A stretch of 64,000 nt of DNA, taken from assembly GCA_977017645.1 (NCBI GenBank), contig OZ360222.1:157790001-157854000 (forward strand), read 5' to 3'. A program made the translations under genes and the position numbers. This document shows, in pieces, positions 1 through 64,000 of the stretch. Below the pieces are notes generated by a model. It was not told the origin of the DNA. It did no database searches and saw only the letters and a program-made list of their open reading frames with translations. Within the stretch, counting starts at the first letter, position 1. Each line of letters opens with the position of its first letter. The DNA comes from Torpedo marmorata (taxonomy: Eukaryota).

Positions 1-225
1 CCCACACTACTCTGCTCCTAAAACTCCAAAAAGAGCAGTTAAGGGATTTGGTTGTAAATCAATTGCAAGGATTACTGAAAGAGTACCAAAGGCATCTTTC
101 CAATATCTTTCCAGAACCGAACAGGACCAAAACATATGGGTCAATGAAGCCACTTGCAAATTACACCTATCACAGATTGGATTAAAATTAGGAAAAATAT
201 GGGCAAGCTTGTCCTTGGACATAGA
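1..225 (-). mobile_element. L1/Tx1-type LINE ORF2 3' fragment
   Basis: ORF 7..222 contains CDRC..SLTHMFWSC, the C-terminal zinc-knuckle region of L1-clade ORF2. Confidence 0.75.
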
Positions 226-490
226 GCACCGTTGAGTCCAATGGCGTCAGAGACCCACTCGAGCAGTTGGGTGAAATCTTGACCTTGCAGCTGTATCTTG
301 GACCAGTAAACGAGAGCTGCGTTGATTCAAAATGGTGCTAACCATGCGCCAGACCCCCACTTGAGCATGGTGGGTAAAAAAAAAAAAAATCAACTTTTTT
401 TTCAAATTGTGACGTCACGTCACACTCGAAAAAACTTTTGGATATTCGGAATTCCAGTTGTTCGGTTTTCGGTTAATCGGAAGTATACTG
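226..490. mobile_element. Tc1/mariner-pogo-like DNA transposon end
   Basis: Ends ...ttcggttaatcggaagtatactg followed by TA (CAGT terminus on the - strand); the other end is not seen. Confidence 0.4.
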
Positions 491-934
491 TAGAAAGTAG
501 CTGTTGCTCCTCTGCCAATAGGAAGTAGGTAACAATGTAATGACCTGACTGGCTCTCCAATTATTCTGAACAACCATGTATGTTTTGCCCAGCTCCCCTC
601 TATGAGTGTATATTTGAAAATGGAAACTTGTACATGAGGATTACACTCCAGACCTTTGTAATCACTGGTGCAACATTACGAGATTCTCTAGCCCATTACT
701 CAAACCACCTCTAGGTTAGTATCAGCTCCAGATTTATTAATTATTACTTTCAGGTGGGTTGCAAGGTGAACCAAATAAGATTTCTATGACATGAATTGGG
801 TAATCATTGCCTTCCTAAAGCTTACTATAGCATGGAAACATCAGAATGCCTGTGAATTAGACAATTACAACTTAATTTCTGGTTGCAGAGTATTTACCAT
901 GGGTCATAGTGGTCCATCAATGATTATGAATTGA

Positions 935-1480
935 ACCTTTGATATCTATCCTATCTATGCCTCATAATTTTTTGTAATTCTGTTTGCCCTCAGCCTCCGA
1001 TGCTCCAGAGAAAACGATGCAAATTTGTCAAAGCTTTCCTTATAGCTAATACTCTCCGATCAGGCAACATCCTGATGAACCTCTTCTGCACTTCTCCAAA
1101 CTCTTCATATCCTTCCTGTAATGCAGCAACCAGAACTGCACACAATACTCGTAACTAAAGTTTTATACAACTGAAACATGACTTCCTGAGTTTTATACTC
1201 AATGCCCTGACCAATGAAGGCAAACTTGCCGTACATACCACTCTTTTGACTGTGTTGTCGTTTTGAAGGAGCTATAGACTTGCGTCCCAATATCCCCCTG
1301 CACATCAATGCTCCTGAACTCCTCCCATTTAATGTATACTTTTTCGAGCATTTGACCTCCCAAAATACTGCAGCTCACTCTTGTCCAGGTTGAGCTCCAC
1401 CTGCCATTTATCTGCTTAAATGTCCAGCTGTTCTATATCCTGCTGTATCTTTTGGCAATCTCCAACACTATCCACAACAT
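935..1480 (-). mobile_element. CR1 LINE 3' fragment
   Basis: Minus frame reads AFIGQGIEYKTQEVMFQLYKTLV, typical of the CR1 ORF2 C-terminus. Confidence 0.75.
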
Positions 1481-2816
1481 ACGATGTTAAATTGCATCTC
1501 AACCCTTAATGTCCAGATTTATTTATTCGATAGTCCTCTTGTGACTTGGCAAACCCCCTGCAGATGATGAGTAACCACGGATCAAACCATGAATTAACAA
1601 GATTATTTTCATTAACCAGTGTTTTGGTTTTGTTGACCTATTGACTTGCTCAGCAAATAATTCTATATTTTAACAAATACAGCATTTACAGGACCAATTT
1701 GATCCAGTAGAATTTAATGAATTTCCCAATTCGATAAATTCTTGTACATTAGCTCTGTTATTTTCTTTTGGGGCGAGATGCTAAGGATATAACTGTGTTT
1801 CCCTTCACTGAATTCACTTGAAAACAATTCTGTCATCCCTTCATTTGAAATTCAAACCATTTTGTTTTGTTCTGTGAAAGAAACTGCCATGATCACACTC
1901 AATCCTTGTGTTCTGTAGTGCTGATGTGAAGTTTTTGCAAGTTATTTTCAAACTCAAAATATATTTCCGTGTTATGGATACAAAAGTTATTTCTATTTGC
2001 TGATTCATTTGTTCAATATATTTTGCCTGTTTATTCGAACTCTTCTAACTGACTACACTTGATTCACAAAAATACCACGTGAATAAAGATATGATAGTGA
2101 AAATTGTTTCGGGGTGCTTTTCAGTCTGAAGCTGTACAGAAGTTTAAACTCATCAAATTTTGTCAGAGTATTCCAAAGACATTATAAATGTGCCAAGTGC
2201 TTCAGTCATTTACCTGTTCCTCATGCAGCAGGAAGGGGATACAGCTGTGGAAATGTCATTAAAACTGTCCTCCATACATGTTGTCTTGTTGCATGACTTA
2301 CCTCATTATGAATGTTGCCTGACTCTAATCATTTGCATCTGGCTGCTTCATTAAATAGAGAAACATCAGCATGCTGTTGTGTCCTCGTTCTCACGTTCTG
2401 CCATGTAGAACATTTTCAAGTAATAATGATATGCAATTGTTTAAGATATAGGTTGCATCTTAACTAAAAAAAATCACCACTGCTTGAAGAAAAGTGAAAA
2501 TGTGAACATAATGTTTGCAGTCTGCCTAGTGAATAATCTGTTTGATTTGATAAGGAAAATGTACTGAGCTAGCTTGTTTGGTAGCGTTCTTGAAATGACT
2601 GAGCTCTCGGTGAATGCATTGTTATGACTACCTAAAAGTAATATCTAAATGTTTGCAGTTTAGAGACTGAAATGGAACCTGCATGCTCCTACCTCTGTTT
2701 TTGGTCAGTCATATGGAATGCTGAAATGGAGACCAATCCCTACCAAAAAAAAAGGAGGATATGACAGCAAGTCATTTGCTGGCATTTCCCTTGATGGCTG
2801 TATCTGTCTTCCACAG

Positions 2817-2901
2817 GGGGAAGGTATACACCAAATCCGGGAAGCTTTGAAGATTTTAGCAGAGAGGGTATTAATCTTGGAGACTATGATTGGTATTCAT
2901 G
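2817..2901 (+). CDS. EMID1: EMID1 penultimate exon A (coiled coil GEGIHQIREALKILAERVLILETMIGIH)
   Basis: ccacag acceptor, gtgagt donor, phase 0 to 1; peptide nearly identical to the recalled EMID1/COL26A1 C-terminal REALKILAERVLILE motif; synteny with RHBDD3-EWSR1. Confidence 0.93.
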
Positions 2902-3535
2902 GTGAGTAAAGGGAATAGATTGATGTTTGCACTGAGTCTTGTGGCCAAGCACAACAGAGCACACAACAGAACATTAAAGATCAAGTGTTTCATTTTCTAG
3001 CTTACTTGGGACATTATCTCCAGTTTGAATTGGGTAAATCACATCAGATATGAAGAGGGAATTAAAGTACTGTTAGCACTGTATCAGCAAGCCTACATTT
3101 TTGTTGTGTGTCTGAGTGTGATGTTCATTTCTCAGTACAAACCAGTGCTGCAATGCTGCCATGTATATGTGTGTATGGGAATAACCAAATACCCAGACAC
3201 CACAACACTGGGAACCAGGAATGCCTGAGATTTATTCCAAAATAATCTCTTACACTTTGTTTCAATAGAAACAATATAATTCTGAAATTTACAATGAAAG
3301 CCTGGAAAAAATATTGAAAAATTGACATATTTACCAGCTGGTCGCTTGTAAATTTGTCTTTTTCCAAAAAGTTTAATTAAAAAATGGTCTTTCTTTCTCC
3401 TTGTTTAATCACAGTGAATTAAATTAATACTGAAACTGCTAAGAAAATGGCTGACCTGGTTCTCGAGTCCTCATCAAAACTAATTTTTAACTGGGGAACA
3501 AAACATTTTCTATTGCTGTTTTCGATTTCCACCAG

Positions 3536-3626
3536 GCTGTTAGTTGGCAGATGTTCCAAGATCTTCAAGCTGAATTAGAAGTTCTGGCTAGAAGGGTAAC
3601 CTTACTGGAAGCCATCGTGTGGCCAG
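3536..3626 (+). CDS. EMID1: EMID1 alternative penultimate exon B (AVSWQMFQDLQAELEVLARRVTLLEAIVWP)
   Basis: ttccaccag acceptor, gtaacc donor, phase 0 to 1, open frame, peptide homologous to exon A. Confidence 0.8.
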
Positions 3627-3879
3627 GTAACCAAGTGGTCAAACATTAAAAGTTGCAGTATTCATATCTACAAATATCCTGTGTTTTGTACAACTGGGCT
3701 CTGAACAATCCTACACAGATTTTGATGGGAGTGATACAGAAATATATTTTATTATCCTTATTTTGTAGGTTTTGAATCTTAAATATTTATCTGAGGACCA
3801 TCAAATGAGATGAAAACAAAGTATTGTAAACACTTGATCCTTGAACCTAGTGTAACTTTGATGAAGTTTACAATGATAT

Positions 3880-5790
3880 TCAAACTCAAAACCACTGACT
3901 TAAGGGAGGAGGAAGCATATCCCAGGAAGACTTGCACCAGAAACATTTGAGTGGAAAAGACCAAAGCTGTTTCCATGAAAATCAAATTATAATGGTCAGT
4001 CCTTACCAGAGGGAGCCTCCACATCAACATCTGAATGAATTCCAAGTTAGCCATGATGTTGAGCACTTCTTCCACCACCTTCACTTGCATGCCCATTTTT
4101 TTTTTGCCTGGAGACTTCACCTAATTCCAAATCCAACTGGCCTCCTCCTCCTGTCCTCTTACATTCACTGGGTCTTTTCGCTGCCTATTACTAGTGTGAC
4201 ATTGACTCACAATTCTTCCACTGCACCTCCTCACTCTAATTACCTTGTTCTGAATCTGTATGAATCTCGTTACTAAGGACCAACCCCAACACCGTCATCA
4301 AACCTTCCGATAAAGGCTGTGCCATTGTTGTTTGGCAAATTGATCTTCTCCTGTCAGAGGCTGAACACCAGCTCTTTCATACTGGACCATCACCTAACTA
4401 CTAAACATCAGGCCATTATCTTCTTCATTTCCTCAAACATCTTCATATCCCAGCCAGAAGTCCTATAATCCTCTAACCATGCACAGTCTGCTTCCACCCA
4501 AGATTTAACGGCCTGGTGGGCACATTGTTTCAGTTTATAGAACCTATTTCCTCCTACCTTGATTCTGTTCTTACTCCTCAGTTTAGTTTCTTTCCACTTG
4601 TATCCCCGACTGGCTCATCTCAATATGGATGTCCAATCTCTCTACACTTCCAGCCCACATCATGATGACCTGAGTGCCTTTGTTTTTTTCTGGAACAAAG
4701 GCCTAATCAGTACCCCCCCAATCCACCCCCCCCACCCCCACTCACATCCTCCTTATGAATGAATCATGCTCAGATTGAACAAACAACAACTCCCTGGACT
4801 CCACTCACTTCCTCCAAACAAAAGAAGCAATTCTGAGAAACTATCTCCTTGTTATGACTCTTTGTCAGGTATGTGGAACAGTCCATGTCTCAGTCCTATT
4901 TCTGCCCCTTCCCTCACCTTGTTTACCAGTACAACAGTGACAATATAAGTAATGCTTCCTGACGTTGTACAGAGGTTGAAAGTTTCATCCCTTTTGCTGT
5001 TAACCTCCTCCCTGTTCTTATTTCCACCTGCTCCGTCTCTGACCGCATCTGACACAGCAGTTTCCATTCCATTTCCTGCCTTTTTCCGATTGTACCCACT
5101 ATTCTTCCAGCAAAGCAAGAATAAGGTTCTCCTCATCTTCATCCATGCCACCAGGGTCTACATTCAACAGATCATCAATAATTTCTGCCATATTTTCCCC
5201 TTCTCCTTTCACCATTCCCTCTGTGATTCCCTGGCTCATTCTTCCATCTTTTCTGAAAGCCACTCACCTTCTCACGGTGCCATCCCATGCAACAGTGTGT
5301 AATACAGCACCTGCCCTTTTACCTCTTCCTGCCGTCCAGGAACCCAAACAATCCTTTCCGGTTACTTTCTTCGAATTTGATCTACTCAATTTGGTGCTCA
5401 CAATGTGGCCTCCTGTACATCGGAGAAAACAAACACGGATTGGATACCACTTCACAGAACATCTCTATTCAGTCTGTAAAGATGAGCCTGAGGTTCCACT
5501 GTTAAATTCTCCATCCCACTCATACTTTGACCTCTACCTCAATTTATACAAAGTCTAACATAACCCAAAGTAACAGCATCTCATCTTCCAACAAGACATG
5601 TCACAGCTCTCAGGACTCAATAATAAACTCCACTAATTTCAAATAACCAGTCTTTCCTGTTCAATAATCAGAATCATAAGATTGTCAAATTAACTATGAC
5701 TTTCTCTCTTGCACTTCCTTTGTCATGTATGTTGCCTGACCTACTGGGCATTTCCAGCATTTTCCTTTATTTCAGATTTCCTGCAACCTT
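3880..5790 (+). mobile_element. Degraded Penelope-like element (RT and GIY-YIG remnants)
   Basis: IIKPSDKG (about 4295), MDVQSLYTS (about 4625), LIYSIWCSQCGLLYIGE (ORF 5287..5505), PLE-type 3' tail near 5730-5790. Confidence 0.8.
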
Positions 5791-7491
5791 GTTTTAAGAA
5801 AATGTTGGAACGATCCGCTCCCCCTTTAAGCATTAAAACCTTATCTGTCCCCTCCATGGACAGCTGCTACTTGCTAAACAAGCCACTCTCATATCATTTG
5901 CCTGCTAAGCCAGAAAAATGGTCAGTGCTTTTAAAGACTACCAAAAGGAAGTGTAAGAATGTGGGTAAAGGAGCAGGAAGCAGAAAGCAGGAAAACTAAA
6001 AGTGAGAAATAAATGAGGGGTAGGGATAATAGGTTGTGGTGCTGCTGAGAAGACGACTCCTGACTATGGTTAGCACCATATCATCGAGGGGTGGTCCCAA
6101 GCAGCAATCACCACGTCTACATTTCAGGGTACCCCTGAATAACTCTTACCTGTTCATACATACCTCTATTTTTATGGAGGGCTGCTGCTTTTTTATTTAA
6201 TAAAAGTTACACCTTGAAATAATGTCCAGGTACAACCTTATTTACAAAGATTGTATGATATGACCATCTGATACAATTTCCATTGTAAAGTAATTAATGG
6301 TTGCTCCAATTTCTAGATAACCATTTAAAATTTAAAAAAACTTCTTGCATATCTTGCAACACATTGCGTTGTAGTAAACACAAAAGTCTGCAGACACCGT
6401 GATTGAAGTAAAAACCTCCAGCATTGTGTTTTTACTTCATTCTCCAGTATTGTGTTTTTACACATTACGTTCGAATGTACTTTGAGAACTTGCCTCTTTA
6501 AGTTCTTTAACCCACTACATTGGGATGTCTTCATTTGCTCTCTCTCATTCTGTACATCAAAATTGACTTCCATTTCTTTAATTGTAAACACAACTCAAAG
6601 TATTATTTTTTCAAAATAAACTAAAAACGATAAAGACAACAATGTCATTCGTTTGTACATTCTACCCAAGGCAGCAGTACTTAATAAACATTCTCTGCAA
6701 ACTATGAAAATATGTTGCATTGACTTGTAAAAAGAGTGCCTTCTTCTAACAAACAAGATTTTTTATAACATAGAAATGCAGTATATTAGCATTTGACACA
6801 AAATTAATATCTTACTGAAAATTAATATTAATTTAAAATGGAACAAATGGAGTAATAAATAATAACAAATGGTTGCCACTGTATTAAATATTAAACTAAG
6901 ATCCCACTGCCTCTTGGTTATGACTGTGATATCTATTTAAAGCAGCTAAAACATCATCTTTCAAATATCTTTTCCTTTAAGTTCAGTCAACGAATATACA
7001 AATAGCAGAGAAATTTGACATTGTCTTTGATGATAGGCATAATTATAATGAATTGTACTTACCAAAATAATTTATAATGCTATTTTATTTTTTGATGACT
7101 GCTTAGGAAAAGTTCTATGATTACTACAACCCAACTTTTATGAGTCAAGAATTGTGTTTTCCCTATTCAAACTCTGTACAAAGGGATGGTAATGGAAACT
7201 GCAACTTTTAATGCACATAAAGAAAATATGTGTACAATCCTGTGCATTATCTTGTAAACAAAGTATTAACATGTTATTGTGATGCTTAATTGGTCAAGTT
7301 TCAATTTTAATGTAATTACGGTAGTTATATACCATGAGTTTATTTCTGTGCATTATATCGCTGGAGTTATTGGAATTTAATGATTTTCTTCACATAACAT
7401 GGATTACATCAAGTAACTATAACATTAGGAAAAAATATAGCTGGTTAACCAAAGGCACATTCTGATTCATTGCATCCTATGGAATGATTTT

Positions 7492-8220
7492 CAAGATTCA
7501 AGATTCCTTAATTGTCATGTAATAATACAGAACAAGTAATATTACACGATATGGCCTTCTGCCTGCCATAAGGCAGACAAAGAGTCACCATTAGTATCAC
7601 CTTACAGTAAGAGAGAATGAGAAGCAAAACAGAGTCACTTCAAAGGTCACATTATTCGTGGATTCGCCTCCAGCGCTCCCGCAGCCTCTGCAGCCACACA
7701 GACTCCTGTTCGATCCATCGGCAGCCTGAGCTCCAGATCCAAAACTCCGACACGATCAGGAAGCCTTCAGCTCCCAAGGCCCTTCCGGAGCCCTTTTGCC
7801 CTCAGCACCCTCTCGAATCCCAATTCTAATACCTGGTTCCCATGAGCCAGTCTCCAGCAGCCCACAGCCTGAGTGGGTCCTTCAGCTGCTGAGCCCCTTG
7901 CTTGTCTGCTGCCCTGATCACTGTCCTGTAGGGTCATCTCCTCTGCTTCTCCTTCTCAATGGGGGGGGGGGGTTCTCCCCATTTCTGATGCCCTGCACTC
8001 ATCTGCTGTTCCTCCAGAGTCTGCAACCCCTTGAGGCCACTGCTGAGCACAGGCGCCGCCATCTTGGGCACAGACCCTACGGTTCCTTTAACAGGCCGTT
8101 TAAAGCATATACAGAGCCGTCGGCATTACGAGTGGGTGGTTGAACTCTTCTGAGCAGCGTTGTGTCTCATGGGTCTGCACCAGTGGCAGCGCTACCGTTA
8201 CAGCAGCTCCGGCAGTTTCA
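7492..8220 (-). mobile_element. Non-autonomous retroposon with (TCTTGAA)n tail
   Basis: Homologous to 37002-37180; tctgcc..ggcaga stem-loop near the 3' tail; GC-rich body. Confidence 0.6.
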
Positions 8221-9410
8221 CCATTTTTCTACAACCTTTCCTTAATATTTGTATATAAATATACAAATATTACTATTTTTAACAAAAATAAGCCAACAAA
8301 AACAACATTTGCTTCAAATAGTGTGTGCTCAGTAGGTGGTGCATTTAAAGTTATTCATTTTGTTCCTTTAATACTATTACATTTTGAGAACCTTGCAATG
8401 TTGCAAAATTTTCAAATCTCTTTGCCTAAATATCATAAAACAGAAAATTACCGTAATTATAAAATATTTTAAGCATTCTTCCATGTTTTCTTTTCATGGC
8501 AAGGTGTGGTACTCATTGTGATAGATGCGTTCAGTTGAAATGCGAGATTCTGTGACAGGTGAAATGGTTTGATAAAAACAATGCAACTCTCTGTATTAAC
8601 AATAACATAATCTAGCAATTCAATAGCACCCATTTGTCAGAATATCAGTCTAATTCAGTAATTAACAAGATCATCTTAAATAACTGACTGATATTACTTT
8701 GAGGATTTTAATCCTTTCTTGTATTCTTGTAAAAAACGTGTTTACATTTACATTCCTGAAGATCCTAGTGTAGAAGGGTTTTGACTGTTTCTAATTTACT
8801 TTGTTTTAAAAAAAGTTAATATTATTTGTAATCTATTAATAACATTGCTTGTGATTGTTTTTACACAGTAAAGTCTCAATTTTTTTAGCACATACCGTAT
8901 ATGATAGGAGCTGGTTTAACAAAAACATTGGTTAACTCAGTGTCAGCCTCGAAATTCCCTCAGCACTGCCCTCTGTTGGTCTGCTTATTTCCCCAGAAGT
9001 GCTGCTCTGCCAGCTATTGGAATGGACTTTTTCCTCAACCACATTTTAAACCAAAAAAAAGAACAGTTGAACTAGTGACAAGTACTGGAAATCTGAAATG
9101 AAACTTGAAAATTCTGGGAACACACTTAAAGCCTATCACAATCTGAACAAGGAACAGGTTCCTGTTTCAAGTGACAGACAACCCTCAAATTATGGACAAT
9201 CGTTCCTCAAAAATCATCATTATTGCAATTTTTCCATAACACAAACCCACATCATCTGCAATAGGCATCAAGAAATGCAAGTTGAAAAATATTAATGTTG
9301 TGTTTATTTAATATTTTTCACCTACATTTCATTTTTATTCCATATCTCAGCTGTTTTCATAGTGATTGTAAATTTCATAAGGGCGAATTTCTGTTACACA
9401 AACTTCTATA

Positions 9411-9671
9411 AGATGGATTAAAATAAAAACACAATGGTGGAGAAACTCAGCAGGTCAAACAGTGTCCTTTATATAGCAAAGGTAAAAATACATAACCGAC
9501 GTTTCGGGCTTGAGCCCTTTATCAAGGTACCTACCTTGATAAAGGGCTCAAGCCCAAAACGTCGGTTATGTATTTCTGCCTTTGCTATATAAAGTACACT
9601 GTTCGACCTGCTGAGTTTCTCCAGCATTGTGTTTTTACTTCAACCACAGTGTCTACAGATTTTCGTGTTTT
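9411..9671. mobile_element. Penelope-like terminal fragment as inverted repeat with hammerhead-like cores
   Basis: 106-bp arms 9424-9529 and 9532-9637; acttctata repeated at 9402-9410 and 9672-9680 (TSD-like). Confidence 0.8.
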
Positions 9672-9825
9672 ACTTCTATAGGCTCGCCTAAGTTAATCCG
9701 ATTATTTTGGCACTTTACATATCTAACATGCTCCCAAAAAGGGGGTGCATTTTATTTTAATTGCTATCACAGAATCTGGCATTTCAAAGGAACACGATTA
9801 TCAGAATATCATTCCAGTTCAATAA

Positions 9826-10139
9826 CACTGGACAACAATTTTTTTTCAAAAGGTTTGCTTCCTGAAACCTTTCACTATGTTCGTCACTGACTGCACCAAG
9901 ATCAGCAGGGAAGAAGTCCAAGTGCAAAGGGAGAAAATGAATTTTCACTGACGTGCAGCACTTCATGGTTTTGTATGCTTGAAATAGACTTAAAATATGG
10001 CAGGAAATCACAAAAATAGGCTATATCTAAAAACAGTACGTGATAGGAAAATTTTAAGGTGATTTTCGTGATCAACAGCCCAAAACCCATAAAATACACC
10101 CAAAAGTGTTCAGGGGGCAAAAATCTTTGTTGTCCAGTG
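9826..10139 (-). mobile_element. Chapaev3-like DNA transposon deletion derivative
   Basis: CACTGGACAACAA TIRs, TAA TSD, transposase remnant KIHFLPLHLDFFPADLGAVSDEHSERF. Confidence 0.75.
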
Positions 10140-11196
10140 TAATCAACTGAAGATGGTCTTAAATTTATTTTTTTTTTGAAATATTAACCAATCTTTTTTT
10201 TTCAAATATTGGGTATGCCGAGGCTTACAGTATGTATTGCAGTTAGAGAAATACATTCATTTGATCTGCATATAAATGTCTTTATTTCACAAAAGTATTT
10301 CTTTACAAAATAATGGCTTCTTCAATGCTGAACCCATAACACAGAGTAAAAACTAAGGTTTTGTAAAGATAGCTGTCAAACTTTGAGTGTAGAGAACTGA
10401 TTGATAAAGGATAAGCAAACATCACCCAAAAATAATAATTTTAGACTATGCCCAGTTCTTTATAAATCTGACAAAATCTACAACATTTTTTTATATTTTA
10501 TTTATTAAAACTTCCAAATAAAAATTGAGAATTAAGCCTCCTAATCAGGTCACCTCACCTTTAGGTCATTTGATGACCCAGAATGATTTCCCTTCTTTAA
10601 TGCCAAGCGTAGAATTTCTCATTAAATCTTGGCCTCCTAATTGCCTGCTGTACTCTATTTCATTAAAATTCCTGCAACAAAAAGGCTGACTAGAACTCCA
10701 AGTAATAATTTTGTAGTTTTCAATGGGTTTTAGATATTCAAAGAGCTCTTGCCATACAAGTGCTTTATGGATTCACTTCAAATTTCTCTGCTTTCATAAT
10801 AAATATCAAATCATTTATATTGAAGAGTTAGAAACATTGAAGTGACTGATTTTTTTGTATAGTGCACATAGAGTCAAATTGCTGACAGTCAATTCCAAAT
10901 GAGATATTCTAGTTTTCAAACTCTGGCAACTAAATAACCCCACATAAAACACAATACTCCCAATAGTCTATTCAAACCCCATTTTCTAAATTACTGAACT
11001 TTCCACGAATTACGCCTTGAGCTGGTGCTATTGGTGAATTGAAAATGTTCAGCTGAGTTTTAATTGATCAAAATGTCATTGTAACATAATCTATTTTTAC
11101 CTTTTTGCATTCCAACTATAAGAAAGCCTGTGTAACAATGAAACCGCTATTATGTTTTTGCCCACTGAACTTACTACATTGTCTTTGTCATCACAG

Positions 11197-11327
11197 AACC
11201 TGATCATGGATCTGGGGTAGATCCTTATGCTACTATACCTCCAAATTTCTTCAGAGGCAAGAGAGGCAGCTTTGCAGCCTACAAGATTATCTCTCATAGG
11301 CTTGCACACAAAACCGAAGAGAAATGA
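11197..11327 (+). CDS. EMID1: EMID1 last coding exon (EPDHGSGVDPYATIPPNFFRGKRGSFAAYKIISHRLAHKTEEK*)
   Basis: tcacag acceptor in phase 1, in frame with both exon A and exon B; EP..GSG and RGKRG motifs as in the recalled human EMID1 C-terminus; candidate AATAAA at 11617, 12399 and 12637. Confidence 0.9.
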
Positions 11328-13848
11328 TAAAGGACAATGAAAACATCAGCCAATGTAAACTGTGTGGTTCCTTCCTGCAACAGCAGGTGGTAAACTGGGG
11401 TAAGCAGATTACCAAACCACTGGAACTATTATATTTGTCCTATGTGTAATACATCAGAGGACTAATTTGATTTGCCTCATCCAACTGTGGGCATTTTCCT
11501 CTTTACGTACTGAAAATGATTTGCATTCTAGGCTGCTTTCTTAATGGGAATCTCAGAGATATGGTATGGATATCATGTACTGATTCACCACGGTTGGCTA
11601 TTCCATGATTTTTCTTAATAAAGCATGGCCATTGGTGAATATTACAAAGCAGCCACTGGTGTATTCCTCTCCTATGTTTTGTGAAAATGTTTACTTTGCC
11701 TTTTACTTTCTATCACAAGTAGATTAATGTTTCTAAAATTTTATATAATCATACTATTGCCATCCGTTTACATTATGTACTTCAATCATAGTTTAATTAC
11801 ATGGAAAACATTATTTTTTAATAAGACACCGTCACTTGCTCACCTTCCATGTTTTTGTTTCTAAAAATGCACACCTGCTGATTCAATGCAGGATTATTCA
11901 CTCTTCTTTATATTCAAACTGAAATAGAATTGCCCAACAGTCTCTGTGTACTCAGGGTATTCTGACTTTTATTTTTGATTTTTAATTTGGTTTGCCAGCA
12001 ATGAGTCTTCAAATTAGGATACAAACTATTTTAGATCAAAGGTGAGGAACAATTACAGAGATTCACGTTATTATTTTCTCTCTTTTGAAAGTGTTTTTAT
12101 AAGAGCAAGGCATACGGGTTTGTTACTTTGCCAGTAACGTAACCACATTGTACTATTCAGTTTTGAAATTCACCACTTCTCAGCCCTACAACCCCTTCAT
12201 TATTTGTGAGTGAAAGTTACCATCGAGATGCATTTAAATAATTTAGTTTTACAACTGTAATGAATGTTTGGGAGAAGTTAAACAAGTGGGAACCTGACTC
12301 TTTAAATTCTATTAAAACGGTTTTATTGATAAATGGCAGTAAGGGACAGTTAAGGAAATCATTTTAAGAGAGGTGTTGCATTTGCTTTCCCCTGATCAAA
12401 TAAATATAATTTAGAAATTTTATTCAGAATATGAACATGATCCATGCCTTATTCATCACAAGAAACACTGCCTTTTCCTATCGCATCTGCCATAAAATTT
12501 CAGCAATTCCTCAAATAATTGTAACCTTATTAGTTGTGTGTTTTTAGTTCTGACAGACATATGTTAAAATAGATAACCAACTTACACATCCAATCAAGTC
12601 ATACTGGAGAAAGTGCTACTTACAATTCTACATCAAAATAAACAGAATATTTCAACATCTAGGCATGAAAATATACAATAAGTATTTATCTACAGATATC
12701 TCTACTTGAAGGTAGCATTTTCAATTACATTTAAATGTGTCTTACTGGTGCTAAGTGTGCAGTGTTTAATTTTGTAATTGAGGTAACACAGACTTCTGAT
12801 TTGATTTGTATTTGTTTATCCACGGATTTTATATCTTGTCTATGGGCTTTTAATGCAGGTTGCTTGCAAAAGTATTCACTTATTCACTATATGTACAATG
12901 TGCAAATTTTGATGCCACTGTCTTTTCATGATGCAGTCTTTAAAGGCTTACTTCCATGTACAGAGCACTGTTTTATACCATCTATGAGAAGTGTCCAAAA
13001 TATTCATTAAAAGATAAATTAAGTCTTTTAACCTTTTTTATGATGTGGTCTCTTTTGCATTATAAATCCTTGAAGTATTTTACTGCTGTTAAACAAGATT
13101 GCTATTCGAGTCACTTGTATGAAACACGAAAGTCTGCAGACACTGTGATTGTAGTAAAAACACACTTGTATAACCCATGCTTAAATATTATTCCCTTATC
13201 TCTTGCCATACTACAATTAGCCCCACAAGAATGCCTGTCCACTCCATTCTCTCCTTGCTGCAATGTCTGGAGTGGGACACTTGACAGTCAAGAATAACCC
13301 ACTAACATGTAGGACCAATATCTCAAGTGCATCATAACTTTCTGACTCAGCTGTGACTAAGCTCAGTCAGGTATCAGCACCAAATTTCCTAAATTGGATT
13401 CAAATACCCAAGGGACATGTGTTACAAAACAAGAAGTTATAATGGAGTCAACATAATTTGGATGATAACTTTATATTATACATTTTTGATCGCTTTTATA
13501 TCCCAAGAACTTTATAGCATGAAGAAGCATCAAGTTCCACTTTTATCATAACAACATTTTAACGAGATGGAGGCAAGAATGTCTTGATGTTTTCAGTTGG
13601 AAACTTATCATCTCCATATTCAGGTAAAATGCATGATTTAAAGATAAACTTGAGAATCCTAGTCCATCCAACACATAAACTCGCAAGCTTTCAGCATGTG
13701 TGTAATCCACCAAGCCAGGATAACATAAACTCTACTATAGAATTTTTATCATTTTGTTTGGTATTTTTAAACTTGAGTAGCCACAATAGTCAAACATATG
13801 TGCAAGAAAAACCAAGTTCTAAGGTCAGAAAAAAACAGGCAATTAACT

Positions 13849-13897
13849 TTTGTTGTTGCAATGGCATCTTCGCCAACTTGGTCTTCTACCAGGTTGA
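13849..13897 (-). pseudogene. Duplicated fragment of RHBDD3 last exon
   Basis: Aligns to 15952-16003 with a few substitutions and a 3-nt deletion. Confidence 0.8.
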
Positions 13898-14059
13898 ACT
13901 TTGCTTTGTGATTGTAAAGAAAAATAATTATTGTTGAAGATGTCAGTGTTTAATGATGTTCATTAATTTATTTAGTGAAACCTCTGATTTTTTTTTTGCG
14001 TTGAAATATTACACAGAAACAGATGTAACATTTGAAAATTAATTAAAATGCTCTCTAAT

Positions 14060-14286
14060 GGTAAAGGTAAAGGTTCCATTATTGTCACGTAATACTACAT
14101 TTAGAATGTTACATGAAATTCTTTAATTTTTGTCTACCGTAAAGCAGACAAAGGGTCGCTATTTTGTCCAGCGCCCCTCACAGAAAACTACAGTACCTGG
14201 TGTTCCTAGGCGGTCTCCCCTCCAAGTACTGACCAGTCCTGTGCCTGCTTAGCTTCTGAGATCAGACAATCCCAGTCGTATTCAGG
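14060..14286 (-). mobile_element. 5S rRNA-derived SINE (SINE3-type)
   Basis: 14188-14286 reverse complement matches 5S rRNA (GTCTGATCTCAGAAGCTAAGCAGG..AGTACTTGGAGGGGAGACCGCCTAGGAACACCAGGTACTGTAG), followed by a non-5S body and an (ACCTTT)n tail. Confidence 0.85.
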
Positions 14287-14589
14287 TGTCATTTTTATTT
14301 AAAGTGAAGGTTCCTTTTCACCTAATTTGTCCAGTTTTTAGCTGTTATACCTTTTAGGATATGGTTCATGTGACAAGCAATGTACTTAGCAATCTTCTGA
14401 ACAAATTAAATAACTGCAAACCGACAATTACATAAATATTTGATGCTGAAATATTATACAGATGTTTGGAAAAGTAGATTTAAATTTCATTAACTATGTA
14501 TACATTGCCAAATACTCCTAATCTGATTCATAAATACTGGAAACCAATTTCAAAACAATTAAACCATATTGTTTGCCCTATATTTTTAT

Positions 14590-14592
<3 letters not shown>

Positions 14593-14625
<33 letters not shown>

Positions 14626-14637
14626 CGTGCGCGTGCA

Positions 14638-14683
<46 letters not shown>
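14593..14683. repeat. (TA)n/(TG)n microsatellite
   Basis: Directly visible. Confidence 0.95.
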
Positions 14684-14684
<1 letters not shown>

Positions 14685-15635
14685 CGTATAGTTCAGCGTA
14701 TAAGTCGACTCGCGGATAAGTCGACCCCCCTTTTTCAGCCTAATTTTAATGGTTTTATTGTATATCCGGCATATTAGTCAACCCCCAATTTTCAGGCTGT
14801 CCGGGCCTCCCAGCAACAACCCAAAATTTGTTACAACACCCCAATCACCAAGTAACAAAGCTGTAAATTAAGCAAGTAAGTTAAAAAAACAGTAAAAAAA
14901 AAACCTTTGCTTCTGGCCGGGAAGATGCCAAATGGAGCTGGGTCCAAGTCTTCAGCTTCGGCTGCAGCCAGAGTCGGCGACGGGCGACTCCATTCTCCAC
15001 ATCGGGTGCGGTGCTGTCCTTATTGAAGAAGTCGCCTCACTGCCCAAGTGTGCTCGGTGCAGGAACCACGGTACGTGTCGGCTCCCGAGCAGGTGTGGGG
15101 ACTCGTTCTCCCGGGCAGGAGCGGCGACGTCGTTCTCCCGAGCAGGTGCGGGGATCTCGTTCTCCCGAGCAGGTGCGGGGAGCTCGTTCTCCCGAGCAGG
15201 TGCGGGGAGCTCGTTCTCCCGAGCAGGTGCGGGGAGCTCGTTCTCCCGAGCAGGTGCAGTGGGGGGGAGCTCGTTCTCCCGAGCAGGAGCGGCGACCTCG
15301 TTCTCCCGGGCAGGAGCGGCGACTTCAGGCTCTACAATTGTAGAATGTCTGGGTGGTTTATGGCAGCACCCGGCGGTGGGGAGGTGTCGGGGAACGGTGG
15401 CGGCGGCGGTGGGGAAGTGCTTCCAGCGTCAACCTATACGCCGAATCGGTTTTTCATGGGTCGACTTATACGCCAAATCGGGTTTTCAAGGGTCGACTTA
15501 TATGCCGAATCAGCGTGGAGTAGTTTTTGAGCTGATTTTAAGATCTCAAAAGTATATCTGGCGTATAAGTCGACCCCCGTTTTTTGAGAGATTTTTGAGG
15601 GTTTCAAGACTCGACTTATACGCCGAAATATACGG
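14684..15635. mobile_element. Tc2/pogo-like MITE inserted in (TA)n
   Basis: TIRs CCGTATA(G/T)TTC(A/G)GCGTATAAGTCGA, subterminal GTCGAC repeats, TA flanks. Confidence 0.85.
15080..15325. repeat. 27-bp GC-rich minisatellite, about 9 copies
   Basis: Unit TCGTTCTCCCGAGCAGGTGCGGGGAGC; explains the three repetitive ORFs at 14932-15816. Confidence 0.95.
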
Positions 15636-15693
<58 letters not shown>

Positions 15694-15712
15694 ATATATA
15701 CACAATATATAT
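15636..15712. repeat. (TA)n/(CA)n microsatellite
   Basis: Directly visible. Confidence 0.95.
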
Positions 15713-15929
15713 GTATGTCAGTCATGGCTTCTGATAATCATAAATTATTAAAATATATTACCACTAAACAGGGATCTTTAAGTAACGTTTTTGTAGTTGA
15801 TGCAAATCTATATTAAAAAAAAGGTTTTGCACTGTGACCCATGTAAAACTAGCATCGAATGTCTATATTTAAATCTTCTTTCAGGAATCTGTAAACACTT
15901 CCTTCATTATGCAGCAGTATCACTGATAT

Positions 15930-16163
<234 letters not shown>

Positions 16164-17346
16164 TTAGATCTTGCCTAGTATTGTTACTGGTTTGTACTGA
16201 AACAGAGATTTCTGTTCACATGCTGTGAAATGTAGGAACCACTGGCAGATTCAGATGGCTGAATATGCCAGCTCACTCTGCTGTTGGACTCCATGCGGAT
16301 GTGATCTCTCACTGAGGTTCCCCAGCATAAACTGGAGATCTGCTGTAGGATCCGAGACCACCACCACCACCCCCTTGATTTCAATGGAAACTGTAGGACA
16401 AAGGATTAGGAACAGTAATGTGGGAATCTGCATTCTTTCTTTACTGTTTTACATCTGTGTTTTAAGTTAGAAAATATTTTTCAAAATATAAATTGTTTTA
16501 ATTTCTGATATCTCTGAGTATCAGAAAATATATTCTGAGAATAACTTCTAATTTCCAAAAAGGACTTGCATTAAGTGCTGTGTATCCATTTGAGAAAACC
16601 CAATTAAACTTCAAACAAAATCCTCCATTTGAAATAAAATTTTGGTCTAAACAAAGCTTTCATATAATGGCTAGAGGAAATAATCCAGAGAATGTGCAGT
16701 CCAGCCAAAAGATGTTATATGAGCAATGAATCTTAACAGTGCTCCCTTCCTCCATTCTAAGATCAGATTTCTGAACATTGTTCTGTTTGTTGACCAACCA
16801 AATAGACTGTTTCTTTTGCTGTATATTGTACTGTTACACCTGTTTAATTCAGGTAGCCAACACTGTTACCTTAATATTTGTGTATACCCTAACATAGGAA
16901 AAAGCAATTGTACCAGCATATAGTTATAGTACAAACTGCACTATAAACATGTGAAACCTGCACATAAATAGACTCAGAGTCAACTGATTAAAAAAAAATT
17001 AAAACTGAAGATGCAGGAAAAATAAAACAGAAACAGAAAAGGCTGATACACTTAGCAAATCAGGCCACAACTGTGGGAGGAGAAACAGAGTCACCATTTC
17101 AGACTGGAGACACTTCATCAACTGATCACTTTTATCAAAACATAATTTTAATTTTAAATACAATTTTAACCATTTTTGTCCTTGGAAACGTTTCGGTAGA
17201 CATGTGGTTCCAGGGCTTGATAACAGTAAACATTAGGAACTGAATTTAACTGATCATTAGCTCTGCTTGAAATTATTACTTTTATTAAATAAGACTTAAT
17301 TAGACATTTCAAATAATTTTGTTTTTATTTATTACCAGTTACTCAC

Positions 17347-17748
17347 CGCAGAGAGGAAACTGAAGATTTGGGTACTTCCAGTTTACTGTTCTGATCCATT
17401 CTTGATTCTTTTAAGGAGGCAGCAATGGTAGCATGTAAAAGGTCCTCATCTGTGAGAAGGCCACAAGCTACAGCAGTATAAATATTATCTGGATTCAGAT
17501 GATAAAATTCAGGGAGACAATGGCTAGGATCCAGCTGGTCAGAATATGTAGAACAACACGGATTATTAGAGTCTGCTTGGAAGTTACGGGCTTCCATTGA
17601 TCCAGTGTGAGGTTGTGTCGGAGGCAATATCTGGTTGGAATCTATATCAATATTACAGCTATGGTTTTCCTTTATAAAATGATCAGTGGTGGCTATAAAA
17701 TGCATCGGAGAGGATGTGTGAGTTTGGTGGTCCTCAGCCAGCGGGTAC
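17347..17748 (-). CDS. RHBDD3: RHBDD3 coding exon 4
   Basis: tttgcag acceptor, gtgagt donor, phase 2 to 2; ends DEDLLHATIAASL...PKSSVSSLR as in RHBDD3. Confidence 0.92.
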
Positions 17749-17869
17749 CTGCAAATGTAACATAAATGTATTGCTTTTAACAAGAGGGTACTATTGTCCC
17801 AATTAGGAAAAGTAGATGAGAGTCAATTAGTTACACAGCACAAATTCACCAGGTACAGGTATACAGGTA

Positions 17870-18990
17870 TATGCAGACCATCGAGTACCCATCCATATCA
17901 CTCCCTTTCTCTAGCACTCAACCTGTAGCCTTCTGTGTCTTAGTTATTGAGTCTCTGCTTCCACCATTCCCTCAGCAGTGAGTTCGATTCCCACTGTCAA
18001 GGTGGAAAAAAATCTTGTTTAAATCTCCTGTGCTCTACCTTAAATCTGTGTGCTTTGATTTTATAAACCTCCACTTTCTTACTGTCTATCTTATCCACTT
18101 TCTTACTGTCTATCTTATCTGTGCCCTTAATAATTGTGTACACATCAATCTGGTCTCCCACTCGGCCTTCCCTGCATCAAGGAAAACAAGTCCAGTCAAT
18201 CCAGTTTTTTCTCGTAACGGAATTTTGCTCCGTGCTGGCACCATCTTGGTGAATCCCCTGTGCACACTCTGCAGTAAAATCATGTCCGTCCTATAGTGTA
18301 GAAATCAGAATTGCAAATACTAATCCAGCTGTGGCCTAAACAATGTTTTATAAAGCACTCCCATAATGTCCTTGCTCTTACATGAGAACATAGGACATAT
18401 TTATATGAACCAAGTACCCTATATGTCTTTTTAACCACTTTCTCTACCTGTGCTCTCACCTTTCGGGATCCTTGTACATCATGATCCCTCTTACTCACTA
18501 TTATAAGGACCCTATTGTTCATTATGCCTTATTAATCTTGCTCAAATGCATCACCTCACACTTATCAGCAATAAATTCCACCTACCATTGCTCTGGCCAA
18601 ATTACCAATTCATAAATTTTGTCTTGTGACCCAAGACTATCCTCCTCACTATCAGTGACAGCATTAATTTTTATGCCATATTCAATTGTACTCAGTGCAC
18701 CTCTGACATTCGCATCCATATTATTTGTGTCCATAACTAAGAGTCCTATCTCTGATCCCTGTGGTACACCACTGGTGACAGATTTACAAAGAAATAATTT
18801 CACTATCACCGTCTATCTCCTATTACCAAACCAATTTTGGATCCAATTTGCCAACACCCTGAATTCCATGAGCACTCATTTCTGGAACCAGTCTCCCGCA
18901 TGTGACCTTGTCAAAGGCTTTATTGATATCCATGTGGACCATCAATCACTATACTTGTTAGCGCTCTGAAAAATTCAATCATATTGGTCA
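17870..18990 (-). mobile_element. CR1 LINE fragment
   Basis: SVTSGVPQGS RT motif and downstream CR1 ORF2 remnants. Confidence 0.8.
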
Positions 18991-21565
18991 ATGAGAATCT
19001 CCAATTGTAGTGCTGAAGATTCTTCTCAGAACCAGTTGTGTCTCTAGCCAGGTAGATCCAACACAGTTAAAACACTGCCATCCAGCCAATGTTATGGGAT
19101 TAACAATATATGGCCCCTCCAAAAAGCAAGACAAGTCTGACCTAACCAATTGCCACCTTACTCTTCTTCAAGTGATGAAGGAATCAATGACAGTGCTATC
19201 AAATAACACCGAGTCATCAATAACCTGTTTATCAATCCTAAAATTAAGTAAGGAATTAATTTTTCCTGACACAATTAGATTTTACCCTGTATTAAAATTT
19301 AGCAGACAAAATGTTTATATTTTCAGTCTCTTACCAGGAGTGAGGCCCACACATCATTGTGTGATTAAATGTATTTCATTCTGAAAGCAGACCAGTGAGC
19401 AAAATTCTGCACTGTCATTGTCTCGTGGTTTTGACCTTTACAATGAGTACGGGTTTGGGATCAGTAATGCTGTAGTGTCATTGTAAGGAAGGCACAATGG
19501 GAGTTATAAACAAGTTGCACGATCTAATTGAATAATGCATTTGTGTTCCCTTACTCCACAGTAAAACATTACAATAGCACATGCTAATCAGGAACCACTG
19601 TTCTGGCTACAATCCAAGAAAAAGAAAACTACAGCATCGAGTGAAAGTGCTGTATTTCCAAACATAACCAATTGTTCCATGACTGCATCTATCCCCCGTT
19701 CTGACACCCAGATGATTTTCTTTGATCAGGCAATGAAACAGATCAAGCTGCCCTGTCCATTGAACAGAGTCGCAATTAGAGGTCTTCCCACCCAGATATT
19801 TTCCAGATATGAAGGGCAGAACTAGCTGACCGTTCGCACCCAAAAATTATCCAGTGGAGCAAAATGGTATCACAGCTGTGAGTACTGTTAAAGTCCCATC
19901 CCACAGTTCTCCGAAAGATCTTGACAGCTGATCACTGTTAGAATGATTCACAAACTATTCAACTAGATTTAAATAGGTTTTCAAAGTTAATTAACGTTTC
20001 AAAGAGAATTACTATTTTTAAAAATACTACAATACCAACAAGTGAATAAAATCATTACAATAAAATTAAATAATTCAAACACTTACCTGCATTTACCTTT
20101 TCTCACAGCCTGGCAATGCCATAAGGTAACCATGTGCTCAACAGTTATCCCTGGGACAAACATAAAGTGCATGCAGCCATTCTTTTCAGCATTTCATTCT
20201 GCCGCTATGCTCCATGGTCACTCTAGCAGTCGAGCAAGAGGGCAGGTTCATGCCCATCAACCTCCAGCTCAATTTGGATTTCCAAATTTGGCCATGCTGT
20301 AAGTGTTTGAGAAAAACTGAAGCTCAACAGACTAACAACTATCAGTTAGTTAAATTTTGCCAGGTTGGAACTCCACATTTGGCTTCTCCTGGAAGTTTTG
20401 TACATCAGAGGTGAGGACAGGATTGGAACTAAATTGCATCTCATATTCACATGATGTGCTATCAGAATCCTACTGAGCGACCCTGTATCACGATGTGAAG
20501 ACCTACAGGTGAGTTATGAGTAAAATGGGTGTAGGAACAAAATTGTAGCAGCCTCAGGGATGTTCTTTTTTAAAAATAGTTTATTTTCCAAGGAAGAAGC
20601 AATCGGAGAAATCTAATAGCTTTAATAGACCAACATGCAGCTTGTTTAAAAATCATTAGAAAGGGGTTAGATTTCACATTTACATTATCGAACAAGGATA
20701 AGTGAATCTCACTCTTAAGTAAACTTGTAGTAAATAAAATGTAGTTTTGACATTATTGGGTGGCAGTTCTGCACAGAATCTCCAGATAATGCTGTAAGCA
20801 GCTTATTTTGCTGCTGGATTCTACACTAGCACACTGTAACATGGTATTCCTGAATGAGCTGAAGGTCAGCACTCCACTGGGAGTTTGATGCTGAGTCCAG
20901 GGTTGAGGGACATGATGCACATCAGATACCGCACTTCCGCTTTACCCTCAAGTTGGTTGACTTGCATAGCATGACCATCATCATTTGAATGGGGTTGCTA
21001 ACGTTGAATGGAAAGGTGTGTGAAGGTGAGCAGCGCTTTTTATTTTACTGAAAGTTTTAAATTTAGTTCTCGCACCTGGAGCTGCTTTCAAGTTCATTTA
21101 TTATTTTTGTTTATACTGTATATTTCACTATGTTATTAAAATCCATTTTAACAGTTTTAAAATGTCTGATCAGCAGAGGTATGTTGTTTTAATTGTTCAA
21201 AGGCATCTGATAGCTGTCCAAAAGTCATCAGGGAGCAGGTCCTCAAGATCGTCTGCCTGAGGCCCAGTCGACACTCACGGCCAACTTTAATTCTTGAGAT
21301 AGTTGTGCAAGGGAGACCGTTAGGATAGCTAGACTCATGAAGTGACAAAAAGCATTGATGTGGAAAGATTACCATCAACGCTATCATAATAATATTATTA
21401 TGATAGCTTGCGGCTAGATCTAGCACGGTCCAATTCAATGTCCAATAGCAAGAGAGAAACATAGAGTTAAGATCAGAGTGGAACGTGCCTAAATATTACT
21501 TTTGCAACATATTTACTGTATATTGTAAACAGATAAAGTTTTATATAACTAAGTGCTCTGCTCAC

Positions 21566-21722
21566 CTCTCTGTTTTTATTTTAACTGGAAGGTGATATTG
21601 TGCTGGAGAGAAGATGAATGGTATCCAAGAAATACGTTGTAGAAACCTACAAAGAGCCAGTCTTTCAACATATTCTATCACAAAGTCTGGCAACTCCAAC
21701 CAAGCTAAAAACCTATAACTAT
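21566..21722 (-). CDS. RHBDD3: RHBDD3 coding exon 3 (absent from the ORF track)
   Basis: YSYRFLAWLELPDFVIEYVERLALCRFLQRISWIPFIFSPAQYHLPVKIKTER; ttcag acceptor, gtgagc donor, phase 1 to 2 fits both neighbours. Confidence 0.9.
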
Positions 21723-22299
21723 CTGAATAAAATTGTCAAGGTCATTCAAAGTAATATTACAATATGTACGTGCAGTAGACCCTTAACATCTAAATTTAAA
21801 TCTCTTATTTGCATTAATGTAATTCTGATTTCATGGATTTAACTGAATGTAATAGCAAAAATAAACATCTAATAATCATTGGATAAAATAAAAGAAAAAT
21901 ATACTTGATCAGAGGAAATATTCAGTCAGAAAGTAATTAGGTAACGTGAAAATCAAAAATAACTGTAGATGCTGGAAATCTAAAACTAAGTAGAAAATGC
22001 TGGAAACACTCAGCAGGTGAGACATATTTGTCGAAAGAGACATATATGTCTCTCTCTCTCTCCCTCCAAGTCATAGTCATGCAAAAGGGGCCAGGCAATT
22101 TGCCCCAATTTAAAAGTGTTGGTAAATGGGATTAGTATAGATTGGGTATTTGATGGTCAGAATGGGCAACTGGGCTGAAGGACCTGTTTCTGTGCTGTAT
22201 GATTATTATTCATGTATCATTCAAAATATTTCAGAAACATATCCCAAGTCTTCTAACAAGGAGCCACCACAGAACTTTTTTTTTGGGGGGGCAACATAT

Positions 22300-22745
22300 T
22301 TGGAATAAAATTGGAGGAACAACAACTTATGTTCTGTCTCAGCTCTCCATCCAGACGGCATCAATATCGACCTCCAATTTCTGTTAACCTCCAGTCTCTC
22401 TTTCCCCTCATCCCTCTGCCTCCCTTCCTCCAGCTCCCCAACACCTTCCCTTCCTTCTCCTATCAGAGAGCTATTTTTTTTAGCCCTCTGCCCTCTCCCC
22501 CATCACTTCTCAGCTTCTTTCTCTTCTACCCTCCCACTCTTATCTGTTAGCCTGTGTTCCTCTCCCTTCCCCCCACCACCTTTTTATTCAGGTATCTGCC
22601 TGATTTCGGCACTCCTGAAGAATGGCTTAAGCCCAAAACATCGACTGCCTTTTAGTTTCTCTGGATGCTGTGTGACCTGTTTAGTTTCTCCAGCACTTTT
22701 GTGTACCACACTAGACCCCAGCATCTGCAGATTTTCTTGTTTACC
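22300..22745 (+). mobile_element. Penelope-like 3' fragment with decayed hammerhead (22608-22649)
   Basis: Pyrimidine-rich tract followed by ggcactc-CTGAAGA-atggcttaagccc-AAAAC-ATC-gactgcc. Confidence 0.7.
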
Positions 22746-22959
22746 TACATTTGAAATAAACATGTACAAAAATAATGTGCAGCCTATTCCTGGATCACAG
22801 AATACGTTATGATGTATGATACTTTGAGTAAATTGAAATTAAAACTATACTTTAATAGCAATGTGTTTACATCCCCTATAGGATATATTTTAAAAGCACT
22901 TGACTAAGAATAAAACCTAGAACCCTTTGAACATATGTTGTTAGCCTTTGCTATTTATT

Positions 22960-23366
22960 GTAGCTCTGAGGGTAGCAGTCCTACCACTGATTCAGAAGAG
23001 TTCAGCTTCAAGTAAAACTCTAAGAGATTTGTGTGCAAAAATCTAGAGCAAAGTTCTGGTGCAGTATTGAGAGAAGTACTACTCCATTGATGGTACAGTA
23101 CCATCTTTGAGATGAAATGTTAAACCAAGGTCTCATCTGTCCCATCAGGTGAATGTAATTAATTTCCTGGAAACAGAGCAGGCGAGTTATCCTTGGTGTC
23201 AAGGTCAATATTGATCCCTCACTTCACATTACTGCACTAAAAAAAATTGGGTCAAACCAGCTGTTTACACATTGGTTGCAAGATTTTCTTTGATATAACA
23301 GTGCCTACATTTTTGAAGTACACCATTGTCTATAGAGTGCTTTGGGATATCTTTTAAGTGCAAATA
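22960..23366 (+). mobile_element. DeuSINE (SacSINE1/AmnSINE1-like)
   Basis: Deu-domain-like gatgaaatgttaaaccaaggtctcatctgtcccatcaggtg...gagcaggcgagttatccttggtgtc..caatattgatccctc; recognised from memory. Confidence 0.65.
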
Positions 23367-23430
23367 CACATCTTTCAACACAAACTGAAAGCTAAAGAGA
23401 GCTAAATTCCTGTACTACTAGAAAGGATAC

Positions 23431-23826
23431 AGAGCAAGCCAACAATAACTCCACAAATATGGAGAAGTACAGATGAACTTGATATAACAAGGTAGGCAAC
23501 TGGGAGTAGTAGCCACGGTATTGCTGCTGCATTAATCCCTGCTACAGTGAAGGTCCGTTTCATTTCAGAACTATAGCAGTTTAGTGTCACCATAGCAAAT
23601 TGAACAGTTGTGAAACCACACACAGGTGCTTCTTCAAACCTTAATAGTTTGCCCAAAAGCAGGTAAATAAGTGCAGAAAAGGCAGCAAAAATGACAGAGA
23701 GGTAAAGGTATCGAATGGTACCCAACTGTTCCTCCAGACGGCTGCTGAGGACAACTAACCATGCAATGTTGACAAGCAAAGTAAATATATTGTCATGACA
23801 GAAGCAGTAGCTTAGTAAACGGTACA
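23431..23826 (-). CDS. RHBDD3: RHBDD3 coding exon 2 (rhomboid-like TM domain)
   Basis: ctacag acceptor; VYRLLSYCFCH...EEQLGTIRYL...CGF...LLHICGVIVGLL; phase 1 to 1. Confidence 0.95.
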
Positions 23827-24489
23827 CTGTAGGAATAAAACAGAATAGAAATTAATTTACTTCCACTATTGAGGTAACCTACTTAAACTGTCGCAATCTT
23901 CCAAATATATTTCTGCAATAAAAGTAAGATGTATCTTGTTTTACTGTTAAATTGTTGATGTGTTTCAAATTTGGTGATTTTTCATGGAATTTTGTAAGTT
24001 TTATTTTACATAGATAAACTCTGGTGCCAACAGGATACCATCATTCTTTCCTAACAAATTTGCAACATCTGACATTTACTGTGCACCTGATTTTAAATTC
24101 AGCTCCCATAATGGGTCAACAATTTAAAATATTACCTGATACAACAAAGTTCATAAATAGGTTCAGTATCAGATCAATAGGATCAGGCACAGTACTGGAG
24201 GCGGAAACACAATTGGTCTTCATGTTCTTGAGTCAATTGAGAATAAAATTGATCAGGGATCCCAATATTACAGTGATGCTCAGGTCTTTTCTTGGAGGGA
24301 TATGAACACACTTAGACAATAGCAGGATCAAGTTGCATGGAACTTCCAAAACAAAAACTTTGTCAACATCACGATTAATTAGAAGAAAGGCCTCTCCAAA
24401 AGGCTTCCACAGAACAAAATATGGGCACTAAAATAAAATGTTCAAAGGGAAACAGAGATGTTTCTCTTCTATACCCAACTATTATTCTT

Positions 24490-27400
24490 TTTTTTTAATA
24501 TTTTATTTAAATTTTTTAATCACAAAATACTTAAAAAAGAATATAAAATTATCAAATTATTTGTGATACATTTTCTCCCCCCTCCCTCCCTCCCCTCCCC
24601 AACCCCCCCACCCCCACTAATCTAATAAAAATAAAATAAAAAGTAAAAATAGAAAAAAGAAAAAGATAAAGTAAGGGGAATGCCATCTATAAACTAATTC
24701 TATTATGGAGGTCAAGTGTGCCAGTAGATCCGATATCCAGAGATCTTCAAATCCTTAAACCAACAGCTTTCATATATGGGCTCCAAATTTTTAAGAAAAA
24801 ATGATATTTATTATGTAAATTATAAGTAATTTTTTCAAGTGGTATACACGAACGAAGTTCTGCATGCCATCTTTCTAATCCTAAATCTAAATCAGATTTC
24901 CAAGTAATAGCAATGCATTTTTTTGAAACAGCTAAAGCAATTCGCAAAAATTCTATTTGATACATATTTAATTTCATCTTAATACTAAATTTTCTAATAT
25001 CTCCAAACAAAAATATCATAGGATCCATTGGGAATGTAATTTTAAATACTTTATCTAAAAAATTTTTAACTTTCAACCAAAAATCATAAACTTTTGGACA
25101 AAACCATGTAGAATGTACAAAAGAACCTTCTTCTTTATTACATCTAAAACATAAACCTGATAGTGTCGGATTAAATTTCTTTAATTTTTTAGGTGTTAAA
25201 TAGTTGATGAAAAAAATTATACTGTACTAATCTGTATCTAACATTAATAATCTTCGTCATACTGAATTTACATAATTCTTTCCAATGATTTTCATCTATT
25301 CTTACATTCAAATCTAATTCCCATTTTAATCTTGATTTATGTAATCCTATTTTAGGCAATTTCCTCTGAAACAATTTATACATTTGAGAAATAAATTTAT
25401 TAACATCTCCATTAGTAACTAATAATTCTAATTCATTTTGTCTTGGTAAAATCAAAGCATAACCTAATTTCTCAATCAAAAAAGCTCTAATTTGATAATA
25501 AGCAAAAAGTGTATTATCTGATATATTAAATGTATCTTTCATTCTTTGAAAAGTAATAAATTTCCCAGCTTCAAAACAATCTTTAATCTTTTTAATACCT
25601 TTTTGAAACCAAATTTTAAATACTTGATTATTAACAGTAAATGGAATAAGTCCATTTTGATATAAAGGCATCCTTGAAGAAATCAATCCTTTTCCACCTA
25701 TTTCCTTATCTGTCTTGTTCCATATTTCTAACAAATGTTTAAAAACAGGCGAATTTTTCTTTCTTGTTAATATTAATTTAGAATCCCATTTATAAATAAT
25801 TTCTTCTTTGGAGTCATCACCTATATTATTTAATTCTATTTTAATCCAAGCAGGAGATTTAGTTGAATCCAAAAATTCATTAACAAATTTTAATTGAGCT
25901 GCTTTATAATAATTTTGAAAATTAAGAAGTTGTAAGCCACCCATTTCATAATTCCAAGTTAATTTTTCCATACCTACTCTTGCTAACTTTCCTTTCCATA
26001 AAAATTTCCTAATAATTGAATTTAAATCTTTTTTAAAATTTTGAGGAATTCCATAAGGAATTGATTGAAAAAGATATTGAATTCTTGGAAAAATATTCAT
26101 TTTAATACAGTTTACTCTTCCCATTAAAGTTATAGGTAAATCTCCAATTTTCTAAATCTTTCTTTATTTTCACAAATAATGGTAGGTAATTTAATTTATA
26201 TAAATTAGCCAATTTTGTATCAACCCTTACTCCCAAATATTTAATTCCTTCCTTTGCCCATTTAAATTGTGTAATTTCTTTACATCTACTATAATCCCCT
26301 TGTGATAATGCCATAATTTCACTTTTATCAGAATTAATTTTATATCCAGATATTTCCCCATATTCTCTCAATAAAATAGACAATTGTACTAAAGATGTAA
26401 TAGATTTTGTCATATATATCAATACATCATCTGCAAACAAACTAATTTTATGTTCTTCCATTCCAACTTTAATACCAACTATTTTAGGATCTTTTCTAAC
26501 TAATTCAGCCAAAGGTTCTATCGCCAAAATAAATAATGCTGGTGACAAAGGACATCCCTGTCTAGTAGATCGAGTCAAAAGAGATTTTGGAGAAATTTGT
26601 CCATTTGTAACTACTTTAGCCTATGGTTCTTTATATATAGTTTTAATCCAGTTAATAAATGTATTTCCAAAGCCAAATTTCTCCAGTACCTTAAATAAAA
26701 AATTCCATTCTACTCTATCAAAAGCCTTTTCAGCGTCTAATGTTAAAACTAATAGTAAATCTTCCTTCTTTTTATGTAAATTAATTAAGCTAATCAATCT
26801 AGCTATATTATCTTTTGAATATCTATTTTTAATACCAGCTTGATCTACATGAATTAAATCTGGTAAATAATTAGCCATTCTATTTGCTAGAATTTTTGCC
26901 ATTATCTTATAGTCTACATTTAATAATGAAATAGGTCTATAAGATTCAGTTTTCATTATATCTCTATCCTTCTTTGGTATAACTGTAATTATTGCATTTT
27001 AAAAAGTATCCGGTAATGAATGAGTTTCCGTAATTTGATTCAATACTTCCATATATGGAGGTATTAATAAATCTTTAAACTCCTTATTAAATTCTGATGG
27101 AAACCCATCTTCACCTGGAGATTTACCACTCTTTAATGAAGAAAGAACTTCATTAACTTCCCTCATTGTAAAAGTTAAATCTAAAGATTCTCTACTTTGA
27201 GTATTCAGTTTAGGTAATGTAATTTTAGATAGAAATCTAGTAATTTTAGAATCATCTTGATCAATCTGAGATTTATATAAATTCAAATAATAATCTTTAA
27301 AAGAATCATTTATTTCTCGAGGTTTATAAGTTATCTCTCCAGAGTTTTTTTTTTATATAGCATTTATAGTTCTAGAAATTTGATCTTTTTTTAATTGCTA

Positions 27401-27545
27401 TGCCAAAACTTTATGAGCTCTTTCCCCTAATTCATAATATCTTTGTTTAGTTCTTTCAATTAATTTTTCCATTTTATATGTTTGTAATAAATTATAATGT
27501 AATTTCTTCCCTATTAAATGGTTTCTTTTTTTAATTGATCTGTTT
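24490..27545 (-). mobile_element. 5'-truncated L1/Tx1-clade LINE
   Basis: Frameshifted RT (YRPISLLNVDYK, DAEKAFD, RQGCPLSP, FADD), poly(A) tail, 15-bp TSD ccaactattattctt (24475-24489 and 27546-27560). Confidence 0.95.
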
Positions 27546-28835
27546 CCAACTATTATTCTTGCATTATTGTAATTTTTTACTCCAATATCCTTCATCTTCC
27601 TCCTCTCCAAAATGACTGTTTGCTGACTTTCACATTCTCAATAAGACAGAAAAGCCAGGCTCAATCCACTTACCCCACCCCTCCACTGAACATTGAAACA
27701 TCTGGTAAACGTTGCTGGATAGTAATCAGGCATCCTGGTAGTACCAACTAATACTACCAACCCCACTTCCATCTGTTCAAAGATCATCCAACTCCAAAGA
27801 CTCAATTTGCAATCTTCATTTTAAGAGGTTTGCATTCACTTCACATTTAATAGGGTTGCACTTTATTCCTGATAATTTTCTTTTGCTTATTATTTGGTTC
27901 TAAAAAATAGGTTGCAGGCAATTCACTAACTATCTTGTGAATTTTATGAAATTTCAGTGTAAAGGTACAGGGTATATTTACTACATGACTTCTTTGAAAA
28001 TGGAACAGTATACCATAATGATCTATTTATATGTACGTATAATTGACATTGCTTCTCCTTTCCCATATGACCAACTGCACTTGTTTTATCTGATCGTAAT
28101 ATCCCCATATAATTAATCATTAGTAAGATATATTACTTCTTCAAATTGATACATTAGAATCGTTTTTTTTACGTCTTTTGAACTTGAAAATGCAGTGGAA
28201 GACATTAAGTTCAGCAATCTCCTTCCCAAGATGTATATACTATTTTATAATGTGCATTGTACCCATTTATTCCCTACTTCTGAATGCATACTCTTCAATA
28301 TAACCACTAACAAATTAATCTTGCTTCTACTAAATTATTTACAATGCAATAGCCCATTCAGTCCCTTGGGTGCACTTTGCCACTAGTTAAGAATCTGACT
28401 GCTTTGTACATCAACATCATTAATCTGTCTTTGTTCCATATCCTTCACCAAACAATATTCACCAAAACAATGCAGATGCTGAAAATTTTAAACAGAAATA
28501 GAAAATGCTGAAAAATCTCAGCAATTCAGGCACATCAACTAGGGAAAGAGAAATGATCAAATGTTTCAGGTCTGTGACCCCTTGACAGAATTGGGAAAGA
28601 AAGAGATGCATACAGATATTCAGTTGGAGGCAATGTAGAACAAAGGGAGTGTCTGTGCTTGGAGTCAAAATGGCTCAATGGGGACTTATCAGCACATTAA
28701 GATACTAAGCTTGTGTAAGTTGTTAATGGTAGGATTTGCCAAGCAGACAAGAAAAAATGCAAATAGAATAAGGAAAATAAAACAGAAAATGGAAAATGCT
28801 GGGCCCTAGAGCACATATACGTAGACGCTCAAAGG

Positions 28836-29675
28836 TTGCAGGTTAGGTCAATGAGGTTATGTACTAACAATAACCTCGCAATCAATGTCACCAAGACCAA
28901 GGAGCTGATTGTAGACTTTAGGAGAAAATCAGAGGTGTACGATCCAGTGACCATGGGGGGATCAGAGATGGAGAGGGTGAGCAAATTTAAATTCCTGGGA
29001 ATCACTATCTCAGAGGACCTTTCCTGGACCCAACATACTAATGCCATTGTGAAGAAAGCACGTCAGCGCCTCTACCGCCTCAGGAGTTTGCGGAGGTTCG
29101 GTATGTCATCGGAAACCTTGGCAAACTTCTACAGATGTGTGGTGGAAAGTGTGCTGACCGGCTACATCATGGTCTGGTATGGGGGGCACCAATACATTTG
29201 AGCAGAAAACCCTGCAAGAGGTAGTGGACACAGCCCAGTACATCACTGGCAAAACTCACCCTACCATCAAGAATGTCTACATGGTACGCTGCTGACAGAG
29301 AGCAGCAACAATTATCAAGGATCCACACCTCCCAGGACATGCTCTGTTCTCGCTGCTGCCATCAGGAGAGAGGTATAGGTGCCACAAGACTCGTATCTCC
29401 AGGTTCAAGAATAGCTGCTACCCCTCAACCATCAGTCTCCTCAACAACAGACTCAGGGACTCAGTTAAGGACTCTCACCTTGCTCATGATTTAATACTGA
29501 ATATTTATTTCTGTATTTGCAGTTTCTTTACATTTCTTTCTTTGTATACATTTCTTTCTTCTTGAGTACAGTTTATAGTTACTGGTAATTAGGAATCCTG
29601 TCTGGCCATCAGGAAAAAGAATCTCAGGGTTGTATGTGATGTCATGTCTTTACTCTGACAATAAATTTGAACTTT
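28836..29675 (+). mobile_element. Rex1/Babar-like LINE 3' end
   Basis: NVTKTKELIVDFRRK, FKFLGITISEDLSW, KKARQRLY; caataaa tail. Confidence 0.85.
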
Positions 29676-29679
29676 GGAT

Positions 29680-30260
29680 CAAATAGGTTACAGGGTGCTC
29701 TCCATTAACCAGGGTGCTAGCCATGGCAGAGAATGTCAGAGCCAGGAGGTTGTGCTAGAACTGTACAAACATTGGTTTGACCACAGTTTGAATATTGTAA
29801 ACAGTCTGGTCATCACATTAAAGAAAGATGTAATTAAATTGGAGAGGGTGGAGAGGAAATTTGGGTGGATGTCGCCACAACTGTTGTAGCTGAGGAAAGA
29901 TTGGATACCCGGAGCATTAGAGAAGAGTTACTTCATGAGTATAAAATTATGCAAGGTCTAAATTCAGTAAATATGAATGTTTTCTTTCCTTAACAGATGA
30001 ATAAAAAACCAGGGAACATAATTTTTTAAATGATAGAAATATTATAATAGGATTTTTTCCCACACAGAATTATGAAGATCTAGGACTCACTGTCTGAAAG
30101 GTGGCAGAGACATAAACCATCATCCCATTTAAAATGTAGCAGCCTTCAGAGCCATGACCAATACAGGTCCAAAACAGGATGGTGTGTTTCAGTTAGACAG
30201 CTGTTTTTCAACACAATAGGTGAATGGCCTGTGTTGTCATTTTCTATAATTCTATGATTA
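29680..30260 (+). mobile_element. CR1 LINE 3' fragment
   Basis: QEVVLELYK..KKDVIKLERVERKF. Confidence 0.7.
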
Positions 30261-32069
30261 AAAATAGTAGAACTATAGCTTGTCAAAATCTCTTCCTCCT
30301 CTAGTGATGAATAGGATTGTAAATTTTTATTGGATATGTTCCTGAATATTTATCACATGACCTCCCATTTCCAACTGCTGTATCAAATTAAAGTTTTTTT
30401 ATATTTTTATAACTCAAATAGAATAAAGCCAGGTGTGTTCAGGAAATTAATCTTCACCTCATGCAATCTCTGGAGCAAACCTGAAAGGTTAATAACCCGA
30501 CATTATAAATCACCACTTAATTTACAGAGTGTACAAATCAAGTCCTTTGGTTTTTAACCATTTTTTTAAATTAAAAAGCAACATCTTGATAGATATCATG
30601 TATTTCTTCCACCTTCAAAACTGTCCCTCCTGGGATCTTCTCTCCACTAGGGACATTGTTCATATTGGTCAGTTGCTTTGCCAAACACCATTTAACACGG
30701 TATAGCCCTGAGCTACTGCTTCTCTCTAACCACTATGAACTCACTGATGACCAAATGGAAAGGAACATACCTTTAATTTACTACACACCAGTTACTCGGA
30801 GGTTAGTGCCATTGTCTCACAGCTTCATTTGATCTGACCTTGGCTGCTATCTGACGCTTGGATTTTTTCCCTATGACCAAGTTATTTTCCTCTGGATTTT
30901 CTGTTTTCTCAACACATCCCAAATATGTGTTACTTGATAGTTTAATTGGCTATGGTAAATTGCCTTGAGTGTCAGTAGTGGGGGAAGGGGTTGTTAATGG
31001 GATGTGAGGGGTTAAGTACGGTTGGTCTAGATGGGTGCTTGATGCTCAGTAATGAATGCAGTGGACAGATGAGCTGTTTTCCTGCTGAATTTTTCTGAGG
31101 AATTCTCATTTTCCAGTCAATGTAATATGCTTAGATATTAACCATTATTCCCAATTTCTTGGGCAATATATTGCAAGTAATGGAAGATATCTGGAACAAT
31201 GACACTTAGACGGGATTAGGTATGGTCTAGTTATGGTTGTAGGGATCCTTAATTGGTACATGATCGCTGAGATGGTCTGTACCTCTAAGGTCTCCTTTCT
31301 TCGTAATTTTCCTGGACAATGGGAGACTTTTCATCCTTGCCAGATATCCTATGTTTTCCTCCACAATTTTGGTACTGCTGTAACCATTTAAACTCGCCTT
31401 GTATATCTTTACCATGGCCTTCCTCCTTGCACCATCATCCCATTTGTTTAATCAATCCCACCTCCTGTCCTATCGCCAGCTTTTTCCATTCCTTCCTCCA
31501 TCCCACACTTTATATCCATCAATTGCTTAAAATCTCATTGTCTATGACATTTCCTGATTCTGATGAAAATGTATTGATTTGAAATCTTAACCTTTTTATC
31601 CATTGACACTGCCTGACCTGTTGAGTACATCCACCATTTTCAGTTCTTTATTCACATTTTGAATATCCACAGTATTTGTTTTGCCTCTACTCAAAAGTGG
31701 TAATTAACTAAAACCATGAATTCATTAAACAGGGGTACTAAACAAAGAAAATTTTGTGGCACTGTTAAAGGTGATTGTGGCCAAGATTTTTTGTTTTTGT
31801 ATTGTTAATTACTACCTTACACTAAAGCAAAAAAAGCTTTTTCTGAAAACACATTCAGACATTCCAACCTTCAAAGCACAATTTTCATAATTTTAGCCAT
31901 TTTGCCTTTACTTTGGAAAATTGTGTTTTTATGTAAATAAATGTAACAGCTTATTCACTTTGCATGATCCATTCTACACAATTTTGTGATGTCGGCAATC
32001 TTATAAATTCTATTTTTAAGAGCAATGCAGCAATTGACATTGCTAATGGAGTACCGGTTTCAGTGTCAA

Positions 32070-33430
32070 AATCAATAGTGAAACATGAAAGTCTGCACAC
32101 GCTGTGATTGTAGTAAAAACACACAGAAATGCTGGTCTCGCAGCGTCCATAGGAGGTAAAGATATACAGGCATACCCTGTATAACGCGGTTAATGCGTTC
32201 CAAGCATGTTCAGTGCTATGGAAAACCACACTGTTCAAAGCATTATTACAATGGACTTTAACGTAATGCGTCCCAATGCTACAAAAGGGACATATAAAAC
32301 TGATCTTTATTGGCAATAAGTGAACATAGTTTATTTAAGAAAATATTTGTCTTAATGTAGTTTGCAATTCTTTAGCCTTCTTTTTTTTATCATGCATATC
32401 TTTATAACATCGAATAGTATTTTGCAATCCTTGCCGAACTCTAATGCTTCTCTCGATGTTTGGTTCAACATCCTTAAGGTAATCGCAAGCATCGCTGATT
32501 TTTCCAATAAACGTTGATAATTCCTCTAAGGTGAATTCTTTCGTTGGCACTTCATTAACATCTTCACTTTGCAGCTCATTTTTATCTAAACATTATCGAT
32601 CCATTTCAATGAGAGTTTCATCATCAAGTTCACTTCAATGCAAATTAATGCATTGTTGCACATTGTCAGAGTCCAAAGATTCAAATCCCAGATCTTTTCC
32701 AATCTCCACAATGTCTTGAGAGACAGTTGTAATTTGCGCTTCAAAACTGGTGGTATCACTTGCATTTTGTGATAGAAGTTCACGCCAAACAGCTCTCATG
32801 TTGTTTGCAGTCACTTCAAGCCACGATTCACCGATGTTTTTGACGTTTATTAGGTGTATCACCTTCACTGCATTTCCTTTTTCCACTCATATTGTTTGTA
32901 ACGGTGCACTTTTATACAACATAATTAGAATACACCTGCATAACAGAGCAGCCACGATCTTCCCGCGATACTTACAAGGTAAGCAATAATGACGTAGAAT
33001 GATTGCAGCCGAGCATTAAATTATCGCGCCACGATTGGTGGCGCAATACTAATAAAATTTAAACATTTTTGGTCGTTACTATATTAGAATTATAATATTA
33101 CTATATTAAAATTATAAACCGCGTTATATCGAAACCCGCGCTATAAAAAACCGCGGGTAATAAGGGTATACCTGTATTACCAATGTTTCAGGCCTGAGCC
33201 CTTCTTCAAGGAATAAGCAAAGGACAGGAAGGCGTAAGAATAAAGACTGAAGACTGGCCGGGGGAGGAGTCCAGACAAACAAAAGGATATAAGAGGAGGT
33301 GAGAATTGATTTTGGCTGTGTGAAAGGAGACAGAAGGAAAAGGGGAGGAGGGAGAGAGAGAGCGCGTTGGGGGGAAAGGCATCAGGGAGAAAAAGGGGGG
33401 AGGGTTTAGTAGAACCACCACAGAGAATGT
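32070..33430 (-). mobile_element. Penelope-like 3' fragment interrupted by a Tigger element
   Basis: Hammerhead-like ttgaagaagggctcaggcctgaaac near 33185-33209; sequence resumes at 32165 across the TA insertion. Confidence 0.7.
32167..33174 (-). mobile_element. Tigger/pogo DNA transposon, internally deleted
   Basis: CAGG(C/T)ATACCCT TIRs, TA TSD, pogo transposase C-terminal remnants (ESWLEVT..MRAVW, EPNIERS). Confidence 0.85.
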
Positions 33431-35043
33431 TGTCAAATCATTTCCCCACTTGTTGTCTTTCCACGTGTATTTTCATCATTTTATTGCTGCAATTGGTACA
33501 TAAAATCATGGTACCTCATTTAGCAGCTTTTGGCCCTAATGCAAATAAACTATTAAAGATTCTGTGTCAGCAGTTGTGCCTCTCAGCTTTGTGGTTATCT
33601 CTAATTTTTGTTGACTCCACTTACTCTATGGAGGAATTAGCATCATGGCAAGTCTGCTACATAACCATCAAATTGTCTACCTACACCACCAAAATAACTG
33701 GCAAATAGAATTGTTTTCCACCTCACTGAAGACTAACAAATTTTTGACTGAGGCAGTAATTCTGAGGCTGGTTATTAGACAATAACTGGATTTCACTGAA
33801 GCAAGGAAATGCTCTTCAATCTGTATTTTCAAATAATGGACTCATTACAATTGTCAATGTTTGAAATCAAAGCTTCACAATTGTTACCCAGGCAACCAGA
33901 TGTTCCAAAAAAAAACTGCAATAAAATGTTGTCTGTTGTTCCAACAGTAAAGGTAAAGAATTTTAATGCACCTAACAACCATTTGTTGCATGCACTTCGT
34001 AAACAAATTTGTGAAGAGAATCTATCCTTTTAGAGAAGAAAATAACCTCTCTCCCTCCACAACTCTGATGTCAGTAATCCTCTAGTCATCTTTGGCACAG
34101 CTACTGGCCATCTCAACACTTATTAGCGGAATTCCCTCCATTGAGTTGTCTTTCTAGCTCCCTCTTCATCCCATATTTAAAATCTATTTTTAGAATTATC
34201 CATGTAGCCGTTGCTCCTAATCCAGGCACAAGGACAGTATTAGCTCTGCTGCTCAGAGGATTGTGGATTCAACCTCCCCTCCTTCTTTGCACCCTCTGTC
34301 GCATGACATTAGGCCTACCTAATTAACAGTTCCTTCAAGCCCATTGGTTTACTATGGACAGCTTTTGGGTCGTGGTCTGGCAATGCCTTATTTCAAAATT
34401 GCCACATTAAACAATGGACATACAGTACATTATCAATCTAAATACTCTTCTGTTGGAATAAAGTGATATGCATCCTTCCCTTCTTCAGTTTCACCCTGTG
34501 GTAACCTCTTCCTGAGATTGTGCTCCTCCAATTTCCTGTATTCCTCAATTTTCCCCGAACATCAACATGCATTAGCTCTGAAATTCCCTCTCAATCGCTA
34601 TTTCTCCTTTTATTTTGAATGGCAGGAGACTCGATGGGCCAAATGGCCTCATTCTGCTCCTACATTTTATGGTTACATATCCTAATTTTTTCTAATTCTC
34701 AGTATCAAATCCTGCCTAATAACTGTGAAGAGGGGAGTGAGTGGATAATACACTATATTCAAGGTATACGTCAATATAAATACCTTTTTATCTCATGTTT
34801 TTCCATGCTTCACACTCGTAAGTAAAACATGATAAAAATCAGCAAGAAAATTAAGAGAGAATAATGAAAGAGACGACCAAAAGCATACTGGAAGATTTTC
34901 TGGAAAGTGCAGAGAGCCAGACGAAGTTTGAGAGTTTGTACAGGGCTGGTGAACAGAAATCTTTGCCATTAAAGATAGTTCTGGGATTGGCAAGTGGGAA
35001 TCTTGTGTCAGGACATGATATTGTCTGCTTTTACCAGGTGATT

Positions 35044-35484
35044 TTTTTGGGGGAATATTTTAATTTTTTTTATCCATACATGCATAATTATATAATACAT
35101 AACAATATGTCAATTCATTATTATTACATTGCTTATACACGATGGGTAAATCCCAGCCCATCCTTCCCCAAACCAAAACCCCAGAAAAGAAGAAAGAAAA
35201 GAAAGGAAAAGAAATAAAAGAAAAGTATTAAGAAAGATAAAGTGACCTGGATGGTCACGGTTTTTAATTAATTACTTTTTTTTCTCATATTCTCAGGGGG
35301 AAATTAATGAGGGCACTTGGTGTGGGAAAATAAAAAAACTATAAGTTTATTCCTGCAATTTGTAAATATGGGCACCAAATTTTCAAAAATACATCATATT
35401 TATTTCTTAAATTGTAAATAATCTTCTCAAGTGGGATACAACTACGCATTTCTGTATTCCACCGTTCCATACCCAAATGTGAAT
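35044..35484 (-). mobile_element. Short L1-clade 3' end
   Basis: RSCIPLEKIIYNLRNKY remnant; 16-bp TSD cttttaccaggtgatt (35028-35043 and 35485-35500). Confidence 0.85.
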
Positions 35485-36184
35485 CTTTTACCAGGTGATT
35501 GATATAAAGTTCAGACTCTTAATCTTCTTCGAATTAAAATATATTTTAAGATGCTCAAAGAGCTGAACATCGAAGCAGGGCTCAGTATTGTACACTATTG
35601 TTTTATGTTATATTTATATAAAATAGAACATCGCATGAATAAAGCAGAAAGTTGCTCTTCAAGCCAAATCCTTCACAACCAATCCTTCTAATAGGCAATG
35701 AAGAGCAAAAATCTGCACAGGCTGAACATTTGAAATAAAAGCAGAAAAGGTTGAAAATACTCAGCAAGCCAGATGGGAAAAAAAATTAAAATTTCAGGTC
35801 AATGACCTTCCGTGCCAACACCTACCTGAAACATCTCCCTTGATAAATACTGCCTGATTTGCTTAGGATTTCTAGTATTTTTGTTTTTACCTCTAAAAAG
35901 CATATTATCTGGTTGATTAAATTAATGCTTATGGGATCTTTGTGTCTAAATTGATTCCTGCAATTGTTCATACAATGAAAGAATTAGAACTGAGAGAACG
36001 ATCCGTATCTTCAGGACAGAGGGTAGATATGGTTAAATAATACATGTTTGACAGTACACCTAAGAAAATACCTCCACGCTTATTTTCCATGTGATTCCTT
36101 TTATCCAGCTGAATAGGGAGATGGGCATTTTACTACAGGCACATCCAACAACACAAGAACTAGTCAATGCAGTACTTTGACTTA

Positions 36185-36797
36185 AACTGGACAACGAAGA
36201 TTTTGCTTCTTGAACACTTTTGGGTGTATTTTATGGATTTTGGGCTGCTGATCACAAAAATCACTTTAAACTTTTCCTATCACGTACCGTTTTTTAGATA
36301 AAATATGACAGGAAATCAGAAAAATAAGTTATAAGTCTACTTCAAGCATACAAAACCATGAAGTGCAACATGTCATTCAAAACTCATTTTCTGCATTTGC
36401 ACTTGGACTTCTTCCCTGCTGATCTCGGTGCAGTCAGTGAAGAAGATGGTGCAAGGTTTCACCAGGACATTGAAACCATAGAAAAACAGTATCAGGGCAA
36501 CTGGGATCCATCAATGCTGGCCGACTATATTGTTGGACACTGACACGAGAGGCATCAGATGCTGAGTACAAACGAAAATCAGTGGCAAAACATTTTTAGG
36601 TCAGTTGAAATAACGCAATGTGTCAGCATCATTACTTGATTAAACATGCAAAATTCAATAAAAGTTAATGTATCTCCATCTTCCTACGTGATATAGCAAA
36701 TCTGAAATTATCTTTTGTGTTCAGCTTGAAGTTGTCTATCATAATCCCCAATTTTATTCAGGAAGCAAACCTTTTGAAAAAAAATTGTCATCCAGTG
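36185..36797 (+). mobile_element. Chapaev3-like DNA transposon derivative
   Basis: (C>A)ACTGGACAAC...TCCAGTG ends, TTA TSD, HFLHLHLDFFPADLGAVSEEDGARFHQDI; homologous to 9826-10139. Confidence 0.75.
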
Positions 36798-36904
36798 TTA
36801 TTCGTCTGCAGAACCAAGATTCCACTGAACTGCCACTAAGTGTGACCACAAAAAAGTGTGTGCAAGCTTCCTTTAAGTCGCCTTAAGTTTTTGGCCCTAA
36901 CCCT

Positions 36905-37225
36905 TTTTTTCTTTGAAGGGCTCAGGCCCGAAACGTCAGCAATATATCTTTGTCTCCTATAGATGCTGAATAAACAAACCAGCTGAGTTCCCTCCAGCAT
37001 TTCAAGATTCAAGTTACTGTCATGTAATAAAGACAGTGCAATATTTGTCTGCAGTAAGGCAGACAGATTCGCCATCGGCAGAAATTGCCTGAAGTGCCTC
37101 TTACAGTCAGAGAAAGAGAAGCGAAAGAGTCCACTCAGAGTCACCGTGTGTCCATAGATTCGCCTCCAGTGCTCCCGCAGTTTTTACTACAATCACAGGG
37201 TCTGCAGCCTGTCGTGTTTCTCTTA
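36905..37225 (+). mobile_element. Penelope-like 3' fragment with nested minus-strand retroposon (37002-37180)
   Basis: gaagggctcaggcccgaaacgtc motif; insert homologous to 7492-7685. Confidence 0.65.
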
Positions 37226-37650
37226 AGGTTTTAGGATGCCACTCCTTTAAGTTATGGAACAAAAAGTTTGAGACGTTGAGATTTTGGTTTACTTTGAAGA
37301 ATTCAAAGCGTTTTTTGGGCCATTAAATACCAACTAGTTTTGCCTAAAACAATAAGGCAGAGCATTAAATTATATAAAGGTTTAAGTTACATATGAACAG
37401 GCCTTCACAAGAGTTCTGCTGTTACGATATTTCTAGGCGCAAGACCCTACACACAAAATGCCTCTCAGCAATTTATTTTTAATCTCTAAATAAACTCTCC
37501 CTATTAACACACGTGGTAGAAGTATTGAACGTCTTTATGTTTGGAATGAATTCTGTGCATTTTAATTCAGGCTTCTTTCATTCTCCAAGCCTCCACTCTG
37601 CCTGAGAGTAAATCTTCCCATTTGAACTCACAGGCGGCCGTGGCACTTAC

Positions 37651-37813
37651 CTTGGCGCCGGCCGAACACCGTGCCAGCACTCAGGGAAAAGGCCTCCTCT
37701 GCCCCGGTGAACCAAAACAGCACCGTGAGGGAGATGAAAGCCGCGTTCGCGTTCAGCAGCCTGACCGCTCCGAGCCTCGGCCGCCAGCGGCTTCCCTGTC
37801 CCAGCAGCGGCAT
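37651..37813 (-). CDS. RHBDD3: RHBDD3 coding exon 1
   Basis: ATG at 37813; MPLLGQG...AFISLTVLFWFTGA...RRQ; G|gtaagt donor joins exon 2 as QVYRL. Confidence 0.85.
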
Positions 37814-38591
37814 CTCCGAAGAGAGAGAGAGAGAGGGAGGGGGAGCCCGCGTCTGCTCCGCAGCCGGGCGGAACAAGCTTTCGGTCCCTCCACCGAATAA
37901 CCGCTTCGGGCCTGAGAGAAGCCCGAGCCCTGCCACGTGTGCATTCCCGGCCACAGGGAGGCGAGAGTGATCAACCGCCACTCGGTGGCCCCGAGCCGTG
38001 GTGAGGCGATGGCGGACCAGACCGCGGTGGGGTGGGGGGAGGAGAGAGGAGGTGTGGGTCAAGGCCTTTATTTGGGGTTCATTTCAAGCTGCTGGAGGCT
38101 CAGTGCCGATGGACGTGTCGGCGCAATGAGGAGGAAATGTCCGCGACGATGCCAAGCATCAGAGGATGAAATGGCCGCGCGTTTCCATCGCTACCCGGAA
38201 CCATAAACACGACCAGGCTTCCCTCCATTGTTCCCTCCAAGCATGTCACTACGTGACGCCACCTGCATCTCACGTCACCACCCTGACGTCGGCTGCTCCT
38301 TAAATAGCGACGTGGAGCTTAACGTCAGCATTATCATAAACCTCGGCCGCGAATTGGCAGGCGGGGATTTCAACGGCCTTTTTAAAAAAAATTTGATTGT
38401 TCTAAAGTACTTTTTATTTTGTGAAAGGATCTCGGGAATCGAGGCGCCCCGCAGGGGTAACGGTTTATTTTTTGTGTGTGTAATTATTATCGTTGGGCGA
38501 CTCTCCGGTGAGTTGCGCAAGGCGCCAAATCCGTGGTCGAGTCTGTCGAGGGTCCGCGCAGGCGCGTTGCGGCAGTCAGAGGTCGGAGAAG
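37814..38591. promoter_or_regulatory. CpG-island bidirectional promoter for RHBDD3 and EWSR1
   Basis: Divergent ATGs about 780 bp apart; CpG-rich 37.6-39.1 kb; ACGT/CRE cluster 38245-38328; YY1-like AAGATGGCG over the EWSR1 ATG. Confidence 0.85.
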
Positions 38592-38604
38592 ATGGCGTCG
38601 ACGG
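38592..38604 (+). CDS. EWSR1: EWSR1 exon 1 (MAST)
   Basis: aagATGGCGTCGACGG|gtaaga. Confidence 0.95.
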
Positions 38605-41507
38605 GTAAGAGCGAATCTTTAACTGTTGCTATCAGATTCAAATGCGCGGCCTCCATCCGGTGTTCCGGACCGCGACAGACGGGCCCTCGAATCGCTTCGT
38701 CACTCGTCGGCTGCGTTTAGCTGAACTTTGAATTAAATTAACGGACGACTCGGGAGATTTTATTGTGTGTGTTAAGGGCCGCGGTGGTTACTGGGGCCAG
38801 GCCCGATCGCGTGTTGCTAGAGGAGGAGAAGCGGGCGGCCGTTGGGGCCCTGCACCCCTCCCCCCCCCCCGCCCCGTTGTCGTCAAGCACAACCAGTGGC
38901 CCTTCCTCCGTCAATGTAACTACGCCACAAAGCCTTTGGGCCCGGTTACTCTTCCCCTTCTCGCCGCCATCTCACGTCCCCGGCGGCCGACTCGTTGCCC
39001 TTGGGCCCTGCCGAGGCCGAGTTGTTGGGTAAAGGGGAAGTGCTTTTTTTCCCTCCCTATCAATGTCGGCCTTGAGGCTTAGACCGGGTGGGGGAAGGGA
39101 GTCGATCAGCCAGCGACCCTATTCAGTCGTTAAAAATCAGTTTAGTACCAATCCAATTAGTTTTTTATAATGTATGTTTTTAGGTGGTAGTTAATGCGTA
39201 CACAATCCCAATAACATTTTTAAAATTTTAATGTTGAGGATTTTCAACTTTTCAGTGATACTTTGAAAACATTACGTGGTTTAACGGGTCGGAGTGTTTT
39301 TATTTCTTTTTTTTTAAAAACCTTCCGTCAGTGTTGGCGACCTGCCAAAATGGAGTCGTACATTCTCCGAAATTCGTTAATTTTTCTTCGGACGGGCGGG
39401 GATGTAACAAAAGATTATAAAACAGTTAACACAAAAACGAAAATGTTATATTGTGTCAGTTTTTTAAAATTTGGGGATAGCACTTAAAACGGTTAATTTA
39501 AGTCTGCAGTGGTGATTTCAATATTGGGACGGTGTATATAATCCTTAAAGGGGCAAGCTGAGGGTGTTTATCATTTTTTCGTTCACTCTGACCTATCAAA
39601 ATTTATCACGATAACTTGGAACCTCTGATCATTTAATAAATTTTGAAATTGTACTGTACATTTTGGTGTTTAAAAAGTTACTCTGCTTAACAAAATTATC
39701 CACACATTGAGACTGGAGAAAATTTTTTTTAATCCTTTATGTAATTTCTCTACCAACTTGGAGACCTACTTTGTTTTCGGGTTCAGTTGCCTGATCAAAG
39801 TTAACACTGGTCAATGTATTTTTATTGTGCAAATACACAGCTCTTATACCATGCTTGTGGAAAGCAATACCATGGAGGTAGGAGGAGCTAGTTGCTGTTG
39901 TGTTAAGAGTATTTTCCATTTTTCTTTGTGCTCTTTTAAGTAAATTGCATCTACATTTTCTCATCCATTTCCCACTTATGGAGATAGGCTGCCTATCATT
40001 AAATTCCAATACTAACACTTCAAACAGCTTTTTTTGTTAGTTCACGTGATCTGCGAGGTGATATTTTAAACAGTAGCTGCCACTAGGTTAACAGTATTGA
40101 CACATTGGTACGAAGGAAGCAACTTTGCTGGATTTACTAAGTAATTGCTCATTCTTGATGCCAGCATGTTAGAAATATCTCATATAGCCTAAAATGTAAT
40201 TTGGCCTTGACCTTTTTCTCGTGTCTTGCACAGTGAATGAGGTCTTTAACACAAAAAAGCCCCTCAAAATTCTGGTAAAGCTCAGCAAGTGCCTGTGGAA
40301 AGAGAAACTTGATATTTTGGGTCTAACCCTTTGTCAGTAGCTACAACCTTATTGGATGGGAAGTTTTTAACAGCAAGATGAAATGTATTAAAAAAAACGA
40401 GGAAGTTGAAAGATTTCTCTAGTTGCATCTTGCAGAACAAAATATCGTTCCCTGGAAATGTGGGAGAAGATGCAAATATATGCAAGTTTGTATACTTTTG
40501 TATGCTTTAACTTCTTTTAATGTGGGAGGAAGAGCTAAGGAGTACAAACGTAGCATTTAAAAATTTATTTGTGAAACAATTGATATGGGGCTTTATTAAT
40601 CTCATTGTGCACATACTTTGCAACATCAATGATATATTTCTGCTGACCTTCTCTCACAATATTCAATTGTCTGCTAATTGAATACCAAGCATTTATGTTG
40701 AAGCTGATAGAAGTTTGTTCATTGAGCTATCTCGACAATTGCAAAATTCTCTTAGCATTTGATGGATGGGAGTGTTGAAAATTGACACTTCAATTTCAGG
40801 TTTGTTGGTCTATGTTAATATTGTATAGAATAGGCAATTACGTTTGGTTAAATAACGTGCAGATTTCATTGGTAAAGTTGGCTGTGGCTATAGAATTATT
40901 ACAAAGTAATTGTGGCAACAAGCTGTATAGCTTAGAGACGGGCCTTGCCTGTGGGTGATGATGGAAATATGATGCTGCAAATTCAATTTTCTCTTCAGTT
41001 TTGAAGAAATAATCTTTAATTAATTGACTAAATAATGTCTAAAATGTATCTGCCTATAATTCTACAATTTGTTCATGTACAAATTTACTCTTGACACAAA
41101 GGCCCATGGTTCCAGTCTTGCAAACATAGAAAAATTGCAGATGCTGTAATTCTGAAATATAAGCAAAATGTTGGAAACAGTCAGCATGTTAGGTGGTATT
41201 TGGGGTAAGTTGACAGAAACTTTCCACAAATGCTGCCTAACCTGGAGTGCTGTCCTAGCATTTTCTGTTTTTAACCCATGATATTTGGTCATTGTCCTCT
41301 TGTATCAAAATGATGCATCAGTAAACTGTTGTGCAAGTATCTACCGCCTACTTTTCCCAAATAGTTGTTTAACTTAGACTGGTTGGATATTCTTAGCACC
41401 CTATTTAAAAGTGAATTGTAAATGTAAACCTGTGTATTTTGGTGGGTTCAAAATCTCTGCTTTTAAATATATTTTTAAGAACAAGAATCCTTTGCCTTTC
41501 TTTTTAG

Positions 41508-41544
41508 ATTATAGTACCTATACTCAAGCTGCTGCTCAACAAGG
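41508..41544 (+). CDS. EWSR1: EWSR1 exon 2 (DYSTYTQAAAQQG)
   Basis: AG/GT sites, phase 1 to 2. Confidence 0.96.
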
Positions 41545-42202
41545 GTAAGTGCTTCTTTTAAAAAAATAATTACGGTAAATGTGCAGTGTATGTTTAAAAT
41601 TGATTATTCATCTGTACATTGGAATTGTATCTGCCCTGTAAACTTGTAAAACTGAATATGATGCACCCTTGTTACTTTTAATTTTCACTGCTTGTTGTCA
41701 TGTCATTGAAAATTGACACTTCACATTTCAAATGCATGTTATTACAGAAAACATTGGTTGTAGGGAATTACATTGTAATACTGGGATCAATCTGAAATTC
41801 TTAAACTTTCAAATTAAAGATCTGGACTGTATGGTGATGTGTTGCAGTAAAATTGCTCAGTGCCTCCTTGATTGCAATGTCAGAATCTCTTGTAATCCAT
41901 TTTCTTTCAAATATCCAGAATTTGTTTCCTTGAAATTTTTTTGGGGGGGGGGGGAGGTGCGTACTTCCTCTCATTTCACAACCCCGCCATTGCATTTCAT
42001 TGAAATTCATTTGCGATGTTCATACTATACCGTTCTATTTTCAAATCCATTTTAACCTCTGGAAAAAAATTTTCTTGAAGCAATTCAATTTGAAAATATT
42101 GTATCTTTTTAATCCATTTATCCTTTACTTGTGACAGAAGTTTGAAAACCAAGTTGTAATGTTTTCAATGTGAAAAGTAATAAATTACATTGCACAAGGT
42201 AA

Positions 42203-42430
42203 GGGCGGCACGGTCAGCGTAGCGGTTAGCGCAACGCTATTACAGCGCCGGCGACCCCGGGTTTGAATCTGGCACTGTCTGTAGGGAGTTTGTACATTCT
42301 CTGCGAGGTTTTCCTCCAGGTGCTGCAGTTTCTTCCCACCCCCCTTCAAAAATGGACAGGGTTTGTAGGTTAATTGGTGTATTTCGGCAGCACGGGCTCG
42401 TGAGGCAGAAGGCCTGTTACCATGCCATAC
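42203..42430 (+). mobile_element. tRNA-derived V-SINE/HE1-like SINE
   Basis: A/B-box head, homologous to the 52006 and 55310 copies. Confidence 0.8.
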
Positions 42431-43612
42431 CTCTAATTTTTAAAGAAAAAAATAATAAAGGGGGGGTGGTCCAGTCTTTACTGGTGGAGTGCAGATATGG
42501 ACGAAACAGCCAAGCCCTGATATCTGATTTAGTGCTTTCTACCCCGACTCATGGATTGGGAACAAAAAATGTCAATGACAGAGTGTTGGTTCTGGTTAAT
42601 TGAGCATGGTGTTTAATTGCTGATACTAGTTAACTCAAATGAGCACTGTTTGGATTGTGCACCATCAACGGATGGGGTAGGTGGTCTGCCATTGTTTGTT
42701 CATCTAATTAAAATAGATCATGGCAACACTGTAAGATACAACCAATGTGGTTATTTGTGTGATTTCTTTTTTAAATGAAGATGCTTGAAGTCTAAAGTTA
42801 AAAACAAAGTGTTAGAAGCACTCAGCTGGTCCAGTTAAGTTTCAGGAACTGGGAAGGACTAGACAAGTTAATTTTAAGTTGCAGAGAAGGTGATGAGGGT
42901 GGACAGGATAAGTGGAGTCTGAAACCAGTGCTGACAGGAAAAGTTGTCAATGTTATCCAGTTGATGGGTAAATGGGAGCAATTTGCAGGGGGGTCGGGTG
43001 GAACCAGGCCATGAGGTGAGGGTGTTTAAAGAAAGAGGATAGACAGAGGAATATGAATAAGTGATAAATGCAGATCTCTAGGTCATAGAAAAAGAGAACC
43101 AAGCCTTACCATTTGGTCACCTTTTTTCTCTCTGTTAATGTGTCTTGATATGTTCTGCAGCACTGTATTTGCATCTTTTGATGTTTCTTTTGTCTGTACA
43201 GTGTACACCTCCATTGTAACAGTTCAGGTAATGGAAATTTGCCCATATGAAATTTGCAAATCACTACCAAAATTTTGAGATGCAGAATAAATATTAACTC
43301 TTACAGAATTTGTAAAGGGGGAGAATAATTAAATATAATGCATGAAAACACAAGCTTTGTCCATTTTTGTCAAGGATTAGCATTATGGAAAATTGCGATT
43401 ACGTAGTTTTCTCTATCACTACCTATTTACTGGATGACCCCTACAATTATCTCCAGAGCATTATGCCCTATCAGATATTTTCTTTGTCCTGTTCATCCTT
43501 TCCCCCATGTTCTAAAAGTTGAAACTAACTTCTCTGACAATTTTGACAAAATGTTTCTGTGGTTATTTGTATCTCTAATTATTGTGAAGTCATTCACTTT
43601 AAATTTTTGCAG

Positions 43613-43664
43613 ATATGGATCCTATGCAGCTCAGCCTGCCCAGGCATATGGACAGACAACCCAA
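43613..43664 (+). CDS. EWSR1: EWSR1 exon 3
   Basis: YGSYAAQPAQAYGQTTQ, phase 2 to 0. Confidence 0.95.
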
Positions 43665-43812
43665 GTAAGATTTGGCTTTTTTTAAATTCGGTATTCCACT
43701 TGTTAATTTTGCAACGCACTGTTTAAAGATACTGTTAATTATTTGAATTTCATGACACTTGAGTTGGTGTATTGTTCATGCACAACTTAATTTTTTTCAC
43801 ATTTGCAAATAG

Positions 43813-43936
43813 GCATATGCACAGCAGAGTTATGGAACCTATACTCAGCCTACTGATACAACTTACACTCAAGCGCAAACGACTGCAGCGTATGGACAGA
43901 CAGCATATGCTACCGCATATGGGCAACCTCAAACTG
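43813..43936 (+). CDS. EWSR1: EWSR1 exon 4
   Basis: AYAQQSYGTYTQPTD...YGQPQT, phase 0 to 1. Confidence 0.95.
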
Positions 43937-45360
43937 GTACGGTTTTGACTTCTATTATCGGATTTTACTTGCATCTAAATTGTATGATTAATTCTGAATC
44001 TGTTTTTTTTATTGCTGTCTGTTGTGCTTTCTTGGGTAGAAGGGACAAGTGCAGGTTAGAATGCCTGGTCATTGTTGCATGATTATGTTTTGTTGGATTG
44101 TTTTGCATCAAACATCTGAAACTTCAATGTAAAAGTAACTTTGGTGTGCATGCTGAATGTTGTCAATAGATTTTGTGCCCTTTATGCTACAGGGGGGACA
44201 AAAAACAAGTTGTCCTTAAAACTAATTTTTAGATTGGCTAGCATTGAGCTATTAATGGAATTTGTACAGTCCTTTGCTATACAGAATATTTATCCATGAG
44301 CATCTCAAGTTACATGTTTGAAATGGCTCAATTTGCCACTGGGTATTTCTTAATTTCAGCAAGTATAATTTACAAAACTTGGTCCATTATTACAAATTCT
44401 AGTTGCAGCCCTGATTAAATTTTAGTAGCAAACAGAATTAGATCTTTTGTTTTTCATGTTATCAACTGAAAGGTTATGTTTCTAAATCTTCCCTGAAAAT
44501 GTGCAAGATTCACTGAACTGTTAATTAATTGTTGGATTGACAGCATAAGGTAGAAATGTGTGCAAATGTTTTTTTGAATTCACAAGTTGGATTTTTCACT
44601 AAAATGGATTGGGCATTCCTTTTGGCCTACTTGGTATTTCATTAAAGAACTGTAATGACGCCGGCTGAATAAATCTTCCATTAAATATATCTATGTGCTG
44701 CTTGTTTCCAGAGCATGCAGTAGGTGTAATATTAGTGTTGGAAATCGGTTTGTTGAGCCTGTTGTCCCAAAATAGAGGGGTTGAAAAGTTCTATTTCAGA
44801 TAATCTTTTGAAGGAGATCTCTGACTGATGCAAGCAAGAATATTTGAAGGAACAATATTGGTGTTGGATCCGTTGTCTGGGCCCTTGTGTGGACAAATTG
44901 ACAAGGCATATTAAAATGTCAGGTGCAAATGCATTTGGTTAACTGCTGTGAGAAATTGGTGAATTTTCTTCCACCCTTTTGTGCTAGAATACATAGAATA
45001 AAACCACTGTTGGTTCCTGATTCCAAGCTTGTGTATCATCTCATCAATGTTTGGTGGACCTTTCAGTGACGTGGGCCTGGTCATGCAGTATTCCTTTCCT
45101 AATCCCCTCCATCTCCCCATCCTTTTTAAGATCAAAATAAACATTTCCTAATTACCTTTTTTGAGCCTCCAAAGCACTTAGTATCTTAGTATCCTTTCAA
45201 ACATAAAGATATGTTGACATTTTCTCTTTCAATGACTGGTCTAAAGTTATGCTCCTCTTTTCAGTGTACTTGAAAATGTAAATTTTACATGTTGAAATAT
45301 GTTGCGTTGTGTAAATATAAAACTAGTAGATGCTTTAGTGCATTTTTCCTTTTTTAATAG

Positions 45361-45535
45361 GTTATAGTGCGCCCATTGCACCTCAGGCTTACAGCCAACC
45401 TGTGCAGGCTTATAGTGCAACTGGATATGACAGCACTGGTACTCAAGCTACATATGGTCAGCAGCCAGCCTATGGACAGCAACCCACCTACGCTGCATAT
45501 GGGCAGCACACAGCGACAACTGTTGCACCTACCAG
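45361..45535 (+). CDS. EWSR1: EWSR1 exon 5
   Basis: GYSAPIAPQAYSQPVQ...APTR, phase 1 to 2. Confidence 0.95.
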
Positions 45536-45614
45536 GTATGTATATATATATGTAATGCAGGTGAAATGTGCAAAAAAGGAAGTTAATAATACTGAAGATA
45601 TTCACAGGAGACTA

Positions 45615-46077
45615 CCGTATTTTTACGCATATAACGCGCGCGTTATATGCGTTTTTTACAAACCAGGTACACCCCCACGCATTATATGTGTGCGCGCTAT
45701 ACGAGAATATTTTTACATGTTGAAACAAGGCGCACGATTTAAATCATAACAGGATTAAATCTTGCTTAACTCTGAAGCCGATCTATTTAATTGAATCCTC
45801 TCCAAAACTTGTTAATGTGTTGAAGGAGTATGTCATCTATATAATGGACGATTAACACCTCTGGGGGAGTTGAATGGGTGTAAATAGCAGGAGATTAACT
45901 GTGGCAGATAGTGAGACTATGGAATGTGTTTTGTCTCATGTCCCAATTAAATGCAAATTGCTTTTGTCAGTCGGAATTTAGAATACTACACCTGCGCGGT
46001 ATATGCGTGTGCACATTATACGAAAATATTTTTACAGAATTTATGATTTTCTGCGCGTTATTTGAGTGAAAATACGG
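45615..46077. mobile_element. Tc2-like MITE
   Basis: CCGTATTTT termini, TA TSD, 28-bp palindrome 45625-45652. Confidence 0.8.
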
Positions 46078-46474
46078 TATATCTGCTGTGCCAGTGAGTT
46101 CTTTTTCTTTTATGGCTTATTTTTCATGAAGCTCTAATTGCTAGAGACTACATTCTGATTTTTAATTTGGGGTGAATGAGCATTTAATTATTTATAAATG
46201 GATCGTGGCATGGATAACTTGGGCCATGATAAGTTTTTGGGAGAATTCGATCAAGGTGGACTTTTGTTGGCTAAACAATTATTGACCGATTCTTTAACTT
46301 TGGCTAAGGTAATACTTGGTAAGTATCCAACTTTGCCTCAGAAAAGGGTTTCCTCAAGTATGTATCATTGTTACTTTTCCTTTTCTCTTTCTACCATTCC
46401 CTGTTGTCTACCCCAAAGTGAATATTATCTTTTAAAGTGGAGCAGCTTTGCCTAATTGCTGATTTAAATTTCAG

Positions 46475-46639
46475 AGCACAAGATACGACCAAGCAAGATG
46501 ATTACAGCCAACCAAGTACTGGGTATGCTCAATCCAGTGTGGGATACAGCCAGACAAATTATGGATACCCTCAAATGAGTGTTCATGGAGCTTATCCTCT
46601 TCAGCCTCCCAGTGCTCCTCCATCTTTTCCTCCTACAAG
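46475..46639 (+). CDS. EWSR1: EWSR1 exon 6
   Basis: AQDTTKQ..QPSTGY..APPSFPPT, phase 2 to 2. Confidence 0.93.
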
Positions 46640-46794
46640 GTAATTTTTTTCATGACTGATGTGATGTAAGGAATAGGATTTTTCTACATTATAATGGGAG
46701 GGTAGCGAAGATGTCTTGAAGGTTGACATCAGATTTTTCCCACCTGGGTTGTGTTTATTATGTATGACATTAAATTGAGTGGAAAAGCAAATTG

Positions 46795-47560
46795 TGGAGG
46801 ACATAATTCTGCGGAGAGTTGAGATAGGTTAAGCAAGTGATTGGATAAAGCTGGAGTACAATGTTCATATATGAGAAGTCATCCACTTTGAAAGGATAAT
46901 AAATCACGTTATTTAAATGGTGAAAAATTGCAGCATGCTGTTGTGTAGAGACCTGGATATGCTTGTATATGAACTACAATAAGTTAGTCTACAGGTGCAT
47001 CAGTTAATCAAGAAGGTAAATGGGATTTTAGCCTTCATTGCTAGAGGAATTAAATTTAAGAGCAAGGAGCTGCAGCTGTGCAGAATATTGGTGAGGCTGC
47101 AACTCGGGTACTGAGTGCAATTCTAGTCTCCTTACTTGAGAAAGGATGTACTGGCTTTGGAAGAGGTTCACCTGGTTGGTTGATTCATTGGAATTTAGCA
47201 GGATGAAGGAAGGTGAGCAAAAATATAACATGAAAGTAATAGATAAGGGAGATGTTTCCCCTAGGAGATGGTACTAGAACTAGGGGATATAGCCTTAAGA
47301 TTCGGGGGAGTAGATTTAAGATGGATAAGGAAGAACTGCTTTTGCCAGAGGTTAGTGAATTTGTGGAATTCTCTGCCCAAAGAAGCAGTTGAAACTGACT
47401 CATTAAATGTATTTAATGCACAAATAGATTTTTGAAAAATGGGGGAATTAAGAGTTGAGGGGAACAGGTGGGTATGTGGAGCTGAGTCCATGGCCATACC
47501 AGCCACGATCTTGTTGAATGGCAGACCGGCCTTTGCGTGCCAGTTGACTGACTTGTATTT
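46795..47560 (+). mobile_element. CR1 LINE 3' fragment
   Basis: Degraded CR1 ORF2 C-terminal sequence (LAFIARGIKFKSKE, TRTRG). Confidence 0.75.
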
Positions 47561-48050
47561 TATTGTGAGATTATATTGTCCTATACACAAGTGCAATGTA
47601 GAGATGCACCATCAATTTTACTTGCTGCAGCCACACAGGTATGTGAGATAAACCAACAATAGTTTAAATTAAACTACCATAGTGGCCATGAGTCTAAACG
47701 AATTATCTATAAAATTATAGATAAATATTTACTGTTGCAGTTGGTGCACATGGGTCTCTTGGTGGTCCGTGTCGTTTATGGTTAGGATCATTCAGGGAAG
47801 TTCAAAAGCCTCTTGGCTTTAAAGGCTAGAAAGATGTATATTTTCACCCAAAAAAAGTGACAAGAAATCAATTTCTTTTCTAAACAGAAATTGGGTTGTC
47901 TCCCAAAATTATATTTGTAAGTACTTAAAAACTGATCTTGCCTACATCAGCCAACTGCTTTGACTGTATGTGCAGTAATTTGTTATATCATTGGGAGGAA
48001 AGTTGGAGTTCTCCAAAGGAGAATATATTTCAATCTATTATCCTCTATAG

Positions 48051-48705
48051 CAGGGGTGGCCAAACCGCGACTCGCGGTAATATGCTGGCTGAGACAGGAA
48101 TCGTACAGTGCTCACAATGGTAGTTGTGGGTGTGGCTTGCAATTGAATACCGTATATATGTGTGTAATAGTCAATACCATGTAAAAGTCGACCCCAATCC
48201 CGCAGCCCCCCCCCCTAATTTTGGCTCTGCCCGCCTGCCCATCCGAGCTCCTAACACCCCAACCACAGACTCTCGCCTTGGCCCAGCCCGTTTTCCCCCA
48301 TCCGAGCTCCCGACACCTTGAACGCAGACTTGCCACCCGGGTGCCGGCTCGCCCATCCGAGCTCCCAACGCCCCAAATGACGCAAGTACTTAACGTGGTC
48401 AAAAGTAGTATGCGTGTAATAGTTGACCCCTTAATTTTACTCTATAAAAATTGGTCCACAAAATTCAACTATATGCGGTATGTATACTTTTTGATTGACA
48501 CTTAATACAAATTAGCAGTTTAAAAACTGCATACATGACTAAATATTATGCACATGTATTTCTTAATATTGATACAAAGTTTTTGTAACAAAATGTGCAC
48601 GCAAAAATAAAAACGTGTATTATATTTTTTTCATGTATTGTGGCTCTCAAACATCTGAAGTTTATCGTATGTGGCTCTTGCATTAAGCAAGTTTAGTCAC
48701 TCCTG
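48051..48705. mobile_element. hAT/Charlie-like element with nested Tc2-like MITE (about 48150-48487)
   Basis: TIRs CAGGGGTGGCCAAAC and CAGGAGTGACTAAAC, 8-bp TSD ctctatag/ctctctag. Confidence 0.85.
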
Positions 48706-48914
48706 CTCTCTAGTCTTTTGAATATTCATTTCAGATCTACATGTCAGTTTATTTCCTAAGGCCCTTAATTTATTTTGCTAATATTTCAATATTCGGTGTT
48801 TTTAGGCAACATAATCCATATCTTAACCCTTTGAAAACAAAATGATTTGTTGATTCATTTGATTTTAAACTTGAGACCATTGGTTATCAAACTTGCCTTT
48901 TTTTGTTTGTATAG

Positions 48915-49111
48915 TTACAGTAGTACCACTCAGCCAACTGCCTATGATCAGAGTACCTACAGCCAGCAGGCAAGTTATGGACAACAGGGGAGTAGCTATG
49001 CGCCACCACCACCCCCAACAGGAGGATACAGCCAGCAGCAACCACCTACAGGGTTTGGTCAGCAGTCTAGTTATGGACAGCAAACAGACTATAGTCAACA
49101 AAGCCAGTACA
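48915..49111 (+). CDS. EWSR1: EWSR1 exon 7 (SYGQQ repeats)
   Basis: SYSSTTQPTAYDQS...QQSQY, phase 2 to 1. Confidence 0.95.
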
Positions 49112-49381
49112 GTAAGTTCTATTTTTTGTATTTTCATTAAATTGTATGAGAAATATGGTTAAATAATCGGTTTGAATTTGTACAATGGGCAAGAACAAGT
49201 AGCAAAGGAGCTATTAGAAGCAATTTCTGTTTTTGTGAACTATTTTCAAGGAGTAAATCCTTTGGCTAGATGTCAAACATGTCTAAATCACCTTTTGATA
49301 CTTGATGCTCATTTCTAAATTTCCTCATTGTCCTGAATGGAGAATAATGCTAACAAATTAATCAATGAAATGTTGCCCTAG

Positions 49382-49562
49382 GTACCTATAGGCAGGAGCA
49401 ACCATCCACCAATAGCATGAGTGGGTATGGACAAGACCAGAGTAGCTATGGAACCTCAACCAGTAGCTCTGAAAACCGGAGCAGAAGTCGTGGAAGCTAC
49501 GATCAAGGAAGTAGAGGCAGTAGTTACAGCAGAGGTGGTCGGAGTGGACGAGGTGCCATGGG
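49382..49562 (+). CDS. EWSR1: EWSR1 exon 8 (first RGG region)
   Basis: STYRQEQPSTNSMSGYGQD...RGGRSGRGAMG, phase 1 to 2. Confidence 0.93.
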
Positions 49563-52005
49563 GTAAGATGACCTCTTCCTTTTGGAACGATTAGTAAAAG
49601 AAATCACCCCAGAGTAATAGTTAACAATACAGGGCTGAAAGTGTTCAGCTGATTTTAAAAATACTATAGCAAAAATAACTTGGGTTTAACTGGCCACATT
49701 CCCAAATTTCCAAAATCTCAATCTCTAGAGCCAAATGTAAAGGTAACTTTTAAATGCAATATCCACATGGATATAGATTTTGATTTTTTTTTAAAACCAT
49801 GGCCTATTTTAAAAACTTTGTCCAGAACTTTATAATGTGAAATGATTACAGTTTTCAGCCCTGCTCATTTTCCAAAGGCAATGTCCATCTTCTGTGGAAT
49901 AATTTACATGCCCTCCACTTCCGATGTAAGTATTTAGATAAAATTATCAGTGTAATTTTAATTTGCTTTGAAATGTGCTTTCTGTATTTGCCAAATTAAT
50001 ACAATTTGTAGTTTGAAATGGGATTTGAAAACCTTTTGAATCTAATTTGAATTGATTTTTCAACATTTTGCATGTTGATACTAAACAATATATGAATTTG
50101 GGGAAGGATGACTTAAAACATAGCATTTGCTCCACATTATGACATTGCCTTCCTGGGTGAAACCTTTAATCCTGAGAAGTCATGTTTAATTGTCCCTCGG
50201 TTTCTCTTTAAATATTGCTTTAAGATAGGTGAGAACATAAATGTGTTCATGTAACAATGTTATATATTTGGAGTATCTCTCAAACATCACTACATCAATC
50301 TTGTTACTATATTGGGAAAGGAAACAGTTTCTTCCATTTGGCTGTTTTACTTCCTGAAGAATTAAAATATTTTGCAATGGCAAAATTATGGGGTGTCAAG
50401 TGGAACAGCTTACAAATTGGTTTTGTGATTATTTGGAAACTGGGATCATTTGTGCTGGGAAATGTGAATTATACATTTTATGCTAATATCGGCTTTGCAT
50501 TATGCATATGCCGTTTTCCTTTTGAAAATCGATGTAGCAATTTTTGAAAGTTGGACTCCTTGTGGCCAATTTTGCTTTTGCTAACACCCTCCAAATGCAG
50601 AAGTATAATTACTGCACTTAATTTAGGAGAATACGATAAAGGTTTCACTTCAACGTCTGGAAGTTAACTTGACTATTTTAAGTTGATGGGGTTTCCATTT
50701 GCCAGGAGTTATGGTCTTTAATTTTAGAAAAAAAATGTTGTGAATAATATGAACCGATAATTTAGTTGGACTTGAGTTGTATGCATTTACCAAAAAAATA
50801 GGCAATGGAAACCCTATAGTCATTGCATTGAAAGACTCCGTTGTACTTGTATACTAATCGACAAGGGAGCTGAAAGCATTATCGGGATATGCCTTGTAAT
50901 AGGCAGGGTCAGTGGAAAATAAGAGTTACCCGGTACTCTATTCTTTTTTAATTTGAACTTGCCAGTAAGGGTTTTTTAACAAATGTAATTTTTAGATGGC
51001 CTCTTGTTCAAAAATTACTTTTAATTCAAGCACAATCATTGTGCAACTTGTTCAAATGGGCATTTTTATGTACCAAAAGCAATTACCTGGCAGTGATTTC
51101 AGTGTCAAATTTGTTTGAGGCAAGTGTCAAGCTGTGTATGAGGGTTGTTTTAAATTGTTGGTTGTGTTTTTGCACTCTGTGTGCCATTCAGCCGCTTTAG
51201 TCCTTGTGATCTAAATTTACCAACTTCAATCGAAGATACACCTACATTTTACTTGGAATAGTGAGGAGATGTTAGGCTAAGGTTTGTTTTTATTCCTATC
51301 CCATTGTGGGTTGTAAATATGTGTGACCGATCAGACTGTGCTTGAGTACTCCTCAGTCATCACTGTGCTTTGTCTGAAGAATGACCACTTAGATGCTGCA
51401 TCATAAAACTGCTACCATCAATAGAATCTTGTCCTGCAATAGATCGTTGCTCTTCTCCCTTTCTAATACAGACGCTTATCAATGATACTCGTGTATTAGA
51501 AAAACATTTTTTCTTAAAAGCACTTGCTAAGCATGAGTTTCCTAATTAATGGGTACAAATGCTCTGATTCCACTGACCCTGGCAACTTAATGCCACTTAG
51601 TGGTCATTAGTATATTATAATCTGAGGTATTCTAGTCAATCTTAACATCCTCATTAAATGCTCTTCTGGCACTTGACTGGATTGGGTAAATATTTCAAAT
51701 CTATTCTACATCCCACTGCACACACTTGTGTTTCACTTATAACTGCTAAATTGCTGTCAAGTTGCTAATTCAAATCAGATGAAGGTAAGTATCTTGCTTT
51801 TTTGTGTACTAAGGTACGAAAACGTGGATCAGTTAGATCTGAAAATGCCTGTAACCCCTCATTTCTATTCATTATAATAAAGGCACAAATGGGTGTGTCT
51901 ATGTCCTTCCCAGTAAGGGAAGCTTGGTATAGTAAATTGCTAATCACCGATTGTTATTGCAACAATTTTTTTTTAAATCATCCATCTGATGGGCGTGTGG
52001 GAAAA

Positions 52006-52250
52006 GGGCAGCACGGTTGGCGTAGTGGTTAGCGCAACGCCTTTACAGCCAGCAATCGGGACCAGACCTGGGTTCGAATCCCACGCTGTCTGTAAGGAGT
52101 TTGTACGTTCTCCCCGTGTCTGTGTGGGTTTTCTCCGGGGGCTCCAGTTTCCTCCCACCCTTCAAAAACGTACCGGAGTGTAGGATAATGGGGTGTAAAT
52201 TGGGTGGCACGGACTCATAGGGCCGAATTTGCCTGTTACAGTGCTGTATG
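52006..52250 (+). mobile_element. V-SINE/HE1-like SINE
   Basis: tggcgtagtggttagc A box, GGTTCGAATCC B box. Confidence 0.85.
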
Positions 52251-53879
52251 TGTTTTTTAAAAAAAAAAAAACATTAATTAAACTTAGTTTCCCATGTTGA
52301 TAGTACTTATGCTGTATCTAAAACAGGCCAGTTTGAAATGTTAGTGCCTATTGATATTTAAATGTAACCTACTGGCCTGTTTTAAAATAAAACTCATGGG
52401 TAAATGGTTGATGGTGTGTTTCCACTACAGACACAACGCAGTGGGGTAAATTGAATTAACATTCTCCCTGAGGTAGGGAGGGAAATAAGCCAGAATTTTC
52501 ATTCTGAATTTGTATGGGGAAAGTATGGGTGTCAGTTACAGAGCTGAATGGGCTTTACTGTGATAGCCTTTTGTGTTTGAACAGTTTGCCCTGCTGTGTA
52601 ACAAATGGTTACTTCAGTGACTTGTGGATTTGATTCCCAATATGAGCCATTGGTTTTGTCAGACTTGAATTGGATGAAAAACCGTTTACCTTTTTTCTCC
52701 ATTCATAAATCTATAGCATCATTTGGTAACTCAAACACCTTTGAGTGTAAAGCAGGTCTGTTACCCTCAGAGGGTACAGCTAAGACACAAAATGACACCT
52801 TTACTAAATTTTTACTAATAGTTGGTCAGAACTCATCCTCTACTGCTATCTCGTATCTGACCTATATCTCAATCCTGTATCCGTGATTTGACTTGTTCAG
52901 TGCTTAATAGTTCAATCAACGTACAGTTTCTGGTTTCTACAACTTGTGTTTTTTTTTTAAATACTGAACTTGATACAACCTGGGTCATAGTCTCTCAGAA
53001 TCATGCGCAGGGTGGAAAAATGTACCATTAAATGATAATTTGATTGTACGAAGTTCATTTGTTGAGGTGCACAGAAGTTATTGACAAAACATTCATTTTC
53101 TCACTGCATTGTGGAAAAGGTTCAAGCCTGTACTTTTATCCCAAAGTTAGAGTTGGTTTAAAATGAGGTACAGCAATTGGGCTCTACCAGTTTTGCCATT
53201 AAATTTTGAGGTGCGAACTGCCGTGCCAGAATTAGTCAATTGGTACACGAATATTTGCTAAATTAGTTGATCATATGTGGGTGCTGTATTTTTGGAATCT
53301 CGCAAAGAATTGCGATAAAAGTGTAAAAACTTTGTTGTCCTCATAACTGGATGATTTCCTAACCATTATTCTGACCCCAAATCTCCAACTTAGATGTAGG
53401 TTTAAGTGTTTAATTTATAAATAAAAAAATCAATTTAGCCAATTTAATTATGGGAATAAATATGTTTTTTTTTAAAAAGTCTAAGCTGGAAAGATGAGTG
53501 CACTGCTTCTGGGTTTTTAATGACCAAAATAAAAATCAGTAAGAGTATAGATTTACAGTTTGGAGGGGGTTGTCCACATTTTAACTTGGATTGATCATGT
53601 AAATATTTCATTTAAATAATGGGGGGTAAATAAAGCTTTTATTGGAAATGCCGATTGCAGCTGTAAATGATTGGAGTGAGGAGTTTACTTTATCATGTTG
53701 TTTACTCTTCTGTGGGAGAATATAACTGTACAGAGCCTAAGCAGTACGATACTGCTTTCACTCCCTTGTTTGCAGGTAAGTATTAGAATGTAGTTTTAAT
53801 AATGCCAATACAGTATTTATTTTAAATGCTTGATTATGGAAACTATGTTAACATGCTTTGTCGCATTTATATGCTACAG

Positions 53880-53919
53880 GTTACAAAGTGAGAGCCTTGT
53901 TTACACTTCAATACTTTAA
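53880..53919 (+). CDS. EWSR1: EWSR1 alternative terminal exon in intron 8 (G|LQSESLVYTSIL*)
   Basis: ctacag acceptor in frame with exon 8; matches the recalled tail of the short human isoform, LQSESLVYTSIL...LSRQHNEKWD. Confidence 0.75.
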
Positions 53920-54411
53920 ACTATTTTGACTGAGCCGGCAGCATATTGAAAAGTGGGACTAGACACGTTTTCTACATATGTATGGACAAAAAAAAATGTG
54001 TATGGTGTATGCAAGTGGAGTAATACATAAAGCATGGTATTGTACACTTGTAATGTAAACATGGTATTTATTATTTACAGTAATATGTAATTTATTTGGA
54101 AGTTAAAAGAATAATGTAAAACTAGTGTAACGGTTGCTTAACAGTTCTGTTATAAAACTGCATGCACCAACTTTAGTTGTTGAGACCCTGTTACTGGCAA
54201 GTCAAACAGTGAAGGTGTATATGGTTTTTGAGGGTGTACGAAAGCTTTAGGAGAACTACTGTGAAGAAAGGCAAACTCGCAGATGAAAACTGGTGAAACT
54301 TCAGAGGCCTTAGCCAGTGCTTTTAAAGAGACACGAGTTTCATCATTGAGCCTTAGGCTCAAGTGGTACTGGCATAAGGGATACTTCATTTCTTCATATT
54401 TGTCCCTGCAG

Positions 54412-54446
54412 CGGTGTCGACCGGGGTGGCTTCAGTAAGCCTGGTG
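54412..54446 (+). CDS. EWSR1: EWSR1 exon 9 (GVDRGGFSKPG)
   Basis: ctgcag acceptor, gtaagt donor, phase 2 to 1. Confidence 0.93.
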
Positions 54447-54588
54447 GTAAGTTTTTAGTATTAAAATGGTTAGTCAAATACATTGTGTTTGCAGTCTGTG
54501 ATTTGGGGAAATTCTTTTGCATAGTAAAAGTTTGCGTGTATACAAAATTCAACACGTGTCAGCTGCTGGCATTAAAGTGGGTCTGCGT

Positions 54589-54822
54589 TAAAATGGGTCT
54601 CAAATTACCTGATACAGTGGTGAATATGGAAGTATAAAGTGACTAATCACTTGAATGATGGGTTTTTCCATAAAATGGGTTTCAAATTACCTGATGTTGG
54701 TGGTGACTATAACGTGTAGAAGTGATTAAACACTTAAGTGAGGGGTTTACATTAAAATGGGTTTCAAATTCACGATGCTGATGATGAATATAGAAAGTGA
54801 ATAACCACTAAAATGAAGTGGT
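54589..54822. repeat. Degenerate 82-bp tandem repeat, 3 copies
   Basis: taaaatgggt(c/t)tcaaatt starts at 54589, 54671 and 54753. Confidence 0.85.
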
Positions 54823-55055
54823 ATAAAGCACAAAATGGTTTATTTATTAAAAAATTAAATGGGGGAATTTTTAAAAATAAAATTGTAATTTTAAATTTTA
54901 CTGAAGATTTTCACATGGTATGGTCTTGCATTCGCAGTGCATCTCAGTTGAATGAATAACCAATAAGAGGTGCCGGAATTATAGGTCTAGGTTTTAAAGG
55001 TAGTGGTTTAGTGGGATGCAAAGTAATGGTTGTATTCCTTTTTCTCTCCATCCAG

Positions 55056-55091
55056 TCACGGCCGTAGAAGAAACTCCGGAGCCTGAACCAG
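55056..55091 (+). CDS. EWSR1: EWSR1 exon 10 (VTAVEETPEPEP)
   Basis: Strong pyrimidine tract with ccag acceptor, gtaatg donor, phase 1 to 1; peptide is divergent. Confidence 0.8.
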
Positions 55092-55309
55092 GTAATGATT
55101 AAAATTCTTATCAGGGTTCAACTTTGCGCGGCCCCTTTTTTATATTGTTGCCTTTCTGTTGTGTGTATTTGAAATGCTTGTCTCTTGTTATGTCCCTGCT
55201 AGGATATTTTGTAAGTAGCAATGGATCCTGTCTAAATACGGGCAAAATTGTCGCAAGCAATTATTTTAGTGTTGCTTCTCTTTAAAATTCTCTTTAGAAT
55301 TATTTTAAA

Positions 55310-55547
55310 TTTAGACATACAGCACGGTAATGGGCCCTTTCGGCCAACAAGCCCGTGCTGCCCAATTACACCCAATTGACCGTACAACCCCCGGTATGTT
55401 TTGAAGGGGGGAGGAAACTGGAGCCCCCGGGGAAAACCCACGCAGACACGGGGACAACGTACAAACTCCTTACAGAGCGCAGGATTCGAACCCTGGTCCC
55501 GATCGCTGGCGATGTTACAGCATTGCACAAACCGCTTCACTAACCGT
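55310..55547 (-). mobile_element. V-SINE/HE1-like SINE
   Basis: Reverse-complement homologue of 52006-52250. Confidence 0.85.
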
Positions 55548-55906
55548 GAATTTATTTAGTCTATTTTCCACATTTGTAGAGGGTTTGGATTTAAACATCT
55601 ATTTTGGTGTGCTTTTCATTAGTGTCATGTGGATCAATCACTAACAATAATTGTAAGACTAGTACAGGAATGTTGTTTCTTGCTATTTTAAAATGTTTTG
55701 GAATGTTTTACATTTCGGTAGCTTTGCTTTCCTTAGCTGTGACTTTGTGTTTTGATAAGTTGAGAACATGTTCTCCCCTTTGTATGGTATATTGGCTTTT
55801 GTTTCAAGAGGCTTTGATTAGAAGAGTAAAAAAACATTTGCCAAAATTATATAGGACCACACATAGAGTTTAACATAGTTTTTTTGGTGCCCTTGCCTTT
55901 AAAATA

Positions 55907-56640
55907 CTGTATTTGACGGCGTATAGAACCCACTGGCATATAGGGACCCCCCCCTCCCCATTTTTAGCATGAGATTTCAGGAAAATTTTGTTAGTGTATT
56001 TACCTTCACAGCAGCAACACGTCCTCCTGCCTGCCGAGGCTCGGGCTGCTTCCCCCCCCCCCCCCACCGTCCAAACGCTAATTGATTGGTGTGCCGGGAC
56101 CTGCGCACGAGGGTGGGAGGGAGAGAAGCCAGGACAGAGGGCAGGGCCCAGGCCCACTGTCACGGGGAGCAGACAATCGATCGCTTGCTTTGAGGGGAGC
56201 GCTGGGCATCCGTGATCAGGCTCCACGCTGAGCCTTTGTTTGACACGCACGGCCCCCCGAACAGATTGAATGAGGCGCTCTTCCCCTTCCCCTTTCTCGC
56301 CCCCCGAACAAAGCCTGATCATCGAGGCCCAGCACTGTTGATGAGAGCAGGAGGGAGAAAGCGGGCGGGAAGGAGAGTGCGGGTGGGAGCAGGCATACAG
56401 GAGAGCGAATTGGAGGGAGAGTAGCAGAGAGCGAACGGGAGGGAGAGAACGAGCCTTCTTACTGGGGGAAGTGAGTGAAAGCACGGGCCACTCAAGGGAA
56501 GGTGGTCCGCGAAGCTGCTGGCCTGCTTCCTGGACTCCACTCGGTGCCCAAAATGGCGGCACCAAAATGTCACCTTCGCGTTTTTGAGGCGATTTTTTTG
56601 GGGGGAAAGGGGGGGTGGTCTTATATGCCGTCAAATACGG
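55907..56640. mobile_element. Tc2-like MITE, GC-rich
   Basis: TIR C(T/C)GTATTTGACGGC(G/A)TATA, TA TSD. Confidence 0.85.
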
Positions 56641-56801
56641 TAATACTCTTACTGTAAAGAGTTTTTAAGCAAACACCTACCAGGCTAGTCCATGGAATGA
56701 CCGATTTGTTCATGAGAGCAGAAAGTGGTGTTGATGTAAAAAATTGGCCAGAATAATATTAAATCATGGTTCAGCCTTTACTGTTCCTTCTATTCTCCAC
56801 A

Positions 56802-58911
56802 TAGTGCCCTCCATAATCTTTGGGACAGACACCATTTTCCTTTATTTGTCCCTGTGCCCCATAGTTTTAAATTTGTAATCAAACAATTCACATGTAATTA
56901 AAGTGCACATTCCAGATTTTTTTATTCAAGGTTATTTGTATACATTTTGGTTTGACCCTGTAGAAATTACAGCACTTTTTATACATAGTCCCCTCATTTC
57001 AGGGCACCATAATATTTGGGACATTTGGCTTCACACGTGTTTGAGAACTTAGGTATGTTTAATTGCTTCATTGGTGCAGGTATAAGAGAGCTAGGCTTGC
57101 TTCTAAGCTTTTGATTACCTTTGGAGTCTGCAGTTGCCATTTTTTTCAACTTGAGGACCAGAGTTGTGCCAATGAAAATCAAAGAAGCCATTATGAGGCT
57201 GAAAAACAAGAATAAAACAGTCAGAGACATCACACAAACCTTAGGTTATCAAAATCAACAGTTTGGAACATAGTCAGAAGAAAGAGTGTACTGGTGAGCT
57301 CAGTAATCACAAAGGGACTGGTATTCCAAGGAAGACCTCCACTGCTGATGACAGAAGAGTTCTCATTATAATGAAGAAAATTCCTCAAGTATGTCCGACA
57401 GATCAGAAACACTTCAGGAGGGTGGTGTGGATATGTCAATGACTACTGTCCCCTGAAGACTTCATGAAAGGAAATACACTAGTGAGCCACAGAAAGGGTG
57501 ACCAGATTAGTTTGCCAAGTATTTAAGAGCCTGCAGAATTCTGGGAAAAGTTCCTTTTGACTGATGAGACCAAGATAAACCTGTATCAGACTAATGGCAG
57601 CAGCAAAGTGTGGAGGTGTAAAGCAACTACCCAAGATCCAAAGCATACCACCTTTGCCATAGTTTGCATCTGGCAGAGTAGCCTCTATATTTATTTTCAA
57701 GAAGTTTTCTGCAGACAGAAGTCATAGACCTGCCTTCTGAAGAGTGTTTTGTGATCTGCTGGACATGCATTTGGGGATTTTTCTTAATTTATGATGAGAA
57801 TTCTTCTGTCATCAGCAGTGAAGGTCTTCCTTGGCCTTCCAGTACCTTTGCAATTACTGAGCTCACCAATACGCTGTTTCTTCTTATTGATCAAACAGTG
57901 TCTTTTATGTAGCAAAGGTAGAAATACATAACCGATGTTTCGGGCTTAAGCCCTTCATCAAAGTATGAGAAAATGCTGGCAGGCGTCCGAACAAGAGTGG
58001 GGTGGAAGGGGGGGTGGCAAAGGCAGGAAATGATAGGTGGAGAAAGGAGGGAGGGGACAGCAGCAAAGAGAGGCAGGCTGGGTGGGTGGAAAAACTGGAA
58101 GGACAGGGAAGGGGGGGGGGGAGGGGAAGGAAAAGACAAGCAGGTTTAGTGGAAAGCAGAAAAGTCAATGTTAATGCCATCTGGCTGGAGAGTGCCCAGA
58201 CGGAAAATAAGATGTTGTTCCTCCAATTTGCGGGTGGTCTGGGTGGGATAGTCAGCCATCCCTCCCACCCAGCCATCCCTCCTCCCACTCTGCTGCTGTC
58301 CCCTCCCTCCTTTTTCCACCTATCATCTCCTGCCTTTGCCACCCCCCTTTCCCCCCCCCCCCCTTACTCTTTTGTTCGGACGCCTGCTGACATTTTCTCA
58401 TACTTTGATGAAGGGCTCAAGCCCGAAACGTCGGTTATGTATTTCTACCTTTGCTACATAAAAGACACTGACCTGCTGAGTTTCTCCAGCATTTGTGTTT
58501 TTTACTTCAACCACGGTGTCTACAGAATTTTGTGGTTTACTTCTTATTGATGTCCAAACAGTTGATTTTTGTAATCCTAGAGTTTGGGTTGATGTCCCTT
58601 ATGGTTTTATTCTTGTTTTTCAGCCTCATAATGGCTTCTTTGATGTTTCATTGGCACAATTCTGGTCCTCATGTGGAAAACTGGCAATTAGACTCCAAAA
58701 GTGATCAAAAGCTTAGAAGCAAGCCTAACTCTCTTATACCTGCACCAATTAAGTAATTAAACATACCTGAGTAATCACAAACACCTGTGAAGCCAAGTGT
58801 CCTAAAACATTATGGTGCCCTGAAATGAGGGGACTATATATATATTTAAAACTAGAGCACAGGGGCAAATAAGGTAAAAAAGTGACTTTGTCCCAAACAT
58901 GGAGGGCACTG
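56802..58911. mobile_element. Tc1 derivative with two inverted 5' halves
   Basis: CAGTGCCCTCCAT ends; transposase N-terminus (KIKEAIMRLKNKNKTVRDI) present on both strands. Confidence 0.8.
57892..58539. mobile_element. Penelope-like insertion with inverted termini, nested in Tc1
   Basis: 12-bp TSD cttcttattgat (57880-57891 and 58540-58551); hammerhead-like core 58405-58432 with an inverted copy near 57935-57961. Confidence 0.85.
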
Positions 58912-59054
58912 TACATTCAAATAGCATATTCACTGTTAACATGGGATTAAAGATTGATTTAGACCTTTCTTGAGGGATAATGATACATACCCCTTTGTAA
59001 TTTAATGTTTTGTTTTTGTTTGTTAAATTTAATTCTACATTCCTCCCCCCACAG

Positions 59055-59224
59055 TTGCAGCAGCTGAACCACCACCCCCACCTCCGGCTCCAGCTCCAAC
59101 CCCGACCCCAACCCCAGCTTCACAGGAAGATGTGGAGAATGACACAATCTATGTGCAAGGTTTGGGGGAAAATATAACTCCAGAAAGGCTTTTGGATTTC
59201 TTCAAGCAAACTGGTGCTATAAAG
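59055..59224 (+). CDS. EWSR1: EWSR1 exon 11 (Pro-rich linker and RRM start)
   Basis: ...NDTIYVQGLGENITPERLLDFFKQTGAIK, phase 1 to 0. Confidence 0.93.
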
Positions 59225-59304
59225 GTTTGTTGATTGATGTGTGCTGTTGACTGTGTTTATATTGGTTTTTCCGTTATTATAACTTCACAATTCTCCATTT
59301 GTAG

Positions 59305-59434
59305 ATCAACAAAAGAACTGGACAGCCGATGATCAACATATTCATTGACAAAGAGACTGGAAAACCCAAAGGTGAAGCCACTGTGTCGTATGATGACCCT
59401 CCTGCTGCTAAGGCTGCTCTGGAATGGTTTGATG
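59305..59434 (+). CDS. EWSR1: EWSR1 exon 12 (RRM)
   Basis: [43 protein letters not shown]. Confidence 0.97.
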
Positions 59435-59513
59435 GTATGTTTTTCATGCTCAATATAATACAATATAATACTGTTTCATTTGTACTGTAGTAATAATTTC
59501 TGTTCCCTTCTAG

Positions 59514-59681
59514 GCAAGGAATTTGACACAAACCCAATCAAGGTTACTATGGCTAAAAAGAAACAGCCACCGCAAACCCAATCCCAGCTCCAGCAGCCAC
59601 CACCACCACTATCATTTAATAACATGCGAGGCAATGTTCCTCTCCGTGATGGCAGAGGTGGTGGGCTTCCTAGTCGAGGAG
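59514..59681 (+). CDS. EWSR1: EWSR1 exon 13
   Basis: GKEFDTNPIKVTMAKKK...PSRGG, phase 1 to 1. Confidence 0.93.
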
Positions 59682-59787
59682 GTGAGAATCTACATTACCG
59701 ACCAGGTAATACAGTTTTAGACTTTGTGTTGGGAGGATGGTTGTGTACCTCAGCTTGCTTTCATACTAACCCAGTGGTCCTTACCTG

Positions 59788-62255
59788 TTTTTTTTTAAAT
59801 ATTTTATTTAAAATTTTAAATCACAATAATACATTTTATAAAATGCAAAATTATCAAAATACGATATCTCCCTCCCCTCCCTAAACCCTCCTACCCTTAC
59901 TATTCTAATAACATAGAAAGAAACAAAAAGATAAACTATGGAGAATGTCAATCTAAAAAGAACACGTATAAGCTAATTTTATTGTGGAACACAGGTTCAC
60001 CAGTCAGATTTGATATCCAGAGATCTTCAAATCCTTAGACCCACAGTTTTTATATATGGGCTCCATATTTTCAAAAAGAAATGATATTACGTAAATTATA
60101 AGTAATTTTTTTCAAGTGGTATAGCTGAACGAAGTTCTGCATGAAATCTTTCTAACCCTAAATCTACATCAGACTTCCATGTAATGGCAATGCATTTCTT
60201 AGAAACAGCTAAAGCAATTCGCAAAATTTCTATTTGATACATATTTAATCTCATTTTACTACTAATTATAATATCTCCAAACAAAAATATTATAGGATCC
60301 ATTGGGAGTGTAATTCTTAATACTTTGTCTAAAAACTTTTTAACTTCCAACCAGAAATCATATATCTTTGGGCAAAGCCATATCCTGTACAAAATAACCC
60401 TCCTCTCTATTACATCTGAAACATAAACCTGATAATGTCGGATTAAATTTCTTAGGTGTTAAATATAATTGATGCAAAACATTATATTGCACTAACCTAT
60501 AACTAACGTTAATAATCTTCTTCATACTTTGTTTACATATTTCTTTCCAATGTTCCTCATCTATTGTAATATTCAGATTTGATTCCCATTTTAATCTTGA
60601 TTTATGGAACTAGACTTAAATGTTAATATAGATGAAAATCATTGGAGAGACTTATGTAAATTAAGTATGACTAAAGTTTTGAATGTTAGATATAGACTAG
60701 TACAATATAATTTCTTTCATCAATTATATTTAACATCTAAAAAATTAAAGAAATTTAATCCAGCATTATCAGATATGTGTTTTAGATGTAAGAGTGAAAT
60801 AGGCTCTTTTGTTCACTGTACATGGTTATGTTCAAAAATTCAAGACTTTTGGTTGAAAGTTAAGAATTTTTTAGAGAGAATTTTTAATGTTGTGTTTACG
60901 ATGGATCCTATGTCATTTTTATTTGGAGATATTAGAAAATTTAGTATTAGAAATAGATTAAATATGTATCAGGTAGAATTTTTATGTATAGTTTTAGCAG
61001 TTTCGAAAAAGTGTATAGCTATTACTTGGAAGTCAGATCTAGATTTAAATTTAGAAAGATGGCATGCAGAATTACGTTCATGTATACCATTAGAAAAGAT
61101 TACTTATAATTTGCGTAATAAATATCATTTTTTCTTGAAAATTTGGGGCCCATATATGAGAATTATGGGTTTAACAATTTAAATTCTCTGGATATCGGAT
61201 CCACTGGCGAAAATAACCTCTATGGTAGAATTAGTTTGTAGCTTGTTTTCTCCTCACTCTATTTTTCTATCTTTTTTCTTTTTCTCTTTTTTCTTTTTCT
61301 TTTACTATATTTTTTTATATATTTTTTTTTAGAGTAGTGGGGATATAGGGGTTAGGGAGGGGAGGGTGGGAAGGGGGGGAGAAAATGTATATCACATGTA
61401 TTTTCAAATATATGCATTTTATTCTATGTATTTTGTGATTTAAAAATTTAAATAAAATAAAAAAAAAATTTAAAAATCTTGATTTATGAATTCCTAATTT
61501 AGGCATTTTTCTCTGTAACAATCTATACATTTGATAAATAAATTTATTTACACCCCCATTAGTAACTAATAATTCCAATTCACTTTGTCTTGGTAAAATT
61601 AAACTATAACCCAACCTTTCAACTAAAAATGCTCTAATTTGATAAGCAAAAAGTGTATTATTTAATAAATTAAACTTCTTTCATTCTTTGAAAAGTAATA
61701 AATTTACTATCTTCAAAACAATAATTAATTTTTTTAATTCCTTTTTGAAACCAAATTTTAAATGGAATACGTTTATTTTGATATAAAGGCATTTTTCAAG
61801 AAATTAACCCTTTCCCTCCTATCTCCCTATCCATTTTATTCCATATTTTAAACAAATGTTTTAAAATAGGAGAATTATTACCTTTCCTTAGTAATAAATT
61901 AGAATTCCATTTATAAATAACTTCTTCTTTCAAATCCTCTCCTATATTATTTAATTCTATTCTAATCCAAGCAGAAGATTTTTCTAAGTCAAACATTTCA
62001 TTAATAAATTTTAATTGAGCTAATTTATAATAATTTTGAAAATTGGGAAGTTGTAAACCTCCCATTTTGTAATTCGTATGGAGTTAATTTCTCCATACCT
62101 ACTCTAGCCAACTTTCCTTTCCACAAAAATTTCCTAATAATTAAATTTAAATCTTTGAAGAATTTGAGGAATTTCATAAGGAATTGATTGAAAAAGATAT
62201 TGAGTTCTTAGAAAAACATTCATTTTTAATACAATTTACCCTTCCTATTAAAGTT
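59788..62255 (-). mobile_element. L1/Tx1-clade LINE, interrupted
   Basis: Same family as 24490-27545; poly(A) at about 59788. Confidence 0.9.
60607..61474 (+). mobile_element. Same-family L1 3' end nested in opposite orientation
   Basis: Open ORF2 C-terminus (60604..61182), A-rich tail, 14-bp TSD aatcttgatttatg (60593-60606 and 61475-61488). Confidence 0.92.
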
Positions 62256-62803
62256 TGACTTTGTGTTTGAATGTCATTTGTCACATGATTATTTCTGAAG
62301 TTCCTTATGTCTCAGTTGGTGTGGTTACTTTTATGGAAGTTTTCATCTCTGATCCAGTTGATGTTCAATATTCTGTATTTTTCAATGATTGATAGCTTGG
62401 GATGGACATCTCATTGTTCTTGTGTCTGCAAAATTGGACAGGTTCCTCTGCATTCTTCCAGCATTGTTTAGCCCTGTAAAATAAACGACACTAAATGATG
62501 CTTGTGAAATGTCATCTTGGAGCTGTTCTAGCATCTAATTGTTGGGGAAATCATGATACGAGGTCTCTTTTTTTTTTTTTAAAAAGTAAGATTAGGGGTT
62601 TTTGAGGACATTGCAAAAAGCTACATTTTCTTTTGAAATATTTGCATGCACTTAAGTGTGTAAAACTACCTGAACTAATTTTGTGTTAAGCCAAACTTCC
62701 TGATAAGTGTATAATTCAGTGTTTTGAGCTAATTGACACTTGCATATTTTTTTTATTTTGAATATTTCCTACTGACTAAAGGATGAATATTCCTGACTTT
62801 CAG

Positions 62804-62918
62804 GACCTATGGGCCGTGGTGGAGGAGGATTTGGTGGACGAGGTGGGCCACGCGGACGAGGTGGGCCTTCTGGAGGAAATACACAGCAAAGAGCTGGTGA
62901 CTGGCGATGTCCTAACCC
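62804..62918 (+). CDS. EWSR1: EWSR1 exon 14 (RGG, start of RanBP2 zinc finger)
   Basis: GPMGRGG...NTQQRAGDWRCPNP. Confidence 0.96.
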
Positions 62919-63006
62919 GTATGTCAAGCTTGGTTTGAACATTTTATTCACATGTTATGATTCTGGAAGCAAAATTGAACAAGTGTAATGCATATTTTAA
63001 TCTTAG

Positions 63007-63101
63007 AACTTGTGGAAATTCTAACTTTGCCTGGCGAACCGAATGCAACCAATGTAAGGCCCCAAAGCCAGATGGCCCTCTTCCACCACCATTCCCTCCA
63101 G
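63007..63101 (+). CDS. EWSR1: EWSR1 exon 15 (zinc finger)
   Basis: [23 protein letters not shown]. Confidence 0.97.
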
Positions 63102-63299
63102 GTAAGTTAATTATTGTCAATTATAAATTGTCTCTTGGATCCATATTGCAAGCAGTGAGTTTTGAATTTCTAATTTGAGCACAACCAACTTTTTTTCCAT
63201 ATATGAAAGGATTGTTTTCCACTCTTTCCCCCAAGAATATAACAAGTGGACTTTTCCAAAGACTAGTAAAGAATATCTTAGCCTGATTTGATTTCATAG

Positions 63300-63519
63300 G
63301 TGATCGTGGTAGAGGTGGCCCCATGATGCGTGGTGGCCGTGGAATGGATCGTGGGGGTTTCAGAGGAGGCCGAGGTGGTGACCGTGGCGGCTTCCGAGGA
63401 GGCAGAGGTGGTGATCGAGGTGGCTTTAGAGGTGGAAGAGGAATGCTTGGAGGCCCCCCAATGGGAGAATTGATGGGTTTCAGAGGTGGACGTGGCGGAC
63501 CAGGAAAAATGGATAGGAA
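63300..63519 (+). CDS. EWSR1: EWSR1 exon 16 (C-terminal RGG region)
   Basis: DRGGFRGGRGG repeats..GPGKMDRK. Confidence 0.96.
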
Positions 63520-63695
63520 GTAAGTTAACCAGTGTTTAAAATTGCTTCTAGAATATTTGTGCAATGTTGTGCAGTTAGTTTGAAGTGGGACAAGGTGTTC
63601 CTTTTAAAACTGCCCTGTGATGGAGGGTGTTCTATAAACTACTGTAATTCCAATTTTTTGCACTTTTAATTGCTGATCGACTTTCTTCCTCTTAG

Positions 63696-63735
63696 GGGTG
63701 ATCGTCGCCAGGATCGTCGGGAAAGACCATATTGA
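63696..63735 (+). CDS. EWSR1: EWSR1 exon 17 (PY-NLS, stop)
   Basis: GDRRQDRRERPY*. Confidence 0.97.
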
Positions 63736-64000
63736 AGTAGATGACCCATCTGATTTTCTGTTTACTACAACAAATATTTTTTAAAAATGTTTTAAATTTG
63801 TAATTCCGTATTTATAATGTTGTTTGCAACAACATTACGGCAATATTTCGGTATTGTATTAGTTTTTCAGTGGATATAGCCGAGTCAGGAAGTAAATTTC
63901 ATGTTAGGGTGACTTTTCGCTTAATTTTTACTTTTGTCAAGGTGAATGTAATGATGTGAACGAGATCCTGAAGAGCATGCAAAACAAAAATGTACAGTGC

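What the first reader, a model, noticed from the sequence alone, without database searches (positions are those of the whole stretch)
2817..3626. Tandem homologous, mutually exclusive coiled-coil exons in EMID1
Seen: two exons (85 and 91 nt) both start in phase 0 and end in phase 1, and both are in frame with the last exon at 11197. They encode alignable heptad peptides: QIREALKILAERVLILETMI and DLQAELEVLARRVTLLEAIV. Including both would cause a frameshift. Inference: an old exon duplication gives a splice switch of the C-terminal (probably trimerising) coiled coil that follows the collagen domain. The A version is more basic and the B version more acidic, which could change chain or partner selection.
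Basis: partly seen in the sequence, partly recalled or inferred. Interest (0 to 1): 0.7.

Follow-up and report, generated by a model that had tools for sequence, protein, structure and literature searches.

The report
Ancient swappable coil exons in EMID1
This cartilaginous-fish gene for the matrix protein EMID1 carries two ancient alternative copies of one short exon, a pair already catalogued in the human gene, and each copy encodes a helix that likely ties three protein chains together.

Summary
Exon A (2817-2901, 85 nt) and exon B (3536-3626, 91 nt) have AG/GT ends. Both fit between the last collagen exon and the last exon, and joining both creates a stop.

It is already known. Martinez Gomez 2021 (PMC8373072, Table S1, event 68) lists this pair in human EMID1 with the same exon lengths, dated to Gnathostomata. 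This scan also found it before on other DNA (e1-8046860). Of 195 fetched proteins, 104 carry A only, 81 B only, 4 both (each with extra linking residues) and 6 neither.

Both exons keep an RhxxhE trimer motif in heptad register, so a trimerising coiled coil is likely. The complex model was not available. The charge-switch idea is not supported: net charge is -1 versus -2 here, and the order reverses in human.

Two small additions: a hagfish model carries a B-type stretch, so the split may predate jawed vertebrates; and A, not B, nearly matches the COL26A1 coil, which gives a testable heterotrimer hypothesis.

The parts
2817..2901 (+). Exon A, 85 nt, phase 0 to 1, 28-aa coiled-coil helix; the form that nearly matches COL26A1
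2865..2882 (+). RhxxhE motif of exon A (R17-E22, heptad positions g to e)
   Evidence: motif definition from PMC5940361 passage
2902..3535 (+). GT-AG intron between A and B, 634 nt; no sign of steric exclusion
3536..3626 (+). Exon B, 91 nt, phase 0 to 1, 30-aa coiled-coil helix ending in W-P
3541..3543 (+). TAG reached only if A is joined to B; 83 nt upstream of the last junction (predicted NMD trigger)
3593..3610 (+). RhxxhE motif of exon B (R20-E25)
2748..2816 (+). Intronic stretch before exon A that is conserved with chimaera (20 of 23 codon translations match a Callorhinchus model); candidate splicing-control element
11197..11327 (+). Coding part of the shared last exon, with an R-G-K-R motif at 11253-11264

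Best explanation
Exons A and B are an ancient tandem-duplicated pair in EMID1, found one at a time in nearly all database protein models, and each encodes a short heptad helix right after the collagen domain that likely forms a parallel three-stranded coiled coil and so likely starts or locks the trimer. Shown: splice signals, frames, either-or models across jawed vertebrates, identity with the catalogued human event, shared a/d core and RhxxhE motif. Inferred: double inclusion is cleared by nonsense-mediated decay (stop 83 nt before the last junction), probably on top of regulated exon choice. Inferred: the switch keeps the trimer core but changes the outer face (b, c, f positions), the collagen-to-coil linker (A starts with G-E-G, B does not) and the W-P end. 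It therefore more likely tunes stability or partner binding than adds or removes trimerisation. A is the usual form that matches COL26A1; B is the variant.
For: Frames and splice sites. 104 A-only, 81 B-only, 4 both, 6 neither of 195 proteins. Both forms named in 16 of 16 hand-picked species. Human exons of 85 and 91 nt in PMC8373072 event 68. Heptad register: A a/d I4, I7, L11, L14, V18, L21, I25; B F7, L10, L14, L17, V21, L24, V28; R(g)-E(e) in both. RhxxhE is described as a trimer-stabilising salt-bridge motif (PMC5940361 passage). AlphaFold monomer helices at 434-455 (A) and 434-458 (B), pLDDT about 66-81 in overall poor models. EMID1 is secreted as dimer and trimer (PMC8361151 passage). 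Contigs of three runs from relatives (RNA only a guess) cover exon A and the last exon at similar depth in two of three runs.
Against: 4 of 195 models hold A and B together through extra residues, one of them an NCBI isoform X6 of a cat, so exclusivity may leak. A Stegostoma model skips both exons. RhxxhE arises in 3-5% of shuffles of each peptide, so the motif alone is moderate evidence. Most proteins are gene models, not shown proteins; the proteomics cell for event 68 is blank. A 2026 paper calls the C-terminal domain's function unidentified and ascribes trimers to disulfide bonds (PMC13051103 passage). Conservation counts are partly circular, because sequences were picked by motifs inside the exons.
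Confidence: 0.75

Rival explanations
1. The switch governs hetero-assembly with COL26A1. A-form chains can co-trimerise with COL26A1 through a near-identical coil, while B-form chains cannot or prefer themselves.
For: The A core matches named COL26A1 cores at 16-18 of 22 positions but B cores at 7-9 of 22. EMID1 and EMID2/COL26A1 are said to form homo- and heterotrimers (PMC13051103 passage citing Leimeister 2002). No B-type stretch turned up in a named COL26A1 (names checked for 5 of 28 B-type representatives).
Against: The a/d core and the R-E pair are shared by A and B, so there is no obvious exclusion code. The two genes are described as mainly epithelial versus mesenchymal, so co-expression may be rare. 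The reported heterotrimers are disulfide-linked.
Confidence: 0.25
2. Charge-coded chain selection: a basic A and an acidic B sort chains electrostatically.
For: K12/E16 in A versus E15/R19 in B, and R8(e) versus Q11, A10(g) versus E13.
Against: Net charge is -1 versus -2 here and -1 versus 0 in human, so the order is not conserved. The differing e/g residues face neutral partners in the heptad register.
Confidence: 0.1
3. The helix is mainly a binding surface for another matrix or chaperone protein, or a higher-order bundle, and trimerisation rests on the N-terminal coil and disulfides.
For: A is invariant at 23 of 28 positions over 108 sequences, including exposed hydrophobic b/c positions (selection partly circular). 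A second RhxxhE coil lies N-terminal to the collagen. Disulfide-linked trimers are reported.
Against: The core pattern and motif fit a classic trimer. A C-terminal trimer domain next to a collagen is the usual way collagens start folding (general knowledge, recalled). The two roles are not exclusive.
Confidence: 0.2
4. B is a low-use or vestigial exon kept without a distinct function.
For: B is more variable than A (15 of 30 versus 23 of 28 invariant positions). The proteomics cell is blank in the catalogue. All 9 listed unnamed Logan proteins of the skate cluster are A-form.
Against: Length, frame and the C-terminal half of B are kept from sharks to human and in a hagfish model.
Confidence: 0.07

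Closest known systems
Human EMID1 tandem-exon substitution, event 68 of Martinez Gomez et al. 2021 (PMC8373072 Table S1; ENST00000334018 vs ENST00000404820); gene also listed by Lam et al. 2021 (PMC7954323)
   Same: Same gene, same position, exons of 85 and 91 nt (28 and 30 aa), internal substitution, dated to Gnathostomata.
   Different: The table gives no function. The N-terminal half of human B is Gln-rich. The hagfish B-type model suggests an older date than listed.
Annotated EMID1 isoform pairs in NCBI/UniRef (Narcine bancroftii X1/X2 vs X3/X4; skates, sharks, teleosts, armadillo)
   Same: Exon peptides of Narcine are identical to the window's; same exon order.
   Different: No difference of kind; this window is one more orthologous locus.
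COL26A1 (EMID2, collagen XXVI) C-terminal domain
   Same: Near-identical A-type coil after the collagen (16-18 of 22 positions).
   Different: No B-type exon was seen in named COL26A1 proteins; COL26A1 introns were not searched.
RhxxhE short trimeric coiled coils (Kammerer 2005, seen only as cited in PMC5940361)
   Same: Motif at g-a-x-x-d-e in both exons.
   Different: Oligomer state of these peptides is not measured; no PDB match for either peptide.

Membership tests
EMID1 orthologue | EMI domain plus collagen repeats, then the C-terminal domain | tested here: met
   Pfam EMI and Collagen found in the close homologues P0001 and P0014. Their residues from about 163 to the end map exon by exon to the 200 kb upstream and the window. 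The EMI exons themselves were not located in the fetched stretch.
EMID1 orthologue | Closer to EMID1 than to COL26A1 | tested here: met
   Exon B is 100% and the last exon 98% identical to Narcine EMID1. A rhomboid-domain gene lies downstream on the minus strand; RHBDD3/EWSR1 synteny is recalled, not from a call.
Tandem-duplicated homologous exons | Adjacent exons, alignable peptides, same phases, similar length | tested here: met
   (1 of 10,000 shuffles reach the score)
Mutually exclusive exons | Each exon used alone in isoforms of the same species | tested here: met
   16 of 16 hand-picked named species have an A-only and a B-only model; these are models, not reads
Mutually exclusive exons | Never both and never neither in mature mRNA | tested here: inconclusive
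   4 of 195 models hold both through extra residues and 1 skips both; no junction counts were obtained
Mutually exclusive exons | An enforcing mechanism (steric, U2/U12, docker-selector, or frameshift-NMD) | tested here: inconclusive
   Frameshift with a stop 83 nt before the last junction is shown. Steric and U12 routes are not supported (634-nt GT-AG intron). No duplex beat the control. NMD itself was not tested.
RhxxhE trimeric coiled coil | Motif in g-a-d-e register within a heptad helix | tested here: met
RhxxhE trimeric coiled coil | Forms a parallel trimer | not tested

The most novel reading that the evidence does not exclude
The A/B pair is as old as vertebrates (a hagfish EMID1-like model carries a 30-aa B-type stretch) and works as a splice switch for collagen chain selection. 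A keeps EMID1 compatible with COL26A1 heterotrimers, and B, possibly favoured where RBFOX proteins repress A, uncouples it. That would give a function to the 'conserved C-terminal domain of unknown function' of the EMU family.
Probability: 0.2. Interest if true: 0.5.

Novelty: already known. Interest (0 to 1): 0.2.

Why it matters
As a discovery it matters little: the exon pair is annotated in many vertebrates and catalogued for human. What remains open is function. A 2026 paper still calls the C-terminal domain's function unidentified, and my eight literature searches found no study of the A/B choice. The register analysis makes this cheap to test: two peptides of 28-30 residues, and one co-expression test with COL26A1. 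A splice-controlled chain-selection coil in a collagen-like protein would interest matrix biologists.

Tried and rejected
1. RNA evidence. No RNA holder was listed; the three runs were small-share relatives with RNA only guessed. In one search, repeats crowded the joint tables, so no A or B junction was displayed. The bin holding exon B had depth 0, 8.35 and 0, and the X2 cover included intron positions. This says nothing for or against use of B. No junction-level view was obtained.

2. Trimer modelling.

3. PDB sequence searches of both peptides gave 0 hits at E<=10. Pfam gave only a sub-threshold coiled-coil hit for B.

4. Steric exclusion was rejected: the intron is 634 nt with branch-point-like sites 45-127 nt from B's acceptor and a 68-nt AG-free zone. 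U2/U12 incompatibility was rejected: all sites are GT-AG.

5. Docker-selector pairing was not supported: 48 short inverted repeats, none outstanding among the 25 shown; best duplex -30.0 versus control best -30.9 kcal/mol. This is one species only, with no covariation test.

6. COL26A1 was not found in the own genome by the exon-A search (1 candidate). The search is a lower bound, so no conclusion follows.

7. Hatje 2017 lists a different, upstream EMID1 candidate, not this pair, in the rows seen. PMC9741552 has no EMID1 hit in its text or held supplement.

8. No cyclostome A-type protein was identified among the 20 representatives looked up by name (3 had no name).

9. dN/dS was not computed: no orthologous DNA was available.

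Full report
Observation. The two exons are at the stated coordinates. A (2817-2901, 85 nt) and B (3536-3626, 91 nt) have AG acceptors and GT donors, run phase 0 to 1, and each reads in frame into the last exon at 11197 (stop 11325-11327). The preceding collagen exon lies outside the window (L002:875-919) and ends in phase 0. Joining A to B gives a TAG at 3541-3543, 83 nt before the last junction. Skipping both shifts the frame and stops early in the last exon. The peptides align without gaps over 19 residues, and 1 of 10,000 shuffles reached the score. No third copy was seen.

Gene. The B peptide retrieved 12 proteins of 33 candidates, 11 of them named EMID1 or emid1, from rays, a shark and teleosts. 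Narcine EMID1 maps exon by exon from about residue 163 to the end onto the 200 kb upstream and the window, with exon B 100% and the last exon 98% identical. So this is EMID1 of a cartilaginous fish, probably a ray. Pfam gives EMI and Collagen for the homologues. A rhomboid-domain gene lies downstream on the minus strand; that this matches human EMID1-RHBDD3-EWSR1 order is recalled.

Either-or use and conservation. Of the first 89 proteins, 40 had A only, 43 B only, 0 both and 6 neither. Of 106 further proteins (new rows among the best 120 listed of 661 hits), 64 had A, 38 had B and 4 had both. All four double models insert extra residues between A and B. One is an NCBI isoform X6 of a cat, which may reflect a real upstream acceptor, so exclusivity may leak. 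One Stegostoma model skips both exons. Sixteen hand-picked named species each have an A-only and a B-only model. These are gene models, not reads. B-type proteins were also named in a frog, a turtle, a cobra, a bird and armadillo. Contigs of three runs from relatives (RNA only a guess) cover exon A and the last exon: bin depths 4.07, 34.8 and 15.1 against 4.08, 35.7 and 22.9 expected if A travels with the last exon. No junction was displayed.

It is already catalogued. Supplementary Table S1 of Martinez Gomez et al. 2021 (PMC8373072; I saw supplement rows, passages and part 1 of 4 of Results) lists EMID1 event 68. The human exons are chr22:29254203-29254287 (85 nt) and 29255271-29255361 (91 nt), internal, last common ancestor Gnathostomata, proteomics cell blank, and marked as in Lam et al.. 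Lam et al. (PMC7954323) list the gene id in a supplement (one row seen). Hatje 2017 (PMC5740500, supplement rows) lists a different EMID1 candidate. PMC9741552 had no hit in text or supplement. Eight searches (listings and abstract starts only) showed no study of what the switch does. Subscription papers and bioRxiv supplements were not visible and could hold one. The scan noted the same pair in another genome (e1-8046860).

How the peptide likely works. Anchoring the heptad on the Arg gives hydrophobic a/d cores in both exons, and both hold R-h-x-x-h-E at g-a-x-x-d-e. PMC5940361 (passages) describes this motif as stabilising parallel trimers by g'-e salt bridges, citing Kammerer 2005 (not read). 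The motif arises in 981 and 618 of 20,000 shuffles of A and B, so it is moderate evidence alone; a second copy sits in the coil before the collagen. Single-chain AlphaFold models are poor overall (mean pLDDT 44-46) but place helices at 434-455 (A) and 434-458 (B). EMID1 is secreted as dimer and trimer (PMC8361151 passage). I infer a trimerising coil that follows the collagen. This was not modelled as a complex, and a 2026 paper still calls the domain's function unidentified and ascribes trimers to disulfides (PMC13051103 passages).

What the switch changes. The core and the R-E pair are shared. Differences fall at outer b, c and f positions, at neutral-facing e/g positions, in the linker (A begins G-E-G and so extends the Gly-X-Y register in this fish; B breaks it and is two residues longer), and in B's W-P end. 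The charge argument fails: -1 versus -2 here, and -1 versus 0 in human (counted). A is invariant at 23 of 28 positions in 108 sequences and B at 15 of 30 in 84, though sequences were picked by motifs inside the exons. A profile search returned 146 representatives. Of the 140 new ones, 39 were EMID1-type A, 69 COL26A1-type A (told apart by one residue; names checked for a few), 26 B-type and 6 unclassed, of which 2 are divergent B types, 2 are COL26A1-type variants and 2 look unrelated. A matches named COL26A1 cores at 16-18 of 22 positions, and B cores at 7-9. This suggests, untested, that A keeps compatibility with COL26A1 and B changes it.

Age. One divergent B type is a Myxine glutinosa 'EMI domain-containing protein 1-like' model of 189 aa. 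Its core matches B cores at 11-13 of 22 and A cores at 8-10, and it groups with B at 99/100 in a 22-column, 16-row tree with a long branch. If the model is right, B-type exons predate jawed vertebrates. It is one partial model, no cyclostome A was identified, and orthology was not established.

How exclusivity is enforced. The 634-nt GT-AG intron argues against steric or U12 routes. No RNA duplex beat the control. Frameshift plus predicted NMD fits. There are leads for regulation. The 69 nt before A translate 20 of 23 like a Callorhinchus model, so that intron stretch is deeply conserved. Three GCATG sites lie in the 600 nt before A (0.56 expected, P about 0.02, window chosen after looking), none between A and B, and one after B. 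Reading these as RBFOX sites that repress A rests on recalled knowledge.

Verdict. Real, ancient and already known; interest 0.2. The remaining value is a concrete functional hypothesis and a possible older date.

Noticed in passing
window 11253-11264: R-G-K-R in the last exon. An R-x-K/R-R motif follows the coil exon in 195 of 198 EMID1-type proteins, a possible proprotein-convertase site (label recalled) that would clip the tail just after the coil.
   Followed up: partly
window 2640-2816: The intron upstream of exon A is conserved with other cartilaginous fish (P0230 unnamed, P0198 Callorhinchus); in-frame AGs at 2663, 2708 and 2771 have poor pyrimidine tracts.
   Followed up: partly
window 2290, 2369, 2680, 4086: (T)GCATG motifs: three before exon A, none between A and B, one after B; pattern expected of RBFOX favouring B (recalled rule), weak statistics.
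   Followed up: partly
P0327 (Myxine glutinosa model): B-type 30-aa stretch in a hagfish EMID1-like protein; may predate the published Gnathostomata date.
   Followed up: partly
P0336 / P0211 (Discoglossus pictus): The two listed frog models are a divergent B form and a skip-like form with a different tail; no A form among them.
   Followed up: no
window 23402-23851 (-): Rhomboid-domain exon (Pfam E 2.6e-20); likely RHBDD3 (name recalled).
   Followed up: partly
window about 45339-63603 (+): Exons with a SYGQ-rich part, an RRM-like start and RGG repeats; likely an EWSR1-type gene (name recalled; Pfam did not confirm the short piece).
   Followed up: no
window 24747-27352 (-) and 60096-61680: Broken LINE-like reverse-transcriptase reading frames.
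   Followed up: no
window 14885-15816; L020:8670-9590; L021:9730-10000: Tandem arrays of a roughly 27-nt unit, open in several frames, recurring at several places near the gene.
   Followed up: no
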